From a virus: a stretch of DNA of 64,000 nucleotides. The number at the start of each line of letters is the position of its first letter. Positions within the stretch are counted from its first letter, which is position 1. This document shows positions 1 through 64,000 of this stretch, one piece after another. Where the stretch lies: positions 1 through 64,000 of IMG/VR virus record IMGVR_UViG_3300020810_001175. One strand, 5' to 3'. A model generated the notes under the pieces. The model searched no databases, had not been told where the DNA came from, and saw only the letters and a program-made list of their open reading frames with translations. The position numbers and the translations under genes are program-made.

Positions 1-2
1 AT

Positions 3-2681
3 ATGAGAAATGCTACAGGCTTAAGAAACTGTACAGTTCAAGGACTATCAGGATCATTGGGATCAGCAAACAGTTATGGTACAAAACGTCCAACAGCAGG
101 TGCGTTTGTGTCATTGGATCCAGGTTATGGTCCAAATGATTACAGCGTATGGATTGCAAATCCAACAGTCGGCACAGCAACTTACACACCAACTGATGCT
201 ACATACGATCCAGCAACAGGTGTTACAGTATTAACAGTCGGCGCACACAACTGTCAACCAGGTGAATCTATCAGATTAACCACTGCAAGTTTAACATTCA
301 CTTGTGATTCAGATGGCAACGTGTCACAAATTGCTTATCCAAGAACAACAGATCCGGCGGCGGGTGCAGAGATCATGATTGATGCAGTCACTCCAACAAC
401 AATCACAATCAATGTTGGTGCAAGTCCAGGAGGACAACAATACGCACACACATTTGTGAGTGCTTTAGCAGATTCTGTACAACAGGAAACTGTGTGTAGA
501 ATTGGTGGTAGATCACCTTATATTCAAAACGTAACAACTTTTGGAACAGGTGCTGTAGGACAAAAAATTGACGGAGACTTACACGCAGGTGGTAATGACT
601 CTATGGTATCGAACGACTTTACACAGGTAATATCAGATGGTATTGGTGCTTGGATTACAAACTTAGGTAGAGCAGAACTTGTATCTGTGTTCTCATACTA
701 CGGACACATTGGATATCTAGCAGAAACAGGTGGAAAAATACGTGCTACAAACGGTAACTCATCTTATGGTGATTTTGGTTGTGTGGCAGAAGGTGTTGAT
801 CCGACGGAAGTTCCAGTTACTGGTACAGTTAACAATAGATCAACTGATGCAGTTGTAACCAGTGTATTCACTGATGGTGAACAAATTCTAGCATTAGAAT
901 ATGGCAACGCAGGTAGAGAATACTCAAACGCTACAATCACTATCACAGGTGATGGTTTCGGATTAAACGGAGTAGCGGCAACTTACAATACAGGTGGTGT
1001 TTACAAAATCAGATTGTTAGAAACTGTTGTAAATCCTACATCGAATTTAGGTGGTGCAGGATATGTTACAACAACAAACTCAGCACAAACAGGAACAACA
1101 ACTCAAATCACATTGGCGGCGGCTGATTCAGCGGCAAGTGGTGTGTATGTGGGTATGGCATTGTTTGTAACTGAAGGTAAAGGTGCTGGACAATATGGTT
1201 ACATTGATACATATTCTTCATCAAGCAAAATTGCTACAATTAAAAAATTCTCAGATGATTCTGCAGGTTGGGACACACTAGGTGGCAAAGCAGTTGAAAC
1301 AACTTTAGATTCAACTACCATCTACGAAATTACTCCAAGAGTTGTAATTGGTGCTCCACAAGGTGATGGTTCTACTGCGGCAAGGCAAGCAGTTGGAAGA
1401 GCAGTTGTTACAGGTGAACAAATTACATCAATTAAAATATTAGATTGTGGTGCTTCTTACACATCAGCACCAACAGTGACATTTGTAGATCCAAACAACA
1501 CAACAGATGCTCCAGTACAAGCATACATTGGCGATGGTGTGTTAGGTCAACCAACATTTGTGGCAAGAGGTCAAGATTATGTAACTGCTTCTGCGGCAAT
1601 CACAGAACAAGGTGTTCAAGCAACAGTATCAGCAATCACTAAAGCATCACCAGTAGTAGTAACAACTTCTGCCGCACACAACTTTAACACTCATGACAAA
1701 GTTAAATTTGATGGCATATTAGGTATGATAGAATTAAACACTGGTGTCTTTTATTATGTTAAAGTTCTAACAGTTGATACTTTTGAGTTATATGCTGATT
1801 ACGATTTAACAACTCCAATTGATTCTACAAACTACACCACATATCTAAGTGGTGGTACAGCAGAAACATTTGGTGGTTTTAGAGATGAATATCAATCAGG
1901 CAAATACATTGCTGTTGAAAATTTAACAGAAATTCCAAGAGCAGGTTCAAACATTGAGTTTGGTCATTTACCAGGACAATACTTTAAATTGGTTGCTGTT
2001 AATCAACAACTTGGAACACAAACTCCATTCACAGCATTGTTACAAGTTTCACCAGACATAAAAGTTTCGGAAGCACCTGATCACGGACAGTCAATTGAAA
2101 TGAGAATAAGATACTCACAAGTACGTTTAACAGGACACGACTTCTTAGATATCGGTACTGGTAACTTTGCAAATACAAACTATCCTGGATTACCATTAGT
2201 AAATCCAATTCCAGCAAATGAAACTGTTGAAGGCGGTGGAGGAAGAGTATTCTTTACATCAACTGACCAAGACGGTAACTTTAGAGTTGGTGACTTGTTC
2301 TCAGTAGAACAAGCAACTGGTATTGCATCATTGAATGCAGATGCATTTAATATTTCAGGACTACAAGAATTGCAGTTGGGTGATCTGGCATTAGGTGGAA
2401 CAAGTGCTTCTATTAATGAATTCTCAACTGATGGTACAATGGCGGCTAATTCGGATGCTATTGTTCCAACACAAAGAGCAATAAGAACTTACATCGCGTC
2501 ACAGATCGGTGGTGGTGCTAGTTCACTCAATGTTAACTTAATTACTGCTGGATTAGTGGTAATTACTGGTAACACAATAAGTACAAGTAACAATGTAGGA
2601 ATCAATTTCCAAAGCGTCACAAACTTCTCAAAAGGAGTTACTGGCGTACCGATTGCGATGAACTACTTAATACATAGTTAA
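3..2681 (+). CDS. Large virion structural protein (tail fibre/baseplate-associated); probably truncated at the window start
   Basis: Thr/Gly/Ser-rich beta-type composition; beta-helix-like segment (SPYIQNVTTFG...SMVSNDFTQV...GRAELVSVFSYY); FCCH-like module (ITKASPVVVTTSAAHNFNTHDKVKF); C-terminal GHDFLDIGTG...GGGRVFFTSTDQDGNFRVG as in T4-like aquatic phage structural proteins. Confidence 0.7.
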   Translation: MRNATGLRNCTVQGLSGSLGSANSYGTKRPTAGAFVSLDPGYGPNDYSVWIANPTVGTATYTPTDATYDPATGVTVLTVGAHNCQPGESIRLTTASLTFTCDSDGNVSQIAYPRTTDPAAGAEIMIDAVTPTTITINVGASPGGQQYAHTFVSALADSVQQETVCRIGGRSPYIQNVTTFGTGAVGQKIDGDLHAGGNDSMVSNDFTQVISDGIGAWITNLGRAELVSVFSYYGHIGYLAETGGKIRATNGNSSYGDFGCVAEGVDPTEVPVTGTVNNRSTDAVVTSVFTDGEQILALEYGNAGREYSNATITITGDGFGLNGVAATYNTGGVYKIRLLETVVNPTSNLGGAGYVTTTNSAQTGTTTQITLAAADSAASGVYVGMALFVTEGKGAGQYGYIDTYSSSSKIATIKKFSDDSAGWDTLGGKAVETTLDSTTIYEITPRVVIGAPQGDGSTAARQAVGRAVVTGEQITSIKILDCGASYTSAPTVTFVDPNNTTDAPVQAYIGDGVLGQPTFVARGQDYVTASAAITEQGVQATVSAITKASPVVVTTSAAHNFNTHDKVKFDGILGMIELNTGVFYYVKVLTVDTFELYADYDLTTPIDSTNYTTYLSGGTAETFGGFRDEYQSGKYIAVENLTEIPRAGSNIEFGHLPGQYFKLVAVNQQLGTQTPFTALLQVSPDIKVSEAPDHGQSIEMRIRYSQVRLTGHDFLDIGTGNFANTNYPGLPLVNPIPANETVEGGGGRVFFTSTDQDGNFRVGDLFSVEQATGIASLNADAFNISGLQELQLGDLALGGTSASINEFSTDGTMAANSDAIVPTQRAIRTYIASQIGGGASSLNVNLITAGLVVITGNTISTSNNVGINFQSVTNFSKGVTGVPIAMNYLIHS

Positions 2682-2694
2682 AGGAGAAGAAACA

Positions 2695-3015
2695 ATGGCT
2701 TCAGGAAGAATAGGAAAAGCAGATCTTTTAGCCGCGACAAATACGACTGTTTATACAACTCCTGTTGATACATTTACTGTGGCAACAGTGTCGTTTTGTA
2801 ACAGAGGTAACCAAGCCGTTACAGTAAGATTAGCGGTGGCAGACGCGGCAACTCCAGATAACTCAGAATATGTTGAATATGAAACAGAAATTTTGAGCCA
2901 TGGAGTTTTAGAAAGAACAGGTTTAGTACTGTCAGCAGGGCAATTATTGGTAGCACGTTCAAGTGGTGCTAACGTAAGTGCTGTTGTTAGCGGTATTGAA
3001 ACAAGTACAGCATAA
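2695..3015 (+). CDS. Small virion structural protein
   Basis: 106-aa ORF with AAGGAG RBS; TNTTVYT...VSFCNRG...VRLAV pattern typical of small fibre-associated proteins. Confidence 0.55.
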   Translation: MASGRIGKADLLAATNTTVYTTPVDTFTVATVSFCNRGNQAVTVRLAVADAATPDNSEYVEYETEILSHGVLERTGLVLSAGQLLVARSSGANVSAVVSGIETSTA

Positions 3016-3030
3016 TTTTAAGGTAAATTA

Positions 3031-3038
3031 TATAAATA
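3031..3038 (+). promoter_or_regulatory. T4-type late promoter (TATAAATA)
   Basis: Exact T4 gp55 late consensus in the intergenic gap before 3063. Confidence 0.7.
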
Positions 3039-3062
3039 GTACTAATAAAGGAAACATAGACA

Positions 3063-3395
3063 ATGGGAAGATACATATCAACAACTGGAACTGCTGGCGT
3101 AGTCACTAAACTAGTGAATACAACTTATCAAGCAGTTGTAAATGATAGAATCCTAGCAGATAGTAGCGTTGCTACTTTCACAATCACGTTGCCTCTAAAT
3201 GCTTCTTTGTTAATCAATGACACAATTCAAATCATTGATGCAACATCGAACTTTGGAACTAACAACGTAACTGTTGCTAGAAACGGTTCACTAATTCAAG
3301 GAGCGGCAGACGACTTAACGCTTGACTTAAATGGTGCAATCATGACTCTAATTTACACTGGTCCGACTTATGGTTGGATAGTTGGTGCGGTATAA
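3063..3395 (+). CDS. Baseplate/fibre connector, T4 gp9/gp10-like small domain
   Basis: ADSS..TFTITLP...DTIQIID...FGTNNVTVARNG..I.G...DLTLD..GA..TLIY....YGW motif. Confidence 0.55.
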   Translation: MGRYISTTGTAGVVTKLVNTTYQAVVNDRILADSSVATFTITLPLNASLLINDTIQIIDATSNFGTNNVTVARNGSLIQGAADDLTLDLNGAIMTLIYTGPTYGWIVGAV

Positions 3396-3437
3396 TATTT
3401 TTTATACAACACTTACAAACTTGGAGAAACGGAGATT

Positions 3438-4400
3438 ATGGCTAGTTTAAAATCACTACTCGGAACAAAATCAGATGCATTCGTATCGGTTGAAGAATCG
3501 AATTTAGAAAAAGGACGTATTTACGTTTATACACCTGGTACTAACTATTCAAGACTATGGTGCGGATTCTGTTTCCATCCTGAAGTATCAGGAACTGCTG
3601 TCGTAGAAATTTGGGGAGCAGGTGGATCAGGCGCAGAGATGTGCTGTTGTGGTTTCGGCTTACCTGGAAACGCAGGTGCTTACGTTAAAAAAACAATTTC
3701 AATGGCTCCAGGAGACTATGTTTGCGGATATATCGGACAATCATGTGGTAACTCAGATGATTTATGTTTTAGAGGTTGTTCAGAAGCAACTCAAGTAAGA
3801 TTTTGTATTTCAAACGCAGAAACTTGTGCGTGTGCAGAAGGTGGAAGAGGAGGAATAACATTCTGTTCTACTAACTCATCATTTTATTGTTGTTACAGAG
3901 CAAATGGTTTCTGTGTAACAAGAACAAACAACGACAACTGCGGAATTATTTGTAACCAATGTAGTGGCGCTTGGTGTGCCAGAGGTTACTGTGGTCAAGA
4001 AAACAAATGTGGAAGAATTTCTTGTGTATCAGCGTTCGGCTGTTACCCATCATGTATTTGTATGTTTAACCACCATATTCCAACTCCAGCAGGAATGGGT
4101 TCTAAAGAAGGAAGAATGATCATCTACACAAACGATGATTTCAACGGAACTCAAAACTGGTCAGGTATGGGACATTATCATCATTTAGCAAACCTAGGTT
4201 CAGGCAGATTCCCAACAGGCGGTGTGCCTTGGGGCAGTTGCTGGGACGGCGGTGTTGCTTGTGGATGTTATCAAAACGATGGCTGTATTCCTCAAATGCC
4301 AATCGGTACAGGTGGAAGAGGACCTAACCCATGTCCAGGTGTTAGAGATCACGCAATCAGAGGTGGACACGGAGGAGTGCGAATCAAATTCGTAAGTTAG
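3438..4400 (+). CDS. Cys-rich, Gly-rich protein, paralogue 1 (putative fibre tip/adhesin)
   Basis: About 31 Cys in 320 aa (hand count); EIWGAGGSG..MCCC..GLPGNAGAYVKKT and C-terminal RGGHGGVRIKF Gly-rich domain frame. Confidence 0.6.
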   Translation: MASLKSLLGTKSDAFVSVEESNLEKGRIYVYTPGTNYSRLWCGFCFHPEVSGTAVVEIWGAGGSGAEMCCCGFGLPGNAGAYVKKTISMAPGDYVCGYIGQSCGNSDDLCFRGCSEATQVRFCISNAETCACAEGGRGGITFCSTNSSFYCCYRANGFCVTRTNNDNCGIICNQCSGAWCARGYCGQENKCGRISCVSAFGCYPSCICMFNHHIPTPAGMGSKEGRMIIYTNDDFNGTQNWSGMGHYHHLANLGSGRFPTGGVPWGSCWDGGVACGCYQNDGCIPQMPIGTGGRGPNPCPGVRDHAIRGGHGGVRIKFVS

Positions 4401-4404
4401 TATT

Positions 4405-5421
4405 ATGGCAAGTTTAACTACATTATTACAATCCAAGTATGATTTTGCAGTAGGCAATGAAACAAACCTTGAAAAAGGTAGAATTTATCAATATTATCCA
4501 GGAACATCACGAGGTACAAACTTTAGATGTCACGTGTGTTTCGTAGCACCATCAGACGGTACAGCCACTATTGAAATTTGGGGAGCGGCAGGTTCAGGTG
4601 CAGAGATGTGCTGTTGCGGTGGAGGAATTCCAGGTAACCCAGGCGGTTATGCACGTAAAACAATTACTATGGCATCAGGCTGTTTCATTTGTGGAGTAGT
4701 AGGTGTGTCATGTGGTAACGGTGATGATTTATGTTTTAGAGGTTGTTCAGAACCAACTCAAGTGTGTTGGTTTGGTAACGGCGGTGGAGACGGATGTATC
4801 TGTGCTCAAGGTGGTATAGGTGGAAGAAGTTGGTGTTCAACTGGTTCTTCAATCTACTGCTGTGCAGTAGCATCAGGTTTCTGTTACACACAAGGTGGTT
4901 CAACTTATTGTGGGATCATTTGTAACTTTATGGATTCAGCAAGTTGTCCACAGTTTTGTGCTTATGCATATGGTGGAGATGTGAACTGTTACGGTGGATT
5001 TAGTTGTCATTACTTTAGAGGATGTCAACCTAACTGTAACTGTAGACAAGTTCCAATTATTAAATTCCCTCCAGGAATGATTTCAACGCTGGGTGGTGAG
5101 GTACATTACACAATGGACTCAGACTCAGGTAGATCTCAATGGTCTGGAATGGGCGGATGGATGAATGCATCTCATGGATTTAACCTAGCAACACGTAACC
5201 CTACAACAGGTGGACCATACACGGCTTGTTGGGAAGGTAACAGAAGTTGCGGTTGTTATGAACAACAAGGATGTAACACTTTCTTTCCAGCAGGAATTCC
5301 AGGACAAGGTCCAACACCATGTGATGGCGTAAGAGATCACGCACACAGAGGTGGATATGGTTTAATTAGAATCAAGTTTGTATCACCAACAGATGAATAT
5401 GAACTGGTGGCGCAACCGTAG
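4405..5421 (+). CDS. Cys-rich, Gly-rich protein, paralogue 2
   Basis: Aligns by eye with 3438: MASL, NLEKGRIY, WGAAGSGAEMCCC, DDLCFRGCSE, CGCY, PCDGVRDH..RGG.G.IRIKFV. Confidence 0.6.
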   Translation: MASLTTLLQSKYDFAVGNETNLEKGRIYQYYPGTSRGTNFRCHVCFVAPSDGTATIEIWGAAGSGAEMCCCGGGIPGNPGGYARKTITMASGCFICGVVGVSCGNGDDLCFRGCSEPTQVCWFGNGGGDGCICAQGGIGGRSWCSTGSSIYCCAVASGFCYTQGGSTYCGIICNFMDSASCPQFCAYAYGGDVNCYGGFSCHYFRGCQPNCNCRQVPIIKFPPGMISTLGGEVHYTMDSDSGRSQWSGMGGWMNASHGFNLATRNPTTGGPYTACWEGNRSCGCYEQQGCNTFFPAGIPGQGPTPCDGVRDHAHRGGYGLIRIKFVSPTDEYELVAQP

Positions 5422-5438
5422 AAGGAGTAAATAGTATT

Positions 5439-6413
5439 ATGGCAAGTTTAAAAGGATTATTAACTACTAGAAACCCAGCAGAGATGATTGAAAACAATCT
5501 CGAAACTGGATATATCTATTCGTACACACCTGGTACTAACTACTCTGTATTTTGTAATGGTATTTGTTGGACGGCTAATCAAGCAGGTACAGCCACTATA
5601 GAAGTTTGGGGTGCGGGTGGTTCAGGTGCTAGAATGTGTTGTTGTGGTGATGGTTTACCAGGCAATGCAGGTGCTTATGTTAAAAAAACTATCACAGTAG
5701 AAGCAGATGACACAATAACTGGTCAAACAGGAAACAGTTGTTATTCTCACGATTTATGTTTTTCAGGATGTTCACAATCCTCAGGAATATGTTACATCAC
5801 AGCCAACAACGGTAATGGATGTGTATGTTCAAGAGGTGGATTTGGTGGGAAATCTATGTGTACAACAGGATCTTCTTTATTCTGTTGTTACAGAGCTCAA
5901 GGTTTCTGTTACACAAAATGTAACAATGACAACTGCGGATTAGTATGTAACGTTTGTAACGGACACTGGTGTGCATTAGCATACGGTGGAGATACAAATA
6001 AAAACTGTTGCGGACAATTTTCATGTGCTAGTTTCTTTGGATGCTGTCCACATTGTAAATGTCGGTTCCAACAACACGTGGCTATGCCAGCAGGACTATT
6101 TGCTGAAGAAGGAGCATTAATCACTTTCCAAAAAGAATCTGATGGAACTCCAATGTCACAATGGTCAGGTAACCAATTATTTCAATGGTATGCGGCACTT
6201 AACTTGGCAACTAAAACACCAAGACAAGGTAACCCAGATGCACACTGTTGGAGATCAACAAGATCTTGCGGATGTTATGAGATGCAAGGTTGTAACAACT
6301 ATCTGCCTGTAGGAGCAGGAGGTTTATCTCCTAACCCATGTCCAGATGTTAGAGATCATGGAATTAGAGGTGGATTTGGTGGAATAAGAATCAAGTTTGT
6401 TCCGTCAAGTTAA
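5439..6413 (+). CDS. Cys-rich, Gly-rich protein, paralogue 3
   Basis: Same motif order (MASL, NLETG, WGAGGSGARMCCC, CGCY, PCPDVRDHGIRGGFGGIRIKFV); TAAATA at 5428-5433. Confidence 0.6.
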   Translation: MASLKGLLTTRNPAEMIENNLETGYIYSYTPGTNYSVFCNGICWTANQAGTATIEVWGAGGSGARMCCCGDGLPGNAGAYVKKTITVEADDTITGQTGNSCYSHDLCFSGCSQSSGICYITANNGNGCVCSRGGFGGKSMCTTGSSLFCCYRAQGFCYTKCNNDNCGLVCNVCNGHWCALAYGGDTNKNCCGQFSCASFFGCCPHCKCRFQQHVAMPAGLFAEEGALITFQKESDGTPMSQWSGNQLFQWYAALNLATKTPRQGNPDAHCWRSTRSCGCYEMQGCNNYLPVGAGGLSPNPCPDVRDHGIRGGFGGIRIKFVPSS

Positions 6414-6452
6414 TAAGGATTAGATAAATAAAAGTATAAGAGGATATAAAAA

Positions 6453-7109
6453 ATGGCAATTACAAAAGCATTTACAATAGCAATTCCAGATCAACCATAC
6501 GTTGATGATTTCAGCGGTGGTACAACTCAAGCCGCAACTTATAACGGCCCTAAATTTATTAAGTTTCAGTACCACAAAGACACAGGTGTTATTTCAAGTG
6601 TTATTGGAGATGGAGACACAGAAGATTTAATGAGCCAAAATGAATTGCCTTGTATGGAAGATCATTTGTCAGGATATATCAATGCTGAGGAAAATACTTT
6701 AGAAGCGGCTCTTATCACAAGATCATACGATGCAGGCGAAGTTCCTAATTACACAGAAGATTTAGGTACAACTGATGCTGACGGTAATGCAGAAACGTGG
6801 GAACACGAATGGAACGATGGTACTGGTTTACTTTCTCAAATCTACAAACTAGATACAATCAAATATCAAAGCAATGCAGTGGTTATGCCAGAATTTAGAA
6901 CACATGGATTAAGTAGAGAAGCGTTCATGGAAGGTGTAACAGGACAAATAGCAGGTTGTGATACTGAGTTAGCAAAAAGTGATGAGTACACAGATGAAGA
7001 AATTGCTTCAATCACAGCATACAAAACTTTTTTAGAATCAGTTTCTACAAAGTATGCTGACGTTGACCATTGGAAAATTAAATTTCCACAATCACCAAAC
7101 TTTAAGTAA
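6453..7109 (+). CDS. Putative tail fibre assembly/chaperone-like protein, paralogue 1
   Basis: Acidic; helical C-terminus ending HWKIKFPQSP, resembling the Tfa-type W..P..P end; directly follows the Cys-rich genes. Confidence 0.4.
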   Translation: MAITKAFTIAIPDQPYVDDFSGGTTQAATYNGPKFIKFQYHKDTGVISSVIGDGDTEDLMSQNELPCMEDHLSGYINAEENTLEAALITRSYDAGEVPNYTEDLGTTDADGNAETWEHEWNDGTGLLSQIYKLDTIKYQSNAVVMPEFRTHGLSREAFMEGVTGQIAGCDTELAKSDEYTDEEIASITAYKTFLESVSTKYADVDHWKIKFPQSPNFK

Positions 7110-7156
7110 TCAATTTTAAATCTGTTCTTTAGTTAAACAATTAAATAAGTTTAATT

Positions 7157-7825
7157 ATGAGCAACAGAGAAATATTCAATAGGTATCCATTCGATATGGA
7201 AATACCTGACCAACCTTATATCGACAACTTCAGCAAAGGATTAACACACCCTGCCATATACACGGGGGTAAGATTTTTAAAATTTAGAATTGAAAATGGT
7301 ACAGGACTTCTTAAAGAAGAAGTTGCTAATGGACATACTTTGGAAGAAATGAATTCAGTAATTGTTTACCCAGAAGAAAATCACGAAATTCATATCATAG
7401 ATGCCAAATTAAATCCTTGGGAAGCGGCATATTTGACCAATGCATATTCGCATGATCCCGTTCCTGTATATGAAGAAGATTTAGGCACTGTGGACAGTGA
7501 AGGTAATCCAGAAATTTGGAATTATAATTGGGGGCACGTACTTAATCAAATTTATTACAGTCATGAGTTAAGATATGTAAACGGTGAATATGTGAAACCG
7601 CCATTTAGATTACATCAACACACTCAAGAAGCATTCATAAAAAGTTTACTCGATCATCAAGAAATGGTTGAACGAGAGTTAAGTAGACCAGAAGGTGTTT
7701 ATACAGTTGACCAAAAAGCAAATTTACAAAAATATAAAGAAGACTTAGATGTTATTGAAACCAAGTATGTTGGAATACATCACTGGAAAATACCTTTTCC
7801 GGCATTACCATTAATCAAACCTTAA
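7157..7825 (+). CDS. Putative tail fibre assembly/chaperone-like protein, paralogue 2
   Basis: Shares IPDQPY.D.FS.G, EAA, Y.EDLGT.D..GN.E.W, L.QIY, FR.H and HWKI.FP with 6453. Confidence 0.4.
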   Translation: MSNREIFNRYPFDMEIPDQPYIDNFSKGLTHPAIYTGVRFLKFRIENGTGLLKEEVANGHTLEEMNSVIVYPEENHEIHIIDAKLNPWEAAYLTNAYSHDPVPVYEEDLGTVDSEGNPEIWNYNWGHVLNQIYYSHELRYVNGEYVKPPFRLHQHTQEAFIKSLLDHQEMVERELSRPEGVYTVDQKANLQKYKEDLDVIETKYVGIHHWKIPFPALPLIKP

Positions 7826-7873
7826 TCAATATTATAAACCTATCAACACTTCAATCTATAAGTAATCATATAC

Positions 7874-8827
7874 ATGAATACACAAACAAAAAGACCTAAG
7901 GCTTTTTTCTTAAATGGTGGTATGGGAAGAATAATTTCGGCCATTCCTGCTTTAGAAAAATATCAACAAGAATCGGGCGATGATAATTTTATAGTTGTGA
8001 TAGAAGGTATCTGTGATATTTTAAAAGGACATCCAACGTTAGATACAAAAACGTATGATATGTACCACAAGAATTTATTTCATACAAAACTGGTAAACAT
8101 GGATATTGTTAGTCCTGAACCTTATAGAGTTAATGATTATTTTAATCAAAAATGCAACATAGCCCAAGCATTTGATATTTTAATAAACAACAAAGGTATA
8201 AGAGATCTTCCAAAATCGACCTTAGTATTAAGCAAAGAAGAATTAATTGCTGGAAAAAAAGTAGTAGATGAAGTGAAAGAAAAATTAAAAAAAGAAAAAG
8301 TAGTTATTATACAGCCATTCGGTAGAGCAATAGAACAAATAGATGGATCATTTGTTGATAAGTCTAATAGAAGTTTAGAATTTTTTAATTTAAAAAATAT
8401 TATTAAAAAATTACAAGAAAAAGATTGGGCAGTAATTTTAATGAGCGAATTTGGAATAGATTTTAAAGATGCAGGATTTAAAGATGAAGTTGCTATGCCA
8501 GAAAAAGTAGAATTAAGACAGTGGGCGGCAATTATAAAATATGCTGATCATTTTTTAGGATGTGACTCATTGGGTCAACATCTTGCTTACAGTTTAGATA
8601 CACCAGCAAGTGTTGTGTTTGGTGCTACATATCCTGCAAATACATCATATCCACAATCAGAAAAATTTAATATTATTGATTTAGGACAAATGGACCGAGA
8701 ATATGATCCTATTAGAATCACATTCGATGAAAGAATAAGCAGAAAAAATGAAAGAATAATGTCAATGACTCCTGAAATAGAAGACTATGTAGTGGCGGCT
8801 GTTAATGGAGATCCAATAGAGGAATAA
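7874..8827 (+). CDS. GT-B glycosyltransferase, GT9/heptosyltransferase-like
   Basis: NGGMGRIISAIPA N-terminus; IIQPFG; LRQWAAIIKYADHFLGCDSLGQHLA (GT9 GxDSxxxHLA-like). Confidence 0.65.
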   Translation: MNTQTKRPKAFFLNGGMGRIISAIPALEKYQQESGDDNFIVVIEGICDILKGHPTLDTKTYDMYHKNLFHTKLVNMDIVSPEPYRVNDYFNQKCNIAQAFDILINNKGIRDLPKSTLVLSKEELIAGKKVVDEVKEKLKKEKVVIIQPFGRAIEQIDGSFVDKSNRSLEFFNLKNIIKKLQEKDWAVILMSEFGIDFKDAGFKDEVAMPEKVELRQWAAIIKYADHFLGCDSLGQHLAYSLDTPASVVFGATYPANTSYPQSEKFNIIDLGQMDREYDPIRITFDERISRKNERIMSMTPEIEDYVVAAVNGDPIEE

Positions 8828-8829
8828 CA

Positions 8830-10659
8830 ATGGACGATATAGAAAAATACAACAAAACAGGTTATATTGCGGCAATTGCCAGAGGACACAATGCAGGTGT
8901 ATGTTTACTAAAAGACGGAGAAGTTGTGTTTTCAATTGAAGAAGAAAGATTATCAAGAAGAAAATACGATGGCGGTCCATATGCTTCTATGGTTGAAATA
9001 TTAAAATACACCGACAAAATAGATTATCTAGTTGTTGCTCATACACAAAGTTTAAATGATAGATCAACAGGTAGAGTAGATTATTCAGGCGATGATGTTT
9101 ATACAGGTATTGCACGAAAACTTGGTCTAATTGATAGACATATCTATGAACAACCTCATCCACAAGTGATTGACTTATCACATATCCATCACAAACTTCA
9201 TGCCGCGTGTGCTTTTTATAGATCAGGATTTGACAAAGCAGTTGCAGTGATTGTGGACGGAGCAGGAACATTTATTCCAATAAAAAATAGTGTATCAGGT
9301 GAAACAACTGTGTTTGAAGTTGAAAGTATATTCAGTTGTGACTATCCAAACGACATATATGCTTTATACAAACATTATGGAACAGGCGAAGCCAGTCCAG
9401 GAGCATTTTACTCAGACTTTGCTTCAGATTCAATTGGTGAACCAGGTAAGACACACGAAGCATTATTCACTGACAGAGCAGGTATTGTAAAAGTTTATGA
9501 AGCAGTAACTCAATATTGCGGATTCACTGCCATTGAAGCAGGCAAAACTATGGGATTATTTCCTTATGGAAAACCCAATGATGTTATTCCACCATTATTC
9601 AAAAAAGAAGGTTACTATTCTTTATCGAATAGAAACTTAATTGTGCCAACATATCCAAACGCATCGATAGTTAACAGTCAACTGTATCCATTTATAGATG
9701 AAAATCCTGCTTCTGATCAAAAAGATGATTGGACACGTATGCAGAATAGAAGAGATTTAGCATATGCAGTACAAAAAGAAACACAAAAAGAATGTTTAGA
9801 TTTAATTTACAAAGCAGTACAGATGAGTGGTTGTAAGAATGTTGTATTTTCTGGAGGATATGGATTGAATTGTGTAGCCAACTATTATTATTTAGAAACT
9901 TTACGCAAAGATGGTATTAATTTTTATGCTGAGCCAGTATCAAACGATGCAGGTACGGCAATGGGAGCGGCAATGTTGTTCTATTACAGTCTAACACAGA
10001 CTAAAGAAAAGAAAGTTGCTGAACCTACACTGTACTTAGGTCCAAAAAGAACATACACAGATGAACAAATCAAACAGATTTGTGATAGACCTGGTGTAGA
10101 AGTAGTGGATGCTGACAATAAATCTGTTGTTGAGTTAATTGCAAATAAAAATATTGTGTCAATTTTTCAAGGACAATCAGAAAACGGTCCTAGAGCATTA
10201 GGTAACAGATCAATATTATATGATCCAAGAGATCCGGATGGTAAAGATCACGTTAATAGAGTAAAACATAGAGAATATTTCAGACCATTTGCTGGAACAA
10301 TACTACATGAATACGTGCATGAGTGGTTTGACTTGCGTGGAATGGAAGAAACTCCTCACATGATGTATGCTGTAAATTGTCAACCTGGCATAGAAGAAAA
10401 AATACCTAGTATAATACACGTGGATGGCACTTGCAGAATACAATCTGTAAAAAGAGAACAAAATCCACTGTACTATGATTTAATCAAAGAGTTTCATGCT
10501 CAAACAGAATGTCCAATCATATTCAATACCTCATTTAATTTAGGCGGAGAACCATTGGTTGAAACACTGGAAGATGCTGTAAGAACACTTCAGCACAGTG
10601 AAATTGAATACTTGTTCTTACCAGAGTATAAAAAATTAATAAAGGTAAAAAATGTCTAA
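8830..10659 (+). CDS. Carbamoyltransferase, NodU/CmcH/TobZ family
   Basis: EEERLSRRK, HHKLHAA, DGAG, EAGKTMGL, GGYGLNCVAN, NDAGTAMG, GPRALGNRS, KHREYFRPFA, HVDGTCRIQ, NTSFN. Confidence 0.92.
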   Translation: MDDIEKYNKTGYIAAIARGHNAGVCLLKDGEVVFSIEEERLSRRKYDGGPYASMVEILKYTDKIDYLVVAHTQSLNDRSTGRVDYSGDDVYTGIARKLGLIDRHIYEQPHPQVIDLSHIHHKLHAACAFYRSGFDKAVAVIVDGAGTFIPIKNSVSGETTVFEVESIFSCDYPNDIYALYKHYGTGEASPGAFYSDFASDSIGEPGKTHEALFTDRAGIVKVYEAVTQYCGFTAIEAGKTMGLFPYGKPNDVIPPLFKKEGYYSLSNRNLIVPTYPNASIVNSQLYPFIDENPASDQKDDWTRMQNRRDLAYAVQKETQKECLDLIYKAVQMSGCKNVVFSGGYGLNCVANYYYLETLRKDGINFYAEPVSNDAGTAMGAAMLFYYSLTQTKEKKVAEPTLYLGPKRTYTDEQIKQICDRPGVEVVDADNKSVVELIANKNIVSIFQGQSENGPRALGNRSILYDPRDPDGKDHVNRVKHREYFRPFAGTILHEYVHEWFDLRGMEETPHMMYAVNCQPGIEEKIPSIIHVDGTCRIQSVKREQNPLYYDLIKEFHAQTECPIIFNTSFNLGGEPLVETLEDAVRTLQHSEIEYLFLPEYKKLIKVKNV

Positions 10660-11635
10660 AAAAACAGCAATATTTTTAAATGGTGGTGCAGGTAGAATGG
10701 TTAGTTCTATACCAGCAGTAGAGAAATACCTAGAAGAAAATCCAGATAAAGATCCTATCCTAGTGTGTGAAGGTGGAACAGATGCTTTCAAAGGTCATCC
10801 TAAATTTCATTTCAGAGCATATGATCATTGGCACAAAAATTTGTTTCAAGATATGCTAAAAGATAGAGATTTAATTTCACCAGAACCATACAGAATATGG
10901 GAATACTACAATCAAAAGTGTAGTCTTGCTCAAGCATATGACATTGCTATCAATAATAAAGGAATTAGAGATTTACCTAAGCCAACCATACGATTAAGTA
11001 AAGAAGAGTTATTAATGGCAAGACAAATGATCACGGAAGTTAAGGAAAAGACAGGTAAAGATAAAATTATTGTATTTCAACCATTTGGCAGAGGTGCTCA
11101 CCCGGATCAAATCAGCGAAAAACAGAAGGAAGAAGGCAAACAACCTGACATCACTGATTCAACAGGAAGAAGTATAGAGTTAAAAAACATTTGGAACATT
11201 GTTAGAAAACTTGCTAAAAATTATGGCGTTATGGTGATGAGTGAATTTCCATTAGATTTTCAAAAACATATGTCTACTCCTATTGCTACTCCTATGAATA
11301 TACACCTAAGAATATGGATGGCTGTTATAAAACAAGCCAATCATTTTGTTGGTTGTGATTCTGTAGGTCAACACGTTGCTTATGCATTTGACAAAACAGC
11401 AACAGTGTTGGTTGGATCAACATACCCTATAAACACATCATTTCCAGATGCAGAAAATATAGACATTATTGATCTTGGCAAGGACGAAAGAGTGTATTCT
11501 CCCATCAGAATCACATCAGATGAAATGAGTGATAGACTGAATGAAGGCATTATGGCAATGGATGAACAAGCAGAAGAGCGTGTGATTAAATCTGTACAAA
11601 GAATGCTTAAACAGAGCAAAAATACCCAAAAATAA
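10652..11635 (+). CDS. GT-B glycosyltransferase, GT9-like; paralogue of 7874
   Basis: NGGAGRMVSSIPA; SPEPYR..EYYNQKC..AQAYDI.INNKGIRDLPK shared with 7874; FVGCDSVGQHVA. Confidence 0.65.
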   Translation: MSKKTAIFLNGGAGRMVSSIPAVEKYLEENPDKDPILVCEGGTDAFKGHPKFHFRAYDHWHKNLFQDMLKDRDLISPEPYRIWEYYNQKCSLAQAYDIAINNKGIRDLPKPTIRLSKEELLMARQMITEVKEKTGKDKIIVFQPFGRGAHPDQISEKQKEEGKQPDITDSTGRSIELKNIWNIVRKLAKNYGVMVMSEFPLDFQKHMSTPIATPMNIHLRIWMAVIKQANHFVGCDSVGQHVAYAFDKTATVLVGSTYPINTSFPDAENIDIIDLGKDERVYSPIRITSDEMSDRLNEGIMAMDEQAEERVIKSVQRMLKQSKNTQK

Positions 11636-11702
11636 GCAATTAGTAGTAATAATACAATAGTTCTAAATTAGGTAAATACACTATAATAAGGACTAATCGT
11701 AT

Positions 11703-12137
11703 ATGTTTGATGTATCAAGATTTTTTGGAAAAGGTGACAGAAACACGCTGTTGATGAAGAACGGCTTGAATTTCTCTCACAATGGACCGTATTCAGTTGT
11801 GGAAGATGGACTGGTTTTAGATCAATGGCACGTGAATACATTCACAACAGCAGAATACACAATGAGTGTAGATTACGACACAAACAATAAAGAAATTTTA
11901 AAAGTATTAGTATCAGCAAGTCCCAATCAAAGCAGTTTGTCAATATATGGTAGATCAAATTTAGGAAATAATTTGGTTAAAATATCTAGCGAAGTAAATG
12001 ATTCTTACGTAAGAATTAAAATAGACCCAGCAGATAAGAGCCCGACAGAAAAATATACAGGATCAAAAATTATATTTTCTGCAACATATTTTGCCACACA
12101 GAATGCATTGGTTGGAGGTTCACAGGTAACAAGTTAA
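11703..12137 (+). CDS. Virion structural protein (hypothetical)
   Basis: 144 aa; TAAATA at 11673-11678 and AAGGA RBS; LDQW....FTTAEY...E..K.LV pattern typical of T4-like fibre/baseplate domains. Confidence 0.4.
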   Translation: MFDVSRFFGKGDRNTLLMKNGLNFSHNGPYSVVEDGLVLDQWHVNTFTTAEYTMSVDYDTNNKEILKVLVSASPNQSSLSIYGRSNLGNNLVKISSEVNDSYVRIKIDPADKSPTEKYTGSKIIFSATYFATQNALVGGSQVTS

Positions 12138-12156
12138 TAAATATGGATGTAGCATA

Positions 12157-14019
12157 ATGGCAGTAGTTTTTAAACCTTTCGAAACAGATTACGGATACAA
12201 ATCACCAGGCTTTGTTGTAGACAAAGACGGTAACGTAACAGTTCGAACAATTACTAACACATACACGCCACCAGTTATTCCACCGGCACCAGATTTTAAT
12301 GTTAATGAAACTGCTGGAAATTTTTCATTTTTACAAGATGGCACTGCTGTTGCAGGTTCTAATCCAAACATAACTGTTGAAAGAGGTTCGACATACAGTT
12401 TTGTTCTCAATACCAACAGTATTGCTTTTAACATTTACAAACCAGATGTAGTAGATCCTAATGCATTAGGAATTCTTTACAATACAGGATTATCACACAC
12501 AAACACAGTAACAGGTTTGAATTTAACATCTGGCACAATATCATTCAGTCAAACATGGCAACAACAGCAATCAGGATTTAATAGAACTGCTCAGGTAGTT
12601 GTACCCGACACAACAGGTACACCGTTAGAAGGTAAAAAATTACCTGTGGTAATCAGTTTACACGACAGTGGCTTCACAGCAAGTGATGGTATCACAAATG
12701 TAAATTATATCTCAGACAAAATATTAATTGCACCTCAAGGTTATGGTAATGAATGGAATGTAGGTTATCAAACATCAAAAGCAGATGATATTGCTCTTAT
12801 TAATTCAATTATCAGTAGTTTCAGTTTGTATGATAATGTTGATACAAGAGAAATTACAATTATCGGTTATGGAAATGGTGCACAGTTGGCTTTACAATAT
12901 TCAAATCAAAGTCAAAATGCATCTGTAAAAAATATAATCACTTTCAACGGTTTATTAAACACTGACCAATACAGTCCAGTTGATCATTCTTTTTACAGTT
13001 ACAGTTTAGAAGATCAAAATCAAGATAATTCTACAATTATAAACTGGGTAGCAGTTACTCCATTAGGCAATAAAAATGTCATGATGTTTAATGGAAAAGA
13101 TGATCTAAGATTTTTATACCTAGGCGGAACTATTGATAATCAAGATTTATATAGTGCTCAAGATACTGTGTATGGTATGGCAAAAGCCAATAGTACACTT
13201 GACGCGAAATTATCTGAAGGCACATTACAAAGTGACGGATCAGAACTTTTTAGTTACAGCGACAATGCAATTCAAATGTTTGCATTTACAGGTGTTGCTA
13301 ATAATTTTACACAATATCAAAATGGTATCAGAGCAAGAATACAAACTTTAATTGCAACAGCATCATATTTAGATATTCCAGTTGCTACAACAGTAACAGG
13401 TGCTGAAGCACAAGGAAAACAAGCAGGAACATTAACATACACAGTTCCAGTGGATGCTCCAGATGATCTTTTTTATGGAGATACAGATGGTGTTCCATAT
13501 GGTTCGATCACTGTGGCACAACCAAGCATTATTGGTGTGGGTGTTTTCAGTTCAATTTTAGATACTGGAGATTTATTGGCTGAAGGTGTTAATGCCAACA
13601 TAAGATTACGACCATCAGGCACAGGAACAGTAATAATAAATCCAGAAACAACTGGTACAATCAATAATGTAAACATCAATGTGCAAAATTTAACCACGTC
13701 AGGCACTGTGCAGTTGACTCCGAATGCTGATATCACAATCAGTCCACAATCAAATGGAGCATTAACTATCAGACCAACGACGATAGGAGCAGTAGATAAT
13801 GTTAATATAGGGTCTGTGATACCTAGAAATGGTACCTTTTCAACAATCAATTCTGCTCAAGGAACGTTAAATAACACTACAATAGGATTAACAACTGCGG
13901 CGCAGGCGGCATTTACAACTGCAACTGTTGTAAATAACCCGGCTAACGCCAATGATGTAACTAAAAAGCAGTACGTCGACAACACAGCCACAGTGTTGGC
14001 GATTGCATTAGGAGTATAG
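12157..14019 (+). CDS. Virion/fibre protein with an inserted degenerate alpha/beta-hydrolase (PHB depolymerase/LpqC-like) domain
   Basis: NPNITVERGSTYSF ... GTLTYTVPVDAPDDLFY module split by a hydrolase-like segment (LPVVISLHDSG, APQG..WN, DDIALI, VDTREITIIGYGNGAQLA); fibre-type C-terminus (DVTKKQYVD..AIALG). Confidence 0.65.
   Translation: MAVVFKPFETDYGYKSPGFVVDKDGNVTVRTITNTYTPPVIPPAPDFNVNETAGNFSFLQDGTAVAGSNPNITVERGSTYSFVLNTNSIAFNIYKPDVVDPNALGILYNTGLSHTNTVTGLNLTSGTISFSQTWQQQQSGFNRTAQVVVPDTTGTPLEGKKLPVVISLHDSGFTASDGITNVNYISDKILIAPQGYGNEWNVGYQTSKADDIALINSIISSFSLYDNVDTREITIIGYGNGAQLALQYSNQSQNASVKNIITFNGLLNTDQYSPVDHSFYSYSLEDQNQDNSTIINWVAVTPLGNKNVMMFNGKDDLRFLYLGGTIDNQDLYSAQDTVYGMAKANSTLDAKLSEGTLQSDGSELFSYSDNAIQMFAFTGVANNFTQYQNGIRARIQTLIATASYLDIPVATTVTGAEAQGKQAGTLTYTVPVDAPDDLFYGDTDGVPYGSITVAQPSIIGVGVFSSILDTGDLLAEGVNANIRLRPSGTGTVIINPETTGTINNVNINVQNLTTSGTVQLTPNADITISPQSNGALTIRPTTIGAVDNVNIGSVIPRNGTFSTINSAQGTLNNTTIGLTTAAQAAFTTATVVNNPANANDVTKKQYVDNTATVLAIALGV
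12505..12516 (+). repeat. 12-bp direct repeat ACAGTAACAGGT, left copy
   Basis: Identical to 13390-13401; the two copies flank the hydrolase insert in frame (885 bp apart). Confidence 0.85.
13390..13401 (+). repeat. 12-bp direct repeat ACAGTAACAGGT, right copy
   Basis: Identical to 12505-12516. Confidence 0.85.
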
Positions 14020-14026
14020 AAACAGA

Positions 14027-17000
14027 ATGGCAAAAAAACGTATTAATACATACAAATTTACACCAGGAATTCCACAGAGTGGCAATCTTTTTCCAAATGC
14101 TTGGGCTCAGATCAACGCCAACTATGAGTGGTTGAAAGATGAATCCAGTGCATATATAGATGCTAAAATTGTTGAAGACACAGCGGCAAATTTATATCCT
14201 AACACTTCAACAAGATATCTTAACAACAAAGAATATGTCAAAGCAGAAGTGGCGGCGTGGGTAGCAGTACAAGTGGCAGGCAACATTGCACCATTTGCCG
14301 GTTACACAAAAACAGCAACAGAAATTAAAAACGATGTGGGCAACGTTATTGAAGCGGCATACCTAGACACAAGATACGGCGGAAATGAAAATATAAGAAA
14401 ACAATCACAAACATATTACATTGATGGAGTTTTACAATTAGCGGCGGCAGGTGAACCTGAAATCGCTTACATGGAAAAAGCAAGAGATATTTTCGATCTT
14501 TATATTTTCCCTGGTTTAGCATACAGTTCAATCAACACAGATGGATTAAGTCAAAACACATCAGGAACAAATGCAGAAGTAAATGGTAGAACAGGTTATC
14601 TAGCAAATATCAATGTTGTAATAAATGTTGTTGATAACGGTATTTTACAATTACCTGCTTTAGTAAGTTCTGCATATGTGTTTGCAAATTTTACTTACGA
14701 CAGTGCTCTTTGTCAAAGAGACATGGGGTACAACATCACTGGTATATTAACAGATTTAAGATATGGTGGTAATCAACAATCAAGATACAATGCTTCAACA
14801 TATTGGGTTGGCACAGTATCAGTATTAGACGGTGATAGACAACCAGAATTAGCAGTAAAAAACGAAATCAGAAACATTATAAACAATTATGTGATACCTG
14901 GACAAGCATTTAGTTCAAGACAGTCACCAGTTGTTACACAACAAACAATTTTACCTACTCCAGGTGAAGCAGGAGCCACTGCAAGAGTCACTACATTAGT
15001 TGGAATTATTACAGATGTAATTACAAATGGATTAGACAATTTACCTACTCAAGTAAACAACGGAATTTCAAGTGTAAAAATTCCTGAAAGAGTTGAACAG
15101 AATGAAATATTACTGATTACAAACACAACCACAAACACAGTACTATACACATTCAATGATCCTTCAAAAGGAGCAACAGTAACTTATCAAAGAGAATTTG
15201 CCGAAGACACATCAAACCCAACAGCGTTTGTTGATCCAGATTTTCCTAAAGCATATCATGGCAATGACACCATTACAACAATATTTTTAAATGCAGACAC
15301 ATCTGCAGATAGTAGTACAGACAACATTCAGATTTTTGTTGAAGAAGATGAGATAAGAACAAGACCATATGATTTTGGAACAGATGCAATTGAAAGATTA
15401 AGAGTAGCTCAACCAGAATCAATGCTTGATGCTGACTTTGAGTACGGATTACAGCCTACAAAATGGAGTGCGATTGCTACACAAAGAGGTTACCCATCGA
15501 TCTATGAAGTACCAGGTACAGATTTTGATATAGCAAGTGTGACATCAGATGCATCAGCAGGCACACAAGGTATAGGTTCATCGTTGATCACTGTGACAAC
15601 AATTGGACCACACGGTTTTGAAGCAGGACAACCTTTCACAATAACTGGATTTGACAATGCAGTACAAGGTGCAAGTAGAGCCGCAGGATCATTTGTGGTA
15701 AACACAGTGCCTGACACAAGATCATTTACATATTACGCAAAAGCAAAAGTTGGTCAAGCAAATCCAACAACAATTTCTACAACTTCCACTCAATTGAGAG
15801 AAGGTGACTTCTACACAGGAGCATCAATTGGCTTCCCTTCATTCAGTGTTGCTTCAAACGGTTCATCAGGAAACTTTGTTACCAGTTTAGGAGTGTTAAG
15901 TGGTTCAACCATACTTCCATACACAGGTGTACAACCAGAATTAGGAGCACCGTTAACAGGAACAGGAATTCAACAAGGTACACAAATCACAGCAGTGAAT
16001 GGTTCAGGTGGCGCATTGGCGGCTCCAACTGTTACAGGTGATTACTCAGCAGGTGCAACAGAAATTACAGTGGCAGATTCTTCAGGTATTATTCAAAACT
16101 CTGTGATTGATAGAGGAGATGGATTTGCTGTAACAATTATCAACGTGGCAGGAAACAGTTTAACATTGAGTGCTCCTTTGAATCAAGCATTAATAGGAGA
16201 TGTAACACAGTACACAAATTTACCAGGATTAAATGTTGCTCCACAAGGACAGTTAGCAAGATTTGATATTTTTAGAGTTGGCGGTGCATACTCAGTAAGT
16301 TTAGTAACAAACGGACAAGTTGGTACAGGTCAAGATTACGAAGTAGGTGATGCTATTGTTGTTTCAGGAACAGAATTAGGCGGAGCAACTCCGGCCAATG
16401 ATGCAACAATCACTGTTGAATCAGTCAGCACAGGTGGTGAAATTACTGCCGCATCTATTTCAGGTACAGCATTTACAGGAACAGGTACAGCATCAGCAGT
16501 CACTCCGGTATTCCAAGGAGGTGTTGGTACAGGTGCTCAGATAAATTTAACAAAAAACAATCAAACCTATTCAGTAGCATTAAACAATCCACAGTACACT
16601 AATAAGAGTGTAGATGTATTCCCAGGCGCTGTTGGTGTAGGAGCAGTGTTTGATGTCACAGTTGATGCAGGAGTATATACTGCTGTAACAATTAATAATG
16701 CAGGTGGATCATATATTCAAAATGACGTAATAAGAATTAATGGATCGGTGTTTGGCGGAAATAATGACAATAATTTAGACATAAGAGTTACTGGTGTTGG
16801 CGGATCAGGAGAAATTCAAACAATATCTTGGGCTGGCACGGCGCCTGCTCAGACGGCAACATACAATGCCGCAACATACACAACAGCAAGTGCTGGCGGT
16901 CTAACAGCAGTATTCAACGTAACAAGAACAGGAACAACTTATTCAGCAACAGTATCAGGTATAGGTAATGGATATTCAGCAACTGACACTTTAACTTTTG

Positions 17001-20000
17001 CTGGTACAGTGTTAGGTGGAGCATCACCGGCTAACGATATGACATTAACTGTGGATTCAGTTGATGGCAACGGTGGTATTTTAACTTTTACTGTTACAGG
17101 AACATCTGTTGACACAAACAGTTATCCAGGTTTAAATTCAGGCACAAATGTTGGCGGACAAAATGCCACATTTGATGTTACAATATCAGGCACAAGTTAC
17201 ACAGTGACTTTGAATAATCCAGGTGATGATTATGGAGTTGGTCAACAATTAAAGATTTTAGGAACAAGTTTAGGTGGACAATCACCTACAAATGATGTAA
17301 CAATCACAGTCAGCACAGTTTCAGGAGCAGGAGCAAGTGCTATCGCAACTGTTTCATCAACAGGTACAGCGGCACTGAATGGTACTTCAGGATACAAAGT
17401 AGGAGATTTATTTTATATCAATGGTACAGATGCCGGCGGAGCAACACCTACCAATGATGCTTATGTTAACGTTTCAAGTGTTAATGTAGATGGCGGAATT
17501 ACAGGATTGTCTGTTTCAGGCACAGGTACAGATGCAAATGTTGATTATACCAGCGTTGCTTATACTACAAGTGGTACAGGAACAGGCGCTGTTGTAGACA
17601 TTAACAGAACAGGAACAACATATTCAGCAACATTCACAAACAACGGATCAAACTTTGCGGCTTTAGACACAATCACAATACTTGGTACAGCAGTTGGCGG
17701 TTTATCACCGACTAATGATGTAACAATCACTATCGATACTGTTACAGGTGGAGCGATTGCTACTTACACTGTTTCAGGTACAGCAGTAAATTCTGTAACA
17801 TACACAAATATAAACAAAAGTTTAAGAGTTGGTTCTGGATTAACCGTTGATGTAACACTCAATGCAGGTTCGTACACTCTAGCAATTAACACTGCTGGTT
17901 CAAATTTCAATGCTGATCAAGAATTTAAAATACTTGGTACACAGGTATTTGGATCTTCTCCGACCAACGATTTAACTTTCACAATTACATCAGTTGATGC
18001 TGTGTCAACAGGTGTTGTTACTGCAATTAGTGCCGCAACAGGTACAGCAAACACAGGAACAGGAAATGCATTGAATGTTGAAGGAACAAACAGAACACCA
18101 ATAGGAGTTGGAGCTCAGTTCAGTGTCACAAGAACTAACGACACTGATTCATCAACTTCTTACACAGAATGTACAGTAGTTCAATCAGGAAGTAATTATT
18201 CTGTAGGAGATAGAATTAAAATATCAGGAACAAGTTTAGGTGGACAAACACCAGCCAATGATGTTATCGTAAGGGTTCAAGCAATTAATACAGGCGGTGG
18301 AGTGACACAAAATACACACAGTGGAGTAGCAATTGGTGGTACAGGATTATCAGTTTACTCATCAGTTACAATTTCAGATCCAACTTCAACTTCAATCAAT
18401 CAAGGTGCTACAATCAGTTACTCAGCATTGGCAACAATTAGAGTAACATTTACAACACCACACGGATTGGTTCCAGGAAATGCTTTCTTGGTTGTTATTC
18501 AATCTGATGATGGTGCAAACAATCACATATTGGCTTCAGGTCCATTCTTGGCAACATCAATTCCGAGTTCTACAAGTTTAACATACCAAGTGAGATCACC
18601 TGGTGCAATCACTGATTCAGGTTGGCAAGGTGCAGTTTATGGCAGACCAGATTCATTCTTCGTACACAGACCATTTGATGGTGGTGTTCAATTAGGTACA
18701 GGTGGACCGGCACACGGTGCACAGGCAATACGTCAATCTAAAAAATATATCAGATATCAATCAGGTAAAGGTTGTATGTACACAACTGGTGCTCTATTTG
18801 CTCCATCATACGACATATTAAACCTAACAGCAGATGGTATTTCAGCAGGATCAACAATTACTGTGACAACAGATGATGTGGATCACAATTTACAAGTTGG
18901 TGCTCAAATTAGATTGGTAGGTATAGCAACATCAGGCTATGATGGAACGTATACAATAACATCAGTTCTAAATGAAAGATCATTCACAGTAATTGCTAAA
19001 ATTACATTGGGTGGTACAACTCCTGAATTTACAGATCAACCACAAGTTTCATTATACAAATGGAATGGTGCTACTGTGAGATCAGGTATATTTGATGATC
19101 AAAACGGAATTTTCTGGGAATATGATGGACAAACTACGAATGCTGTACAAAGAACTGCCACAAGACAATTGGCTGGTACAGTTGCAGTTACTCCAAATTC
19201 AAACACAGTGACAGGTACAGGTACAAGATTTAGAGAACAAATCAAAGCAGGTGACAGAGTGGTTATCAGAGGTATGACTCACGTTGTTTCAGGTGTTGAT
19301 AACAACACAACAGCATATATTACTCCAGATTACAGAGGAGTAAATGCATCATCAGGTGTGAAAATGTGTGCTGTGGTTGACAAAAAAGCAAAACAATCAG
19401 AATTCAACAGAGATAGATTAGATGGTACAGGACCAAGCGGATACAATTGGGACGTATCTAAAATGCAGATGATCGGAATTCAATTTTCATGGTACGGGGC
19501 TGGATTTATTGACTGGATGTGTAGAGGACAAAAAGGTGAATTTATATTTTCTCACAGAATGAGAAACTCAAACGTTAACACAGAAGCGTTTATGAGAACA
19601 GGTAACCAACCAGTACGTTACGAAGTTACAAATGAAGGACCAAACGGTAAATTATTAGAAAATATTGATGCTAGTGCAACATCTATCACATTAGAAGATG
19701 CTAGTTTCTTCCCAACAACAGGTGGTACAGTTTATATTGATAACGAAATTATTACATTCACAGGTATCACAAACGATACATTAACAGGTTGTACAAGAGC
19801 GGCACAGTTGACAAACTTTGCGGCAGGTGCCACAAGATCATATTCAGCAGGTGCGGCGGCTCCACACTTTAGAAACACAGGAGTTGTATTAATATCTAAC
19901 ACAGCGTCTCCAATCATATCACACTGGGGATCAGCGTACTTAACAGATGGTAATTTTGATGAAGACCGAGGATACTTATTCAGTTACTCAGGATCAGGAT

Positions 20001-21064
20001 TAGCATTATCAACTATCAAACAGACTGTGTTCCTAATGAGATTGGCTCCATCAGTTTCCAATGCCTTAATTGGAGATTTAGGAGATAGAGATCTATTAAA
20101 CAGAGCTCAGTTGCTACTGGATGGTATTGAAATTACCACAGAACCAGTTACAGCAGGACAAACACAAGGTCAGTTGGTTATTCAGGGAGTAATAAATCCG
20201 CAGAACTATCCTATTGATCCAGCAGACATAGGTTGGACAGGTCTACAAACAACTGCCCAAGGTGGTCAGCCAAGTTTTGCTCAAATTGCTCCGGGTGGAT
20301 CTGTTAACTGGAACGGTGGTGCTTCAATCACAACTCAAACATCAGATACTCAAGCACTGATGACATCAACTTCTAATAACTGGTTCAATGTTGGAGGAAA
20401 CAGAAATTACACTTACTTCTTAGAAGCAGATTGGGAAGGCAAAGGACACGTGGTAGGTATGTCAGTTACTTCAGGTCAATTCCCAGCAAACACAGTGGTC
20501 ACACAGATTCAAGATAACGGATCTTACTACTTTGTAAGATTCTCAAATAGACACACAGGAATATCGGCAGGACAAGCAGTTACTTTTTCTTATGGTGGTG
20601 ATCTAACAGGAACAAACTACTTGTTCTTTGATCCTGCATCATGGGAAGCCGCAGGTGCTACAAGTGGTACAGAAGTAGACACTTCAGTTTCTACAGAATT
20701 TCCACCAGGCACAACTGTACAACAGGTGTATGCTAAAACTGTGTTTGGTTCAACAGAATATTACAGAGTTGAATTTAACCAAACGTTTAGTGGAACAATT
20801 TCGGCGGCAAGTTCGATTACATTCAAATTTGGTAATCCACCATATGCACAACCAGGTGAAACAATATTCTCATTCATTGCCCAACCAGGTGAAAGAGCAA
20901 CATTGGCTCTAGACAAAATCAAAGTGTTAACAAACACTACACTGGGCGGTAGAGGTACATTCCCGAACGGTCCGGACGTATTAGCAATCAACGTATTCAG
21001 AACTGCTGGTACAGGAGATGTTTCAGGTACGGTAACACTTCGTTGGTCAGAAGCACAAGCGTAA
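14027..21064 (+). CDS. Giant virion structural/tail fibre protein with tandem beta-rich repeats
   Basis: 2345 aa, Gly/Thr/Ser-rich; about 8 repeats with GG.(T/S)P.ND core; N-terminal D.RYGGN repeats; lectin-like RYQSGKG...IQFSWYGAG region. Confidence 0.75.
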   Translation: MAKKRINTYKFTPGIPQSGNLFPNAWAQINANYEWLKDESSAYIDAKIVEDTAANLYPNTSTRYLNNKEYVKAEVAAWVAVQVAGNIAPFAGYTKTATEIKNDVGNVIEAAYLDTRYGGNENIRKQSQTYYIDGVLQLAAAGEPEIAYMEKARDIFDLYIFPGLAYSSINTDGLSQNTSGTNAEVNGRTGYLANINVVINVVDNGILQLPALVSSAYVFANFTYDSALCQRDMGYNITGILTDLRYGGNQQSRYNASTYWVGTVSVLDGDRQPELAVKNEIRNIINNYVIPGQAFSSRQSPVVTQQTILPTPGEAGATARVTTLVGIITDVITNGLDNLPTQVNNGISSVKIPERVEQNEILLITNTTTNTVLYTFNDPSKGATVTYQREFAEDTSNPTAFVDPDFPKAYHGNDTITTIFLNADTSADSSTDNIQIFVEEDEIRTRPYDFGTDAIERLRVAQPESMLDADFEYGLQPTKWSAIATQRGYPSIYEVPGTDFDIASVTSDASAGTQGIGSSLITVTTIGPHGFEAGQPFTITGFDNAVQGASRAAGSFVVNTVPDTRSFTYYAKAKVGQANPTTISTTSTQLREGDFYTGASIGFPSFSVASNGSSGNFVTSLGVLSGSTILPYTGVQPELGAPLTGTGIQQGTQITAVNGSGGALAAPTVTGDYSAGATEITVADSSGIIQNSVIDRGDGFAVTIINVAGNSLTLSAPLNQALIGDVTQYTNLPGLNVAPQGQLARFDIFRVGGAYSVSLVTNGQVGTGQDYEVGDAIVVSGTELGGATPANDATITVESVSTGGEITAASISGTAFTGTGTASAVTPVFQGGVGTGAQINLTKNNQTYSVALNNPQYTNKSVDVFPGAVGVGAVFDVTVDAGVYTAVTINNAGGSYIQNDVIRINGSVFGGNNDNNLDIRVTGVGGSGEIQTISWAGTAPAQTATYNAATYTTASAGGLTAVFNVTRTGTTYSATVSGIGNGYSATDTLTFAGTVLGGASPANDMTLTVDSVDGNGGILTFTVTGTSVDTNSYPGLNSGTNVGGQNATFDVTISGTSYTVTLNNPGDDYGVGQQLKILGTSLGGQSPTNDVTITVSTVSGAGASAIATVSSTGTAALNGTSGYKVGDLFYINGTDAGGATPTNDAYVNVSSVNVDGGITGLSVSGTGTDANVDYTSVAYTTSGTGTGAVVDINRTGTTYSATFTNNGSNFAALDTITILGTAVGGLSPTNDVTITIDTVTGGAIATYTVSGTAVNSVTYTNINKSLRVGSGLTVDVTLNAGSYTLAINTAGSNFNADQEFKILGTQVFGSSPTNDLTFTITSVDAVSTGVVTAISAATGTANTGTGNALNVEGTNRTPIGVGAQFSVTRTNDTDSSTSYTECTVVQSGSNYSVGDRIKISGTSLGGQTPANDVIVRVQAINTGGGVTQNTHSGVAIGGTGLSVYSSVTISDPTSTSINQGATISYSALATIRVTFTTPHGLVPGNAFLVVIQSDDGANNHILASGPFLATSIPSSTSLTYQVRSPGAITDSGWQGAVYGRPDSFFVHRPFDGGVQLGTGGPAHGAQAIRQSKKYIRYQSGKGCMYTTGALFAPSYDILNLTADGISAGSTITVTTDDVDHNLQVGAQIRLVGIATSGYDGTYTITSVLNERSFTVIAKITLGGTTPEFTDQPQVSLYKWNGATVRSGIFDDQNGIFWEYDGQTTNAVQRTATRQLAGTVAVTPNSNTVTGTGTRFREQIKAGDRVVIRGMTHVVSGVDNNTTAYITPDYRGVNASSGVKMCAVVDKKAKQSEFNRDRLDGTGPSGYNWDVSKMQMIGIQFSWYGAGFIDWMCRGQKGEFIFSHRMRNSNVNTEAFMRTGNQPVRYEVTNEGPNGKLLENIDASATSITLEDASFFPTTGGTVYIDNEIITFTGITNDTLTGCTRAAQLTNFAAGATRSYSAGAAAPHFRNTGVVLISNTASPIISHWGSAYLTDGNFDEDRGYLFSYSGSGLALSTIKQTVFLMRLAPSVSNALIGDLGDRDLLNRAQLLLDGIEITTEPVTAGQTQGQLVIQGVINPQNYPIDPADIGWTGLQTTAQGGQPSFAQIAPGGSVNWNGGASITTQTSDTQALMTSTSNNWFNVGGNRNYTYFLEADWEGKGHVVGMSVTSGQFPANTVVTQIQDNGSYYFVRFSNRHTGISAGQAVTFSYGGDLTGTNYLFFDPASWEAAGATSGTEVDTSVSTEFPPGTTVQQVYAKTVFGSTEYYRVEFNQTFSGTISAASSITFKFGNPPYAQPGETIFSFIAQPGERATLALDKIKVLTNTTLGGRGTFPNGPDVLAINVFRTAGTGDVSGTVTLRWSEAQA

Positions 21065-21068
21065 AAAA

Positions 21069-21449
21069 CTATTCGTTATTTTGTATTTTTTGAGAATCAC
21101 CAGGAATGATTCTGTAATTATCTTCAGGATCGTCAGCAGTGCTAACTTCAGTTATACTGCCTCTTTCACTTAACAATTGAACTTGATGTGGCATCAAAGG
21201 AAGGTTCCTCCAAGTTTCACCTTCTTTTAATTCTTTTGTGAACAGTGTTGCTGTTTTTGTATCTATGTAACTGAGTAAAAATTTACCTTCGTTTACAAAC
21301 CAAGTCTCGTCTTTGGTTTTATGAAAATGCATTGAAAATTTTGCACCTCTTTTTTCAAATACCATGATTTTACCACAGTACTTGTCGTTGGACGCCCATA
21401 TTAATTCGTAACCCCAACCTTTTTTAACTTGTCCTTCTTTATTAATCAT
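21069..21449 (-). CDS. Cupin, sugar isomerase-like
   Basis: KKGWGYELIW, SMHFHKTKDETW, PHQ, EVST cupin motifs. Confidence 0.7.
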   Translation of the reverse strand: MINKEGQVKKGWGYELIWASNDKYCGKIMVFEKRGAKFSMHFHKTKDETWFVNEGKFLLSYIDTKTATLFTKELKEGETWRNLPLMPHQVQLLSERGSITEVSTADDPEDNYRIIPGDSQKIQNNE

Positions 21450-22257
21450 TTAGATATTGCTCAACTGTTTTAAATTGTATTGTAACATTTTTATTTAATT
21501 GTGTCAAATCTGCACAGGTGTAAGACTGATATTGCCCTTTGAGTTCTGCTGGCATTGGTATGGTTTCTATTTTGGCCCCATATTTTTTGGCAACAGAATC
21601 GGCCACAGATTGAAAGGATGTTGGCACCCCTGTTCCCACATTGAATATTCCACTAACATCTTGTTGTAGCATTTGACTATGTACTGTGCATACATCGTCT
21701 ACACAAACAAAATCTCTTTTGTATTGATCACTATTTTCAAAAACTTTAATCACTCCTGTTTCTTTGGCTTGTTGAGTAAATTTTGTTACGGGAGATGCTT
21801 GATTACCTTTGTGTTCTTCGTGAGCACCGTACACATTAAAATATCTAAAACCCTGTACCAATACTTTAAAATCTCCCATTGCCTGCATAACAAATCTATC
21901 AAATAGATATTTGCTCCAAGCATACGGTGATTGTGGATATAATGGTCCAGATTCTTTAAAATGAGTTGTGTTGCCATACACACTGGCTGAACTGGCATAT
22001 TGAAAATTAGTGCCCATAGTATCACACATTTGTAATAGTTTTAGACTGTATTCATAATTTTGATCCATGATCAATTCAACATCTCTTTCTGTGGTTGAAC
22101 TGATTGCTCCTAAATGAATAACCCAATCATATTGACTAGGATCAGGAAATCGATTAGGAACATATTCAAAACATTCTACTTCATGTTGTTGATCCATTAA
22201 ATGATTAACTAAATTTTGTCCAATAAATCCTGCTGAACCTGTTACACAAATTTTCAT
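21442..22257 (-). CDS. hldD: ADP-L-glycero-D-manno-heptose 6-epimerase
   Basis: VTGSAGFIG, HLGAISSTTE, YASSASVYG, YAWSK, GFRYFNVYG..E.HKG.QAS, RDFV, YQSYTCAD; start set at the ATGA overlap at 22257. Confidence 0.88.
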   Translation of the reverse strand: MKICVTGSAGFIGQNLVNHLMDQQHEVECFEYVPNRFPDPSQYDWVIHLGAISSTTERDVELIMDQNYEYSLKLLQMCDTMGTNFQYASSASVYGNTTHFKESGPLYPQSPYAWSKYLFDRFVMQAMGDFKVLVQGFRYFNVYGAHEEHKGNQASPVTKFTQQAKETGVIKVFENSDQYKRDFVCVDDVCTVHSQMLQQDVSGIFNVGTGVPTSFQSVADSVAKKYGAKIETIPMPAELKGQYQSYTCADLTQLNKNVTIQFKTVEQYLND

Positions 22258-22850
22258 ATCCAAGTTTCCACTATTTTTTTAAATTCTTCAGGCCAGATAT
22301 CTTTAACTAACTTATTTGTATTGTCAGTCATAAAATTAATATTGATATTGATTCTTGATCTTTTATCTGTGCAAGTTGATCCACTGTGTTTTTTATTGCT
22401 AGGAAATATAATCATAGAATTTGCTACACTATCTATTTTAGTTCCGTCTTCAAATTCTGTATATCCATTGTTTGTGTTAACGTAATATATTGCTGTCCAA
22501 CTTAAAGGCACTGTGGTATCTGTGTGAAATCCGTGCGATACTTGGCTGTCATTTCCTGGTATATTGTTTGCTTTTACTCTAATAAAACTGTAAGGTTGAA
22601 GTATCTCAAAAATAGGGAACAACATCTGCCAATTTTCATGTGAAGTTATCACCGTGGAATTCTGATGGAACCAATGCACAAATTGTACTTGATATTTTGT
22701 ATCAGTCATCATGTCTTTTGTGTCCACAACGTGGTCATTGTAAAACCAAGGAAATCTATCAGAAGTTAATTGTTGTTGTAAAATATCAAATGCTTTTTGA
22801 TTCAAAACATTTGTACAAATCAATTTACTTTTTTCTATTTTAGTTTCCAT
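22254..22850 (-). CDS. 2OG-Fe(II) oxygenase-like protein
   Basis: RVKAN, FHTD (HxD), TAIYYVNTNNGYT.F, FPSNKKHSG, R..ININ. Confidence 0.75.
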   Translation of the reverse strand: METKIEKSKLICTNVLNQKAFDILQQQLTSDRFPWFYNDHVVDTKDMMTDTKYQVQFVHWFHQNSTVITSHENWQMLFPIFEILQPYSFIRVKANNIPGNDSQVSHGFHTDTTVPLSWTAIYYVNTNNGYTEFEDGTKIDSVANSMIIFPSNKKHSGSTCTDKRSRINININFMTDNTNKLVKDIWPEEFKKIVETWI

Positions 22851-24090
22851 TTTTAAATTTTTCTAATATATTTGTAGTTGAAAAACCTTGTACAGTTGGA
22901 AATATTACAACTTCAGCCATATCATTACCCACTGTGGTTTCTATCGTGTAATCTCCACCTTTAACTATCACATTAGGTTGATGTATTTTAATTGCTTCTA
23001 AAGGAGTATCTTCATCGAACACAACCACTTTGTCTACCCATGGTAATTGTAGCAACTGTTGTTCTCTGATTAATGTGTTGTTTAAAGGTCTATCGTTTCC
23101 TTTTAATCTTTTTACACTGGCATCTGAATTAATACCCACAATCAATTTGTCTCCTTGCAGTTTGGCAAATTTTAAAAGTTCTAAATGTCCTTTGTGTAGT
23201 ATATCAAACACACCGTTGGTCCAAACAATTCTATCTTCGATATCAGTTTTTTTAACCACAGTAACTCCTCTGTGTTGTACGACTCTACTTGCACCTTTCA
23301 ATGCTTTTTCACAAGCATCTATCATTGAACTGCCTTGTTCATGATAATAAACAATGATTGCTAATACTGTGTCACCAGCACCACTGACATCTGCCAACTC
23401 AACAGCATCTCCTGTGATGTGTTTGTATATGTTCTCTCCCACAACATGAATACCATTAGCACCATCGGTAACAATTAACCATTGCCAATTGTGATGTATT
23501 CTTTTTATGTCTGCTGTGTGTGGATCAAATTTACCAAACCAATTTTCGTATTCTTTCATGTTGGGTTTAATCAAATATGAGCCGTAATAAATGTTGGGAT
23601 CTTGCTTGGGATCTACATAAATTCTTTTGACTTTGTCTTGAATACGTCTCACTAGATGTTCTTTAACAACACCTTTGTTGTAATCACTAATAATAACAAT
23701 GTCATTGTTTTGTAAATTTTTAAGTAAAGTTTCTTGTGGTGTATCGCGTGTGTATTCTTCCTCTTTGTCCAGTCTTAACAGGTGCTGTCCATCAGGTCCT
23801 ATCATACGTGTTTTGGTAGTGGTTGCAGAACCATCCTGACATAGGTAGGTTTTAATGCTGTTTTCTAGTAAAATTTCCTGTATTTTATGTCCTGGGGCAT
23901 CGTTGCCCACCGATCCATACAGATGCGTGTCTGCGCCAAGATTTGACAGGTTTAAAGCGAGGTTTCCAGCGCCTCCTACGTTGTGATTACGTGTGTATTC
24001 TTTTAATACTAGTGCAGATGCTTCAGGAGACACTTTGGTACAATCTCCTTGCACCCATATGTCCAACATAACATCGCCAATTATTTTCAT
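22840..24090 (-). CDS. hldE: Bifunctional heptose-7-phosphate kinase / heptose-1-phosphate adenylyltransferase
   Basis: IGDVMLD, VSPEA, GGAGN, SDYNKG, VDPK, KPN, DVSGAGDT (PfkB kinase) fused to TNGVFDILHKGH, GINSDASVKRLKG..RP, KGGDY, STT (cytidylyltransferase-like). Confidence 0.92.
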   Translation of the reverse strand: MKIIGDVMLDIWVQGDCTKVSPEASALVLKEYTRNHNVGGAGNLALNLSNLGADTHLYGSVGNDAPGHKIQEILLENSIKTYLCQDGSATTTKTRMIGPDGQHLLRLDKEEEYTRDTPQETLLKNLQNNDIVIISDYNKGVVKEHLVRRIQDKVKRIYVDPKQDPNIYYGSYLIKPNMKEYENWFGKFDPHTADIKRIHHNWQWLIVTDGANGIHVVGENIYKHITGDAVELADVSGAGDTVLAIIVYYHEQGSSMIDACEKALKGASRVVQHRGVTVVKKTDIEDRIVWTNGVFDILHKGHLELLKFAKLQGDKLIVGINSDASVKRLKGNDRPLNNTLIREQQLLQLPWVDKVVVFDEDTPLEAIKIHQPNVIVKGGDYTIETTVGNDMAEVVIFPTVQGFSTTNILEKFKNGN

Positions 24091-24521
24091 TTGATCAATC
24101 TTAACATTTTAAACACAGTGTCTAATTTAATCTGATTAGTCTTATTTTGAAAAGTTTTGCGTAAACCTTGATGTAACGGTTTGGGCCAATTGCCAAAACT
24201 TACCCAAGCATATCCATCGTGTTCTGTGTTTAAATGTGGAATAAATTCTTTTTCAACCACACAAAGATATGTGTGATACAGAAAGTTTTCATCATTACTA
24301 ATGAACGTTTCCATAGGTATGGTTTTTCTGATTGGTTGTTCTCCAATTTCTTCTTTGATTTCTCTTTGAAGTCCTTCCCACAAATTTTGATCTGTGGTAG
24401 TGGTTCCGCCAACTAATCCCCAAACATTGTTCTGTTTGCTTTGGGCTCTGTGTAATAATAAAAAACGTTTTGTGTCTAGTGTATAGAAGAGTGCCCCGCA
24501 CCCTACAATTTTATTGCTCAT
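24087..24521 (-). CDS. Nudix hydrolase
   Basis: WGLVGG...REIKEEIG Nudix box (first conserved Glu replaced by Gln), LNTEHDGYAW; start reassigned to MSNKIVG at 24521. Confidence 0.8.
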   Translation of the reverse strand: MSNKIVGCGALFYTLDTKRFLLLHRAQSKQNNVWGLVGGTTTTDQNLWEGLQREIKEEIGEQPIRKTIPMETFISNDENFLYHTYLCVVEKEFIPHLNTEHDGYAWVSFGNWPKPLHQGLRKTFQNKTNQIKLDTVFKMLRLIK

Positions 24522-24537
24522 GTAATTAATTATGTGA

Positions 24538-25965
24538 CTATTGAATCTTCCAGGTGCCTTTTCGATACTCGCCTTCGAATGATAATAACCATTCTGTACC
24601 ATTCCATTTGTACTGCACACCGGTATTTAAATTGGTAATATATTTGATACTGAAATTACTTGCTGTTGCTGGATTGGCACTGGCATCAAAAATAACCTGC
24701 CAATTTGTTCCATTCCATTCAATAATATCATTTTCGCCTGCCACTAAATCGATATTGCTGTCGCCTTTCCAAGCATCTGCTCCGTCGACGTTATCAGCAC
24801 TTCCAATGCCTTTCAATAATAATAATCTTTTACCAGTTTGCTTAACACTTGATGGATCAAACTTTGTAGGATCCACTATAAAATCAACTGATCCACTTGT
24901 TGTACCTGGGCCTACAATCACCGTGTCTGTGGGTAATGTATCTTCATCCCAGTCTATTAATAGTTGATAAGGATTGCTTTCGTTGATAGCAACTGTGCCC
25001 ACTACTTGAGCATCTATACCTTCTCTGTTGAGATAAATTTTACTCAATCCATTTTTATAATTAGGTATTGTGTCGACATTGCCATTCCATACTAAACCAC
25101 CTATTACACCTTTGGTTACTATTTGTGCCACACTGCCTAACACATAGATGTCATAATTAATTCCTGTTGTGCCTAATACAGCATCAGTGTCTTTTCTAAC
25201 AGCATTACCTTTGTCATCTAATTTAATACTGTTTTCATAACCGTCTTGATATGCTTTTAATTCTGGCATTGTTTGACTTAGATCAATATTGCCAGATTGT
25301 TCATTGAATATACTTGTGATTATATGAGTAATAACTCCAAGTTTCTTAACCTTTGTAGGAGGTGAAATATATATTGGAGTTGTAAATCCTAATGTAGCAA
25401 CATCAACTTCTGTTTCAGTACCTAGTGGAATAGTTCTAGAAGAAAAATTAATATTTGCTAATTCGACCACACTTAAACTCGTCCAATCCACATAGTTGTC
25501 TGTGGTTTGTATTTCTAATGATGGATTAAACAACATCATTATTTGTTCCATTATTTGTAATTTTTGTTCAGTATTTGATGTCCAAATATCCACATTTAAT
25601 GTCAGTGTGTATGGTGTAGGCATTAAACGTTCCACAGTAACATTTTTGCCTTGTGTATTTAGATATTCATTATTGTTACTGTCGTATGCTCTTTCTCTGA
25701 TATGAATTTTACTTACAAAACTAGCATCAGACAAACGAGTTCTATCCATTTCTAAATTCGTAACATATACTCCCATTCTTGGTACTGAAGGCAGTTTGTT
25801 TTCTGAATTGTCTCTTATGATGTGTCCAACCTGTCTAGAAATATCACCATACATAACAGGTATTGTTTTTAAATTACCACTACCATCTTTGTATGAAAAA
25901 TTACTCATCAGTCTAATAATTTGAGTAATATATCTTCTAATCTGTCCGTCGTAGAAAAACTGCAT
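24538..25965 (-). CDS. gp15: Tail sheath stabiliser/tail terminator (T4 gp15-like) with C-terminal extension
   Basis: FFYDGQIRRY, IPVMYG, P.PY.L...VDIW..N..QKLQI.EQI..LFNP; C-terminal NDIIEWNGTNW / YKWNGTEW motifs. Confidence 0.7.
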   Translation of the reverse strand: MQFFYDGQIRRYITQIIRLMSNFSYKDGSGNLKTIPVMYGDISRQVGHIIRDNSENKLPSVPRMGVYVTNLEMDRTRLSDASFVSKIHIRERAYDSNNNEYLNTQGKNVTVERLMPTPYTLTLNVDIWTSNTEQKLQIMEQIMMLFNPSLEIQTTDNYVDWTSLSVVELANINFSSRTIPLGTETEVDVATLGFTTPIYISPPTKVKKLGVITHIITSIFNEQSGNIDLSQTMPELKAYQDGYENSIKLDDKGNAVRKDTDAVLGTTGINYDIYVLGSVAQIVTKGVIGGLVWNGNVDTIPNYKNGLSKIYLNREGIDAQVVGTVAINESNPYQLLIDWDEDTLPTDTVIVGPGTTSGSVDFIVDPTKFDPSSVKQTGKRLLLLKGIGSADNVDGADAWKGDSNIDLVAGENDIIEWNGTNWQVIFDASANPATASNFSIKYITNLNTGVQYKWNGTEWLLSFEGEYRKGTWKIQ

Positions 25966-27122
25966 TAATTATCCGCCTTTGGTCTGAGTGCTTTGGATAA
26001 ACTCTGTCTTTCTGTAACAGTTTCTCCAGCAATGGTTGATGTTTTAGTATTGTTTACAAATGTGCCTTTTAAATTACTTCTTGTGTCAGTGTTAGATAAT
26101 GTCATACGCACATTATCTTCCATTTTAACCCAACGACCACCATCGTATCTAAATAATCTGTTTGGTAAAAAATCTGTTCTTAAAAAATAACTGCCTTTAT
26201 CGGACTGTGCTGGAAATGATATGCCAAATCCAAACTGTTCACCATTAGGTGGAACACCATCTCCCAATAGATATCCATCATAGCCTTCTTTAGTAGGAGT
26301 TTGATTTACTCTATCTGTAAGTGTGTTAGCAGTTGAAGTATCTAATGTTGAAATATCTGTGGTTACTAATTCAGGTTTACCTTTATCATCAACTTGTAAT
26401 GTATAGAAATGAGCAATGTCATATCCTGATTTAGGAGCATCTGCTTGTGCCTGAGCCACCACAGCATTATTAATTTGCATTTCTGCTTCATATGTAGACA
26501 GTACATCTCTTAATGTCTGTCCATTACCTGCTCCTGCATCTTTATCTAATATTTCTTTAAATTCTTGTGAATCGTATATTTGTTTTAGTTTTACTCTATA
26601 TAAATGAGGATACCAAGTTTGTGAAAAACCTTCTGCCGCTCTGTTAACATCTTCTACAACATAAAATCTTTTCAATGCTACATTGAAATCATTCAATGCA
26701 TATTCATCTTTTAAATGTGGTAATTCAAAAACATCACCTGGCATCACTTTTCTGCCAAGAGTTTTCACACTGGTTGTGATTGGTATAGTCATGAATAATG
26801 TATCATTCTGTAAAAATAATCCAAACTGACTCATATCGAAGTCAATATCTTGAACGTTATAGATGCCTCTTATACTATAAACATCTTGATCGTATTTTCT
26901 ATCTCTATTCTCCAGGAATAACATATCTTGTATGTTAGTTTCTTTGACAGCATCATATCTAGGCTGTGCCGCAGTGGCATCTGCTTCGTCTGGATTTTTA
27001 GGTCCTAGGTATTTGTGAACAAATACGTCGGTACCGCCCACAGTGAACATTTCGACCACTGTTTTGTCTAAAAATGTGTAATCGTTCCCTTTTTCTGGTT
27101 TATAAAGACTTAATCTTGGCAT
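25965..27122 (-). CDS. gp14: Neck/head-closure protein (T4 gp14-like)
   Basis: DMSQFGLFLQND.LF, GRKVMPGDVFELPHL; adjacent to gp13- and gp15-like genes; start reassigned to MPRLSLY (27122, or 27128). Confidence 0.6.
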   Translation of the reverse strand: MPRLSLYKPEKGNDYTFLDKTVVEMFTVGGTDVFVHKYLGPKNPDEADATAAQPRYDAVKETNIQDMLFLENRDRKYDQDVYSIRGIYNVQDIDFDMSQFGLFLQNDTLFMTIPITTSVKTLGRKVMPGDVFELPHLKDEYALNDFNVALKRFYVVEDVNRAAEGFSQTWYPHLYRVKLKQIYDSQEFKEILDKDAGAGNGQTLRDVLSTYEAEMQINNAVVAQAQADAPKSGYDIAHFYTLQVDDKGKPELVTTDISTLDTSTANTLTDRVNQTPTKEGYDGYLLGDGVPPNGEQFGFGISFPAQSDKGSYFLRTDFLPNRLFRYDGGRWVKMEDNVRMTLSNTDTRSNLKGTFVNNTKTSTIAGETVTERQSLSKALRPKADN

Positions 27123-27128
27123 AGACAT

Positions 27129-27150
27129 ATATTTATCGGACGATAAATAT
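27129..27150. promoter_or_regulatory. Back-to-back divergent late promoters forming a perfect inverted repeat
   Basis: ATATTTATCG-GA-CGATAAATAT; each arm contains GATAAATA pointing into the gp14-like (-) or gp13-like (+) gene. Confidence 0.7.
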
Positions 27151-27166
27151 GTATAAGGAAAACTGT

Positions 27167-27925
27167 ATGAGCGATTTGACCACACAAAAGCAAGAGATAT
27201 TTGATTACGTATACACCAGCCTAGGCGGTGGTATGGTCGATGTAGAACTGGATCCAGCACACTACGAAACAGCATTGCAAGACGCTTTGGATAGATTTAG
27301 ACAGAGATCAGACAATTCAGTAGAAGAAAGTTATATGTTTTTGCCACTGATATTGGATCAAAATGACTATATCTTGCCAAATGAAGTTATAGAAGTAAGA
27401 CAAATTTTTAGAAGATCAATTGGATCACGTTCTGGAGGTGGTCAAGGTGGTACAGTTTTTGAACCGTTCAATCTTGCGTACACAAACACTTATCTATTAG
27501 CCAGTTCAAATATGGGTGGAGTTGCAACGTATAATATGTTTGCTCAACATCAGGAATTAGTAGGACGTATGTTTGGATCCTTCATTGAATTCAAATGGAA
27601 TCCAACCACTCACAAATTAACAATTCTTCAAAGACCAAGAGCAGGCGAAGAAGTACTGTTAGAGTGCTATAATTACAGACCAGATTCAGAACTACTTAAA
27701 GATTATTTGGCAAAAAAATGGTTAAAAGATTACACTTTGGCAAAATCTAAATTTATGTTAGGCGAAGCCAGAAGCAAATTTAATACCATAGCAGGTCCAC
27801 AAGGTGGTACTTCACTAAACGGTGACGCTCTTAAACAAGAAGCTCAAGCAGAAATGGAACGTTTAGAATTGGAAGTGAAAACACAAACTAGTGGTGGTGT
27901 TGGATATTCCTTCACAATTGGTTAA
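27167..27925 (+). CDS. gp13: Neck protein (T4 gp13-like head-tail adaptor)
   Basis: LGGGMVDVELD, WLKDYTLA..K..LGEARSKF..IAGPQGG..LNGD.LK.EA..E; AAGGA RBS before ATG 27167. Confidence 0.8.
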   Translation: MSDLTTQKQEIFDYVYTSLGGGMVDVELDPAHYETALQDALDRFRQRSDNSVEESYMFLPLILDQNDYILPNEVIEVRQIFRRSIGSRSGGGQGGTVFEPFNLAYTNTYLLASSNMGGVATYNMFAQHQELVGRMFGSFIEFKWNPTTHKLTILQRPRAGEEVLLECYNYRPDSELLKDYLAKKWLKDYTLAKSKFMLGEARSKFNTIAGPQGGTSLNGDALKQEAQAEMERLELEVKTQTSGGVGYSFTIG

Positions 27926-27932
27926 TTCTTAG

Positions 27933-27961
27933 TTGACAATTCAATAAACATATAGTAATAT
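27933..27961 (+). promoter_or_regulatory. Sigma70-type promoter
   Basis: TTGACA-17 bp-TAATAT, 6 nt before ATG 27968. Confidence 0.55.
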
Positions 27962-27967
27962 TACTGT

Positions 27968-28603
27968 ATGACTCATCAAACAATACCTTTATTTTCTGTG
28001 CCTTTGCACAAAACCAATATAGGTGTTATGGATCCGATTGAAAAAACTTGGGTAAAGAATTTACATTTTCCTCCACAGAGTGTCGGTTTATACAATGCTG
28101 ACGAAGAACCAAAAAATGCAGGAATGAAAGTTTTGGACCAACCACAAATTAAAAAACTTAAACATAAAATTTTAGAATCAGTAAACCACTTCACAAGAGA
28201 AATTCTAGATATTGAGCAAACATTTGAATTAACTACCAGTTGGATAAACAAATATGGAAAAGAAGATAGAAATCATCAACATTCTCATCCAAACGCAATG
28301 ATCAGCGGAGTATACTATATTGAAAGCGATGAAACGTCTGCTCCTATTATTTTTAATAAACCTTATTTTCATACTAATCTTTTTCATTCCACTTTTCAAC
28401 CAACCTTTAAAAATACTAACAACAATCAATACAATCTAGATTACTATGGATTTAATCCTACTTCAGGTGATTTGTTTATTTTTCCTTCTTGGTTAGAACA
28501 CACTGTTCCTCCACAAGAATCTAGTAAAATTAGATGGAGTCTAGCATTCAATTGTTTTGTTAGAGGAAAACTAGGTGTAGGCACTAAACAATTAGAATTA
28601 TGA
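27968..28603 (+). CDS. Putative 2OG-Fe(II) oxygenase (TIGR02466-like)
   Basis: SWINKY, HSHPNAMISGVYY, GDLFIFPSWLEHTV, RWSLAFN. Confidence 0.8.
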   Translation: MTHQTIPLFSVPLHKTNIGVMDPIEKTWVKNLHFPPQSVGLYNADEEPKNAGMKVLDQPQIKKLKHKILESVNHFTREILDIEQTFELTTSWINKYGKEDRNHQHSHPNAMISGVYYIESDETSAPIIFNKPYFHTNLFHSTFQPTFKNTNNNQYNLDYYGFNPTSGDLFIFPSWLEHTVPPQESSKIRWSLAFNCFVRGKLGVGTKQLEL

Positions 28604-29226
28604 TTATAGGAATATGTGGCTTGATTGGATCAGGCAAAGATACCATTGCTGATTATCTTGTGAACGATCATAACTTTGTAAAGTTGTCGTTTGCTGACAA
28701 GTTAAAAGATTCTGTGGCAGAAATGTTTGATTGGGACAGAAACTTGTTGGATGGTAAAACAGACGAGAGCAGAGCCTGGAGAGAACAATTAGATCCTTTC
28801 TGGAGCAAAGAAATGGGTCGTGATATCACTCCTAGATTTGTGCTTCAAGTGTTTGGCACAGAGTGTATGCGTGATGGGTTTTATGATGGTGTATGGGTAA
28901 GTCTTGCCAAAAAGAAAATCATAGACAATCCTCAAATAAATTGGGTTATACCAGATGTACGTTTTGAAAATGAAGCAGAAATGATTAAAGATATTAAAGG
29001 TGAAGTTTGGTGGATAAAACGAGGACAACTTCCTATATGGTTTAGAATGTATCAAGACATAGGTCAAAAACCTAAAGATGTACATCCATCAGAATGGGCA
29101 TGGGCCAACACAAAATTTGATGCTGAATTGTCCAACAACAGTACTATTGCTCAACTTAAAAATCAGGTACAAGATCGCCTTGTTTCCAACGGATTCCTTC
29201 AAGGTGTAAAGATCTTTGGCAATTAG
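28600..29226 (+). CDS. gp1: Deoxynucleoside monophosphate kinase (T4 gp1-like)
   Basis: IIGICGLIGSGKDT P-loop, SFADKLK, TPR.VLQ.FGTE..R, IPDVRFENE, HPSE. Confidence 0.9.
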   Translation: MIIGICGLIGSGKDTIADYLVNDHNFVKLSFADKLKDSVAEMFDWDRNLLDGKTDESRAWREQLDPFWSKEMGRDITPRFVLQVFGTECMRDGFYDGVWVSLAKKKIIDNPQINWVIPDVRFENEAEMIKDIKGEVWWIKRGQLPIWFRMYQDIGQKPKDVHPSEWAWANTKFDAELSNNSTIAQLKNQVQDRLVSNGFLQGVKIFGN

Positions 29227-29497
29227 CACACACTGTCTTTAAATTATTAAATTTACAATTATTAAGATCCCCGTCTATATGAAACACGTTAAAGTGTGAT
29301 TCGTAATCACTTTTGTGTCCGCATTTATCACATTTTTTATTAATTCTATATCCAGCAACGTGCCACTTGGGCATATATCCGCTAGGACCTCCATAACGCA
29401 AACACTGTTCACACTGTTTTCTATAATAGGTTTTATCACCTTTTTTATAGTTGACTGCTGACGGTCTTTGGTTACATTTGTTGCATAATGGTCTCAT
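29156..29497 (-). CDS. Zn-finger/HNH-like protein
   Basis: CxxC x3, VFHIDGDLNN...NLKTVCANC (HNH-like); own TAAATA at 29505-29510 on the minus strand. Confidence 0.6.
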   Translation of the reverse strand: MRPLCNKCNQRPSAVNYKKGDKTYYRKQCEQCLRYGGPSGYMPKWHVAGYRINKKCDKCGHKSDYESHFNVFHIDGDLNNCKFNNLKTVCANCQRSLHLEGIRWKQGDLVPDF

Positions 29498-29620
29498 ATA
29501 TGCTTATTTACCTGCCCTTTTCTGTCCCTTTTCTTCGACGTGTAATACAGTACGATTTGAGCATTTGTCATAAATACTAACAATAATAAAGTTTTACCAC
29601 TTTAATAGGAGATAAAGAAA

Positions 29621-32600
29621 ATGGCATTAGTTTCACCAGGAGTACAGGTTAGTGTAATAGACGAAAGTTTCTACACACCAGCAGAACCGGGCACAGTCCC
29701 AATGATATTTGTTGCTTCGGCACAAGATAAAACAAACAGTTCAGGAACAGGAACAGCACAAGGTACATTAGCCGCTAACGCAGGCAAAGTATACTTGATG
29801 ACTTCACAAAGAGAATTAGCAGAAACATTTGGCGATCCAGTTTTTAAAACTGACGCAAGTAATAATCCTATACACGGTGGTGAAACAAATGAATACGGAT
29901 TACAAGCGGCTTATTCTTATTTAGGTGTAGCCAACAGAGCATATGTTGTAAGAGCAGATATTAACTTAGGACAATTAGAAGCAAGTGCAACAGCACCGGC
30001 GGCTAATCCAGAATCAGGTACATACTGGTTTGACACAGCAAACTCTAAATTTGGAATTTTTGAATGGAATGGTGCTTCTGCATCAACAACAGGCGGACAA
30101 ACATTCACAAACAAAATACCTCACGTAATCACAGACACAGCATTTGTATCAGCAGGCATTCCTAAAAACTCTTTTGGACAAGCAGGCGATTATGCTATCG
30201 TGGCTACTGACGATGCTAACACAATGTATTATAAAAAATACAACGGTGACTGGGTAGCAGTTGGAACAGCAGACTGGGTTGGATCAAATCCAACTGTTTC
30301 TGGTTCTACAGCAACAGCAGGTTACACAGGTGTTATTGGTTCAGGTACAAACTTTACAATCACTATTAATGCTGGTGTGACAACAATCACAACAACAGGT
30401 ACAACAGTAACGCAAGTTGCGGCAGATATTTCAGGAGCAGGTGTTTCAGGTTTATCAGCAAGAGCAGTTGGTGGTTTATTAGCGATTTATTACAATGGTT
30501 CGGCAGATGCTGACATTCAAATTGCAAGTGGTACATTAGACACATCAATAGCATTAGGTATTGCTCCTGGTACTTACTATGTTCCAGCATTATCAACTGG
30601 TCCACACACTTCAGTTCCAGCATTCAAATCAACAGATTCGAATCCAAGACCAACTGGTTCTGTTTGGGTTAAAACAACTACTCCTAATTCAGGGGCTGTT
30701 TGGGCAGTTAAAAAATTCAACGGTACTACAAAATTATGGGAAACTATTTCCGCACCAATTTACGCAAGTAACGAAGAGGCTTTATACAATTTAGATAGAG
30801 CAGGCGGCGGATTAAATCTTGCTGTAGGCGATCTGTATATTGATTGGGAAAATTCTGCAACTGGTTTAGATCAAACTATTCACAGAAGAGAATCAACAGG
30901 TTCAACAGCAATCACAAGTTCAGTGATAGCGGCACAAGTTTCAACTGGTGCTCAATCATTTACTATTGCTGAATCAATTGTTGGTCAAGCGGCTTTAAAT
31001 TCAGCAATCACTGTTAGTGTAACTCCAACAGGAGCGGCAACTGACGCAGATTTAATTGCTGGTCAAATCAATGGCGCAGGCTTTACAAACATTAAAGCAA
31101 GTGTTGATGCAACTAACAGAGTAGTAATTGAACATACAAAAGGCGGAGACTTTGTGATAGTAGATACATCAGGTGTATTTGCTTCTATGGGATTCTCAGC
31201 ATACAATTATGTGACAAAAGCAGGAACACCAAACTTATACACAGATGGTTCAAACTTTAGAGCAACTAACTGGAAAATTTTATCTTACACACCAAGTGAC
31301 ACAGCAGTAACAACAACTGCGGCAGACGGTCAATTATGGTATTCATCAATTGTTGATGAAGTTGATATAATGTATCACAACGGTACAGACTGGAAAGGAT
31401 ACTCAGCAGTATCAAGTTCAGATCCAGCAGGTCCACAAGTTAAATCAACTGCTCCAACTACACAATCAGATGGAACAGCACTTGTAGAAGGTGACTTATG
31501 GATTTCAACAGCAGACTTAGAAAACTATCCAACAATTTACAAATGGAATGCTTCTACTTTGAAATGGGTTGAAGTTGACAAAACTGATCAAACAACAGAA
31601 AACGGAATATTGTTTGCTGATGCGAGATGGAGTACAGCAGGTGCTAATTCAACTGCGGCTACAATCGCTGAATTATTAGCAAGTGATTACTTAGACACAG
31701 ATGCTCCAGATCCAGCATTATATCCAAAAGGTATGTTGTTATGGAACCTAAGACGTTCTGGATTTAATGTTAAGAAATTTGTGAGAAATCATGTTGATGT
31801 AACAGCAAGAAACACAAGAGGTTCAGACAAAGACTCTCTAATGTCAAGTTACTATCCACACAAATGGGTAACTGAATCAGCAAACCAAGTAGACGGTGCA
31901 GGTTCGTTTGGCAGAAAAGCACAAAGAAAAGTTATTATACAATCTTTACAAGCAATGGTTAACTCTAATCAAGAAATTAGAGATGACGAATCTAGATTGT
32001 TCAATTTAATGGCAACACCTGGTTATCCAGAATTGATTGGTGAAATGATTTCACTAAACAATGATAGAGGATTATCAGCATTTATAGTTGGTGACTCACC
32101 AATGAGATTAACACCAGATGCAACAACTTTACAAGATTGGGCATCAAATGTTAAAAAAGCAGTTGAAGATAACGACAATGGTTTAGTAAGCACAGACTCA
32201 TACTTGGGTGTGTTTTATCCATCAGGTTTCACTTCAGACAACTTTGGTAACAATGTAGTTGTTCCAGCATCACACATGATGTTAAGAACTATTGCGTTAA
32301 GTGATCAGGTTAGTTTCCCATGGTTTGCTCCAGCAGGAACTAGAAGAGGTGGAATTACAAACGCTTCAGCAACAGGTTATATCAACAGCGAAGGTGAATT
32401 TGTTTCAACAGCATTAAATGAAGGTCAAAGAGACACATTGTACACAAACAATGTAAACCCAATCACTTTCATAACAGGTGCTGGTTTAGTGAACTACGGA
32501 CAAAAAACTAGATTTGCTGGAAGTTCTGCACTAGACAGAATCAACGTTGCTAGATTAGTAATCTACTTAAGAAGTCAATTGAACAAATTGGCAAGACCTT

Positions 32601-32851
32601 ATGTGTTTGAACCAAATGATAAAATCACAAGAGATGAAATCAAGGCTCAAGCAGAAAGTTTATTACTAGAACTAGTGGGTAATAGAGCAATCTATGACTT
32701 CTTAGTTGTGTGTGATGAATCAAACAACACACCTACAAGAATAGACAGAAACGAGTTGTACTTGGATATTGCAATTGAACCAGTCAAAGCAGTTGAGTTC
32801 ATCTACGTACCATTAAGATTGAAAAACACTGGTGAAATAGCAGGATTATAA
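29621..32851 (+). CDS. gp18: Contractile tail sheath protein
   Basis: MALVSPGVQVSVIDES, PWFAPAGTRRG, RDTLY...VNPI, GQKT, SALDRINVARL, FEPND, VVCDESNNTP..IDRNEL..DIAIEPVKAVEFI; TAAATA at 29571 and TAGGAG RBS. Confidence 0.95.
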   Translation: MALVSPGVQVSVIDESFYTPAEPGTVPMIFVASAQDKTNSSGTGTAQGTLAANAGKVYLMTSQRELAETFGDPVFKTDASNNPIHGGETNEYGLQAAYSYLGVANRAYVVRADINLGQLEASATAPAANPESGTYWFDTANSKFGIFEWNGASASTTGGQTFTNKIPHVITDTAFVSAGIPKNSFGQAGDYAIVATDDANTMYYKKYNGDWVAVGTADWVGSNPTVSGSTATAGYTGVIGSGTNFTITINAGVTTITTTGTTVTQVAADISGAGVSGLSARAVGGLLAIYYNGSADADIQIASGTLDTSIALGIAPGTYYVPALSTGPHTSVPAFKSTDSNPRPTGSVWVKTTTPNSGAVWAVKKFNGTTKLWETISAPIYASNEEALYNLDRAGGGLNLAVGDLYIDWENSATGLDQTIHRRESTGSTAITSSVIAAQVSTGAQSFTIAESIVGQAALNSAITVSVTPTGAATDADLIAGQINGAGFTNIKASVDATNRVVIEHTKGGDFVIVDTSGVFASMGFSAYNYVTKAGTPNLYTDGSNFRATNWKILSYTPSDTAVTTTAADGQLWYSSIVDEVDIMYHNGTDWKGYSAVSSSDPAGPQVKSTAPTTQSDGTALVEGDLWISTADLENYPTIYKWNASTLKWVEVDKTDQTTENGILFADARWSTAGANSTAATIAELLASDYLDTDAPDPALYPKGMLLWNLRRSGFNVKKFVRNHVDVTARNTRGSDKDSLMSSYYPHKWVTESANQVDGAGSFGRKAQRKVIIQSLQAMVNSNQEIRDDESRLFNLMATPGYPELIGEMISLNNDRGLSAFIVGDSPMRLTPDATTLQDWASNVKKAVEDNDNGLVSTDSYLGVFYPSGFTSDNFGNNVVVPASHMMLRTIALSDQVSFPWFAPAGTRRGGITNASATGYINSEGEFVSTALNEGQRDTLYTNNVNPITFITGAGLVNYGQKTRFAGSSALDRINVARLVIYLRSQLNKLARPYVFEPNDKITRDEIKAQAESLLLELVGNRAIYDFLVVCDESNNTPTRIDRNELYLDIAIEPVKAVEFIYVPLRLKNTGEIAGL

Positions 32852-32877
32852 TAAGATAAATATTATAGGAGAAACAA

Positions 32878-33504
32878 ATGAGTATATCTACACTATCAAA
32901 AATTACAGTACCTTTAGACAGTAACCAATCTGCTTCTAATCAAGGTCTGTTAATGCCAAAGTTACAGTATCGTTTTAGAGTAAGTCTTGAAAACTTTGGT
33001 GTATCTACACCAACTACTGAACTTACAAAACAAGTTGTAGATGTAACAAGACCCAATTTAACTTTCGAAACAACAACAATTGATGTTTACAACTCAAAAG
33101 TATATCTAGCAGGTAAACACAGTTGGGAAACTGTAACACTTACATTAAGAGAAGATGTTTCTAACAATGTTCAAAAACTTGTTGGTGAACAATTACAAAA
33201 ACAATTTGACTTCTTTGAAATGAGTGCGGCGGCTTCAGGTAGCGATTACAAATTCGTTACAAGAATAGAAATTACAGACGGTGCGAATGGTGCCAACCAA
33301 GTTAATGTTTTAGAAACATTTGAACTATATGGTTGCTACATTGAAAACGCAAACTATAACCAATTAGCATATGGTACAAGTGACCCTGTAACAGTAACAT
33401 TATCACTAAGATATGATAATGCTATACAAACACCTCAAGGTACTGGCGTAGGAACTGCTGTAGGCAGAACTGTAAACACTTTAATTACAGGCGGCGGTGC
33501 GTAA
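32878..33504 (+). CDS. gp19: Tail tube protein
   Basis: Follows sheath; LQYRFRV, YLAGKHSW..VTLTLRED, E.FELYGC, LSLRYDNA; TAAATA at 32857 and TAGGAG RBS. Confidence 0.85.
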   Translation: MSISTLSKITVPLDSNQSASNQGLLMPKLQYRFRVSLENFGVSTPTTELTKQVVDVTRPNLTFETTTIDVYNSKVYLAGKHSWETVTLTLREDVSNNVQKLVGEQLQKQFDFFEMSAAASGSDYKFVTRIEITDGANGANQVNVLETFELYGCYIENANYNQLAYGTSDPVTVTLSLRYDNAIQTPQGTGVGTAVGRTVNTLITGGGA

Positions 33505-33529
33505 TTTTCGTAAGCATTTATAAAGCAAT

Positions 33530-33551
33530 AAGGGGCTTCGGCCCCTTTTTT
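33530..33551 (+). terminator. Intrinsic terminator after the tail tube gene
   Basis: AAGGGGC-TTCG-GCCCCTT hairpin (UUCG tetraloop) followed by a T tract. Confidence 0.9.
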
Positions 33552-33593
33552 GTTTTTAAAACATCACATTTTTCCCGTACATAAATACAGTAT

Positions 33594-34727
33594 ATGGCAA
33601 ATTTACTCAAAGGGTTTTTAGATAATGTGTTCAAAGGTACCTTGAATCCAAAAGGTAATTTGGCAGATTTTGCTCACGCATCAAGATTGTATGTTGATGA
33701 CAGTTTTAGATTAGCACCCAAACAAAAGTTTTTATACCATGTTGTATTCAACATAAACCCACAAGCAAAAGTAACTGATCCACCATTAAGCAATCATCAA
33801 CGTGAATTGAATATGTTGGTAAAATCAGTGGACTTGCCACAATACACTGTGGACATGGTAACTGCACAACAGTACAATGTAAAAAGAAAAATACAAACAA
33901 AAATTTCATACGATCCAATCAACATCACATTTCATGATGACAATTATGGAGTAACAACTGCTCTTTGGGAAACATATTATAGATATTATTACAATGACGG
34001 AAATTATGGATCAAAAGATACTCAAGGAAATCAATCTACAAACACAAACAGATCATACAGCAAAAGCGGTGGATTGACCAACAACAAGAACACACAAAAC
34101 AGATTTGGTTTAGATAATGATGCTAACATTCCATTTTTTACCAGCATACAGATTTATCAAATGGCAAGAAAAACTTACACTTGCTATACGCTGGTAAATC
34201 CAATTGTGCAAAGATGGCAACACGACACAATGAACAATCAAGAGTCTGCACCAGTACAGAATCAGATGACTGTGGAATATGAAGCAGTGTTTTATTCAAG
34301 AGGCAGAGTTCAAGCCAACGGTGCTCCAGCAGGATTTGGTCAAGAGCATTACGATAAAACCCCATCACCTAATTCTTTATCAGGTGGAGGATCCACAAGT
34401 TTATTAGGTACAGGAGGAATTCTTTCAGGTCTGTTTGGAGCCAACGACGGACCATATACATACATTGGTAGTCAATTAGGTGGAGGTAGAGGAGGAATCA
34501 CATTGGGTTCAATAATACGAACTGCCAACAGATTAAAAAATGCTAAAAATTTATCAAAAGAAGGATTAAAACAAGAAGGTTTCAATATATTAACAGGAGC
34601 CATTGGAAGAATAGGAAACACAGCAGATCAAGCCTACGGTGTGCCTAACACATTTATAGGAAGAAGTGCTTCAAATATTGGTTCAGGTTTAAAAGCAGTA
34701 ACAAAAGCATTAATAAGGAATAGATAA
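33594..34727 (+). CDS. Baseplate tail tube initiator/hub (tube-fold, gp54/gp48-like)
   Basis: LVKSVDLPQY, QYN.KR..QT.I.YDPINITFHDD, LVNP, M.VEYE tube-like motifs; position after the tube gene. Confidence 0.6.
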   Translation: MANLLKGFLDNVFKGTLNPKGNLADFAHASRLYVDDSFRLAPKQKFLYHVVFNINPQAKVTDPPLSNHQRELNMLVKSVDLPQYTVDMVTAQQYNVKRKIQTKISYDPINITFHDDNYGVTTALWETYYRYYYNDGNYGSKDTQGNQSTNTNRSYSKSGGLTNNKNTQNRFGLDNDANIPFFTSIQIYQMARKTYTCYTLVNPIVQRWQHDTMNNQESAPVQNQMTVEYEAVFYSRGRVQANGAPAGFGQEHYDKTPSPNSLSGGGSTSLLGTGGILSGLFGANDGPYTYIGSQLGGGRGGITLGSIIRTANRLKNAKNLSKEGLKQEGFNILTGAIGRIGNTADQAYGVPNTFIGRSASNIGSGLKAVTKALIRNR

Positions 34728-35089
34728 TGTCAAATTTACCAAGTAACAACAACGATAGCAATCGACCAGTAAAAGAATTTTTCAATAATTATTTCAATGA
34801 TACTCTTTCTTTTCCAAGCAATGATGTTGATGCTGTGGTTGGATTTTTTGAATCAAGAGGTTTCGATAGAACGGCAAGTATTTCAACTGCCACGGTGATA
34901 CTACAACAGGCTAAAATTGACGGAGTAAAAGTTTTTGAATTGTTAGATACACTTAAAGGTATGGATAAAGTTCAATTGAGTTATATTGTAACAGAAATTT
35001 TAAACCATAACAGATCAAACACATCTTCCCTTGGATACAAAGTAAAAACTGAAAACAGTTTATCTGAAAAAAGAAACATAGTGGTATAA
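34727..35089 (+). CDS. Hypothetical protein
   Basis: 120-aa ORF, TAATG-coupled to the upstream gene. Confidence 0.5.
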   Translation: MSNLPSNNNDSNRPVKEFFNNYFNDTLSFPSNDVDAVVGFFESRGFDRTASISTATVILQQAKIDGVKVFELLDTLKGMDKVQLSYIVTEILNHNRSNTSSLGYKVKTENSLSEKRNIVV

Positions 35090-35093
35090 TCCA

Positions 35094-35531
35094 ATGGCGA
35101 AGTTCGCTCAAGGTAGATTCCAAATGAAATTTCCAGACAAGTACATTGGAGGAAGAACTCCATTGTATCGTAGCAGTTGGGAATTTGCATTTATGAGATT
35201 TTGTGACGAAAGTCCTAGCATACAAAAATGGGCTAACGAATCGATAAAGATTCCGTATAAACATCCACTCACAGGCAAATACACAATTTATGTTCCTGAT
35301 TTTTTTATTGCATACACAGATAAAAATGGGAAGCCACACGCAGAAGTGATAGAAATAAAACCAGAAAATCAAACACTGGTAGAGAAAGTTGGAAAGAATA
35401 GATACAATCAAGCACAATTGATTATAAACAAAGCCAAATGGATGAGTGCTCAAATGTGGTGTAAGAACAAAGGGTTTAAGTTTAGAGTAATCAATGAAAA
35501 AGATATTTTTCACAATGGTAGAAAAGGTTAA
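35094..35531 (+). CDS. gp4: Head completion nuclease (T4 gp4-like, TnsA-like fold)
   Basis: QGRF....PDKYIG, YRSSWE, WANE...IPY, YVPDF, EIKP, N.AKW..A..WC...G..FRVINE. Confidence 0.85.
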   Translation: MAKFAQGRFQMKFPDKYIGGRTPLYRSSWEFAFMRFCDESPSIQKWANESIKIPYKHPLTGKYTIYVPDFFIAYTDKNGKPHAEVIEIKPENQTLVEKVGKNRYNQAQLIINKAKWMSAQMWCKNKGFKFRVINEKDIFHNGRKG

Positions 35532-36067
35532 TGAGCGTTCGCAAAATAAAAGAATGGGCGTGGCCTTTTATTAAAAATTTTAGAACATACATAGATGTTG
35601 GTGCTCTTGATGGAGACACTTCTGTTCCATTTGTAAATGATTTTAAAAAAGTTATTGCGTTTGAGCCAAATCCTTTAACATTTAAAAAAATTCCAGAAAC
35701 AATCGAAAAATATAATGTTGCATTAGGCAATACTAACGAAACACAAACATTGATAATTCCAGATAACAAACAAAACAATCCTGGTTATGGAAGTTTTGTA
35801 CGATATGGAAAAGGTTTAGGTAATCACAAAGTATCTGTTAAATGTTTAGATGATTATAATTTTGAAGATGTAGATTTTATAAAAATAGATGTTGAATGGT
35901 ATGAATTAAAAGTTTGCCAAGGTGCAGAACAAACCATAAAGAAATATATGCCAACCATAATGTTTGAAAACAAAAGAAACGAAGCAGATAATTGTAAAGC
36001 CTACCTAGAATCACTTGGATACCAAACCAAAAAGTACAAGTCAGAGACCATAGCATACACTAAATAG
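35531..36067 (+). CDS. FkbM-family SAM methyltransferase
   Basis: IDVGALDG, AFEPNP, VALG, LDDY...VDFIKIDVE.YE..V..GA. Confidence 0.85.
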   Translation: MSVRKIKEWAWPFIKNFRTYIDVGALDGDTSVPFVNDFKKVIAFEPNPLTFKKIPETIEKYNVALGNTNETQTLIIPDNKQNNPGYGSFVRYGKGLGNHKVSVKCLDDYNFEDVDFIKIDVEWYELKVCQGAEQTIKKYMPTIMFENKRNEADNCKAYLESLGYQTKKYKSETIAYTK

Positions 36068-36078
36068 AAATATAAGTT

Positions 36079-36609
36079 ATGACCAAAAAATTAGAAGAAC
36101 TACTCAATCTTCCAGAATCACAGGATATTGTGAAAGAAGAACAAGACAAAGCCAAAGTGGAAGAGAAAAAAGTAGAAAAGAAAAATAAAAGCATTGAACA
36201 ACAGCAGTCTACAATGAGTAACATTGCCGAATTTGATAAAATTGCGGCGGCATTACCAAAAGTAGAAGGGTTAGGTGAAATGGGAGATGCTGAACTAGAC
36301 GATGTGGGACAAAGAGCAATCACAGCCTATGAAGACCTCATGGATTTAGGCATGAACGTTGAAAGCAGATATTCAGCACGTATTTTTGAGGTAGCAGGAC
36401 AAATGCTTAAAACCACATTAGATGCCAAAGTTGCCAAAATAGATAAGAAGTTAAAAATGGTGGATTTACAACTAAAAAAACAAAAACAAGACATTAAAAC
36501 AGGTGATTCCGACTCAAACGTGGTGCAAGGTGAAGGATATGTAATATCAGACCGTAACAGTTTATTGGAAAAACTAAAAAAGATGGATAAATACAACGAT
36601 GACAAGTAG
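36079..36609 (+). CDS. Possible terminase small subunit / helical hypothetical protein
   Basis: Helical coiled-coil; ARIFEVAGQMLKT and C-terminal DRNSLLE resemble gp16-like proteins; upstream of terL. Confidence 0.45.
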   Translation: MTKKLEELLNLPESQDIVKEEQDKAKVEEKKVEKKNKSIEQQQSTMSNIAEFDKIAAALPKVEGLGEMGDAELDDVGQRAITAYEDLMDLGMNVESRYSARIFEVAGQMLKTTLDAKVAKIDKKLKMVDLQLKKQKQDIKTGDSDSNVVQGEGYVISDRNSLLEKLKKMDKYNDDK

Positions 36610-37186
36610 ATTAAAACAGATATTAGCAGAAAGCACAAAATCATACCCATTTAAAATTGGAGTAGCAGGTGATTTACCTGAAGGTTTTGCTGACCATTTA
36701 GAATCAGCACTAGAGAAATTTGTGGTTGTAAAAATGAGCAACGGCAAGAAAACTCCAATACAAAAAAGACCATTAGATTTTCCTGCTCTTGAAAATGAAA
36801 GAGCAACATACTTCGAAACAGAATTACAATACCCAACAACAACACAAGTTCTACAACAGTACATCAAAAACTATTGTGGTATACCTGAAAGTCATGTAAT
36901 TGTGAGAAACCCAAATGAACCACAAGAAGCATACCAAGAACCTAAAAGCGATGAACCATACGAAGCAATGTTAAATTCAGAATATGAAGAAAACAAAGAT
37001 GCACAGAAGTCAGCAGGCTCTATGAGAGTTATGGAATTATTGAAAGAATTAGAGAAAGCACGTAAGGAAAGACACGCACCAGATGCCGCAGGCGATATCA
37101 AAGCACCTAAGGATGGTGGTACAACTGAAAATGCTGAAGACTCAAAAGGTAAAGTTTCACCGATATCAGGAAAAGGAAAAAAATAA
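36599..37186 (+). CDS. Hypothetical head-associated protein
   Basis: N-terminal LKQILAES, similar to T4 internal-protein/protease-site motifs; TAAATA at 36588. Confidence 0.4.
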   Translation: MTSRLKQILAESTKSYPFKIGVAGDLPEGFADHLESALEKFVVVKMSNGKKTPIQKRPLDFPALENERATYFETELQYPTTTQVLQQYIKNYCGIPESHVIVRNPNEPQEAYQEPKSDEPYEAMLNSEYEENKDAQKSAGSMRVMELLKELEKARKERHAPDAAGDIKAPKDGGTTENAEDSKGKVSPISGKGKK

Positions 37187-37740
37187 TGGACATTAGAGAT
37201 TTTTTATACAAGATTGATGCTATTCAAAACAAAGAACAATTAAAAGAAGATGTTAAAAGAACACACATCAAAGAAGCATCACAAGTTATGTTGTATGGTG
37301 ACACACCAGAAGACATGGCGGCAATAGCACAAATTTTTAAAAGTGCAGGAGTTACGCCTCCGGCAATAGCAATTGGTCCTAAGCCAGAAGAAAGTGTAGA
37401 AGAAGAAATTCCAGGCAAAGCAAACACAACACCTGAACCAGAATACAAAGACACGCAATACATGACAAAAGATTTATCAGGTGGTGCAAACAAAATTAAA
37501 AAGTCTTACAGAAAAGAATATCCTGGAGACAATCCTATGGCAGTTGAAAAGACTGAAGAAGTTCAATCATCAATCAAAGAAGCATTGAAACAAGCCTACG
37601 AAGCAAAAAAGAAGGCACAATCACCATACGCAATTGGCATGGCAAAAGCAATGAAAATGAAAGGTGACACACCACCTTTAGAAAAAAGCACAATTAAAAA
37701 AGCACACGACATAGCCAAAGCAATCGCAAAAGACAAGTAA
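37186..37740 (+). CDS. Hypothetical head/prohead core-like protein
   Basis: Charged, low complexity; repeated (L/I)KE motifs; SPYAIGMA..K module. Confidence 0.4.
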   Translation: MDIRDFLYKIDAIQNKEQLKEDVKRTHIKEASQVMLYGDTPEDMAAIAQIFKSAGVTPPAIAIGPKPEESVEEEIPGKANTTPEPEYKDTQYMTKDLSGGANKIKKSYRKEYPGDNPMAVEKTEEVQSSIKEALKQAYEAKKKAQSPYAIGMAKAMKMKGDTPPLEKSTIKKAHDIAKAIAKDK

Positions 37741-37780
37741 TAGCATTTAATCTTTTCATAAAAATCAGTTAAATATTTTT

Positions 37781-38206
37781 ATGAGAGACAGTTACATCTG
37801 GGCTTTTTACAAAATAGTAAAAGAAGTTCAAACAAAAACTGGATACGAGTTACCACACAACGTGGAGTCTTACGTCACGATACTTTTGGCAAATCACATA
37901 GATAAAACAAATTTCCTTCCAAAGAAAACATTTGCAGAAAGTTTTTTAAATCTTTGTTACACATCTTGGAGAGATTCAGTTGCGTTGGGCGATACTTGTT
38001 TATTCATGACAGGAGTTTTTCCAGAGTATCATACTTCTAAAGGATTTGATGTAGAGTATTTCAGCAATATAGGAAAATCATCGTATGACCAAGCAACTGA
38101 AAAAAATCCAGAGTCGATATACGGCACACTGTCAAAAAACTTCAACTTTGTGCGTGATTTCATATCTATCACAGTCAATAAGAAGGATTTGACCCCCATC
38201 TTGTAG
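37781..38206 (+). CDS. Hypothetical protein
   Basis: 141-aa ORF with its own TAAATA at 37770; LGD.CLF.TG.FP and YF..IG..SY motifs. Confidence 0.5.
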   Translation: MRDSYIWAFYKIVKEVQTKTGYELPHNVESYVTILLANHIDKTNFLPKKTFAESFLNLCYTSWRDSVALGDTCLFMTGVFPEYHTSKGFDVEYFSNIGKSSYDQATEKNPESIYGTLSKNFNFVRDFISITVNKKDLTPIL

Positions 38207-38220
38207 CATAAGTACAGTAT

Positions 38221-39804
38221 ATGAGTAATAAAAGTTTAGATGGTGTTCTTACCAAAAAAGCACACCAACGAGAAAAATTCACAGAAGAACAAATAGCAGA
38301 CTTGGCGGATTGTTCAGACGCTAAGAGTGGTTTTGAATATTTTGCCAAAAAGTTTTTCTATATACAGCACCCTGTAAAAGGTAAATGTGTATTCGAGCCA
38401 TTTGAATATCAAAGAAAATTGTTACACAGTTATCACGATTACAGATTTAATATCAATATGTTGCCTAGACAGAGTGGCAAGACCACCACTGCGGCTTGTT
38501 ATCTACTTTGGTATGCAATGTTTCATCCAGATCAAACTATTTTAATTGCGGCACACAAATACACAGGTGCTCAAGAAATTATGCAACGTATAAGATATGG
38601 ATACGAACTGTGTCCTGATTATGTCAGAGCAGGTGTAACCAACTACAACAAAGGATCGATGGAATTTGAAAATGGCTCACGTATTGTATCAGCAACCACA
38701 ACAGGTAACACTGGTAGAGGTATGTCTATTTCATTATTATACTGTGATGAGTTTGCGTTTGTTAATCCGGGCATAGCACAAGAATTCTGGACTTCAATAT
38801 CTCCAACACTGGCAACAGGAGGTAGAGCAATTATAACATCGACACCTAACTCAGACGAAGATGTGTTTGCTACCATATGGAGAGAAAGTCAAAATAAATT
38901 TGACGAACACGGCAACGAACAAGAATTGGGCATAAACGGATTTCATGGATACACAGCCAGTTGGGACGAACATCCTGACAGAGATGAAGAATGGAAAAAA
39001 CAAGAACTAGGGCGTATTGGCGAAGAAAGATTTAGACGTGAATATGGTTGTGAATTTTTAGTGTATGATGAAACACTGATCAACAGTATTGTGTTAACCA
39101 CATTAGAAGGTGCAGAACCAACATTGAACATGGGACAAACACGTTGGTATAAAAAATTAGATCCACACAGCACATACGTTGTTGCATTAGATCCTGCTAT
39201 GGGTACCGGTGGAGACAATGCGGCAATTGAAGTTTTTGAATTGCCAAGTTACGAACAAGTTGCAGAATGGAAACACAACACAACTGCTATTCCTCAACAA
39301 GTAAGAATTTTAAGAGACATATGTAACTATATCAAAGAAGAAACAAAATCTACAGGTTCTAACATCTATTGGAGCGTGGAAAACAACACTATTGGTGAAT
39401 CAGCATTGTTGGTTATAAATGATTTTGGAGAAGATTCAATACCAGGATTATTTGTATCAGAACCTATAAGAAAAGGACATATTAGAAAGTTTAGAAAAGG
39501 ATTTAACACCACACACAAAACAAAAATTAGTGCTTGTAGCAGACTAAAAAATATGATTGAAAAAAGCAAATTAAAGATACACAGTAAACCTTTAATCAGC
39601 GAACTTAAATCTTTTATTGCTTCAGGATCATCATTCAAAGCAAAATCAGGTCAAACAGATGACTTGGTCAGTGCTACACTATTGATAATGCGTATTATAA
39701 GTGTGTTAAAAGACTGGGATCCTAAAATATACACATCATTCAGTCAAGCAGACGAAGATACAGCAGATAAGGTAATGCCAATGCCTATCTTTGTAAGCCA
39801 CTAG
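38221..39804 (+). CDS. gp17: Terminase large subunit
   Basis: PRQSGKTT Walker A, LLYCDEFAFV Walker B, IITSTPN, FRREYGCEF, ALDPAMG, VENN, DDLVSA nuclease motifs. Confidence 0.95.
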   Translation: MSNKSLDGVLTKKAHQREKFTEEQIADLADCSDAKSGFEYFAKKFFYIQHPVKGKCVFEPFEYQRKLLHSYHDYRFNINMLPRQSGKTTTAACYLLWYAMFHPDQTILIAAHKYTGAQEIMQRIRYGYELCPDYVRAGVTNYNKGSMEFENGSRIVSATTTGNTGRGMSISLLYCDEFAFVNPGIAQEFWTSISPTLATGGRAIITSTPNSDEDVFATIWRESQNKFDEHGNEQELGINGFHGYTASWDEHPDRDEEWKKQELGRIGEERFRREYGCEFLVYDETLINSIVLTTLEGAEPTLNMGQTRWYKKLDPHSTYVVALDPAMGTGGDNAAIEVFELPSYEQVAEWKHNTTAIPQQVRILRDICNYIKEETKSTGSNIYWSVENNTIGESALLVINDFGEDSIPGLFVSEPIRKGHIRKFRKGFNTTHKTKISACSRLKNMIEKSKLKIHSKPLISELKSFIASGSSFKAKSGQTDDLVSATLLIMRIISVLKDWDPKIYTSFSQADEDTADKVMPMPIFVSH

Positions 39805-39820
39805 ACGATAAATATACTAT

Positions 39821-42073
39821 ATGAACCTTAATACCATAGCAAAAGACCTTTTTAACAAGATCAGAGGACAATTTCCTCAGGTAACATTGGGTGATTCTCA
39901 GGGAAAAATGACCACAGAACCTACCCAAGCAAGATTTTTTGACTTTGATTTTAAAGAAGGTGGAAACACTTTAGGAAAGGTAAGTATTAGCATAAGTGAA
40001 GAAGATGGCATGGTCGTTATGCACAGCAAAGACTTTGTTGAGCAAACAGATGAGCCATTAAAACGTGGATGGTTTAATTTTCTCAAAGAATTGAGAGGTT
40101 TTGCCAAAGCAAGAGTGCTTGGATTTGATACAAGAGATATCACAAAAAGCAATCTTGAAAAAAGAGACTATGACTTTTTAGGAAAAGGAAAAGAGGTAGA
40201 AAAAGTGAGCGAATCAAATTTATACGGCACAACAAAAACAAGTTTTCAAACTGTGGGCGAAGCAAGATTAGTAATCAAACATTCAGCACCAGTAAATCCA
40301 ACAGTAGCAGGTGGACGCACACACAGAATAGAATCTCTTTTCATAGAAAACAAAGCAGGCGAAAGATTCAAGTATCCAATGAAACATTTGAATGGTGCAA
40401 GAGCAATGGCTCGACACGTATCAGAAGGTGGAAATCCATTTGATGATTTTGGAAAACACATCACAGAGATGAGTTCAGAGTTGAATCAGTTGAGAAAATT
40501 CAAAACATACATGAACAGATCCAATGTGATGGCTGAAGGTTTAAAAAAGTATCAGTCAGTTGTGGATGAAAGAATAGAAGAAATTAAATCAAACTGTTTA
40601 CGTTTACAAAAACAAACTGCTTATAAAGAATCATTTGAAAGTTTTAGCAAATCAGAATTAGCAGAAGTTCCAGAAGATGTTAAAAAAAGTTGGATTGATG
40701 AATTAACAATCAAAACATTCAATGAAGAATTACAAGATGTATTTCCTTACATCTACAAATTGGTTACAGAAAGAACAGCAATAGAAGAACTAGGACCTAA
40801 CTCATTTGAAGCACACGGATATCAAGGTGGCGTAGAGCCAAGAACGTTAAGATACGATCTTGCAGGAGACTTTGATCAAGACAGAGGTGTAAGTGAAAAA
40901 GATTCTGAAGATATAAAAAATCTTTTAGCAAAGGCTGGCATTAATGCTGATGTTCAACCAGACGAATCAAGACACCAAGGTGTTGTGATACACACAGATG
41001 CATCACCAGATGATGTAGAACAAGTGTTGGGTGGTATGATTGAAACCATCGATAATTTCCATGAATTTGAATCAGCAATGGAATCAATTGTGAGAGAAGA
41101 CAATGGATTGTTTTCACAAGATGCTGATGAACAAGCAGAAGCATTAGAAAAATTAAACACACTGATGGCAAAACATTTTCCAGCAGGTGTAAATGGTACC
41201 AACGGTATTGAAAGTTTACAAGGCATAATTGATGACGAAGAATTAAATGACGAAATTCAAAAAGCGGCAAGCGAAGATTCAGACATCTGCATACGTCCAA
41301 TGATTATGGACTATGTGGCACAAAAAGATCCTACACTGGTTTCAAAAATTAGCACAGGCGACATGAAGCAAGAAGACGAAGCAATCACATTTGAAGACAT
41401 CAAACCTTATGTTTCTATGTACAAAGGTGAAGATGGCAAAATGGTGTATGATGTGTTAGACAAAGATGGAGAATCAGTAGAAAAATTTGCTGATGCCAAA
41501 GGAGCAATGGCATATTTGAAACAAAATTTCAACAAATTAAAAAATAAAGAAGTTCAAACAGAAAACGAAACAGATTACGAAGGCTCGTTTGAATACGAAT
41601 TACCAGGTGATGATGGTGAAATGGCTTATGGTACAATTCATTACAAAGCCATCAACGGTGTAGTTGATCCAAACTCTTTGAGAGGTGAATACGAATATGA
41701 TGGTAATCACAAAGTAGATGATGACTATGCTAATGAAGTGATTAAACCAGGTGGCCCAGAACACGAAGAAGCATTAAAAGCCGCTCAAGAAGATTATGAT
41801 TACGAAGCAAGTCGTATGAAATCTAAATTTGGTATAGAAGATCAAGAAGAAAAATCATTCAAAGACAAAGAACAAACTGTGGATGAATTTGTGAAAAGTT
41901 TCTTTGACTACACATCAAATCAATTTCCAAAAGGCGAAACAGCAGTGCTAACATCAGTAGAAAAGAAATTTGGTGACAATGCTGTATCAACTGCACAGGA
42001 AACAATTCAGAAGTTAATGGCAAACAAAGATCCCGAAATTGCCAAAATCAAAAAATTAGCAGGCGTTCAATAA
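39821..42073 (+). CDS. Large acidic hypothetical protein (possible head-internal protein)
   Basis: 750 aa; GERFKYP..HLNGARAMARHV..GGNP.D motif; acidic modular C-terminal half ending IKKLAGVQ; TAAATA at 39809. Confidence 0.45.
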   Translation: MNLNTIAKDLFNKIRGQFPQVTLGDSQGKMTTEPTQARFFDFDFKEGGNTLGKVSISISEEDGMVVMHSKDFVEQTDEPLKRGWFNFLKELRGFAKARVLGFDTRDITKSNLEKRDYDFLGKGKEVEKVSESNLYGTTKTSFQTVGEARLVIKHSAPVNPTVAGGRTHRIESLFIENKAGERFKYPMKHLNGARAMARHVSEGGNPFDDFGKHITEMSSELNQLRKFKTYMNRSNVMAEGLKKYQSVVDERIEEIKSNCLRLQKQTAYKESFESFSKSELAEVPEDVKKSWIDELTIKTFNEELQDVFPYIYKLVTERTAIEELGPNSFEAHGYQGGVEPRTLRYDLAGDFDQDRGVSEKDSEDIKNLLAKAGINADVQPDESRHQGVVIHTDASPDDVEQVLGGMIETIDNFHEFESAMESIVREDNGLFSQDADEQAEALEKLNTLMAKHFPAGVNGTNGIESLQGIIDDEELNDEIQKAASEDSDICIRPMIMDYVAQKDPTLVSKISTGDMKQEDEAITFEDIKPYVSMYKGEDGKMVYDVLDKDGESVEKFADAKGAMAYLKQNFNKLKNKEVQTENETDYEGSFEYELPGDDGEMAYGTIHYKAINGVVDPNSLRGEYEYDGNHKVDDDYANEVIKPGGPEHEEALKAAQEDYDYEASRMKSKFGIEDQEEKSFKDKEQTVDEFVKSFFDYTSNQFPKGETAVLTSVEKKFGDNAVSTAQETIQKLMANKDPEIAKIKKLAGVQ

Positions 42074-42120
42074 ACAACTTTACCATTTCAGGTTGACTAA
42101 ATAGTAATATTAGTATATAT

Positions 42121-42149
42121 TTGACAATATGTTTGTCTTGTGCTATACT
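42121..42149 (+). promoter_or_regulatory. Strong sigma70-type promoter for the gp32 operon
   Basis: TTGACA-17 bp-TATACT with extended -10 TG; a second TTGACT-17-TATATT lies at 42093-42121. Confidence 0.75.
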
Positions 42150-42205
42150 AATTTTATAAAGGCACATAATATAATAACAACAGGCAACAATAGGAGGCTT
42201 AAATT

Positions 42206-43177
42206 ATGGCAACACTAGCAGAAATACGTGCTAAACTGAAAGAACAAGAAGTTAAGACAGGTGGCACTACTTCAAGAACAGGCGGAGACAACGCCATTTA
42301 CCCATTTTGGAATCTAAAAGAAGGAGAGCAGGCAACTGTTCGATTCTTACCAGATGGCGATAAAGAAAACACTTTTTTCTGGAAAGAGAGATTGATGATC
42401 AAACTACCTTTCGCAGGACTTAAAGGTGAAACAGATTCAAGACCAGTACAAGTACAAGTTCCATGTATGGAAATGTATGGTGAGTCTTGTCCAATCTTAT
42501 CTGAGGTAAGAGGATGGTTCAAAGATCCTAAATTAGAAGATTTAGGAAGAAAATATTGGAAGAAAAGAAGTTATATCTTCCAAGGTTTTGTAAAGGACGA
42601 TCCACTTAACGAAGAATCAACTCCAGAGAATCCAATTAGAAGATTCATAATTGGTCCACAAATATTCCAAATTATCAAAGGAGCATTAATGGATCCAGAT
42701 ATGGAAGATCTTCCAACTGATTCAACAAGCGGTGTTGATTTTAGAATTATCAAAACATCCAAAGGTGGATATGCTGATTATTCAACATCAACATGGTCTA
42801 GAAAATCAAGACCTTTAACAGAAGAAGAAAGCAAAGCGATTGAGTCAAATGGTTTATTCAATCTAAACGATTTCTTACCTAAAAAACCTTCAGAAGTTGA
42901 AGTTAAGGTAATGAAAGAAATGTTTGAAGCATCTGTTGACGGTGAAGCATATGACATGGACAAATTTGGTCAGTACTTTAGACCAGCGGGCGTGTCAGCA
43001 AAAACTGGTGATCCAGTAACTCCAAGAGCAGAAACACCTACTCCTGAAGTGAAAGCAGAACCAGTAGTTGAGGCAAAAACTCAAGAAACACCAAAGCCAA
43101 CTGCGGAAGAAAATAAATCTTCAAGCGGAAAAGCAGAGGATATCTTGGCAATGATAAGAGCAAGACAATCAAAATAG
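42206..43177 (+). CDS. gp32: Single-stranded DNA-binding protein (T4 gp32-like)
   Basis: ATVRFLPD, CMEMYGESCPI, YWKKRSY, GVDFRIIK..KGGYADY..S, low-complexity tail; TAGGAGG RBS. Confidence 0.85.
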   Translation: MATLAEIRAKLKEQEVKTGGTTSRTGGDNAIYPFWNLKEGEQATVRFLPDGDKENTFFWKERLMIKLPFAGLKGETDSRPVQVQVPCMEMYGESCPILSEVRGWFKDPKLEDLGRKYWKKRSYIFQGFVKDDPLNEESTPENPIRRFIIGPQIFQIIKGALMDPDMEDLPTDSTSGVDFRIIKTSKGGYADYSTSTWSRKSRPLTEEESKAIESNGLFNLNDFLPKKPSEVEVKVMKEMFEASVDGEAYDMDKFGQYFRPAGVSAKTGDPVTPRAETPTPEVKAEPVVEAKTQETPKPTAEENKSSSGKAEDILAMIRARQSK

Positions 43178-43187
43178 TAAAGTACAT

Positions 43188-43209
43188 TGTGGGGAGGCAA
43201 CTCCCCACA
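43188..43209 (+). other. Stable RNA hairpin between gp32 and uvsX
   Basis: TGTGGGGAG-GCAA-CTCCCCACA: 9-bp stem, GNRA loop, no U tract. Confidence 0.7.
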
Positions 43210-43232
43210 CATACTAAAAGAAGGAATAAATT

Positions 43233-44300
43233 ATGGTAAAGGCATTTGATGTAAGTAAATTTAGAAAAAACTTAACAAAATCCATCACTGGAATGAGTGC
43301 TGGATTTCATGATCCAACAGATTGGATTTCAACAGGTAACTTCGCACTTAACTATTTGGTAAGTGGCGATTTCAACAAAGGTATTCCACTAGGCAAAGTA
43401 ACTGTATTTGCAGGAGAGTCTGGAGCAGGTAAATCATATATCTGTTCAGGAAACATTGTCAAAGCGGCACAGGATCAAGGTATATTTGTTGTACTAATTG
43501 ATTCAGAAAACGCACTTGACGAAGCATGGTTACACGCATTAGGAGTTGATACAGATGAGAAAAAATTATTAAAACTGAATATGTCAATGATTGATGATGT
43601 TGCTAAAACAGTATCAACATTTATGGCAGACTATAAAGAAATGCCTGAGGCTGACAGACCAAAAGTTTTATTTGTGATTGACTCATTGGGTATGTTACTA
43701 ACGCCGACAGATGTTGATCAGTTTAATAAAGGTGATATGAAGGGTGACATGGGTAGAAAACCTAAGGCACTTACATCACTTGTGAGAAACTGTGTTAATA
43801 TGTTTGGTTCACACAATGTTGGACTTGTAGCAACCAATCACACATATGCATCACAGGATATGTTTGATCCTGATGATAAGATATCAGGTGGACAAGGATT
43901 TATCTATGCATCATCTATTGTAGTTGCAATGAAAAAATTGAAACTAAAAGAAGATGAAGACGGTAATAAAACAACAGACGTCAAAGGTATTAGAGCAGGT
44001 TGTAAAGTAATGAAAACTCGTTATGCTAAACCTTTTGAAGGTGTGCAAGTTAAGATTCCATATGAAACAGGAATGAATCCATACAGTGGACTAGTTGATC
44101 TATTTGAAAAGAAAGGTATACTGTCCAAAGATGGAAACAGACTTAAATATGTGGATTCAAAAGGAACAGAAGTTAAAGAATATCGTAAGGTTTGGGAAGC
44201 CGGCGGCGACTTATTAGACAACATTATGAAAGACTTTAACAGTATAGTTTCTACAGAAGAAGAAAAACAAACAACAGAAACAGAAGCAGTTGAGGAGTAA
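43233..44300 (+). CDS. uvsX: RecA-like recombinase
   Basis: WISTGN..LN, FAGESGAGKS Walker A, DSENA, VIDSLGML, DMG, TNHTY, SGGQGFIYASS, KTRY. Confidence 0.93.
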   Translation: MVKAFDVSKFRKNLTKSITGMSAGFHDPTDWISTGNFALNYLVSGDFNKGIPLGKVTVFAGESGAGKSYICSGNIVKAAQDQGIFVVLIDSENALDEAWLHALGVDTDEKKLLKLNMSMIDDVAKTVSTFMADYKEMPEADRPKVLFVIDSLGMLLTPTDVDQFNKGDMKGDMGRKPKALTSLVRNCVNMFGSHNVGLVATNHTYASQDMFDPDDKISGGQGFIYASSIVVAMKKLKLKEDEDGNKTTDVKGIRAGCKVMKTRYAKPFEGVQVKIPYETGMNPYSGLVDLFEKKGILSKDGNRLKYVDSKGTEVKEYRKVWEAGGDLLDNIMKDFNSIVSTEEEKQTTETEAVEE

Positions 44301-44301
44301 A

Positions 44302-44520
44302 ATGATTGAAGGAAGTCAGTTAGTTGAAATTTGGCAGTTTTTCAAAGAATACGTTGATAGAAAACAATCTATGGACGTTGTCGCAGAAAAATTTGTAGAT
44401 TTAATGGCAGACTATGGCGTTGATGATGAAGAGTTTCAAAACGCACTAGGCGCCGATGACGATTTGGATCAAGCAATTCAATATTATTTGGATGCTGAAT
44501 CCGAAGACGAGGATTATTAA
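44302..44520 (+). CDS. Small acidic hypothetical protein
   Basis: GAGGAG RBS before ATG 44302; lies between uvsX and uvsY. Confidence 0.55.
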   Translation: MIEGSQLVEIWQFFKEYVDRKQSMDVVAEKFVDLMADYGVDDEEFQNALGADDDLDQAIQYYLDAESEDEDY

Positions 44521-44978
44521 TGGCTGGATGGTATCAGAAAATTGCTAAAGATATTGGAGTAATTCCTGATGCCATCAAGCATTACGAAGATGAACTCGAA
44601 CAGGCAAGATCAGAAATAAGAATACGAGGTAATATCGAGAAAGCATCAGCAGATATGCCTGGTATTGTTGAACAAAGATTTAATCAGTTACAAGAAATAG
44701 AAGCAATTCTACAATACATGAACATAGAATTACGTAGATTGCGTTCGAAACATTTCAAAAAATATTTAGAAAACTATCAAAGAGCATTATCCAGCAGAGA
44801 TGTTGAAAAGTACGTCGACGGTGAAGCAGATGTTGTTGATTATGAAAAAATAATTAATGAATTTGCACTGTTAAGGAACAAATGGTTAGGTATTACAAAA
44901 GGACTTGATCAGAAACAATGGCAAATGACAAACATTGTTAAATTAAGAGTTGCTGGTATGGAAGACGCTTCTATATAA
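44520..44978 (+). CDS. uvsY: Recombination mediator UvsY-like
   Basis: Helical; LSSRDVEKYVDGE.DV, K.LD.K.WQ..NIVKLR.AG; next to uvsX. Confidence 0.75.
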   Translation: MAGWYQKIAKDIGVIPDAIKHYEDELEQARSEIRIRGNIEKASADMPGIVEQRFNQLQEIEAILQYMNIELRRLRSKHFKKYLENYQRALSSRDVEKYVDGEADVVDYEKIINEFALLRNKWLGITKGLDQKQWQMTNIVKLRVAGMEDASI

Positions 44979-45014
44979 CACAATACCAAAAAATATATCA
45001 ATAAATATTCAAAA

Positions 45015-45752
45015 ATGACTTTGAATATTCCATCATACATTATCACAATGCAAGGCGAATCTGTGAGCGAAACATTATCACAAGAATGTGCCAAATCTGC
45101 TGAACAGTTTGGTATAAACACAGTAATTTTTCCTGCAACTCATGGAAAAGATATCAATGTACAATGGCACAAACATAATCTAAAAGATTTTAAGTTCAAT
45201 CAACGCATTAAAAAAATAAATCCTGGAATGGTAGGTTGTTTGATATCTCATTTGTCCTTGTGGAAAAAATGTATAGAAATACAACAACCAATTTTAATTT
45301 TTGAGCACGATGCTTTGATGATAAGGGAGATTCCTCACAGTATATTGGATAAATTTAAAGATGTTTGTAATTTAGATTGGCTCAGTCGACGCACAACAAA
45401 TTATGACGAAGAAGTAAAGATTGACAGAGGTCCTGGTGTTAAACTTTATATGGAAAAACGACCACCGTATTCTGGATTGGAACTTTATAATAAAAGTCAT
45501 ATAAAAGGTGCTCACAGTTACATTGTAAAACCGCAAGGTGCACAAAAGTTAGTAGACTTTGTATGGTCAGCAGGAGCATTGGCTCCAGATGTTATTATTA
45601 ACAGTATAAGTTGTTTATTGACGTATTCTGAAACCAGTTATTGTAGAATTAATCCTCGTTTTTGGAATTCTTCAAGAATGAAGGCAAAAAATAGTTTTTG
45701 TCGACCTAATAATAAAGACAAAATTGCAATGAAAGAAGGAAAAAATGTTTGA
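45015..45752 (+). CDS. Glycosyltransferase family 25-like
   Basis: YIITM, FPATHG, GMVGCLISHLSLWKKC, LIFEHDA, GAHSYIVKPQGAQKL, APD. Confidence 0.8.
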   Translation: MTLNIPSYIITMQGESVSETLSQECAKSAEQFGINTVIFPATHGKDINVQWHKHNLKDFKFNQRIKKINPGMVGCLISHLSLWKKCIEIQQPILIFEHDALMIREIPHSILDKFKDVCNLDWLSRRTTNYDEEVKIDRGPGVKLYMEKRPPYSGLELYNKSHIKGAHSYIVKPQGAQKLVDFVWSAGALAPDVIINSISCLLTYSETSYCRINPRFWNSSRMKAKNSFCRPNNKDKIAMKEGKNV

Positions 45753-46593
45753 TCAACAAAACATTGCTGGAGATTTTCCTAAAAATAAAGCCCACATCAT
45801 TTATTACAGTTGTGATCCTACATATTGGGCTGAGCACGGACAATATCTTGCAAAAAGTACTCTAGCACTAAACAAAAAAAATCTGATTCATGTACACGTT
45901 CATATGATTTACGAACATAATCAATCACACACATTAAAAAATTTAATACAAGATGAAAACATAACGTATACATACGAAATTCATTCAAAAGATTTTTATG
46001 ATCAATTTCAACTAGCAAAAGAGCATCCATTGTTTAGCAGAGGACCAGAAATTTGTAATACAAAGTCAGATGATGAATTAAAAAGAAAAATATATCTTTC
46101 AAGTGCTAGATTTTTTTACTTTGACAAATTTTTTGATAGATACCAACACGTTTTACAATTAGATGCTGACGGAATTAATAGAGAACGACTGCCTTTACTA
46201 GAATTTAAAACCATAACCACTTTTCCAGCCGCCATGCGTAAACCTAAAGATCCTAGTGTATACATTGCCAGTTGCGTTACACCTGGAATTGGGGAGGCCG
46301 GAGAAACTTTTAAAAAAGAATTAAGCACTTCGATGATAGAAGCATTCAAAAAACCTATATATTGGTTTGTGGATCAACACGTATTAAAAAAACTATTAGA
46401 TGCAAGACAATTTGTCAGTATTCCTTACAAATGGAACAGTTGGGGACTGAAATCAGGTGGTGAACTTTTCAGTACAGCCAAAGGTACAAAAAAATATGGC
46501 TTTAGATATAAAAGTTTAAAATATGCTTGGTTCGATGATAACGACAAATTAAAATTTCATAAAAACAAAGCCAAAGAACATGGAAAAAAATAA
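45745..46593 (+). CDS. Putative GT-A glycosyltransferase
   Basis: CD..Y, ARFF, LQLDAD (DxD), WFVDQ.VL, KG..K. Confidence 0.55.
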   Translation: MFDQQNIAGDFPKNKAHIIYYSCDPTYWAEHGQYLAKSTLALNKKNLIHVHVHMIYEHNQSHTLKNLIQDENITYTYEIHSKDFYDQFQLAKEHPLFSRGPEICNTKSDDELKRKIYLSSARFFYFDKFFDRYQHVLQLDADGINRERLPLLEFKTITTFPAAMRKPKDPSVYIASCVTPGIGEAGETFKKELSTSMIEAFKKPIYWFVDQHVLKKLLDARQFVSIPYKWNSWGLKSGGELFSTAKGTKKYGFRYKSLKYAWFDDNDKLKFHKNKAKEHGKK

Positions 46594-47161
46594 AGGTTAC
46601 ATCATTTATTTGAAAAATCATAAAAATTCTGTTGAATGGGCTCAACAGGCACTGGCATCTGGCAGGGCATTAGATTGGAATTTAGAATTGTACGAAGGAG
46701 TTGATGGCACTACAACATCAATTGAAAAAAATAATTTAAAATTATTCAAAAATAGTAAAAAAAGTTTTAAATTGATGCAGAGACCAGGCACACTGGGTTG
46801 TTTTCTTAGCCAGTACAGTTTATGGAAAAAATGTTATAAGGAAAATACATCTATCTGTATTTTTGAACACGATGTTGTGTTCAAAAAACCTTTTTCAATC
46901 GAGCAAGAATTTGAAGATGTGTTAAAATTCGAAGGGTTCATGCCAGCCAAACCAATGAGTGTGGGACAATGGTGGGAAGGTGCAAGAGCATACTGTTTGA
47001 AACCACAAGGAGCCAAAAAAATTTTAGATTTTGTTAAAAATCAAGGAGCCATGCCTGCCGATTGGTGTCTCAATTCGGGAATTTTAAATGTAGAATTTGA
47101 TAAATCTAATAAAGTAACATTCGATCATAAAAAATTCAGTTTCACAAAGGACCTCAAATGA
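46580..47161 (+). CDS. Glycosyltransferase family 25-like
   Basis: YIIYL, EGVDG, GTLGCFLSQYSLWKKC, IFEHDV, GARAYCLKPQGAKK, PAD. Confidence 0.8.
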   Translation: MEKNKGYIIYLKNHKNSVEWAQQALASGRALDWNLELYEGVDGTTTSIEKNNLKLFKNSKKSFKLMQRPGTLGCFLSQYSLWKKCYKENTSICIFEHDVVFKKPFSIEQEFEDVLKFEGFMPAKPMSVGQWWEGARAYCLKPQGAKKILDFVKNQGAMPADWCLNSGILNVEFDKSNKVTFDHKKFSFTKDLK

Positions 47162-47937
47162 AAAAATTAATATTTCAAGTAAGTGTGGGTAAACCAAGTA
47201 AACTATACGAAACCTGTATTCAGAGTGTGGCTGATTATTGTAAAAAATTTTCCATAGATCACATTGTATTAACTGAACCTAAACTAAAAATAAGACCCGA
47301 TCCTACAAGAACAGGTAGAAGTCTTCAAGCAGTTGAAAGATTAGGCTATATGCCTATTTACGAAAAAGAAAATGCATTTGAGTACCTTGATAGATATGAT
47401 CAAGTGGCAATAGTAGACAGCGACATTTATATTAAATCATCTGCTCCTGATATATTTTTAGATTTACCACAACAATACGACTTTGGTGGTGTATTGGAAA
47501 GAGAGATGCCGTTGAATCACAAATATCAAAATAAGATTAGAAAATATTCACAAAGTGCTTTTAGCAATTTAAAAGATGTTGATTGGAAATGGAATACACT
47601 AGGTGCTGAATTTTACAATATGGGACTAATGGTGATGAATAAATCATTTGCCAAATATCTAAATGGACAAACTCCCCGTGAATTCATTCTAAGACCTGAA
47701 TTTAAGGATTTTGTAGATGGCGTAGGCTTTTACAAATGGAGCACAGATCAGATGTTGTTGAATTGGTTTGTAAAAAAACAAAATATTAAATGTAAAAACA
47801 TGGACTGGCGTTGGAATTCATTATACACAGCAGTTGAGAAACATAAACAGACAGAAAGTTACTTTGTTCACTTCTTTTTGAGAGATCATTTACCAGAACG
47901 TGGTGAAAACATAAAAGAATTATTAAAAAAAATATGA
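47158..47937 (+). CDS. GT-A glycosyltransferase (GT8/GT34-like)
   Basis: YDQVAIVDSDIYI (DxD), YNMGLMV, TDQMLLN, WN, FVHFF. Confidence 0.7.
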   Translation: MKKLIFQVSVGKPSKLYETCIQSVADYCKKFSIDHIVLTEPKLKIRPDPTRTGRSLQAVERLGYMPIYEKENAFEYLDRYDQVAIVDSDIYIKSSAPDIFLDLPQQYDFGGVLEREMPLNHKYQNKIRKYSQSAFSNLKDVDWKWNTLGAEFYNMGLMVMNKSFAKYLNGQTPREFILRPEFKDFVDGVGFYKWSTDQMLLNWFVKKQNIKCKNMDWRWNSLYTAVEKHKQTESYFVHFFLRDHLPERGENIKELLKKI

Positions 47938-48722
47938 TACATCTAGCAATACGTTCGATGAGTATTAAAAAACGTAATAGAAGATACACGACTCCTGGTC
48001 TAGGCGACAGAATTCATACACTTATGATAGGATACTTGTTTTCTCAAGCAAAAAAAGATCAGGTTACGTTACATCTTACAAGTGATAAAGGCATTGAAAG
48101 AAAATTAAAAAGTTACAATGAATTGTTAAAATTATTTCCAAAAGACACGGTACACTTACAAATTCACGATGTGTCCGGTCTACCGGAAATAAAGTGGATA
48201 CAATATTTACAAGCGAAAAACATCGATGCCAAGCCTTATTTTTATAAAGATTATCAACATTTAAACAAATTAGATACAACAGAAGAAATTGATATTTCAA
48301 AATATTTTAGAAATTTTACACCCTTAAAGTTCTCACAAAAAAGTTTATTTTCATTACCGACAGAAAAATTCATTGTTACACAATTTGATAGTACTGATAA
48401 ACAAAGAGGTATAAAAAAGCAAATCGTTGATAAAATTCTTAAGAATTATGAAGATTTGCGTTATAAAAAAATAGTGATAGGAGGAGATGCTACAGAAGAT
48501 TTGTTAAAGTCTACACATCCAGACAATATTATTAACACAGCATACGCAATATCAAAAGCAGAATATTATGTTGGTGTAGACTCTGCTATGATGCACATGG
48601 CATCAATGTATTTGCCAGCAGAAAAAATGCATCTGTATCATACAGGTGCAGTAGAAAAAAGTCATCATCTTTTACGAAATATTGATAATGGTGCAGTGTT
48701 AAATAACTATGGATTGAAATAA
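47934..48722 (+). CDS. GT-B glycosyltransferase-like (GT9/GT11-like)
   Basis: PGLGDRI N-terminal motif; AEYYVGVDSAMMHMA. Confidence 0.55.
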   Translation: MIHLAIRSMSIKKRNRRYTTPGLGDRIHTLMIGYLFSQAKKDQVTLHLTSDKGIERKLKSYNELLKLFPKDTVHLQIHDVSGLPEIKWIQYLQAKNIDAKPYFYKDYQHLNKLDTTEEIDISKYFRNFTPLKFSQKSLFSLPTEKFIVTQFDSTDKQRGIKKQIVDKILKNYEDLRYKKIVIGGDATEDLLKSTHPDNIINTAYAISKAEYYVGVDSAMMHMASMYLPAEKMHLYHTGAVEKSHHLLRNIDNGAVLNNYGLK

Positions 48723-49417
48723 TGAAATCATTTATAATACACGTAACATCAAATAAAAAGTCAGTTGAATATGCAAATATATGCTCAGAAAGTTGCAAAG
48801 GAAAATTCGATGCAGAACTTTTTGAAGGTGTGACACCAGAAACTTTACCTACATACGAAGAAAAATATCCATTCACACATATGGTGGACAGCAGAGCAAA
48901 AGACTTCAATGATCAGAACAAACTGTTATACAGAGTTAAAAAATCGTGTTTTATGAATCATGTAAGATTGTGGAATAAATGTATAGAATTAAATGAAACC
49001 ATTGCAGTAATTGAACAAGATTCGTTTTGCGTAAGACCTTGGCAACCAGTTAATTTTGACGATGTATTAATACTTAATTTTGAATCTGCATGGAATCAAA
49101 GAATCTTTAAAGGCTTCTGGAAAGAAGGACACAAAAAACCAAAAATTAAGCCAGGCGTGTTTGATTATGAATTCAATCAAATGATGCACTATCATAGAAA
49201 AAATTACTATCATAACAGTTATCGAATACCAGGCACCGCCGCATATGCTGTCACAGTGCAAGGTGCTAAGAAACTTTTAGACAGTTTAAACAAGAATGGT
49301 TGGGAACAATCTGATTATTTTGTAAATAACAAGAACGTAAGATTACAGGCATTTGGCCCTGAATTCTTTACATTTAAAATGCCAAATTTAAACATGAGTC
49401 ACGGTAAACATTTATGA
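48722..49417 (+). CDS. Glycosyltransferase family 25-like
   Basis: SFIIHV, FEGVTP, SCFMNHVRLWNKC, VIEQDS, PGTAAYAVTVQGAKKL. Confidence 0.75.
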   Translation: MKSFIIHVTSNKKSVEYANICSESCKGKFDAELFEGVTPETLPTYEEKYPFTHMVDSRAKDFNDQNKLLYRVKKSCFMNHVRLWNKCIELNETIAVIEQDSFCVRPWQPVNFDDVLILNFESAWNQRIFKGFWKEGHKKPKIKPGVFDYEFNQMMHYHRKNYYHNSYRIPGTAAYAVTVQGAKKLLDSLNKNGWEQSDYFVNNKNVRLQAFGPEFFTFKMPNLNMSHGKHL

Positions 49418-49989
49418 TGGTAGGTGAAAATAAATTTTCTGTAAAAACTTTACAAAGAATTCCTGAAAATTCAATAGGCGCAGAACTGGGAGTTTGGAAG
49501 GGAGATTCATCGAAATTATTTCTTAAGAAAGTAAAATTATTACATCTTGTAGATAGTTGGTCAGTGAGTCCTTACAATAATAGCACCGAGCATGGAACAT
49601 ATGAAGCATATATTGAACGTTATAAAAAAATTGTAGGTAGTAAAGATCCAAACGATTTTCAAAAGTATTATGACAAAATATATGAAGGTGTTGTGGATCG
49701 TTTTAAAGGACAACCTGTAAACATACACAGATGCACCACAACAGAATTTTTTGAAAGAAATAAAGATCTACAATTAGACTGGGTGTATGTAGATGCCGCT
49801 CATAGTTATGAAGGATGCTTAAAAGACTTGTATGGCAGTTTAAATATAATAAAAAAGGGTGGATTTATATTTGGAGATGACTACACAAACAAGCCTGGAG
49901 TGAACAAAGCGGTAAAACAATTTGTGAAAGAAACAGGATTGAAGTTTGATAATTTTTATAATAATCAATTCCAAATAGATGTAATCTAA
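49414..49989 (+). CDS. Class I SAM methyltransferase (Methyltransf_24-like)
   Basis: GAELGVWKGDSS, LVDSW, LDWVYVDAAHSYE, KGGFIFGDDY. Confidence 0.8.
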   Translation: MMVGENKFSVKTLQRIPENSIGAELGVWKGDSSKLFLKKVKLLHLVDSWSVSPYNNSTEHGTYEAYIERYKKIVGSKDPNDFQKYYDKIYEGVVDRFKGQPVNIHRCTTTEFFERNKDLQLDWVYVDAAHSYEGCLKDLYGSLNIIKKGGFIFGDDYTNKPGVNKAVKQFVKETGLKFDNFYNNQFQIDVI

Positions 49990-49995
49990 AATGTT

Positions 49996-50973
49996 ATGGC
50001 AAACAAATATGATTATTTTAATGTTGAAAAAGCAAAAATCAATCTAAAAAATAGAAAAGAAGAAATATACAATCATTATAATATTAGATATAACACTCCT
50101 GAAAAGATATTCATTGAATGTACTAATTTATGTAATGCAAGATGTACTTTTTGTTTTTATAAAAATAAAGCAGATGCCGGTTTTCCTAAAAAAATTATGT
50201 CGATTGATAATTTCAAAAATATAATCGAACAATACACATCTATAGGAGGCAAACATCTTGGATTAACTCCTACCCTTGCTGATCCTTTAACTGATCCGTT
50301 ATTTGCTGAAAGATTACAATATCTCGATACTACTAAAATTGAAACCTTAGATTTTTATACAAATTTGATAAGTTTTGGTCCAAAAGTTCAAGAAGCAGTT
50401 CGAAATTATAAAAGTAGTTTAACAATTAAAATTTCATTCACAGGATTTAATAAGCCAATGTATGATAAATTTATGGGCGTGGATAAATTTGACACAGTGA
50501 TAGAAAATATCGATAAATTAGCGAACATAGTACGTGGTAAAAAGAATGTACGTTATGACGTTATAATGAGATCATATGTCAACGATCAAAAAGAAAAAAA
50601 AGATTTAGAACATAAATTTAAAAAATCAAAAATTCCATTTACTATAATGAATGATGGCTTTGATACCTGGGGAGGATTATTAGAAGAACAATTAAAAGCA
50701 GACAAAGATATAAAAATTAGAGAACGTTTACCTAGAGTAGGTCCTTGTAGAGTAAGTTATATAAAGCCAGGTATTACGGTAGACGGTGATTTTAAAATAT
50801 GTGATTGTAGAGATGTGTTCGATAAGTTAGTTGTGGGTAATGTCTTTAAACAAACTATTAAAGAAATTTGGCAAGGACAAACTATTAAAGATTTGCGTAA
50901 AAAATTTTTTACTCCTGAATCATTACCTGAAGTTTGTCAAAATTGTGAAATATACGATAGCATATACAAATAA
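49996..50973 (+). CDS. Radical SAM protein with SPASM/twitch domain
   Basis: ECTNLCNARCTFC (CxxxCxxC); C-terminal C...DGDFKICDC...GN.....IKEIW...CQNC. Confidence 0.88.
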   Translation: MANKYDYFNVEKAKINLKNRKEEIYNHYNIRYNTPEKIFIECTNLCNARCTFCFYKNKADAGFPKKIMSIDNFKNIIEQYTSIGGKHLGLTPTLADPLTDPLFAERLQYLDTTKIETLDFYTNLISFGPKVQEAVRNYKSSLTIKISFTGFNKPMYDKFMGVDKFDTVIENIDKLANIVRGKKNVRYDVIMRSYVNDQKEKKDLEHKFKKSKIPFTIMNDGFDTWGGLLEEQLKADKDIKIRERLPRVGPCRVSYIKPGITVDGDFKICDCRDVFDKLVVGNVFKQTIKEIWQGQTIKDLRKKFFTPESLPEVCQNCEIYDSIYK

Positions 50974-50974
50974 A

Positions 50975-51580
50975 ATGAAAATTTATCAATACAAAGACTA
51001 TAACGAATATAAAAAAGCACAGGTAGATGCAAACGTAAAAAAACTTAAAAATGTATGGGTTCAAGAATCTACTATACATCAAATAAAAAATTTTAAGACA
51101 GATGCTACACAAATATTATGTCACGGTGTACGTAATGGTAAAGAATTAGAATTTTTTCAAAAGTATTATCCATCGTCTCAGATTATAGGAACAGAAATAT
51201 CGCACACAGCAAAACAATTTAAAAATGTTGTAGAGTGGGATTTTCATAATGAGAAAGAAGAATGGAAAAATAAATTTGATATAGTTTACTCTAATAGTTG
51301 GGATCATAGTTACGATCCAACAAAAAGTTTATCTGCATGGAAAGATCAATTAACAAATAATGGACATATATTTTTAGAACACGCTTACGAACCTAATCAT
51401 AATAAAGCGAAAATTACAGATCCATTAGAAATTTATCATGAAGAAATAATAAAATTGTCTATAGAATTAGGACTAATTTATGTAGATACTTTAACAGTAC
51501 ACGCAACCGAAGTGCGATACAAATCAAAAAAAACTGTAGATAGATATAAATCAAGAGTTTATATTTTTGGAAAAAAATGA
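50975..51580 (+). CDS. SAM methyltransferase-like protein
   Basis: ILCHGVRNG.E, GTEIS, DFH, FDIVYSNSWDH; start reassigned to MKIYQY. Confidence 0.65.
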   Translation: MKIYQYKDYNEYKKAQVDANVKKLKNVWVQESTIHQIKNFKTDATQILCHGVRNGKELEFFQKYYPSSQIIGTEISHTAKQFKNVVEWDFHNEKEEWKNKFDIVYSNSWDHSYDPTKSLSAWKDQLTNNGHIFLEHAYEPNHNKAKITDPLEIYHEEIIKLSIELGLIYVDTLTVHATEVRYKSKKTVDRYKSRVYIFGKK

Positions 51581-52242
51581 AAGCATTCATAATAACATTG
51601 ATGAAAGACGTTTGGAGTTTGTCATATGCTGAACGTTGTTTACAAAGTATACAAGAAACAGAAAGCGATTTGGAAGCCACGCTGTTCGAGGCTACTACTC
51701 CAGAAACAATTTTTCCAGTTGCTTGGACTTGGCCTACAGGCAAAAAAATAACTTGTCCTAAAACAAATTTGTTACTAAAACCATATAAAACTTACGATAA
51801 TAATAAAAGAATAGCCGCGGCACAAAGTCATTTTAGACTATGGCAAATGTGTGTGTCAATGAATGAACCTATTATGATATTGGAACATGATGCACTCTTT
51901 ACACGTAAATTTACAGAACCAAAACTATTTGACAATGTGGGAGCATACAGCATTAACGATCCCAGAGGATCCACATTTAAAGCAGAGGACTATCATAATG
52001 GTTTACAAGAAGGCTTTAACAATGTTCCGTGGGTAGCATCTAAAAACATACCACAAGGATTACCAGGACACTCTGCATATGTAATAACACCTTGGGCGGC
52101 TAAAGATATAATTGAAAAACAAGACAGCATTGGTTGGTGGCCCAACGATGCAATTATGTGCAGTCAATTGTGTGGATGGTTGTTTGTGTACAAGCCATAT
52201 TTTACCAAAACACAAGGCATCAAATCTACCACATCATTGTAA
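51577..52242 (+). CDS. Glycosyltransferase family 25-like
   Basis: AFIITL, FEATTP, AAAQSHFRLWQMC, ILEHDA, PGHSAYVITP.AAK, PND. Confidence 0.75.
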   Translation: MKAFIITLMKDVWSLSYAERCLQSIQETESDLEATLFEATTPETIFPVAWTWPTGKKITCPKTNLLLKPYKTYDNNKRIAAAQSHFRLWQMCVSMNEPIMILEHDALFTRKFTEPKLFDNVGAYSINDPRGSTFKAEDYHNGLQEGFNNVPWVASKNIPQGLPGHSAYVITPWAAKDIIEKQDSIGWWPNDAIMCSQLCGWLFVYKPYFTKTQGIKSTTSL

Positions 52243-52274
52243 ATACCTCCAATAAATATTTCAAAAGGATTCCA

Positions 52275-52997
52275 ATGAAAATTTTAGTTACAGGACACAA
52301 TGGCTTTATCGGCACACAATTAGTAAAAAGATTACAACAAGACAATCACGAAATAGTTGGCATAGACAAAAAATCTGATACAGATATTAACTCAAGCGAC
52401 TTGCCTAAAGTGGATTTAGTCATACATCTAGCAGGTATAGGCGGTGTGAGAGAATCTATGAAAGATCCAAAAAAATATTGGGACAACAATGTAGAAGGTA
52501 CAAAAAGAATTTTAGCACACTATCAAAACACAAGAGTACTATTTGCCAGTTCAAGTTCACAATATGATCCATGGAGAAATCCTTATGCGGCATCTAAACA
52601 CGTAATAGAATACATACCGCACCCCAACTGCGTGGCAATGAGATTTCACACAGTGTATTCAGACAAAGCCAGATCAGGAATGTTTTTTGACAAATTGCAA
52701 CAAGGTACATTGGAATATGTAACAGAACATACAAGAGATTTTGTACACGTAGAAGATGTTTGCGAAGCAGTAATGTGTTTAATGAAATCAGATTTTAAAG
52801 GTCCTATTGATATTGGAACAGGAGAAAGTGTGCGTATTGTAGACATAGCACCCAACTTACCTATCAAAGAAGGTATGCCTGGCGAACGTCCGCACACACT
52901 TGCAGACCCAACAAAAATGAAAGAATTAGGTTGGGAACCAAAATGGAGTGTGAAAAAATTCTTAGACTCTCAAGGATTTGAACACAATATAAAATGA
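52275..52997 (+). CDS. NAD-dependent nucleotide-sugar epimerase/dehydratase
   Basis: ILVTGHNGFIG, HLAG, ASSSS, YAASK, RDFVHVEDV; TAAATA at 52253; start reassigned to 52275. Confidence 0.85.
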   Translation: MKILVTGHNGFIGTQLVKRLQQDNHEIVGIDKKSDTDINSSDLPKVDLVIHLAGIGGVRESMKDPKKYWDNNVEGTKRILAHYQNTRVLFASSSSQYDPWRNPYAASKHVIEYIPHPNCVAMRFHTVYSDKARSGMFFDKLQQGTLEYVTEHTRDFVHVEDVCEAVMCLMKSDFKGPIDIGTGESVRIVDIAPNLPIKEGMPGERPHTLADPTKMKELGWEPKWSVKKFLDSQGFEHNIK

Positions 52998-53344
52998 AGT
53001 CAGGAAAGATTTGGGGCAAAACAGAATTAATCCATGCTAATGGTGTATTGGAATTTCATCGCATAGAATTTAAAGCAGGGTACAAGTGTTCAGAACACAA
53101 ACACAAATATAAGTGGAATGGATTCTTTGTTGAGTCGGGCAAGATGATTGTACGTGTTTGGCAAGATGCTGATCAACAAGGACTAGTTGACGAAACAATT
53201 TTAAATGCTGGAGATTACACCACAGTTAAACCGGGCAAGTTTCATCAGTTCGAAGGAGTCGAAGACGGTGTTGCTTTTGAATTATACTGGGCAGAATTCA
53301 ATCATGACGATATAGAGCGTAGAACTATTGGAACTAAATCATGA
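52994..53344 (+). CDS. Cupin (sugar isomerase-like)
   Basis: GKIWGKTELI, CSEHKH..KWNGFFVESG, PGKFHQF, FELYW. Confidence 0.7.
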   Translation: MKSGKIWGKTELIHANGVLEFHRIEFKAGYKCSEHKHKYKWNGFFVESGKMIVRVWQDADQQGLVDETILNAGDYTTVKPGKFHQFEGVEDGVAFELYWAEFNHDDIERRTIGTKS

Positions 53345-54021
53345 AAATATATGTAGGGTACGACACAAGAGAAGACATTGCCTATCAAGTGTGCGAACAT
53401 TCGATATATACTCATTCTAAAGAAGCGGAAGTGATGCCTCTCAATCAAGAACAACTACGCAAAGACAAATGGTATTGGAGAGAGTTAGATAAATTGGCTT
53501 CTACAGAATTTACATTCACAAGATTTTTAATACCAGCATTAGAAAATTATAAAGGTTGGGCATTGTTCTGCGATTCAGACATTGTTTTTATGAAAGATAT
53601 TAAAGAATTGTTTGATTGTGTAGACAACAAATATGCTGTGATGTGTGTTCAACACGATTACACACCAAAGCCTGGAATTAAAATGGATGGTCAAAAACAA
53701 ACGTTATATCCAAGAAAAAATTGGAGTTCGATGGTGTTGTGGAACTGTGGACACCCTTCAAATGAAAAAGTCACAGTTGATTTAGTAAACAATCCTAATT
53801 ATGACGGAGCATACTTTCACAGATTTAGTTGGCTCAAAGACGAAGAAATTGGTTCGCTCAGTCATGAATGGAATTGGCTTGTGGGATGGTACAAATCTCC
53901 ACAAGATGGTGAGCCCAAAGCCTTGCACTATACTGAAGGCGGCCCGTGGTTTAAAAACTATAGACACTGCGAATATGGAGATGTTTGGAAAAAATATCTA
54001 GCAGAAATGATGAACAAATGA
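53341..54021 (+). CDS. GT-A glycosyltransferase (GT8-like)
   Basis: IYVGYDTRE, STEFTFTRFL, FCDSD, YPRKNWSS, WNWLVG, HYTEGGPW. Confidence 0.8.
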   Translation: MKIYVGYDTREDIAYQVCEHSIYTHSKEAEVMPLNQEQLRKDKWYWRELDKLASTEFTFTRFLIPALENYKGWALFCDSDIVFMKDIKELFDCVDNKYAVMCVQHDYTPKPGIKMDGQKQTLYPRKNWSSMVLWNCGHPSNEKVTVDLVNNPNYDGAYFHRFSWLKDEEIGSLSHEWNWLVGWYKSPQDGEPKALHYTEGGPWFKNYRHCEYGDVWKKYLAEMMNK

Positions 54022-54022
54022 T

Positions 54023-54820
54023 ATGCACTATGCTTTTGACAAACAAGATGAAATACTACAACACTGGGTTAGAGGCCTAGGCTGTCATCATCTTCCTTAC
54101 GAAGCAATCAAAAAACTACCGATAGAAAACACAGTAAGTTTTAGAAGTTTAGCCAAAAGAAAAATTATAAACGATTGTAAAAAATCTGGTCGAACATTTT
54201 ATTATATAGACACAGGTTATGTGGGAAATTTAATCAAAAAGAAATTGTATCACAGAGTAGTAAAGAATGACGTACAACATAGCATAGTTTTTAATGTGCC
54301 TGATGATCGTTGGCAAAAAATTAAAAGAACTAGTCCAGAATTAGAATTTGTTGACTGGAGAAAGAATCACAAAGGAAAAATATTACTGGTTACTCCGAGC
54401 GAAAAGCCTTGTAAATTTTATAATATTGACAGAAATCAATGGGTGGAGAATACTGTTGCAGAATTAAAAAAATATACAGATAGAGAAATTATTATTAGAG
54501 ATAAAGGCAAACGCCATGAAAGAGTTGGTGCTGGCAGTGTTCCTTGGTATCTTATTAAAGAAAAAATTTATGCCACAGTGACCTATCAATCAATTGCGGC
54601 GATAGAAAGTGTTTGTGTAGGAGTACCTGCTTTTACCATGCAGAAGACAGCGGCTGATTCTGTAACTTCACAAGATTTAAGTAAAATTGAATCACCATTT
54701 TATCCATCTAAACATCAGGTTGAAAAATGGCAACACTGGTTGGCTTATTGTCAATACCACATTAAAGAATTAGGCACAGGTGAAGCAGTAAGAATTATGG
54801 AGGCACACGGACTATTATGA
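54023..54820 (+). CDS. GT-B protein, capsule biosynthesis (KpsS/KpsC)-like, paralogue 1
   Basis: YIDTGY, DRW, ILLV, L.KYTDR.I.IR.K, VTYQSIAAIESV..GVP. Confidence 0.5.
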   Translation: MHYAFDKQDEILQHWVRGLGCHHLPYEAIKKLPIENTVSFRSLAKRKIINDCKKSGRTFYYIDTGYVGNLIKKKLYHRVVKNDVQHSIVFNVPDDRWQKIKRTSPELEFVDWRKNHKGKILLVTPSEKPCKFYNIDRNQWVENTVAELKKYTDREIIIRDKGKRHERVGAGSVPWYLIKEKIYATVTYQSIAAIESVCVGVPAFTMQKTAADSVTSQDLSKIESPFYPSKHQVEKWQHWLAYCQYHIKELGTGEAVRIMEAHGLL

Positions 54821-55764
54821 TAAGTGTTGTTGGATATATGAAAGTTATTCCTCCTGGAAATAAAAAATTACAAAAGCCTTTGATTATTAAAAATTTTATT
54901 GAAGGTGTTAATAGATGTGGAGATAGAGGGATAATCAGTAATGGTTGGACAATAGTTCCTAGCGATATAGCAGTGTTACAAGGATTTGTACACCAACAAC
55001 CACAAAAGCATAGACATCTCATGTTGCGTAAAAGTGTGTACGAAGAGCAACAAAAAAGAAACAAACGCACAATGATTGTTGACAGTAGTTTGTTTTTGTA
55101 TGCTGATCCAACACAATCTAAAAATTATCTACGTTATGGTTATGATGGAATATTTCCTAATACAGCAGAATATTGTTATGATAACCCAGACCCATTGCGT
55201 TGGGAATTAATCAAAAAAGATTTAGGTATAGATTTAAAACCATGGAGATTGGGTGGTGGCAAATACATTTTAGTTTGCTGTCAAAGAGACGGTGGTTGGA
55301 GTATGGGTGGTTTAAAAGTAAACGTATGGCTACAACACACAATACAAGAAATAAGAAAATTTACTAAAAAAGAAATTAGAATAAGATTTCATCCCGGTGA
55401 TAAAATGTCTGTTCAATGGAAATCGCTTGTGCGTCAATGGATTAACTCTGGACAACCACAATATACCAATATTGTTATAAGTGGGGCCAAGGACTTGCGT
55501 GATGAATTTGTTCACGCTCAAGCAGTTGTAGGTCATAACTCTAGTCCTACTGTGGCATCAGTAATAGAAGGAATACCAACACTGGTAACAGATCCAGATA
55601 GAGCTCAGATTAAAGGAGTCAATTTAGAAAAGTGGGAAGACCTTGAAAATCCAAAAGAATTTGATAGAGAACTTTGGATTAGACGAATAGCACAAATACA
55701 CTGGACATTGGATGAAGTAAAATCGGGCTTGGCTTGGCAACACCTAAAAAAATATGTAAAATGA
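54817..55764 (+). CDS. GT-B protein, capsule biosynthesis (KpsS/KpsC)-like, paralogue 2
   Basis: LKPWR..G..IL.CCQ, IRIRFHPGD, VGHNSSPTVASVIEGIP, R..W...IA..HWT.DE...G. Confidence 0.5.
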   Translation: MISVVGYMKVIPPGNKKLQKPLIIKNFIEGVNRCGDRGIISNGWTIVPSDIAVLQGFVHQQPQKHRHLMLRKSVYEEQQKRNKRTMIVDSSLFLYADPTQSKNYLRYGYDGIFPNTAEYCYDNPDPLRWELIKKDLGIDLKPWRLGGGKYILVCCQRDGGWSMGGLKVNVWLQHTIQEIRKFTKKEIRIRFHPGDKMSVQWKSLVRQWINSGQPQYTNIVISGAKDLRDEFVHAQAVVGHNSSPTVASVIEGIPTLVTDPDRAQIKGVNLEKWEDLENPKEFDRELWIRRIAQIHWTLDEVKSGLAWQHLKKYVK

Positions 55765-56597
55765 TTAAAGTATTAACAACATTTCATAAACCTGGATTAG
55801 ATTTATATGGGCAAAGATTCTTAGATAGTTTTGCTCGTAATGTGGATAAACAAATTAAATTACTGGTGTATGCAGAAAATTGTTCACCAGTAAATCCGGA
55901 TTCATCTCAAATTGAAATTATTGATGCAAAAGAATTAATCAAACTTAATCAATTTAAAGCACGTTGGGGGAATGTACCTAAAGCAAATGGTAAATGTCCT
56001 TTTCCGGAAAAACGTCCAAGAGATCATCACAAAGAATTTAAATGGGACGCTGTAAGATTTGCCAACAAAGTATATGCTGTGTTTGATGCTGTAAATCGAA
56101 CAGAAGATGGATGGACTGTATGGATGGATGGAGATACCTATGTACACTCTGCTATTTCATATGATCAATTTCAAAATTTATTACCCAATGATAAATGGAT
56201 AACATTTGTAGGCAGAGGTAAAGGATCACAGACTTGGCCTGAATGTGGATTTTACGGATTGAATATTAAAAATGAAACCTGCAAAAAGTTTTTAAAAGAA
56301 TTTGAACGTATGTACGAAGACGCAGACAACGGTATATTCAAATTGATTGAATGGCACGACAGTTATGTCTTTGGAGATGTACTGAATAAACTCACACCTA
56401 TCGATAAAAATTATTTGGATTATGCTGAAAGTATTTTTAATCAAACAGCAAAAACAGGTGGAGGTGGACATCCGCTGATTAATTCAGTTTTAGGAAAATG
56501 GTTTGATCATATGAAAGGTGCTAGAAAAAATCAAGGCAAAAGTCAAAAGAAAGATTTGATCTCAAATAGATCAGAGACATATTGGAATGAAGTTTAG
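55761..56597 (+). CDS. Putative GT-A glycosyltransferase
   Basis: WDAVRFANKVYA, VWMDGD (DxD), ECGF, EWHDSYVF, DHMKG.RK; start at the ATGA overlap. Confidence 0.6.
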   Translation: MIKVLTTFHKPGLDLYGQRFLDSFARNVDKQIKLLVYAENCSPVNPDSSQIEIIDAKELIKLNQFKARWGNVPKANGKCPFPEKRPRDHHKEFKWDAVRFANKVYAVFDAVNRTEDGWTVWMDGDTYVHSAISYDQFQNLLPNDKWITFVGRGKGSQTWPECGFYGLNIKNETCKKFLKEFERMYEDADNGIFKLIEWHDSYVFGDVLNKLTPIDKNYLDYAESIFNQTAKTGGGGHPLINSVLGKWFDHMKGARKNQGKSQKKDLISNRSETYWNEV

Positions 56598-57423
56598 TTT
56601 GTTTACAGATTACGGTTCTTTAAACAGTCCTCCTGTGTGGGACGCTGTGAAATTAGGACTGTTGAAGTTGGGACACACTGTAGACGAAAACAATATAGAC
56701 ACAGATATTCCTGTGATATGGTCATTATTGTGGCATGGCAGGATGATAAAAAATAAAATTGTTTGGGACAAATTTAGATCACAAAATAAAAAAGTTTTAG
56801 TTATAGAAGTGGGCGGTATCAAAAGAAATTCAACTTGGAAAGTTGGTATCAACGGCATTAATAGACTGGCAGACTTTGGTCCTAAAAATAATGATGACAC
56901 AAGAGTTGCACAATTAGGATTAGACATAAGACCTTGGCGCACTCAAGGAGAACATATATTGTTGTGCTTACAACACGACAAAAGTGAACAGTGGAAAAAT
57001 ATGCCACCATTAGAACAATATGTATTAGAAACTGTTCAACGTTTACGACAGCACACTGATCGAAAAATAATTGTACGATCGCATCCTAGATGCATATTAC
57101 CAGCTCAACTGAGATTGGATAATGTTGTTTATGAAATTCCAAAACAGATTGATAACACATATGATGATTTTGATTTAAATTTTTCTAATGCTTGGGCCGT
57201 TGTAAGTTGGAGCAGTAATCCAGGCATACACGCTGTACTGAATGGAATCCCTGCATTTGTAGGAGAACAAAGTCTAGCATATGACGTTGCCAATCACGAT
57301 TTCAGCACCATTAACAGCCCAAAGACCCCTGATAGACAGCAATGGCTGAATGATTATGTTCATACTGAGTGGACTACAGAAGAAATAGCACAAGGTATAC
57401 CTTTTTCTAGATTGACTTTTTAA
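56587..57423 (+). CDS. GT-B protein, capsule biosynthesis (KpsS/KpsC)-like, paralogue 3
   Basis: IRPWR..G.HILLCLQ, IIVRSHPR, VSWSSNPGIHAVLNGIPAF, RQQWL.......WT.EEI..G. Confidence 0.5.
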   Translation: MKFSLFTDYGSLNSPPVWDAVKLGLLKLGHTVDENNIDTDIPVIWSLLWHGRMIKNKIVWDKFRSQNKKVLVIEVGGIKRNSTWKVGINGINRLADFGPKNNDDTRVAQLGLDIRPWRTQGEHILLCLQHDKSEQWKNMPPLEQYVLETVQRLRQHTDRKIIVRSHPRCILPAQLRLDNVVYEIPKQIDNTYDDFDLNFSNAWAVVSWSSNPGIHAVLNGIPAFVGEQSLAYDVANHDFSTINSPKTPDRQQWLNDYVHTEWTTEEIAQGIPFSRLTF

Positions 57424-57440
57424 CCAAAATCCGTTATACT
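57412..57440 (+). promoter_or_regulatory. Sigma70-type promoter
   Basis: TTGACT-17 bp-TATACT, 6 nt before ATG 57447. Confidence 0.65.
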
Positions 57441-57446
57441 TGTGAA

Positions 57447-58730
57447 ATGCGTTCAATCACAATAGAAGAGTGTCTAGAATTAATGGCAGGACTATCTGCC
57501 AAAGCAATCAATCCTGCGTTCATTGTACTGGATCGTGACAAAAAAATTATTTTCGATATTGCTAAAAAAGTTTATAAAGGTTCCGCATTAACTGATAGGC
57601 AACTAGAAGCAGTCAAAAAAATACTAATCACCAGATATAAATCACAATTCAAAATGCGAGGCATTGACCTGGAGAACAGTGTTAACACATTAAGGCAACC
57701 GTTAAGACATTTGGATAGAAGCGAATATATCAGATTGGAAGATGGATCTGCTTATGTAGAACCATATTGGTCCGGATTTATTCCTACCAAAGTTATTGTA
57801 ATAAGATTTCCGTTCAATATGACTTATACAAAAACAATCAACGAAGTTAGACGTTTACTAGGTCCTACTATTAGCAGATACTATGCTCAAAGATTAAAAG
57901 ACAAATATATTTTACCTTACACAGAAAAAGTAACGCACAAACTTCTATCAAAATTTAAGAACAAAATCAAAGACATAGATCCGATTCTAATCGATGTTTA
58001 CAATGAATGTGAAAAAATATCAAAAAATCCAGAAAAGTTTGTGCCGGGTATATATGATTATGAGATTAAACACAGTGCCGATATAATAACTCAACACTAT
58101 GTCGAATTTTTTGGAGAACCTGTTAAAGAAAATTTATGTTTGTACTATGATAGAAAAGAAAAAATGGGACTTCATTATTTTGATAACAAAGAACTAGACA
58201 GTTCCAAAAGTAATTTATCATCATTATCAAAAAAGATATTAGAACGACAGTGGCCTAGAATCAATTTAGACATAGACAAGTGGCATCTTCAACAAGTAAT
58301 CGATACCATAATAGAACTGAGAAGATTTCCTTTATTGGTTGTTTTACCCAGTAATACCGATGAAGACACTCTAAATCATCTTCATAAGACACACAAACTT
58401 TTTACAAACATTATACCTAGCGATGAAATATCTGTACTGTCAAGGTGCAAAAGCAATTCTGTTTTTGGTAAAGAATTTAATGATTACATTAAGGACAAAC
58501 AATTAAATAATTCACTTGCTAAAACAACAAAAATAGTGTATATTACAAATAAGAAGATACCAAAGCCTTTATTGACTTCTACTTGGGAACCTGAAGCAGT
58601 ATTGATATGTGACAACACTAGAAATTATTCTAAGGTTGACAAATATGTGAGTAATATCGATTTACAATTACAAGTCAACGGACAAGACAGTTTTTGGAAT
58701 CAACTACACTTTGGAAGCGAAACACTATGA
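57447..58730 (+). CDS. Hypothetical protein upstream of UvsW
   Basis: 427-aa ORF with its own promoter; ALTDRQ motif; no recognisable catalytic motif. Confidence 0.5.
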   Translation: MRSITIEECLELMAGLSAKAINPAFIVLDRDKKIIFDIAKKVYKGSALTDRQLEAVKKILITRYKSQFKMRGIDLENSVNTLRQPLRHLDRSEYIRLEDGSAYVEPYWSGFIPTKVIVIRFPFNMTYTKTINEVRRLLGPTISRYYAQRLKDKYILPYTEKVTHKLLSKFKNKIKDIDPILIDVYNECEKISKNPEKFVPGIYDYEIKHSADIITQHYVEFFGEPVKENLCLYYDRKEKMGLHYFDNKELDSSKSNLSSLSKKILERQWPRINLDIDKWHLQQVIDTIIELRRFPLLVVLPSNTDEDTLNHLHKTHKLFTNIIPSDEISVLSRCKSNSVFGKEFNDYIKDKQLNNSLAKTTKIVYITNKKIPKPLLTSTWEPEAVLICDNTRNYSKVDKYVSNIDLQLQVNGQDSFWNQLHFGSETL

Positions 58731-60184
58731 GATGTAAAATTATTATAAGCGACGAAGTCAATGTAAAAATTGAAGGACTGCCTGTTGAAGTGCGAAGAAA
58801 AATAGCAAACAAATTTAAATTTCAAGTGCCTTATGCTAGATATCTTCCTCAATATAAACTAGGACGTTGGGACGGTACAGTTGGTTTCTTTGGTCTAGGT
58901 GGTAATGGTTATGTCAATCATCTGGACAAGATCATTCAATATCTCAATGAAGCAGGTGTAGAAATCGAAGAAGTCGTAGACAAAAGAGAAAAATTTGATC
59001 TAACTTTTAGTAAAGTAGACAAAAACTTTTTCGGAAATAAAACGTGGCCCAAAGGACATCAATGCGAAGGACAAAAAATCGAATTACGTGACTACCAAGT
59101 GGACGTGATTAATAATTTTATCAAGGAGCCACAAAGTTTACAAGAAGTTGCCACAGGTGCTGGTAAAACAATTATCACTGCGGCATTGAGTAGCATATGT
59201 GAAAAGTTTGGAAGAACATTGGTTATTGTGCCTAACAAAGGATTAGTTACACAAACAGAAGAAGATTACATCAACGTAGGATTAGATGTTGGAGTTTATT
59301 TTGGAGATAGAAAAGAATTAAATCGAACACACACTATTTGTACATGGCAAAGTCTTAATGTATTAGATAAAAAATCTAAAGCAGGAGAATCTGTTTTTAG
59401 TTTAGCAGAGTTTTTAGACGGAGTAAAAACTGTTATAATAGATGAAGTGCACCAAGCAAAAGCAGAAGTTTTAAAAAAATTACTCACACATCATTTAAAA
59501 AATTCCCCTGTTCGTTGGGGTCTAACTGGAACTGTGCCCAAAGAACAATTTGAATTTCAAAGCATCTTAGCCAGCATTGGTCCAGTTGTTAATCAAATAT
59601 CAGCAAAAGAATTACAAGACAAAGGAGTGCTATCTAAATGTCATGTAAATGTTGTACAATTGGTAGATACCAACGTGTATAAAAATTATCAAGAAGAATT
59701 AAAGTTTTTAGTTACAGACGAAAAAAGAATTGAGTATTTAGGTAAACTTGTAAACAAAATAAAATCAAGCGGTAACACATTGGTATTAATTGATAGACTT
59801 ACAGCAGGTAAAAAATTATTAGAAATCATAGATGACAGTGTGTTTATTCAAGGAGAAACCAAATTAGCAGATCGTAAAGAACAGTATGACGAAATATCTA
59901 GCAGTACTAATAAAGTAATTATTGCCACGTACGGTGTAGCCAGTGTGGGAATTAATATTCCTAGAATATTCAATCTTGTATTGATTGAGCCAGGCAAATC
60001 ATTTGTAAGAGTAATTCAATCAATCGGCAGAGGAATACGTAAAGCCAAAGACAAAGACTTTGTACAGATATGGGATTTAACTTCAAGTTGTAAATTTGCT
60101 AAAAGACATTTAACACACAGAAAAAAATTTTACAAAGAAGCAAATTATCCTTTTACAATAGAGAAAGTGGATTGGACAAAATGA
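58727..60184 (+). CDS. uvsW: SF2 DNA helicase (UvsW-like)
   Basis: G.WDG, LRDYQ, ATGAGKT, IIDEVH, GLTGT, ATYGVASVGINIP, QSIGRGIR; start at the ATGA overlap. Confidence 0.9.
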   Translation: MRCKIIISDEVNVKIEGLPVEVRRKIANKFKFQVPYARYLPQYKLGRWDGTVGFFGLGGNGYVNHLDKIIQYLNEAGVEIEEVVDKREKFDLTFSKVDKNFFGNKTWPKGHQCEGQKIELRDYQVDVINNFIKEPQSLQEVATGAGKTIITAALSSICEKFGRTLVIVPNKGLVTQTEEDYINVGLDVGVYFGDRKELNRTHTICTWQSLNVLDKKSKAGESVFSLAEFLDGVKTVIIDEVHQAKAEVLKKLLTHHLKNSPVRWGLTGTVPKEQFEFQSILASIGPVVNQISAKELQDKGVLSKCHVNVVQLVDTNVYKNYQEELKFLVTDEKRIEYLGKLVNKIKSSGNTLVLIDRLTAGKKLLEIIDDSVFIQGETKLADRKEQYDEISSSTNKVIIATYGVASVGINIPRIFNLVLIEPGKSFVRVIQSIGRGIRKAKDKDFVQIWDLTSSCKFAKRHLTHRKKFYKEANYPFTIEKVDWTK

Positions 60185-60999
60185 AAATAGCAGGTGCACA
60201 AATACCAGTAAGTAGAAACGTTCAAGACAACTACAACGAAATTTTAAAAGCCTGCGAATGGGCAGTAGAAAATAAAGTTGATTATCTGTTTACACCAGAA
60301 GCATCATTGAGTGGTTATGATGCTCCTAGTTTTAATATCAATACTTGTAAAGAAACAGAACAGGCAATGGAAAAACTAGTAAGTTTTGCATCTTCAAAGA
60401 ACCTTGGTTTAATTATTGGAACGCTATGGTTGGACGATAAAGAAACAATCAATGGTCCATTTTTTGGAAAAAAAACAAATCAATTGCGTTTCTATAATAA
60501 AAAAGGAGAGCACATTGGATCAACATTCAAAACAAAACTGGTATCATTTGATCAAGATTGTGAAAAGCGGAATGAATTTCCCGTTGTAGAACTTGTCACA
60601 GAACACGAAACAATCAAAGTTGGTGCGTTAATATGTAATGATCTGGTGGGTAATTATTATTCAGGCGGAGACAATCTAGCCAAAAAGTTGAAAGAAAAAA
60701 ACGTCGATCTAATAATACACTCAAGCAATACTCAAAAAGATCAAGGACCTCAGGTTAAAAAAATACATGATGAATTTCATGATGCTTGTACAAAATTTAT
60801 AGCATATGCTACCAACACACCCATCATCAGTGTAGATAATCCTTGGCACATACACGGATATGAAACTGATGTAGGAACGTCTTTTACATCAGGAATTTAT
60901 CTTCCAATCGATACTGTATTACAACTACCCAAAACAGGCACACACTATTTTTACTACAATACGTCTAACACAAAATATTCTTATCAGGAAGGAAATTAA
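60181..60999 (+). CDS. Carbon-nitrogen hydrolase (nitrilase/amidase superfamily)
   Basis: MKIAGAQ, FTPEASLSGY (Glu), KTKL (Lys), LICND (Cys) triad. Confidence 0.8.
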   Translation: MKIAGAQIPVSRNVQDNYNEILKACEWAVENKVDYLFTPEASLSGYDAPSFNINTCKETEQAMEKLVSFASSKNLGLIIGTLWLDDKETINGPFFGKKTNQLRFYNKKGEHIGSTFKTKLVSFDQDCEKRNEFPVVELVTEHETIKVGALICNDLVGNYYSGGDNLAKKLKEKNVDLIIHSSNTQKDQGPQVKKIHDEFHDACTKFIAYATNTPIISVDNPWHIHGYETDVGTSFTSGIYLPIDTVLQLPKTGTHYFYYNTSNTKYSYQEGN

Positions 61000-61001
61000 T
61001 A

Positions 61002-61508
61002 ATGAAAATATTAACAGTAGACAATATACCATACGACCTTAACAAGATGCCACAAACTGTGTCAGATGACATGGCATTTTCAGTTTTGGACAACAGTAAT
61101 CCTAAAGAACCAGACTTCTTTTTCTTACCACTGATTTATATTGAATCATTCAGTGCTCCAGCCATTGTGTTGGAAATTGGTGGAAAAGAACTTACTATGC
61201 CTTTAGATTGGAGCATAGCAGTTGGAGACAAAGAAGACAGCAACACTGTAGAAGTTGTACCTTTAACCAGTATAGCAGACCGAGGTTTCAGTGCTTTTAT
61301 ATTCAATCCTTTGAAAGGATTCAAAGCAGACTTTTTTGAAGTGAATGTGATAAACTTTTACAATGATGTTAAATGGTATTTTCCAAAAATTAAAAATAAT
61401 CAGTTATTAACAACACCTCTAACTGATAACGAAAATCCAAACTGTGCATTCTTTGTAAAAGATATTTCTCGTCAATGTGAAAGTATTGAGTACACAATGT
61501 TGTTATAA
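61002..61508 (+). CDS. Hypothetical protein (possible degenerate Hint-like beta fold)
   Basis: Beta-rich 168 aa: VLD..., AIVLEIGGKELTMPLDWSI; no N-terminal Cys/Ser and no terminal His-Asn. Confidence 0.4.
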   Translation: MKILTVDNIPYDLNKMPQTVSDDMAFSVLDNSNPKEPDFFFLPLIYIESFSAPAIVLEIGGKELTMPLDWSIAVGDKEDSNTVEVVPLTSIADRGFSAFIFNPLKGFKADFFEVNVINFYNDVKWYFPKIKNNQLLTTPLTDNENPNCAFFVKDISRQCESIEYTMLL

Positions 61509-61777
61509 TGCCTAAAGCAGTCAAAAAAAGAAAACGTATTAAACAAGAAGAAATGATTTTTACTTCTCCTGATGGAGGTAAAACTGTGTATGGTCAACCA
61601 TTAAATGGTAAAGGACCAAAAATATTAGTTGAAGAAACTAAAGATCCTGATTGGTATTTGTCCGAATTAGAAATTAGCGAAGTGGTAGATTACGCAAACG
61701 AAGGAAATAAAACTTTACAAATTCAGTTAAAGAAGTTAAAATTACTTTATAATTTAATAAAAGAAGATAGATGGTAA
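61508..61777 (+). CDS. Hypothetical protein
   Basis: IFTSPDGGKTVY motif; TAATG-coupled. Confidence 0.5.
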   Translation: MPKAVKKRKRIKQEEMIFTSPDGGKTVYGQPLNGKGPKILVEETKDPDWYLSELEISEVVDYANEGNKTLQIQLKKLKLLYNLIKEDRW

Positions 61778-62247
61778 CCAAAACTAACAAACTACCTTTG
61801 AAAGATATATTGGCGGCTATTGATATGAATGCCAAAAGCGTTTGGGACGAACTTTCAGATGACGATAGAAAACAAGTTTCTTTTTATTTGTTGAATAGAT
61901 ATGCTAGTGCTATCAAAGGAACCAAAGAACAAAAAGAATTACAAATTTTAAAAACCAACCAATATTACAATAAAAACTTTTTTACATTGAGCAAACATAA
62001 AAAACTATTGTGGTTTCTGTTGTGTATGACTGCTAGTGACAAAAAGAACATCAGATATCATGAATGGATTGGTTATAAGTTTAAAGAATCTAACAATAAC
62101 AAAGCATTTAAGTTTTTAGAAAAACTTTATCCTAATAAAAAAATTGACGAATTAAGATTATTAGCAAATATTAACACCACTAAAGAACTTAAAGAATTAG
62201 CAGAAGATTTAGGAATGAGTAAAGAGCAAATCAAAAAATTATTATGA
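61771..62247 (+). CDS. Clamp loader small subunit (T4 gp62-like)
   Basis: L..IL.AID, FYLLNRY.S, N..., L.W.LL, YHEWI..K, L.KLYP pattern; replication context. Confidence 0.55.
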   Translation: MVTKTNKLPLKDILAAIDMNAKSVWDELSDDDRKQVSFYLLNRYASAIKGTKEQKELQILKTNQYYNKNFFTLSKHKKLLWFLLCMTASDKKNIRYHEWIGYKFKESNNNKAFKFLEKLYPNKKIDELRLLANINTTKELKELAEDLGMSKEQIKKLL

Positions 62248-62927
62248 TAGAAAAGTTATACCCTTGCAAATATTGTAATGCTAAATTCGCCAAAGAAAAG
62301 ACATTATCAGTACATATGTGTGAGCAAAAAAGAAGATATCTACAGAAAGATGAACGTAGAGTACAATTAGGATTTCAAACTTTTGTAAGATTCTATGAAC
62401 TGTGTCAAAAAGTTACAACACCTAAAACTTATGAAGAGTTTTGTAAATCTCCATACTATACAGCATTTGTAAAATTTGGAAGTTTTATCAGTAATGTTAA
62501 ACCATTGTATCCAAACAAGTACATAGATTACGTTGTAACATCTGGAGTTAAACTTGATCACTGGTGTAGAGAAGAACTGTATCAAAAATATGCTATTGAT
62601 TTGATTTTAAGAGAACGAGTTGAAACAGCCATGGAAAGATCAATCAAAACAATGATGGATTGGGGTGATGAAAAACAAGCACCATGGAGTGATTATTTTA
62701 GATATGCTAGTTTGAATAGAGCAGTTGTAGATATAAAAGATGGTAAAATTTCTCCTTGGCTTATATTGAATTGTAAAACTGGAAAAGAAATGATGAAAAG
62801 ATTTAACGATGAACAATTACAAATGGTATATGCTATAATGGATCCCAGTCATTGGACATTAAGATTTAAAAGACTACCCGCAGATATTGAAATGGTTAAA
62901 GAAGTAATCAAGGAGGCAAATTTATAA
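62244..62927 (+). CDS. Hypothetical protein with N-terminal Zn finger
   Basis: YPCKYCNAKFAKEKTLSVHMC (C2H-C zinc finger); GKISPW motif. Confidence 0.55.
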   Translation: MIEKLYPCKYCNAKFAKEKTLSVHMCEQKRRYLQKDERRVQLGFQTFVRFYELCQKVTTPKTYEEFCKSPYYTAFVKFGSFISNVKPLYPNKYIDYVVTSGVKLDHWCREELYQKYAIDLILRERVETAMERSIKTMMDWGDEKQAPWSDYFRYASLNRAVVDIKDGKISPWLILNCKTGKEMMKRFNDEQLQMVYAIMDPSHWTLRFKRLPADIEMVKEVIKEANL

Positions 62928-63493
62928 TGTTCGATATTGATATAGACTTTGCTGATAGAAATGTGTTGTTAGAAAAACTTAAACACAGAATAGCAAAATT
63001 AGACACAGAAAAAAAACATAACACAGGTGTTTACTTCACAGAAATTCCACACGACCCAGCAACAAATATGGCAACAATAGATTACGAAACTGCTGAAGAA
63101 AGAAACTATTTTAAAATAGATTGTCTCAACGTAAGCATATACAAAGATGTAAAGGATGAGGATCATTTGAATCAATTGATGAATAAGGAACCTGTATGGG
63201 AATTGTTAGAAGCAAAAGAATTCAGCGATCAGGTATTTCATTTGAACGGTCATAATGAAATATTGAAAAGATTAAAACCGAAAAATATAGAACAACTGGC
63301 GGCTGTATTAGCAATCATCAGACCAAGCAAAAGATATCTACTAAACAAAGATTGGGATTCTATTATGAAGGAAGTATGGGTCAAGCCCACTGATGGATAT
63401 TATTTTAAAAAATCACACGCAACGTCATATGCTGTGGCAGTTGTGATACACATGAATTTAATCTGCGAACAATTACAAAACAATGACAAGTAA
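62927..63493 (+). CDS. Minimal DNA polymerase III alpha (DnaE)-like catalytic core
   Basis: FDIDIDF, KHNTGVY, FKIDCL, LAIIRP and YYFKKSHATSY match the DnaE motifs PDxDxDF, KHAGGV, KxDFLGL, ALYRPG and YGFNKSH in order within 188 aa. Confidence 0.8.
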   Translation: MFDIDIDFADRNVLLEKLKHRIAKLDTEKKHNTGVYFTEIPHDPATNMATIDYETAEERNYFKIDCLNVSIYKDVKDEDHLNQLMNKEPVWELLEAKEFSDQVFHLNGHNEILKRLKPKNIEQLAAVLAIIRPSKRYLLNKDWDSIMKEVWVKPTDGYYFKKSHATSYAVAVVIHMNLICEQLQNNDK

Positions 63494-63737
63494 AATAAGA
63501 AGAAGTTTAGTTAAAACATTAACCTGGAGAATAGTTGCTACTACCGATACATTTATAATTGCTTGGTTGATAACAGGAGAATGGACATGGGCCAGTGCTA
63601 TTGCTGGAGTCGAAGTTTTAACAAAAATGTTTTTGTATTATGGTCATGAGAGAGTGTGGAATAAAATTGCTTGGGCTAAAGAATACAAAGAACCACACAC
63701 TACTATATTCCCTTATAAAGAAGATAAACGTTGGTAA
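63483..63737 (+). CDS. DUF2061-like small membrane protein
   Basis: RSLVKTLTWRIVAT.DT......ITG....A..IAG.E...K..LYY.HER.W. Confidence 0.8.
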   Translation: MTSKIRRSLVKTLTWRIVATTDTFIIAWLITGEWTWASAIAGVEVLTKMFLYYGHERVWNKIAWAKEYKEPHTTIFPYKEDKRW

Positions 63738-64000
63738 TTATTTAGGTTTTCTAACCAGTTGAACCGACTTCCTTTTGCTACGCTTCATAGCAAGATTGCC
63801 GAGACTGGTGACTGGACCAATCTTCACTTTCACATCTTTTGTATTCATCATCATTAAAACACTACGGAATTTTTGTAATTCTTTACGTAAAAAGATGCCA
63901 ATTGGTACCATTCTATTGGATTCCCACCACCATGTTTTACATAATTCCATGAAAGTTTCTCTCGAATTGGTGTGAATTTCTTCATATATGTACATGGACG
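63738..64000 (-). CDS. Hypothetical protein, probably truncated at the window end
   Basis: Open frame reaching the window edge; WWWESNR..PI.IFL motif. Confidence 0.55.
   Translation of the reverse strand, partial: SMYIYEEIHTNSRETFMELCKTWWWESNRMVPIGIFLRKELQKFRSVLMMMNTKDVKVKIGPVTSLGNLAMKRSKRKSVQLVRKPK

Follow-up and report, generated by a model that had tools for sequence, protein, structure and literature searches.

The window (the whole 64,000-nt stretch analyzed here) encodes Cys-rich proteins with a predicted tip fold (C1–C3), chaperone-like proteins (T1, T2), GT9-fold proteins (G1, G2) and a carbamoyltransferase (CT), and these genes form one conserved, co-inherited module. This fibre-tip module of marine myoviruses is laterally mobile, and with it a large uncultured marine phage probably decorates its own fibres with a modified sugar, on a predicted target. 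We assign virion fibre decoration, with its predicted acceptor, a probability of roughly 0.45.

Layout and co-inheritance of the module

The eight-gene cassette named in the first-pass annotation is present in full, with all eight ORFs on the + strand (Table 1), and the 2-nt gap between G1 and CT and the 8-nt overlap between CT and G2 are as it reported. The cassette is embedded among fibre genes, as was also proposed, with a tail-fibre PHROG protein on the 5' flank (3–2681) and two structural proteins, 620 and 2345 aa long, on the 3' flank. The small proteins s1 and s2 are adaptor-like: s1 shares 45–47% identity with PSSM2_302 of P-SSM2 and SXBG_00228 of S-CAM1, and s2 shares 37% identity with SXBG_00227 of S-CAM1 and matches 14 PHROG families, mostly of tail proteins. 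The terminase is closest to that of the Pseudomonas jumbo phage PA5oct (53%), rather than to any cyanophage.

Table 1. Positions in the window of the module genes and of the heptose-associated genes downstream.
Feature	Position	Strand	Description	Support
s1	2695..3015	+	Small conserved protein at module start, 106 aa	PHROG tail-fibre family matches
s2	3063..3395	+	Small conserved protein, 110 aa, like C-terminal part of tail/tail-spike proteins	
C1	3438..4400	+	Cys-rich, predicted TNF-like/glycine-rich-domain tip protein	phrog_4205; paralogue of modelled C3
C2	4405..5421	+	Cys-rich paralogue, predicted tip protein	9.2% Cys; phrog_4205
C3	5439..6413	+	Cys-rich paralogue, predicted tip protein (the one modelled)	AF2 model, fold matches
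T1	6453..7109	+	Probable fibre-assembly chaperone	phrog_9740; sub-threshold Caudo_TAP
T2	7157..7825	+	T1 paralogue	37% identity to T1
G1	7874..8827	+	Divergent GT9-fold glycosyltransferase-like protein	phrog_8954; PF01075 29.4 bits
CT	8830..10659	+	TobZ/NodU-type O-carbamoyltransferase	Both Pfam domains
G2	10652..11635	+	Second GT9-fold paralogue	phrog_8954 E 3e-134; 49% identity to G1
d1	11703..12137	+	Conserved protein, 144 aa, usually after CT or G2	Only weak Cadherin-like match
Cupin	21069..21449	-	Cupin protein, T4-GC 307 type	Weak cupin and sugar-isomerase matches
hldD-like	21442..22263	-	NAD-dependent sugar epimerase	PF01370 E 7e-37
2OG oxygenase	22254..22850	-	2OG-Fe(II) oxygenase-like protein	PF13640 22.6 bits, below cut-off
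hldE	22840..24090	-	Bifunctional heptose kinase/adenylyltransferase	PfkB + CTP_transf_like domains
NUDIX	24087..24620	-	NUDIX hydrolase adjoining hldE	PF00293

The TAAATA boxes already recorded are found at 3033, 5428, 6425 and 7142 (the last before T2), with two further copies at 11673 (before d1) and 12138, and from 2400 to 12200 the + strand has six copies in total, each of them intergenic. The longer ATAAATA, which occurs before T1 at 6424, precedes a + strand gene start by 51 nt or less in 10 of 12 copies, the sheath gene included; TAARTA is rarer in the window than expected (65 found vs. 138.7). The exact T4 box, TATAAATA, occurs once, at 3031, 31 nt upstream of s2. A TAAGTA box claimed at 7859 is unsupported, as the five other + strand TAAGTA copies of the region are all intragenic; thus, G1 has no box of its own. 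TAAATA-type boxes would drive late transcription of the block, in which T2-G1-CT-G2 would make up a single unit.

For the co-occurrence test that the first-pass annotation had called for, full loci were defined as those viral contigs that extend 9 kb or more from a G homologue in each direction (n = 47). Cys-rich genes, T and CT are present in all 47, as are s1 and s2 (each 47/47); d1 is present in 36 and a second G in 12. Selecting on G gave 80 viral loci, of which 79 contain CT, and the exception ends 1.1 kb past G. Selecting on C gave 73 loci, 58 of them with G; of the 15 without it, 10 stop no more than 1.6 kb after the last C gene, and the remaining five hold a solitary C, two on long contigs with G elsewhere and three on contigs that are 3–7% complete. 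A search of 185,579 species genomes gave 11 matches, all MAG contigs bearing the whole phage module, with no G family member in a cellular genome context. Isolates with both G and C are S-CAM1, S-CAM3, Sf-FS3, S-SSM6a, S-SSM7, P-SSM5, and P-SSM2. The cassette is also present on metatranscriptome contigs, which is not proof of transcription.

This pattern makes it very improbable that chance placed the enzyme genes, as auxiliary or "stuffer" genes, in a hypervariable host-recognition region. The region is a known accessory-gene hot spot (PMC7029224), and the available text of Sullivan et al. 2010 left the question open (PMC3037559); however, the 47/47 co-occurrence spans G identities of 55–91% to the nearest reference G, and the linkage is seen on differing phage backbones and survives inversion of the fibre block to the other side of G-CT (10 of the 47 loci).

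The closest known system is the cyanomyovirus "LPS gene" string T4-GC 296–308 (PSSM2_301–313, SSSM7_113–133, SXBG_00216–229, and Sf-FS3 96–111), named as LPS genes with no role assigned in the accessible part of the source (PMC3037559). The gene order fibre, s1, s2, Cys-rich paralogues, T-like, G, CT is common to both, and the window proteins are 43–54% (G) and 48–62% (CT) identical to those of the cyanophages, CT reaching 62% with SSSM7_121 of S-SSM7. Unlike the string, the window carries a further G gene behind CT and a pair of T genes, on a backbone that is not cyanomyovirus, and its heptose genes, which follow CT in the string, are displaced by 10 kb and inverted.

Cys-rich proteins and their probable chaperones

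C1–C3 are three paralogues with approximately 10% Cys, as first described (31/320, 31/338, and 32/324 residues; 9.7, 9.2, and 9.9%); neighbouring proteins contain 0–2.2%. Pairwise identity is 48–52%, with C1 52% identical to both C2 and C3, and the C genes were triplicated anciently. In C3, 18 Cys are invariant across 37 homologues.

An AF2 model of C3 (pLDDT 76.6, pTM 0.77) matches the fibre structures of cyanophage Pam3, 7ypx (Z 15.5, rmsd 5.2 Å, 204 residues aligned) and 7yfw (Z 14.6, 3.3 Å, 195 aligned), a Bxb1 tail-tip chain (Z 12.3), and the glycine-rich domains of ALK/LTK (Z 7.4–9.7), with the next unrelated chain at only Z 4.7; Foldseek agrees with these matches. On this model, the C proteins have a TNF-like/glycine-rich receptor-binding-tip fold, which upholds the earlier proposal of a receptor-binding tip. 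In Pam3, gp24 is the receptor-binding fibre and its assembly needs the chaperone gp25 (PMC9608196); likewise, a chaperone-like gene is directly downstream of the C genes. The C proteins differ from the Pam3 fibre in composition (9–10% Cys and 14–17% Gly, vs. 39% Gly in the Pam3 domain), in comprising three paralogues, and in having no long N-terminal helical shaft modelled (residues 1–22 being of low confidence); moreover, the available description of Pam3 (PMC9608196) includes no tailoring enzymes, whereas the window cassette has G and CT. Apart from the Arg-for-Asp change in G (see below), nothing supports the suggestion of an S-linked sugar on Cys, and the conserved Cys are more likely to be staples of a tightly packed glycine-type lattice, through disulfides or metal, than sugar carriers.

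T1 and T2 are paralogous, as claimed (Table 1), and their description as "Tfa-like" stands for the family, of which 8 of 42 members match the Pfam tail-assembly-chaperone model PF16778 (best E 1.3e-11), but less so for the window's own proteins: T1 has only a sub-threshold Caudo_TAP match (15.4 bits vs. a cut-off of 22.1), and the Pfam search with T2 gave no match. For T1, the Atlas feature score against Phage_tail_APC clusters is 0.91. T1 is a probable fibre-assembly chaperone, and the T proteins would assist the C proteins in folding or trimerisation, in the way that gp25 acts on gp24 in Pam3.

GT9-fold proteins, carbamoyltransferase, and heptose genes

The paralogy of G1 and G2 (Table 1) and their GT9-like nature are both borne out, the latter by fold (Z 19–24 to WaaF, WaaC, and TibC). 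The AF2 model of G1 (pLDDT 95.9) scores Z 23.6 to 3tov, 21.7 to WaaF, 20.1 to TibC, and 19.9 to WaaC, with other GT-B proteins at or below 11.5. Against the Pfam GT9 model (PF01075; cut-off 22 bits), G1 is above threshold (29.4) and G2 below (19.2), and 37 of 77 family members match. The D-S-x-G-x-H donor motif aligns with WaaF and WaaC; its D231, S232, and H236, together with E82, P83, Y84, D162, and R166, are invariant or nearly so in the family (D231 and H236 of G1 strictly). By contrast, R19 of G1 is at the position of WaaC Asp13, which we take to be the catalytic base; the family has Arg (71/77) or Lys (3/77) here, and Asp or Glu in none of the 77. Because the Asp base is absent, G may act differently or be non-catalytic.

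A non-transferase role for G, as a GT9-fold assembly factor or a sugar-nucleotide or glycan binder with the fibres, with CT acting on another substrate, would accord with the basic residue in 74 of 77 relatives and with the non-enzymatic GT9-fold subunits of plant NDH complexes (Z 18.8–18.9 to G). It would also accord with distant homologues in Aeromonas phage HJ05 and Vibrio phage K479, which adjoin tail-fibre genes without a sugar pathway; neither a Cys-rich protein nor CT is found beside them, which ties the G family to fibres generally and not to cysteine. We regard this role as quite unlikely, given the retention of the donor-site and other conserved residues, the tight linkage to CT, and the linkage of heptose-synthesis genes in many lineages.

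The assignment of CT as a NodU/TobZ carbamoyltransferase is sound. The protein is intact, with TobZ/NodU-type architecture (Carbam_trans_C, E 1.3e-59; Carbam_trans_N, E 5.1e-25), and its matches to solved carbamoyltransferases, GdmN, the novobiocin enzyme, and TobZ have E values from 1e-43 to 1e-54. One phage enzyme of TobZ type has been shown to make 5-carbamoyloxymethylcytosine (PMC8670742), by analogy with which CT might carbamoylate 5-hydroxymethylcytosine and G glycosylate the modified base. Such DNA hypermodification is the least probable reading: the demonstrated class is marked by adjoining thymidylate-synthase homologues and deaminases (PMC8670742), whereas the 84-kb record has no Thymidylat_synt match and the neighbours are fibre genes with late-type boxes, and carbamoyltransferases on unmodified contigs in that source adjoin glycosyltransferases. 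In Pseudomonas, the carbamoylated HepII-HepI core is made by two heptosyltransferases (WaaC and WaaF) and the carbamoyltransferase WapO (PA5005) (PMC8005017); the window likewise encodes two GT9-fold proteins and a carbamoyltransferase, and therefore the predicted chemistry is carbamoylated heptose. The window genes differ in being phage-borne and located among late fibre genes, in encoding soluble proteins, and in having Arg at the base position.

The hldE and hldD-like genes are 9.8 kb downstream of the cassette, on the opposite strand. The window hldE matches the split genes 309 and 310 of P-SSM2, the epimerase shares 40% identity with PSSM2_313, and the cupin protein shares 35–38% with SSSM7_131 and PSSM2_312; its cyanophage relatives carry the annotation "cysteine dioxygenase." P-SSM2, S-SSM7, and Sf-FS3 have a 2OG oxygenase gene at the equivalent position. 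The view that the cassette is self-contained and fed by hldE/hldD is only partly sustained. Heptose genes follow CT in P-SSM2, S-CAM1, S-SSM7, and Sf-FS3, directly or two genes on (S-SSM7), but gmhA was not found in the 84-kb record (24% complete), and hldE is absent from one module-bearing 161-kb contig (CheckV 100% complete). Of the 47 full loci, only eight have hldE no farther than 10 kb from G, and nine have a NUDIX homologue at such a distance.

Predicted acceptor of the sugar

Under virion fibre decoration, heptose made by the phage (hldE, hldD, cupin) would be transferred by G, in the cytoplasm, to a fibre protein, most probably a C tip or a neighbouring fibre, and CT would then O-carbamoylate the sugar. 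The virion would thereby bear a product with the carbamoyl-heptose chemistry known from the inner core of Pseudomonas LPS. The distant G homologues beside tail-fibre genes favour this reading; the lack of a Cys-rich protein or CT next to them, the missing Asp base, the complete contig lacking hldE, and the scarcity of hldE near G weigh against it. The autotransporter heptosyltransferases TibC/AAH share the GT9 fold (Z 20.1 for TibC) and, by inference, the linkage of an adhesin gene to a heptosyltransferase gene; G aligns only to TibC residues 88–392, without the N-terminal part, and does not retain the catalytic Asp. Mycobacteriophages, chloroviruses, and mimivirus (fibrils) glycosylate their virions with virus-encoded enzymes, and have glycosyltransferases, sometimes with a sugar pathway, beside structural genes, as here; their glycosyltransferase families and sugars are different, and for the window phage glycosylation is a prediction.

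Alternatively, but with lower probability, G and CT would act on the host envelope, where a glycan (that of the LPS core, or the receptor to which the adjacent tip proteins bind) would receive the carbamoyl-heptose. Such masking of the receptor would prevent superinfection, or keep progeny from being lost by binding to cell debris. As adhesin and enzyme would be matched to one receptor, their genes would be inherited together, and linkage of an adhesin to a receptor-altering enzyme would give an identical pattern. In phage T5, a receptor-blocking gene adjoins the receptor-binding-protein gene, a precedent for such adjacency. To our knowledge, characterised GT9 enzymes all act on the LPS core, autotransporter heptosyltransferases excepted, and G has basic N-terminal domains (pI 8.4–8.8), both of which favour a host-surface acceptor. 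So do the likeness of the Pseudomonas core trio to G1-CT-G2 (PMC8005017) and the literature, whose accessible parts assign these genes to LPS or the O-chain (PMC3037559, PMC7029224).

Several observations weigh against this host-surface role. Late-type boxes and probable co-transcription with a chaperone gene are ill-suited to envelope remodelling before lysis. The tailoring enzymes G and CT are soluble, and hydrophobic segments resembling membrane spans are absent from all eight cassette proteins. The Arg-for-Asp change separates G from the LPS enzymes, and no cellular context for the G family was found in the genomes searched. Furthermore, in marine Synechococcus WH8102, the host of Sf-FS3, LPS is described as without heptose or Kdo in the available text (PMC4515613); therefore, the classical GT9 acceptor is missing in this strain. 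The published cyanomyovirus proteomes are those of S-SM1, S-PM2, and Syn9 (PMC3037559).

Gene block and its transcription

The window belongs to an 84-kb record of a T4-like uncultured phage (CheckV completeness 24%) and encodes a gp15-like protein, the sheath, the terminase, gp32, and UvsX. The source is probably a jumbo phage rather than a cyanomyovirus. All eight genes that the first-pass annotation had assigned to a candidate virion-tailoring cassette are present, in the same orientation and with tight spacing: those for three Cys-rich tip paralogues (C1, C2, and C3), two chaperone-like paralogues (T1 and T2), and two GT9-fold paralogues (G1 and G2) on either side of a carbamoyltransferase (CT). 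A 2-nt gap separates G1 from CT, and the CT and G2 genes share an 8-nt overlap. C1, C2, and C3 contain 31, 31, and 32 Cys residues, respectively (9.2–9.9%), together with 14–17% Gly, and share 48–52% identity; T1 and T2 are 37% identical, and G1 and G2 49%. A hydrophobic span is absent from all eight proteins. A near-identity DNA search of the phage collection with the cassette gave no match. The small flanking genes s1, s2, and d1 are listed with the large terminase in the table.

Coordinates of the genes flanking the cassette and of the large terminase in the window
Feature	Coordinates	Location	Remark
s1	2695–3015	Upstream of cassette	Member of same conserved block
s2	3063–3395	Upstream of cassette	Member of same conserved block
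d1	11703–12137	Downstream of cassette	Member of same conserved block
Large terminase	38221–39804		Closest to Pseudomonas jumbo phage PA5oct (53%); no cyanophage

Late-type TAAATA and TAAGTA boxes had been proposed ahead of several of these genes, and TAAATA is borne out as a signal. From 2400 to 12200 it occurs six times on the + strand, always in intergenic DNA; these copies precede s2, C3, T1, T2, d1, and a gene for a 620-aa protein. Across the window these motifs are depleted (TAARTA, 65 observed vs. 138.7 expected; ATAAATA, 12 vs. 28.4), and 10 of the 12 ATAAATA copies lie within 51 nt ahead of a + strand gene start, including that of the sheath gene. The TAAGTA box at 7859 does not hold up, because the region's five other copies of TAAGTA on the + strand are intragenic; G1 is therefore left without a box of its own. 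A scan of 2400–14200 for intrinsic terminators returned 7 sites vs. 6.2 expected, none of them within a spacer, and sigma-70-like sites in the same interval are no more frequent than chance. Because G1 has no box of its own and the spacers contain no terminator-like site, T2, G1, CT, and G2 probably form a single late transcription unit. Four metatranscriptome libraries (of salt marsh, aquatic, and marine origin) yielded contigs that cover the cassette almost completely at 95–100% identity (window 2400–14200); these attest to presence in the libraries and are not proof of transcription, as they may be of DNA origin, and they give neither transcript ends nor levels.

Co-occurrence of tip, chaperone, and tailoring genes

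Homologues of G with >37% identity are encoded by S-CAM1, S-CAM3, Sf-FS3, S-SSM6a, S-SSM7, P-SSM5, and P-SSM2, as well as by four single-cell contigs, and a Cys-rich query recovers the same isolates. In every isolate inspected the gene order is fibre, s1, s2, C (in varying number), T, G, CT, and then the heptose genes. IMG/VR contains at least 574 stretches with a G relative, and the analysis covered the best 80; 79 of these include CT, and the remaining locus ends 1.1 kb past G. Co-occurrence of the Cys-rich genes, GT9-like pairs, CT, and hldE across phages was the test that the first-pass annotation had set for its own proposal. Among these best 80 of at least 574, s1, s2, C, T, and CT are found together in 47/47 full loci (those in which G is flanked by ≥9 kb on either side), and the 10 loci that lack C all end early on the relevant side. 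Copy number varies across the same 47 loci, with three C genes in 41 and two in six, one T gene in 32 and two in 15, and one G gene in 35 and two in 12; the fibre block is inverted and lies downstream of G and CT in 10 of the 47.

Where IMG/VR loci were picked on C, G is present in 58/73; of the 15 without it, 10 stop no more than 1.6 kb past the last C gene. The remaining five loci have a solitary C gene; two are on long contigs (100 and 122 kb) with G at another position, and three are on contigs that are 3–7% complete. One such arrangement (L139:9140-15282, and likewise L140) places a solitary Cys-rich paralogue after s1- and s2-like genes and before genes for fibre proteins of 1414 and 1709 aa, ~25 kb from a full module on the same contig.

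A search of 185,579 cellular species genomes with a six-sequence G alignment as the query yielded 11 matches, all of them MAG contigs of scattered taxonomy that each carry the phage module. These contigs (L175–L185), which are assigned to Methanobacteriota, Neomarinimicrobiota, Actinomycetota, Flavobacteriales, and others, contain the module in complete form, and are probably wrongly binned phage DNA. More distant G homologues (26% identity), in Aeromonas phage HJ05 and Vibrio phage K479, adjoin tail-fibre genes and are accompanied by neither Cys-rich proteins nor CT. That the fibre tips, chaperones, and sugar-tailoring enzymes constitute one functional module is well supported.

Properties of the module proteins

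The AF2 model of C3 (pLDDT 76.6) has its best structural matches in the fibre of cyanophage Pam3 (Z 15.5 and 14.6), followed by a tail-tip chain of mycobacteriophage Bxb1 (Z 12.3) and the glycine-rich domains of ALK and LTK (Z 7.4–9.7), with the next chain at 4.7; Foldseek gives the same picture. As modeled, C3 has the TNF-like sandwich and glycine-rich lattice of Pam3 gp24-type tips. Of the long glycine motifs of GGGGxGG type that mark such tips, the C family conserves only WGAGGSG, in which W57, G58, and G61 are invariant. Cys is conserved at many positions, including an invariant CCCG, and 18 Cys are invariant. None of the 363 metagenome relatives of the family is named or has a Pfam domain. 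A tblastn search of the phage collection with C3 gave no match; the S-SSM7 paralogue as the query did recover the family. The triplication of C is probably old, because a midpoint-rooted FastTree tree of 103 C proteins groups many of them by gene position across lineages.

The only Pfam match for T1 is to Caudo_TAP (PF02413), below threshold (15.4 vs. 22.1 bits), and T2 has none. Among T homologues, 8/42 match Phage_tail_APC (PF16778; best E 1.3e-11), and Atlas features indicate the same family (score 0.91). A search of PDB sequences with the T-family profile returned only weak, unconvincing matches. In Pam3, the chaperone gp25 is required for fibre assembly (PMC9608196). The T proteins diverge far more rapidly than those encoded around them: compared with L030 (window 6453–7825), T1 is ~60% and T2 ~48% identical, vs. 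86–90% for C3 and G1 in the same nearest relatives.

The designation of G1 and G2 as a GT9-like pair is upheld by the fold and the donor-binding motif, but not at the catalytic position. The AF2 model of G1 (pLDDT 95.9) aligns with 3tov (Z 23.6), WaaF 1psw (21.7), TibC (20.1), and WaaC (19.4–19.9); only GT9 structures reach 19–24, and other GT-B proteins score 11.5 or lower. The model does not separate LPS-type from protein-type heptosyltransferases, and comparison of the G1 sequence with PDB sequences yielded nothing useful. Against the PF01075 gathering threshold of 22 bits, G1 scores 29.4 and G2 19.2, and 37/77 family members match at E ≤ 0.01. The C-terminal donor-binding motif D-(S/T)-G-x-x-H aligns with that of WaaF and WaaC, with D231 and H236 conserved in 77/77 and S232 in 76/77. 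Identified by its equal distance from the P-A-L motif and by a weak HMM alignment, the position matching WaaC Asp13, which we take to be the catalytic Asp (general base) in the N-terminal G-D...P-A-L loop, is occupied by Arg in 71/77 and Lys in 3/77, and by Asp or Glu in 0/77. The autotransporter heptosyltransferases TibC and AAH have an N-terminal extension that holds an iron site and dodecamer contacts; G1 differs in that all of its residues (1–316) align to TibC 88–392 only, leaving this extension unmatched.

The assignment of CT to the NodU/TobZ carbamoyltransferases is confirmed by a Kae1-like N-domain and a YrdC-like C-domain, both above threshold (PF02543, 89 bits; PF16861, 201 bits). 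CT is a full-length member of this type, matching TobZ, GdmN, and the novobiocin enzyme at E 1e-43 to 1e-46, and possesses the HHKLH, VDGAG, and GPRALGNRS motifs. Between G and CT, 16 of the 47 full loci (among the best 80 of at least 574) encode one or two proteins of ~300 aa that start with RLFxFGCSYT (e.g., L059:11068-11931, L077:10949-12783, L071, L082, and L090); the motif is SGNH/GDSL-like in appearance, and the proteins match no Pfam family.

The proposed supply of heptose by an hldE/hldD operon 10 kb downstream stands in part. The ADP-heptose pathway comprises GmhA, HldE, GmhB, and HldD. Of these, hldE and an hldD-like epimerase gene do lie ~10 kb downstream on the opposite strand, together with genes for a cupin, a 2OG-oxygenase-like protein, and a NUDIX protein; a search for gmhA (SIS_2) found no match in the 84 kb of this record (completeness 24%). 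In cyanophages, heptose genes follow CT directly or two genes later (S-SSM7). Across the 47 full loci (among the best 80 of at least 574), hldE is within 10 kb of G in eight; it is located elsewhere on 3/5 long contigs and is missing from one contig rated 100% complete. ADP-heptose is a candidate donor for G from genomic linkage to hldE, hldD, and gmhA only. In one lineage, a HAD-family phosphatase that may be a GmhB-type enzyme is encoded immediately downstream of CT (L092:12900-13571, - strand).

Possible targets of the proposed modification

We favour modification of the phage's own fibres, with a probability of about 0.45. Exclusive linkage, late-type boxes, soluble proteins, and confinement of the family to phages point this way, as do the fibre context of even the distant G homologues and the lack of heptose and Kdo in the LPS of Synechococcus WH8102 (PMC4515613). 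The main alternative, that the enzymes act on a receptor or an envelope glycan of the host, is somewhat less likely. It would account for the linkage to adhesin genes too, parallels the Pseudomonas WaaC/WaaF/WapO precedent (PMC8005017), and agrees with the published reading of such genes (PMC3037559; PMC7029224). A third option arises from CT: the predicted acceptor of a TobZ/NodU/NolO-type enzyme is a sugar hydroxyl, but relatives also act on 5hmC in DNA (PMC8670742). DNA modification by CT or G is unlikely, as no PF00303 thymidylate-synthase homologue (dCMP hydroxymethylase) was found in the 84-kb record, itself incomplete. A paper on glycosylated 5-hydroxycytosine in viral DNA (PMC13326640) contains nothing on heptose transfer, carbamoylation, or cyanophages.

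A more specific version of fibre decoration, which we regard as very improbable, is that the phage-only GT9 branch, with Arg in place of the general-base Asp, would be a new protein glycosyltransferase that transfers heptose onto a base-independent nucleophile (such as a cysteine thiolate) or an anionic group of the Cys-rich tips. CT would then carbamoylate the heptose, leaving an S-linked or otherwise unprecedented mark on the receptor-binding surface, with C1, C2, and C3 forming a mixed trimer. S-linked glycosylation was considered as a reading and was not adopted, as none of the results bears on it.

Large marine cyanophages carry 'LPS genes' that have been without explanation since 2005–2010; Sullivan et al. 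(2010; PMC3037559) leave undecided whether these are functional or mere 'stuffer DNA'. Here they are tied exclusively to a distinct class of Cys-rich receptor-binding tips, non-cyanophages included. In the openly accessible cyanophage literature on carbamoyltransferase or heptose, we found no description of the module or of a virion role. If the phage coats its own adhesins with carbamoyl-heptose, phages that are abundant in the ocean would provide an example of virion glycosylation; the GT9 family would gain a new type of acceptor, and fibre decoration would be relevant to the determination of host range among phages of Prochlorococcus and Synechococcus. Direct tests are feasible, as the module is present in several isolates (S-SSM7, P-SSM2, S-CAM1, S-CAM3, and Sf-FS3).

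The window also contains a second, larger glycan cluster (45015–57423), which encodes four GT25 proteins, a GT8-like protein, two methyltransferases, a radical-SAM/SPASM enzyme, an epimerase, and a cupin. At 35094–36067, genes for a TnsA-like endonuclease and an FkbM-type methyltransferase lie amid structural genes.

Follow-up and report, generated by a model that had tools for sequence, protein, structure and literature searches.

It is well established that some phage receptor-binding proteins bear active sugar-esterases or depolymerases, and most virion-associated esterases of tailspikes and fibres are of another fold (SGNH) than the one considered here. One review states that phage tailspikes include LPS deacetylases and that catalytically inactive depolymerase forms still bind their substrate (PMC5380687). 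The virion-associated esterases and deacetylases of Vi phages and c341 and the SGNH-type fibre esterases likewise place an esterase-type module on a receptor-recognition protein, but these modules are active and appended, whereas the domain reported here, in a protein designated P0001, is nested and predicted to be naturally dead.

The same esterase-like domain occurs in cyanomyovirus proteins of the family phrog_2576 (S-SSM4 CYXG_00060, ACG-2014d Syn7803C102_72 and S-MbCM7 gp177), which are 24-28% identical to it with E-values down to 3e-13, the best value in a tblastn search of the domain against cyanophage proteins. Their genes, like that of P0001, adjoin giant structural and baseplate or tail-fibre genes; in their records the proteins are annotated as hypothetical. 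In these proteins, however, the domain is terminal or lies between other domains: it follows a YHYH domain, or it stands between a subtilase and a plastocyanin-like domain. Its Ser and His are retained there, unlike in the nested domain of P0001. Outside the phage family, the best matches are the bacterial secreted tandem-esterase proteins P0060 and P0061 (E=5e-43 and 2e-40), which, unlike P0001, are free multi-domain secreted proteins with an N-terminus that by eye resembles a signal peptide. P0061 shows LHDN and GVGNG independently in its second domain, but this Ser-less domain still has His in its C-terminal motif, which the P0001 family does not.

The stretch analysed here, called the window, comprises the first 64,000 nt of the 84-kb IMG/VR record IMGVR_UViG_3300020810_001175. 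The P0001 gene (Table 1) belongs to the tail-fibre/structural block of an uncultured marine jumbo myovirus and sits between a 144-aa gene and the gene of a 2345-aa virion structural protein. The order is conserved, running from a 327-aa phrog_8954 protein through a carbamoyltransferase, the 144-aa protein and the P0001-type gene to the giant structural protein, and it is present in 20 of 21 viral loci whose P0001-type protein has no insert, the remaining locus (L023) giving no matches. Neighbouring genes match a tail fibre family (phrog_9851) and a family of virion structural proteins (phrog_5838), and judged from them P0001 is probably located in the virion; because profile searches match the P0001 flanks to no PHROG or Pfam family, the label of virion protein comes from these neighbours only. 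A Tailspike_C match to P0001 (E=0.019) is below its cut-off. The structural block also carries further swapped-in decoration: in locus L004 the upstream gene exists in a 566-aa version that contains repeats together with a plastocyanin-like domain, and one P0001 relative, P0051, bears a second insertion. Full-length relatives comprise 47 proteins of 618-626 aa and one of 729 aa. Paralogues of the P0001 flanks are absent from the 64-kb window, and in the phage collection searched we found neither near-identical DNA nor a match to the insert-free protein. A literature search, too limited to call the family unpublished, returned no description of it.

Table 1. Features of the P0001 gene, with positions in the window and the basis of each assignment.
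Feature	Position	Strand	Basis or remark
Gene for the 620-aa fibre-module protein P0001	12157..14019	+	ORF list and translation
N-terminal part of host module, aa 1-116, ending GLSHTN	12157..12504	+	Aligns to insert-free orthologues
Repeat copy 1, ACAGTAACAGGT, T117-V118-T119-G120	12505..12516	+	Family consensus at the site x-V/I-T/S/N-G
Esterase-like domain, aa 121-411 (291 aa), predicted catalytically dead	12517..13389	+	Profile matches; absent from insert-free orthologues
His169-Asp170, oxyanion motif position	12661..12666	+	Active relatives read His-Gly
Nucleophile elbow G-Y-G-N-G	12865..12879	+	Gly239 codon GGA at 12871-12873 in place of Ser
Asp316, triad acid position	13102..13104	+	Aligns to D of NGTSD / NTND in Ser-bearing relatives
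V380-A381-N382	13294..13302	+	Relatives have the catalytic His there (G-x-G-H / T-G-H)
Repeat copy 2, ACAGTAACAGGT, T412-V413-T414-G415	13390..13401	+	Family consensus T-L/V-T/S-G/D/E/N
Rest of host module and conserved C-terminal repeat region, aa 416-620, stop	13402..14019	+	Insert-free profile match

Insert-free versions of the protein (339-347 aa) occupy the same genomic position in the 21 viral loci mentioned above, and a profile built from insert-free proteins matches P0001 as two halves about 290 residues apart, the first pairing residues 60-126 with profile columns 28-99 (E=7e-12) and the second residues 404-462 with columns 87-145 (E=5e-16). The esterase profile has no match in these 21 loci and a single one in the 84-kb record from which the window comes. 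An earlier, sequence-only reading of this DNA had held that removal of the insert restores a continuous module, and the comparison bears this out: with one repeat copy kept at the junction, a 50-residue segment aligns there without a gap to the natural insert-free protein P0235 (27/49 identical). The host sequence is thus contiguous in homologues and split in P0001 by a domain that exists independently elsewhere, and the insert-free homologues together with the split profile match uphold the claim that a hydrolase-family domain was inserted in frame into a protein of a fibre/structural block. The C-terminus is invariant in insert-bearing and insert-free forms alike. As for the host module itself, a likeness to the plastocyanin-like domains of S-MbCM7 gp177 and the L004 566-aa protein was seen by eye, and a cupredoxin-like host domain is not claimed: hhalign of the insert-free alignment (A3) gave probabilities of 0.3% against S-MbCM7 gp177 and 1.3% against A5, an alignment made of plastocyanin-like domains from phages, and a PDB profile search with A3 returned no cupredoxin and only a GH10-associated chain at E=0.72.

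The inserted domain matches phrog_2576 over aa 128-371 (E=3.8e-21), and its closest solved relative is the feruloyl esterase 9j07_A (PDB profile E=1.5e-5), matched over the strand-HG, PQG..W and elbow motifs; both matches agree with the esterase resemblance proposed in the sequence-only reading. BLASTP to cyanophage proteins with GYSNG and GVSNG elbows gave 28% and 27% identity (E=7e-19 and 5e-19), and library representatives matching the domain number 378 at E<=1e-3 and 131 at E<=1e-10. An Atlas feature search retrieved Esterase_PHB clusters at 0.93, and language-model feature neighbours of P0001 carry PF10503, a model that itself gave no match to P0001 in hmmscan at E<=1. The Pfam hydrolase models score below their curated cut-offs (DLH 14.7 vs 21 bits, Abhydrolase_2 14.7 vs 23), as does DUF3530. 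JGI names two members of the P0001 family poly(3-hydroxybutyrate) depolymerase. By similarity, the domain groups with serine esterases of the PHB-depolymerase/feruloyl-esterase-like kind; it belongs to a secreted serine-esterase family that is probably alpha/beta-hydrolase-like, the fold, the pocket and the unity of the host segment as one fold being predicted from sequence.

Despite this kinship, the nucleophile, oxyanion Gly and His of 9j07_A and the PHB-depolymerase-type esterases are absent from the P0001 domain. Both its GYGNG elbow and the HD at the oxyanion motif were found where they had been claimed. In alignments the elbow pairs with GYSNG, GVSNG and GTSNG in cyanophage proteins and with GKSNGG in 9j07_A, whose Ser falls on Gly239, and the nucleophile column holds Gly in 53/53 family proteins; outside the clade, Ser occupies it in 138 of the 146 matches that cover the elbow. 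At the oxyanion position the family has Asp in 47, Asn in three and Glu in two of 52 proteins and keeps HG in none, whereas the column reads Gly in 139/148 covering domain rows (family rows included). In the 40 columns 360-399, where relatives have the catalytic His, His is absent from all 54 family proteins. At the triad acid position, Asp316 in P0001, the family has Asp in 43, Glu in six and Asn in five of 54 proteins. The domain therefore has neither the nucleophile Ser, nor the oxyanion H-G, nor the catalytic His of a serine esterase, and these residues have been lost across the whole clade.

The inserted domain is nevertheless under purifying selection. Its median dN/dS is 0.187, compared with 0.162 and 0.184 in the two flanks (63-66 pairs among 11 relatives of exactly 620 codons chosen from 39, pairs with dS >2.5 or undefined being dropped). 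Since the catalytic residues are lost yet the domain is conserved like the rest of the protein, it appears to be a pseudoenzyme kept for a non-catalytic job, as the sequence-only reading had suggested. Around the old pocket, a large number of residues are almost invariant. The putative job is that the remodelled former active-site pocket would hold an esterified glycan or a similar ligand on the host surface, and judging from the residue pattern such binding would be the likeliest of the possible roles.

A dead domain could also serve without any ligand, as a structural spacer, a decoration or an assembly platform, for example by contacting the neighbouring giant fibre protein. Purifying selection shows that the domain matters, not why, and the other swapped-in decorations of the same block, in the 566-aa upstream form and in P0051, would suit such a role. 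Conservation, however, is densest in the motifs that in active relatives line the active site (LH-D, IAPQGY-N-WNVGY, YDNVD and G-x-G-x-G-x-Q-LA), a pattern that would be expected of a pocket still in use rather than of a face that serves packing only. We consider a ligand-free role unlikely.

In a tree of 329 flank columns, which covers 15 insert-free proteins and, after removal of near-duplicates, 36 of the 48 full-length ones with the insert, the two groups are parted by one branch with support 100/100, and insert presence changes once over the 51 rows; the insert was gained or lost a single time, and because the tree is unrooted it leaves the direction undecided. The event is older than the divergence to 49% protein identity, and the window differs from each of the relatives compared by a dS of about 0.8-1.9, with synonymous sites saturated. 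In the proposed explanation, one ancient event would have placed a complete esterase-family domain within a short turn in the N-terminal module, with ...GLSHT(N/S) before it and T-T-V/L-T-G-x-(D/E)-A-Q after it, and the domain of this clade would have lost the nucleophile Ser (to Gly), the oxyanion Gly (to Asp, Asn or Glu) and the catalytic His. An insertion must have happened at some time, because the domain is an independent, widespread family that splits a module contiguous in several deep insert-free clades. The opposite polarity, in which the common ancestor of the sampled forms had the insert and insert-free forms arose through one clean deletion, needs the same single change on the unrooted tree; a single clean deletion, however, would not predict the 5-residue difference at the insertion site among insert-free clades, and we regard this polarity as improbable.

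The sequence-only reading had further drawn attention to a perfect 12-bp direct repeat at the domain borders. The repeat is real: a pattern search finds ACAGTAACAGGT exactly twice in the window, both times on the plus strand and in the frame of the ORF (Table 1), with the copies 885 nt (295 codons) apart, and in 0/100 shuffles were there at least two matches. Its length is exactly 12 nt, because the bases flanking the two copies differ. Direct repeats of at least 12 nt spaced 100-1500 nt number 67 in the window, or about one per kb, so that one of 12 nt within a gene of 1.9 kb is no surprise by itself; the unusual point is that the copies sit at both borders of the inserted domain, borders that are set independently of the repeat by the gap in insert-free alignments and the split profile match. 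The second copy is the counterpart of the single copy in insert-free forms, MAFFT placing the window's ATTVTGAEAQ opposite ETTVTGIDAQ in P0059.

Such a repeat had been taken as the trace of microhomology or duplication at insertion, one that would allow reversible precise excision and thereby maintain two structural variants in the population. Its perfect, in-frame placement exactly at the domain borders, the ungapped junction with P0235 once the insert and one copy are removed, and the family-wide likeness of the border peptides, which agrees with an old duplication spanning some four codons, would all be in keeping with this idea. The perfect repeat, however, is present in none of 37 related loci, 17 viral and 20 metagenomic (two of 22 metagenome loci, L045 and L059, were unscored because the junction pattern was unmatched, and the partial loci L064 and L066-L068 were left out); the border sites agree in register at 6-10 of 12 positions in the 20 metagenome loci, and likewise at 6-10 of 12 in the nearest relatives compared (81-83% identical). 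With dS of about 1 to the fetched relatives and an event older than 49% identity, a neutral 12-nt scar could not have survived, and the repeat does not stand as an insertion scar.

Nor do the insert-free forms behave as switching variants. The prediction of insert-free alleles with a single T-V-T-G held in part: the single tetrapeptide is found at the insertion site in one insert-free clade (P0059, L004 and L005), but the insert-free forms represent orthologues from distant phages and not alleles, because none of those found exceeds about 52% identity in the flanks. A search of proteins shorter than 341 aa, a size class that would include a deletion form of 325 aa, gave no close insert-free form either, and shorter matches of higher flank identity are collinear fragments. 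One 208-aa ORF call, P0214 on a 12.6-kb contig, starts exactly at the second junction and could be a frameshifted or mis-started gene. Of 24 public runs listed, all in the form of assembled contigs, 20 contain the stretch; the insert is in place in the four of these that were compared (X11, X13, X14 and X16, from four studies), where contigs >99% alike bridge both junctions with both 12-mers unchanged and no joints; this result is silent on rare deletions, because contigs drop rare variants. Together with the single change among the 51 tree rows, these findings make reversible excision very improbable, and a repeat-driven on/off switch should no longer be entertained.

Instead, the perfect 12-nt repeat looks like a coincidence, recent and specific to this lineage, that arose because two similar border peptides are encoded with codons the phage prefers; it would be neither scar nor excision device. 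The border peptides are alike across the family (x-V-T-G and T-L-T-G), ACA, GGT and GTA are first- or second-choice codons for their residues. Against mere coincidence, the probability of identical codons, given two TVTG peptides, is only 0.035. The coincidence is a rare one, because both border peptides are identical only in the window's lineage. A small conversion event could have been the source of the perfect repeat, and the junction may have undergone an ancient duplication of some four codons that can be seen at the peptide level alone.

A very improbable reading is that the domain still works as an enzyme through a different nucleophile or chemistry: conservation persists at His169, at Ser207 and at the acid position (Asp or Glu in 49/54), and the cyanophage relative P0004 has LHDD yet keeps Ser, so that HD alone is not disabling, but Ser, oxyanion Gly and His are jointly gone in every one of the 52-54 family members, and Ser207 and His169, being conserved in active relatives too, belong to the family framework and are not new catalytic residues.

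Taken as a whole, we consider it likely that a single ancient insertion gave rise to a pseudoenzyme kept for a non-catalytic, probably binding, job, with the repeat coincidental. More tentatively, and with less confidence than doubt, it may be that uncultured marine jumbo phages of one large clade use a naturally inactivated CE1/PHB-depolymerase-like esterase, nested in a loop of a fibre-module protein, as a lectin-like receptor-binding pocket for an esterified glycan of the host surface; the enzyme would have become an adhesin once and been long kept, and the likeness of the border peptides would be the amino-acid-level remnant of a four-codon duplication from the insertion itself. The P0001 clade spans jumbo phages of ocean, lagoon and salt marsh. 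A naturally dead alpha/beta-hydrolase-type esterase, nested in its host protein and conserved clade-wide, would be a clear natural case of the passage from enzyme to binding module. The family also has matched natural controls, namely insert-free orthologues at the same locus and Ser-bearing cyanophage relatives, and is therefore a tidy system for the ligand of a pseudoenzyme and for the effect of domain insertion on host recognition.

The 620-residue fibre-module protein of the window has relatives with and without an esterase-like domain (the insert, residues 121-411) inside its N-terminal host module. The insert-bearing family is widespread, with 17 IMG/VR loci and 26 metagenome loci. Among 5.8 billion proteins, 55 relatives were found. 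Most (47) measure 618-626 aa and one measures 729 aa; five are fragments, and the remaining two (P0058 and P0059, 342-343 aa) are without window protein residues about 116-405. Of the 21 IMG/VR loci related to P0059, 20 have the window's gene order with an insert-free gene (339-347 aa) in place, and the twenty-first (L023) is a weak partial match without shared neighbours. When the N-terminal module of insert-free proteins is used as a profile, it matches the window protein in two pieces: residues 60-126 at E=7e-12 and residues 404-462 at E=5e-16. With one copy of the border repeat kept, the 50-residue junction aligns with the insert-free protein P0235 (GLVHSN-GTTG-ANAQ at the insertion site) gapless at the junction, with 27/49 residues identical, and it shows a 5-residue gap just ahead of TVTG against four other insert-free proteins; in insert-free clades the site reads, for example, GLSHTS-LDGE-TTVTG-IDAQ (P0059 and viral locus L004). 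The in-frame domain insertion proposed by the sequence-only reading is therefore real and well supported. An esterase profile has no match elsewhere in the insert-free loci and finds no second copy of the domain in the window's own record.

The insertion is one old event. In a maximum-likelihood tree built on 329 columns of the flanks alone, a single branch with support 100/100 divides the 36 insert-bearing rows from the 15 insert-free ones, so one change suffices; being unrooted, the tree fits a gain as well as a loss. An insertion must nevertheless have happened, because the domain comes from an independent family and interrupts a module that runs unbroken in several deep clades. Divergence within the insert-bearing clade reaches down to 49% identity.

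Several searches place the insert among esterase-family domains. It matches phrog_2576 (E=3.8e-21) and hypothetical proteins in 65 cyanophage records at 24-28% identity, in which the esterase-like domain stands either behind a YHYH domain or between a subtilase and a plastocyanin-like domain. The family profile matches the solved feruloyl esterase 9j07_A (E=1.5e-5) across the strand-HG, PQG..W and elbow motifs, and the language-model neighbours of the protein are Esterase_PHB and alpha/beta-hydrolase clusters (0.93); matches of Pfam hydrolase models to the window protein all fall under the cut-offs. An exhaustive HMMER search with the domain only returned 378 representatives at E<=1e-3 and 131 at E<=1e-10, occurring free (~300 aa) and in many fusions. 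One bacterial-looking secreted protein (P0061) has two tandem copies, the second of which (residues 338-579) independently shows LHDN and GVGNG (Ser to Gly) with the His of the C-terminal motif retained. Partial matches to the elbow region recur four times in another relative, P0199 (1077 aa), where the nucleophile position is Cys (GYCFGG).

Features of the window, with positions in nucleotides
Feature	Position	Details
Fibre-module protein gene	12157-14019	620 residues; ORF list and translation
Repeat copy 1	12505-12516	in frame, T-V-T-G, residues 117-120
H-D motif	12661-12666	
Elbow G-Y-G-N-G	12865-12879	GGA (Gly239) at 12871-12873
Repeat copy 2	13390-13401	in frame, T-V-T-G, residues 412-415
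phrog_8954 paralogues and carbamoyltransferase	7874-11635	just upstream
144-aa upstream gene	11703-12137	
Antisense ORF	13473-13850	minus strand, 125 aa
Giant structural gene	14027-21064	
Three tandem paralogues	3438-6413	

The loss of catalytic residues that had been read from the elbow and from HD in place of HG extends throughout the clade. In pairwise and multiple alignments, Gly239 stands opposite the Ser of GYSNG, GVSNG, GTSNG and GKSNGG, and Asp170 opposite the Gly of H-G. Ser occupies the elbow in 138 of the 146 matches outside the clade that cover it, whereas all 53 clade members have Gly at the nucleophile column; the oxyanion Gly is replaced by D, N or E in 52/52. His in the 40 columns where relatives have G-x-G-H is absent in 54/54 clade members, and the acid position holds D in 43, E in 6 and N in 5. 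Loss of catalysis is thus well supported, and the insert is predicted to be catalytically dead. Tailspikes and fibres with active esterases or deacetylases are well established, and engineered inactive depolymerases serve as binders (PMC5380687); the domain of the window differs from both in being naturally dead. A literature search too limited to call the case unpublished gave no account of an alpha/beta-hydrolase-type esterase that is naturally dead and nested in a fibre-module protein.

A pattern search confirmed the perfect in-frame 12-bp repeat ACAGTAACAGGT at the two borders, with no third site in the window; its length is exactly 12 nt, since the adjoining bases differ between the copies. 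Because the window contains 67 direct repeats of at least 12 nt at a spacing of 100-1500 nt, such a repeat is by itself not rare, and its notable feature is its location at the domain borders. Many of the 67 belong to two regions: the giant structural gene, where they are in frame, and the three tandem paralogues. By alignment, copy 2 and not copy 1 corresponds to the single copy of insert-free forms.

Among the proteins compared, TVTG at both sites is found only in the window protein and its 99% cluster; the border peptides are EVTG/TLSG in the 83% relatives and TVTG/TLTG in the 81% relatives. One Leu-to-Val change in a TLTG site, in preferred codons (ACA for 66% of Thr, GGT for 50% of Gly, GTA for 36% of Val), is enough to produce the perfect repeat. 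The coincidence remains an uncommon one: two identical peptides would share all their codons with P=0.035. Since the border peptides are alike family-wide (x-V-T-G and T-L-T-G), about four codons may have been duplicated in the distant past, or a small conversion may have taken place recently. The earlier suggestion that the 12-bp repeat is itself the insertion scar is not supported: the perfect repeat occurs in 0/17 viral and 0/20 metagenome loci, and dS between the window and each fetched relative is about 0.8-1.9, so its nucleotide identity cannot date from the insertion. In-register identity of the border 12-mers is 6-10 of 12 across the 20 metagenome loci, and in the 17 viral loci the two junctions, compared over 60-nt stretches, share a longest word of 6-9 nt, usually at another offset. 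Reversible excision through the repeat left no sign among the 32 matches shorter than 341 aa, the range where a 325-aa deletion form would fall: those above 60% identity are all collinear fragments, and the insert-free ones are all 34-52% identical. On a 12.6-kb ENA contig, the ORF call P0214 (208 aa) is 82% identical to residues 413-620; its start (M-T-D-A-E-A-Q) falls precisely on the second junction, and the gene may be frameshifted or have a wrongly placed start.

The parent viral record is 84 kb, with a completeness estimate of 24%. Among the products of the window are tail-fibre-like proteins, a contractile tail sheath and a large terminase, the last being 53% identical to its best counterpart in the phage collection, from PA5oct-like jumbo Pseudomonas phages. 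The region has no DNA-level match among the phage records of the collection; near-identical DNA occurs in metagenome contigs from salt marsh, lagoon and seawater (16 studies). The neighbours of the fibre-module gene are the 144-aa gene on one side and, on the other, a 2345-aa gene with matches to virion structural protein families. Upstream, two phrog_8954 paralogues on either side of a NodU/TobZ-like carbamoyltransferase are kept in insert-bearing and insert-free phages alike, and this arrangement is therefore not tied to the insert. Gain and loss of domains seems common in this gene block. In P0059-type insert-free phages the 144-aa gene has a 564-566-aa form (L004:6275-7975; the same gene in L005-L012), with the same N-terminal part, about four internal repeats and a C-terminal plastocyanin-like domain that retains the His/Cys/His/Met ligand pattern. 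A cupredoxin-like reading of the host module found no support at the profile level. The insert-bearing P0051 (729 aa) has a second insertion of ~110 aa elsewhere in the N-terminal module (columns about 65-180 of alignment A1). The antisense ORF within the fibre-module gene is open in many relatives; the simplest explanation is that conservation of the stop-poor sense frame produces it as a side effect.

The insert is kept, with a median dN/dS of 0.187 against 0.162 in the N flank and 0.184 in the C flank. Its near-invariant residues are concentrated in motifs that, in active relatives, form the lining of the active site. Together, these patterns suggest that the former active site persists as a pocket with a non-catalytic role, which would most likely be ligand binding.

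Follow-up and report, generated by a model that had tools for sequence, protein, structure and literature searches.

A DnaE-like gene of an uncultured phage as the probable C-terminal half of a split minimal C-family nucleotidyltransferase

We analysed a window of 64,000 nucleotides (positions 1 to 64,000 of IMG/VR record IMGVR_UViG_3300020810_001175) from an uncultured, AT-rich phage (36% GC). The 188-codon gene at its end, 62927..63493, is real and strongly conserved, and the resemblance of its product to DnaE far exceeds chance. This product is likely to be the C-terminal subunit (C-half) of a two-gene minimal DnaE-type (C-family) nucleotidyltransferase of the Rak2/121Q/PA5oct/Atu_ph07-like ('group 2.2') jumbo phages. 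The family has been known since 2021, when a minimal Pol III alpha split into two distant genes was described in group 2.2 jumbo phages by Iyer, Anantharaman, Krishnan, Burroughs and Aravind (Iyer et al., 2021, Viruses 13:63, PMC7824862). To the account given in sections 3.4.1 and 3.5 of that paper we add the exact junction, the steric-gate histidine, dN/dS values, a single fused form and a zinc-finger neighbour.

No derivative of the bacterial replicative polymerase smaller than the split mini-DnaE is known, and no other DnaE derivative has the Pol-beta-like catalytic core itself spread over two genes. Environmental jumbo phages carry it very commonly, and it is under strong selection. If active, the pair would show the least that C-family catalysis requires and would reveal what a second polymerase contributes to T4-like replication machinery. 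In this window the annotation is corrected from a 188-aa polymerase to what is probably half an enzyme.

The C-half gene and its conserved residues

The plus-strand gene starts with ATG and matches the open reading frame list exactly. The TAA stop of the upstream gene (62925-62927) and the ATG (62927-62929) overlap by one base, giving the TAATG junction described in the initial annotation, and the five motifs named there are all found, in DnaE order. The features of the region are as follows:

58694..60184, plus strand: UvsW-like DNA helicase, which opens the syntenic replication block (phrog_16, E 4.3e-77)
62244..62927, plus strand: all-helical protein of 227 aa, CCHC zinc finger at the N-terminus (C8, C11, H24, C26; phrog_11058, E 7.7e-61)
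62910..62916, plus strand: Shine-Dalgarno-like AAGGAGG, 10 nt 5' of the ATG, read from the sequence
62927..63493, plus strand: probable C-half of a split minimal DnaE (Pol III alpha-like), 188 aa (ORF list, phrog_11778)
62933-62947, plus strand: DIDID, residues 3-7; D3/D5/D7 correspond to E. coli D401/D403/D405
63014-63031, plus strand: KHNTGV, residues 30-35
63113-63127, plus strand: KIDCL, residues 63-67; K63-I-D65 (63113..63121) corresponds to E. coli K553-F-D555
63311-63325, plus strand: AIIRP, residues 129-133; R132-P133 (63320..63325) is the invariant 'RP' of the fingers
63401-63418, plus strand: YFKKSH, residues 159-164; S163-H164 (63413..63418) corresponds to E. coli S759-H760
63483..63737, plus strand: DUF2061 small membrane protein (PF09834, E 7e-23)
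63738..63995, minus strand: convergent 85-aa gene bounding the module (phrog_11637, E 8.1e-23)

The 188-aa product, which comprises metal-binding palm strands and reduced fingers, matches the PHROG family phrog_11778 ('DNA polymerase') at E 7.9e-62, its residues 2-182 covering positions 7-194 of the 197-position profile. It also matches Pfam DNA_pol3_finger at E 2e-4 (21.2 bits, slightly below the 22-bit cut-off). Ninety-six phage-database records match the C-half, with 38-52% identity among the matches listed; the 40 of these 96 records that are listed measure 284-490 kb, except one of 94 kb. When 8000 environmental candidate clusters at 90% identity were scored, 7988 proved to be homologues in one length class, and at 50% identity the matches form 427 clusters. 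A single-protein scan of genome contigs for the C-half returns one locus.

The residues expected at a C-family active site are retained in nearly all homologues. D3, D5, D7, K63 and D65 are each kept in 120/120 close homologues, and the claim that all three catalytic aspartates (D3, D5 and D65) survive in this open reading frame thus stands. In 82 diverse full-length sequences, D3, D5 and D7 are present in 80, 80 and 79, respectively, and K63, D65, R132 and P133 are invariant (82/82). H164 is found in 119/120 close and 79/82 diverse homologues. The passages of PMC3919608 that treat these positions describe D401, D403 and D555 as absolutely conserved across family C, with position 405 being Asp in DnaE groups and Asn in PolC. 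The Asp at D7, where PolC has Asn, thus marks the C-half as DnaE-like. The histidine equivalent to H164, H760 of E. coli alpha, is presented in the relevant part of PMC8485763 as a proposed steric gate against ribonucleotides.

Selection on the gene is purifying. The NG86 dN/dS has a median of 0.088 and a maximum of 0.20 (568 pairs, 58 unique sequences), values that are approximate since dS is near saturation (median 1.43). This comparison across homologues, which the initial annotation had proposed, gives no sign of relaxed selection at a dN/dS of ~0.09. In the relatives read, the start is also conserved, 1-12 residues before the first Asp of DxDxD, and both observations agree with the earlier view that the gene is not a frameshifted remnant.

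Comparison with full-length Pol III alpha

The AlphaFold (AF2) model of the C-half (pLDDT 96.7) finds C-family polymerases in all of the top 12 rows of a Foldseek search and in all of the top 14 VIA-align entries (Z 6.3-9.8, 180-184 of 188 residues aligned), while the best fold outside the C family reaches Z 3.4. Likewise, a profile of 82 C-half homologues matches nine PDB sequences at E<=1, all of them Pol III alpha (best 1.6e-5). These profile and fold matches support the identification of the product as a Pol-beta-like nucleotidyltransferase piece derived from DnaE. The palm strands and finger helices are homologous to those of bacterial DnaE (E. coli Pol III alpha, PDB 2HNH; Thermus aquaticus, 3E0D/2HPI), with Z 9.1-9.8 and rmsd 3.5-3.9 Å over 180-184 residues, and PolC of Firmicutes (Geobacillus kaustophilus, PDB 3F2B) has the same fold (Z 9.7).

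In the VIA-align structural alignment, residues 1..186 of the model correspond to 400..784 of E. coli alpha, and D3/D5/D7 were assigned to D401/D403/D405 through this range. K63/D65 and S163-H164 were placed on K553/D555 and S759-H760 by counting along the profile alignment, where KIDCL aligns to VKFDF of 2hnh_A. The RP motif aligns to LFRPG of E. coli alpha, which ends at G641. Equivalents of E. coli D401/D403/D405/K553/D555/S759-H760 are all kept in the C-half.

The C-half differs from bacterial DnaE mainly by what it lacks. It has 188 aa against 1160 aa and is without the PHP, thumb, HhH/clamp-binding, OB and tau-binding domains of the bacterial enzyme. Its 188 residues cover a 385-residue span of E. 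coli alpha, which bears out the remark that hundreds of residues are missing between the motifs. In the profile alignment, ~85 residues of the E. coli 400-538 stretch are deleted and ~53 residues stand in for it; the thumb of E. coli alpha is said to have been placed within 400-538 by Lamers and co-workers in 2006. A further ~87 residues are deleted from the finger segment 642-739, of which 11 profile positions remain. In full-length enzymes this segment carries conserved arginines that contact the incoming triphosphate, and its deletion may have reduced or changed any polymerase activity. There is no PHP domain in the C-half, whose reading frame begins two residues 5' of the first catalytic Asp, and the chain ends near E. 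coli position 784, beyond which the HhH/clamp-binding and OB domains lie. Searches of five relatives found PHP (PF02811) in 0/5, with a positive control that matched in 14/14 genomes, and the HhH domain (PF14579, HHH_6) in 0/5. PF07733, the GS-motif NTP-binding segment, has no match in the 188-aa chain.

The partner gene in relatives and the proposed assembly

In bacterial DnaE the GS-loop part lies in the same chain, whereas in the phage relatives it is a separate polypeptide, and we confirm in these relatives the two-gene split of Iyer et al. (2021). This N-half (phrog_11127; ~170 aa) terminates directly after the GRGS nucleotide-binding loop at 80/80 loci, and GRGS is invariant in 50/50 N-half sequences. 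The N-half reading frames of 121Q, PA5oct and Atu_ph07 match PF07733 at E 2-5e-10 and share the terminal pattern GxGRGS...KYxLDxxEFL(K/E). The EF[LMF][KR] tail falls in the last 4 residues, with the stop 0-3 residues beyond EFL[KR] at 80/80 IMG/VR loci, and in relatives this stop falls at most 3 residues from the point where the C-half begins. The N-half profile matches Pol III alpha alone in the PDB (7/7), its positions 101-172 corresponding to E. coli 321-392, and on the full-length profile phrog_405 the two halves are collinear (N-half at 363-429, C-half at 577-678).

The two genes are 31-214 kb apart in 7/7 genomes where both were located (in Escherichia phage 121Q the N-half gene is at about 44.2-44.8 kb and the C-half gene at about 13.3-13.9 kb), and both halves occur in 4/5 large N-half-bearing IMG/VR contigs examined, including 3/3 complete ones. 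A fused form, P0243 (375 aa), has a PF07733 match that spans the junction; it looks genuine but is known from one sequence only, on a contig of 2.4 kb, and has no relative in IMG/VR. A second candidate fusion, P0391 (350 aa), the sole match among 278 'longer' candidates, was rejected as chimeric-looking and without the DxD part.

These results revise the initial annotation, which took the 188-aa product for a minimal DnaE: the product lacks the nucleotide-binding part of the fold (helix-GRGS), for which relatives have a separate gene, phrog_11127. The possibility it had set against its own reading, that the missing domains are found elsewhere as a conventional split DnaE, holds in part. A missing part does occur in a separate gene, but the arrangement is not a conventional split DnaE, as PHP and HhH are found in 0/5 relatives and there is no room for an intein.

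The copy described here shares family, size, split point and retained motifs with the split minimal Pol III alpha of group 2.2 jumbo phages (phrog_11778/phrog_11127), as well as the setting beside UvsW, primase and DnaB-type helicase genes; its relatives carry a family B polymerase. We see no essential difference from the cultured members, with which it shares 38-52% identity among the matches listed. Unlike in the 121Q, PA5oct and Atu_ph07 genomes, its partner half is not on the 84-kb fragment. In this 84,279-base record (24% complete), PF07733 has no match at E<=10 and phrog_11127 none at E<=1, and the N-halves of 121Q and PA5oct reach a best tblastn E of 0.99. Three further incomplete relatives, 40-92 kb in length, likewise gave no N-half. 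The pairing is thus inferred from relatives. The contig of locus L114 has no match to the 8 kb near the record's end (contig 76001-84000), and the N-half sequence in alignment A4 is therefore a stand-in from a relative.

We propose that the N-half and C-half assemble non-covalently, which would form a composite active site: the N-half would supply the GS loop, the C-half the carboxylates and sugar gate. Either half alone would be inactive. The chemistry is most likely templated DNA synthesis from dNTPs, given that the histidine gate and the finger helices on the template side are retained, and since the thumb, clamp-binding, OB and PHP domains are all missing, this synthesis should be short-patch and distributive. 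Its role may be gap filling, repair or a fork step, with bulk replication carried out by the family B replicase of the phage; both that polymerase and the N-half would then lie off the 84-kb contig. Literature searches on the family returned the computational description of 2021 and no activity test for any member, and the PA5oct omics paper (PMC7318152) has no occurrence of 'DNA polymerase' and nothing on the C-half gene.

Genomic setting and alternative explanations

The C-half gene lies between the UvsW helicase and primase/DnaB genes in every relative examined, and 121Q has the same gene order, with gene 10 annotated as a UvsW-like helicase. PHROG matches recover a T4-like set of gp32-type SSB, UvsX, UvsY, UvsW, DnaG-type primase and DnaB-type helicase (window 42206, 43233, 44520 and 58694; contig positions 64962 and 67009). 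A family B polymerase is present in 5/5 relatives, and PF00136, its Pfam family, has no match in the 84-kb fragment. The gene thus sits in a T4-like replication module of a phage group with a family B polymerase, in line with the earlier remark that T4-like phages replicate with such an enzyme. The 'gp62-like neighbour' finds no support: ORFs 61002, 61508 and 61771 have no Pfam family below E 0.08 and match only PHROGs without assigned function.

The zinc-finger gene lies upstream of the C-half at 71/71 related loci and in PA5oct, Atu_ph07 and 121Q. Its CCHC residues are invariant in 48 sequences, it evolves under purifying selection (dN/dS 0.108), and it occurs in 93 phage-database records against 96 for the C-half, with an identical genus split. 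As all these phages belong to one clade, this co-occurrence may be mere shared descent. The AF2 model of the protein (pLDDT 94) has no PDB match in Foldseek at E<=1e-3 and a best Z of 4.4 in a wide VIA search, and an Atlas search returns only unnamed viral clusters plus one with 11% of members carrying zf-C2H2. The zinc-finger and C-half genes abut at 4/71 loci and are elsewhere separated by 0.03 to >1.2 kb. The inserts, at the loci looked at, encode a 2OG-Fe(II) oxygenase, RpiB and an EndoIII-like gene and are equally tightly packed, and the TAATG junction thus reflects ordinary gene packing. We regard as rather doubtful a three-part machine in which the zinc-finger protein is a dedicated DNA-binding or targeting subunit that replaces the thumb and clamp-binding domains; in such a machine it may direct the heterodimer to its substrate (gaps, primer ends or modified DNA), and the placement of the core in two distant genes may act as a switch that requires expression of both.

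The pair could also be a nucleotidyltransferase that is not a templated DNA polymerase, a reading we hold to be unlikely, though worth keeping in mind. Pol-beta-fold enzymes carry out many non-templated reactions, and possible roles of the pair are those of a terminal transferase or primer-like initiator, or nucleotide transfer to DNA ends or protein. Such roles fit the loss of the thumb, of the larger part of the fingers and of every domain that binds the clamp or duplex DNA, and also the presence of a complete family B replicase in these phages. However, the DnaE elements that are kept face the primer-template and the dNTP sugar (S163-H164 in the O-helix, RP motif), and the position of the gene between the UvsW helicase and primase/DnaB in every relative examined speaks for a templated reaction. 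Considerably less probable is the reading of the initial annotation, in which the 188 aa make up a minimal enzyme by themselves and any completion would come from the zinc-finger protein 62244 through translational coupling of the two genes. The constant upstream position of that gene (71/71), its matching database spread, its purifying selection and a fold unlike any solved could be read this way, but abutment at just 4/71 loci and descent within a single clade weaken the argument, and the half of the fold with the GS loop is missing from the C-half and has a dedicated gene in relatives.

Extreme domain reduction, in a family for which the literature searches gave no activity, would also suit a relic that is conserved without catalysing anything and serves the replisome as a scaffold or regulator. 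We find this improbable, as the residues that serve catalysis only are the most conserved columns (K63, D65, R132 and P133 in 82/82; D3/D5/D7 in 79-80/82) and GRGS of the N-half is invariant (50/50). Next to no weight falls on a conventional dnaE joined by a split intein or on a decayed fragment of a full-length gene. In cyanobacteria, DnaE-n and DnaE-c are full-size halves encoded by two distant genes and ligated by a split intein. The phage genes resemble them in their distance, but carry no intein sequence and together encode only ~360 aa. The split inside the palm domain and the contiguous 595-aa DnaE-like gene of some relatives might point to such an origin, yet the latter is just distantly similar (hhalign probability 24.7). 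The N-half stops 0-3 residues past EFL[KR] (80/80) and the C-half begins M-F-D-I-D, which leaves no intein room, and strongly purifying selection and the uniform length class of 7988/8000 scored candidates argue against decay.

The gene 3' of the C-half is unrelated to it, as had been noted: the DUF2061 membrane protein at 63483-63737 follows the C-half at only 26/65 related loci and is a variable passenger outside the system. Contigs from four metatranscriptome runs (four studies) cover the C-half at at least 99% identity, one of them, of 1398 nt, spanning 62545-63942; since contigs in RNA libraries are no proof of transcription, they are not counted as evidence. The convergent 85-aa gene is conserved at 65/65 related loci and in PA5oct, Atu_ph07 and 121Q.

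A DnaE-type half active site

The 188-aa product of the ORF at 62927..63493 (+ strand; ORF listing of the window), which we call the C-half, carries all five motifs named by the initial annotation, in the same order as in DnaE, and is followed, as also noted there, by an unrelated gene.

Features of the C-half gene and its product
62910-62916, + strand, AAGGAGG, read from the DNA
C-half residues 3-7, DIDID
C-half residues 30-35, KHNTGV
C-half residues 63-67, KIDCL
C-half residues 129-133, AIIRP
C-half residues 159-164, YFKKSH
63483-63737, + strand, DUF2061 membrane protein (E 7e-23), the next gene, unrelated to DnaE

The resemblance of the C-half to DnaE is homology, not chance. The protein belongs to phrog_11778 'DNA polymerase' (PHROGs, E 7.9e-62) and aligns to positions 577-678 of the full-length polymerase profile phrog_405. 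The Pfam match to DNA_pol3_finger is sub-threshold (E 2e-4; 21.2 bits, with the cut-off at 22), and many homologues already bear the JGI label 'DNA polymerase III alpha subunit'. A profile was built from the query and 81 diverse full-length homologues (175-225 aa) out of 150 listed cluster representatives, the remaining 69 being fragments or, in the single case of the fused protein P0243, longer. All nine PDB sequences matched by this 82-sequence profile at E<=1 are Pol III alpha (best E 1.6e-5). With an AlphaFold2 model from the same alignment (pLDDT 96.7, pTM 0.89), the first 12 Foldseek rows are Pol III alpha, and C-family polymerases (PolC and the DnaE of Thermus, Mycobacterium and E. coli) fill the first 14 places in VIA-align, with Z 6.3-9.8 over 180-184 aligned residues at 3.2-4.4 A, the next fold reaching Z 3.4.

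Residues 1-186 of the model cover positions 400-784 of E. coli alpha (VIA-align). Compared with that protein, the C-half spans 400-538 with ~53 residues, replaces 642-739 with 11 profile positions and has nothing before residue 400 or after ~784. The domain limits that Lamers et al. 2006 are said to give for E. coli alpha are 271-432 and 511-560 for the palm, 433-510 for the thumb and 561-911 for the fingers. By these limits, the first gap (400-538) falls on the thumb.

Counted along the printed PDB-profile alignment, K63 and D65 of the C-half correspond to K553 and D555 of E. coli alpha. In the profile alignment, R132-P133 fall in the LFRPG motif that ends at G641, and S163-H164 match S759-H760, while D3, D5 and D7 match D401, D403 and D405 by structural range. 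A passage of PMC3919608 describes D401, D403 and D555 as absolutely conserved throughout family C, and D405 as a mark of the DnaE groups that is Asn in PolC; the Asp at position 7 therefore makes the phage protein DnaE-like. H760, on the fingers O-helix, is the steric gate against ribonucleotides proposed in a part of PMC8485763. The C-half supplies the metal ligands and the sugar gate of a DnaE-type active site; in relatives, the half that binds the triphosphate resides on a separate protein that co-occurs with it. We regard the identity of the C-half as a DnaE-type half as very likely. The initial reading of a minimal DnaE was partly right: the homology holds, but a minimal DnaE complete in 188 aa is not supported, since the triphosphate-binding half is separate.

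K63, D65, R132 and P133 are invariant in the 82-sequence alignment; D3 and D5 each occur in 80 of these sequences, D7 in 79, and H31, G34, W91, K135, K161 and H164 in at least 90%. The initial annotation had raised loss of the aspartates or relaxed selection among homologues; D3, D5, D7 and D65 are retained in 120/120 of the closest cluster representatives, as are H31, G34, K63, R132 and P133 (H164 in 119/120), and the median dN/dS is 0.088 (maximum 0.20; pairwise NG86, 58 unique IMG/VR copies, 568 pairs with dS 0.05-2), an approximate value given a median dS of 1.43, near saturation. Across all 150 representatives, fragments included, the four aspartates occur in 118/124, 119/125, 118/126 and 126/142 of the sequences spanning each column, and the exceptions are mostly gaps. 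The C-half family is large: of 8000 candidates scored, each a cluster at 90% identity, 7988 match at E<=1e-3, and clustering at 50% identity gives 427 that match.

The N-half and the position of the break

The separate partner, here the N-half, was recognised in relatives: 121Q, PA5oct and Atu_ph07 each have one small ORF (180, 169 and 177 aa, respectively) that matches PF07733 (E 2-5e-10) and has the C-terminal end GxGRGSxxxSYxLxxIGxHxVxSxKYxLDxxEFL(K/E). In IMG/VR, 597 stretches were matched by an alignment-based scan and 528 of them confirmed as N-half relatives; in 80/80 kept loci the ORF ends 0-3 residues from EF[LMF][KR]. All seven PDB matches to a profile of 50 N-halves are Pol III alpha, with positions 101-172 corresponding to E. 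coli 321-392, and W141 through S148 (WGVGRGSS) are invariant. Since the N-half maps to this range and its ORF ends there, the break lies at ~392 to 399, inside the Pol-beta-like core, with the GS loop on the N-half and the DxD strand on the C-half.

The two genes lie far apart on the same strand: 121Q has 31 kb between them, PA5oct 43.5 kb and Atu_ph07 182 kb, and in the IMG/VR contigs G008, G010, G009 and G007 the separation is ~214, ~184, ~187 and ~189 kb. Of the five large contigs with an N-half, four also have the C-half; all three contigs rated complete are among these four, and the fifth is 63% complete. Downstream of the N-half gene, 121Q, PA5oct and Atu_ph07 all have a conserved ORF of 113-136 aa and, after it, one of 108-111 aa that by eye resembles a GroES/gp31-type co-chaperonin.

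ORFs after the N-half gene (locus and coordinates)
L007:2163-2489
L008:2081-2407
L009:744-1079, - strand

Neither the N-half nor a family B polymerase was found in the window's own contig, which reaches only 20.8 kb downstream and 62.9 kb upstream of the C-half, so that both absences are expected of a fragment; a family B polymerase is present in 5/5 relatives searched. The possibility that the missing domains lie elsewhere, as in a conventional split DnaE, is borne out as far as the N-half of the relatives is concerned, but PHP and HhH (HHH_6) domains were found in 0/5 relatives searched, with positive controls; what these phages encode is therefore not a conventional DnaE dispersed in pieces around the genome. 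A split joined by inteins was rejected, as space for intein fragments is absent on both sides of the junction. Both halves do occur in one chain in P0243 (375 aa), where the PF07733 match runs through the junction; this only fused form is a single sequence from a single 2.4-kb contig. In another protein, P0391 (350 aa, from one 2-kb contig), the last 57% of a C-half follows an unrelated N-terminal stretch; this protein lacks the DxD motif and is probably an assembly chimera.

We propose that N-half and C-half, together the mini-DnaE, would associate without a covalent bond to form a single Pol-beta-like domain and that, as a result, neither would be active alone; we consider an obligate heterodimer probable. 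Conservation of the steric-gate histidine and the finger helices on the template side suggest that the pair may perform dNTP-dependent, template-directed synthesis, and we rate templated DNA synthesis as slightly better than an even chance. As the thumb and the clamp-binding, OB and PHP domains have been lost, such synthesis would be short and distributive, accessory to the family B replicase. The minimal split Pol III alpha of 'group 2.2' jumbo phages has already been described (Iyer et al., 2021; PMC7824862, sections 3.4.1 and 3.5), and the C-half of the window joins this family known from computation; the literature searched yielded no activity test, nor any functional study of mini-DnaE after that paper. 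The split family is a good target for experiment.

Separately, two relatives with a C-half at 73% identity also have an uninterrupted DnaE-like gene of 595 aa that lacks a PHP domain (PF07733 E 1.5e-43, fingers E 2.1e-15) and lies beside a DnaB-type helicase, at L090:544-2331 (- strand) in contig G004 and at L091 in contig G003. Its similarity to mini-DnaE is distant (hhalign probability 24.7); the two phages therefore have two different C-family derivatives.

The Zn-finger neighbour and the genome setting

The ATG of the C-half shares one base with the TAA stop (62925-62927) of the upstream ORF.

Upstream neighbour of the C-half gene
62244-62927, + strand, Zn-finger neighbour, 227 aa, phrog_11058 (E 7.7e-61)

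This neighbour, with 5285 homologues, has an invariant C8-C11-H24-C26 finger (CCHC) and an all-helical model (pLDDT 94) whose fold has no PDB match (best Z 4.4). Its gene lies upstream of the C-half in the three cultured phages PA5oct, Atu_ph07 and 121Q and in 71/71 IMG/VR loci with >2.6 kb of sequence upstream of the C-half. The two genes abut or nearly abut in G008 and G010; of the 71 loci, 4 have a gap of <=30 nt between them, 11 one of 31-500 nt, 43 one of 501-1200 nt and 13 one of >1200 nt. Stop and start codons overlap in the same way at each of the inserts examined (2OG-Fe(II) oxygenase, RpiB-type isomerase and endonuclease III-like genes), which makes the TAATG junction a matter of ordinary gene packing. 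At L043:4165-5931 and L019:5348-6001, one to three auxiliary genes (PF13759 2OG-Fe(II) oxygenase, PF02502 RpiB/LacAB, HhH-GPD endonuclease III-like with an Fe-S motif) occupy this stretch, which looks like a gene-insertion hotspot. The Zn-finger gene (dN/dS 0.108) and the C-half are spread alike among cultured phages (93 and 96 records), and a functional link of the Zn-finger protein with mini-DnaE is possible. The 'gp62-like neighbour' of the initial annotation found no support in Pfam or PHROGs searches. The convergent 85-aa gene at window 63738-63995 (- strand; phrog_11637, dN/dS 0.166) is also conserved: it occurs at 65/65 related loci as well as in PA5oct, Atu_ph07 and 121Q.

The parent record (84,279 bases, 36% GC, CheckV 24% complete) encodes myovirus structural proteins (tail sheath, tail tube, large terminase) and a T4-like replication and recombination set, as judged by PHROG scans of 79 ORFs.

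Replication and recombination genes (PHROG scans)
42206, gp32-type SSB
43233, UvsX
44520, UvsY
58694, UvsW-type helicase
contig position 64962, primase
contig position 67009, DnaB-type helicase

PA5oct, Atu_ph07 and 121Q share the order UvsW, small genes, C-half, convergent small gene, structural gene, primase and helicase. By tblastn, the C-half was matched in 96 of 50,697 phage records at 38-52% identity, including PA5oct-like Pseudomonas phages, Atu_ph07, Phosso and the 121Q/PBECO4 group; among the 40 matches listed, 39 are in records of 284-490 kb. The sole match among reference prokaryote genomes (67% identity) is L180, a 44.6-kb Crocinitomicaceae (Bacteroidota) MAG contig (JBDNIA010000151.1) that is probably a phage contig, and a weak hint to the host. 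Elsewhere in the window, we note three tandem phrog_4205 paralogues at 3438-6413 and a Nol-like carbamoyltransferase flanked by two phrog_8954 paralogues at 7874-11635, along with several sugar-nucleotide, 2OG-oxygenase, radical-SAM and methyltransferase genes that may serve DNA or surface-glycan modification.
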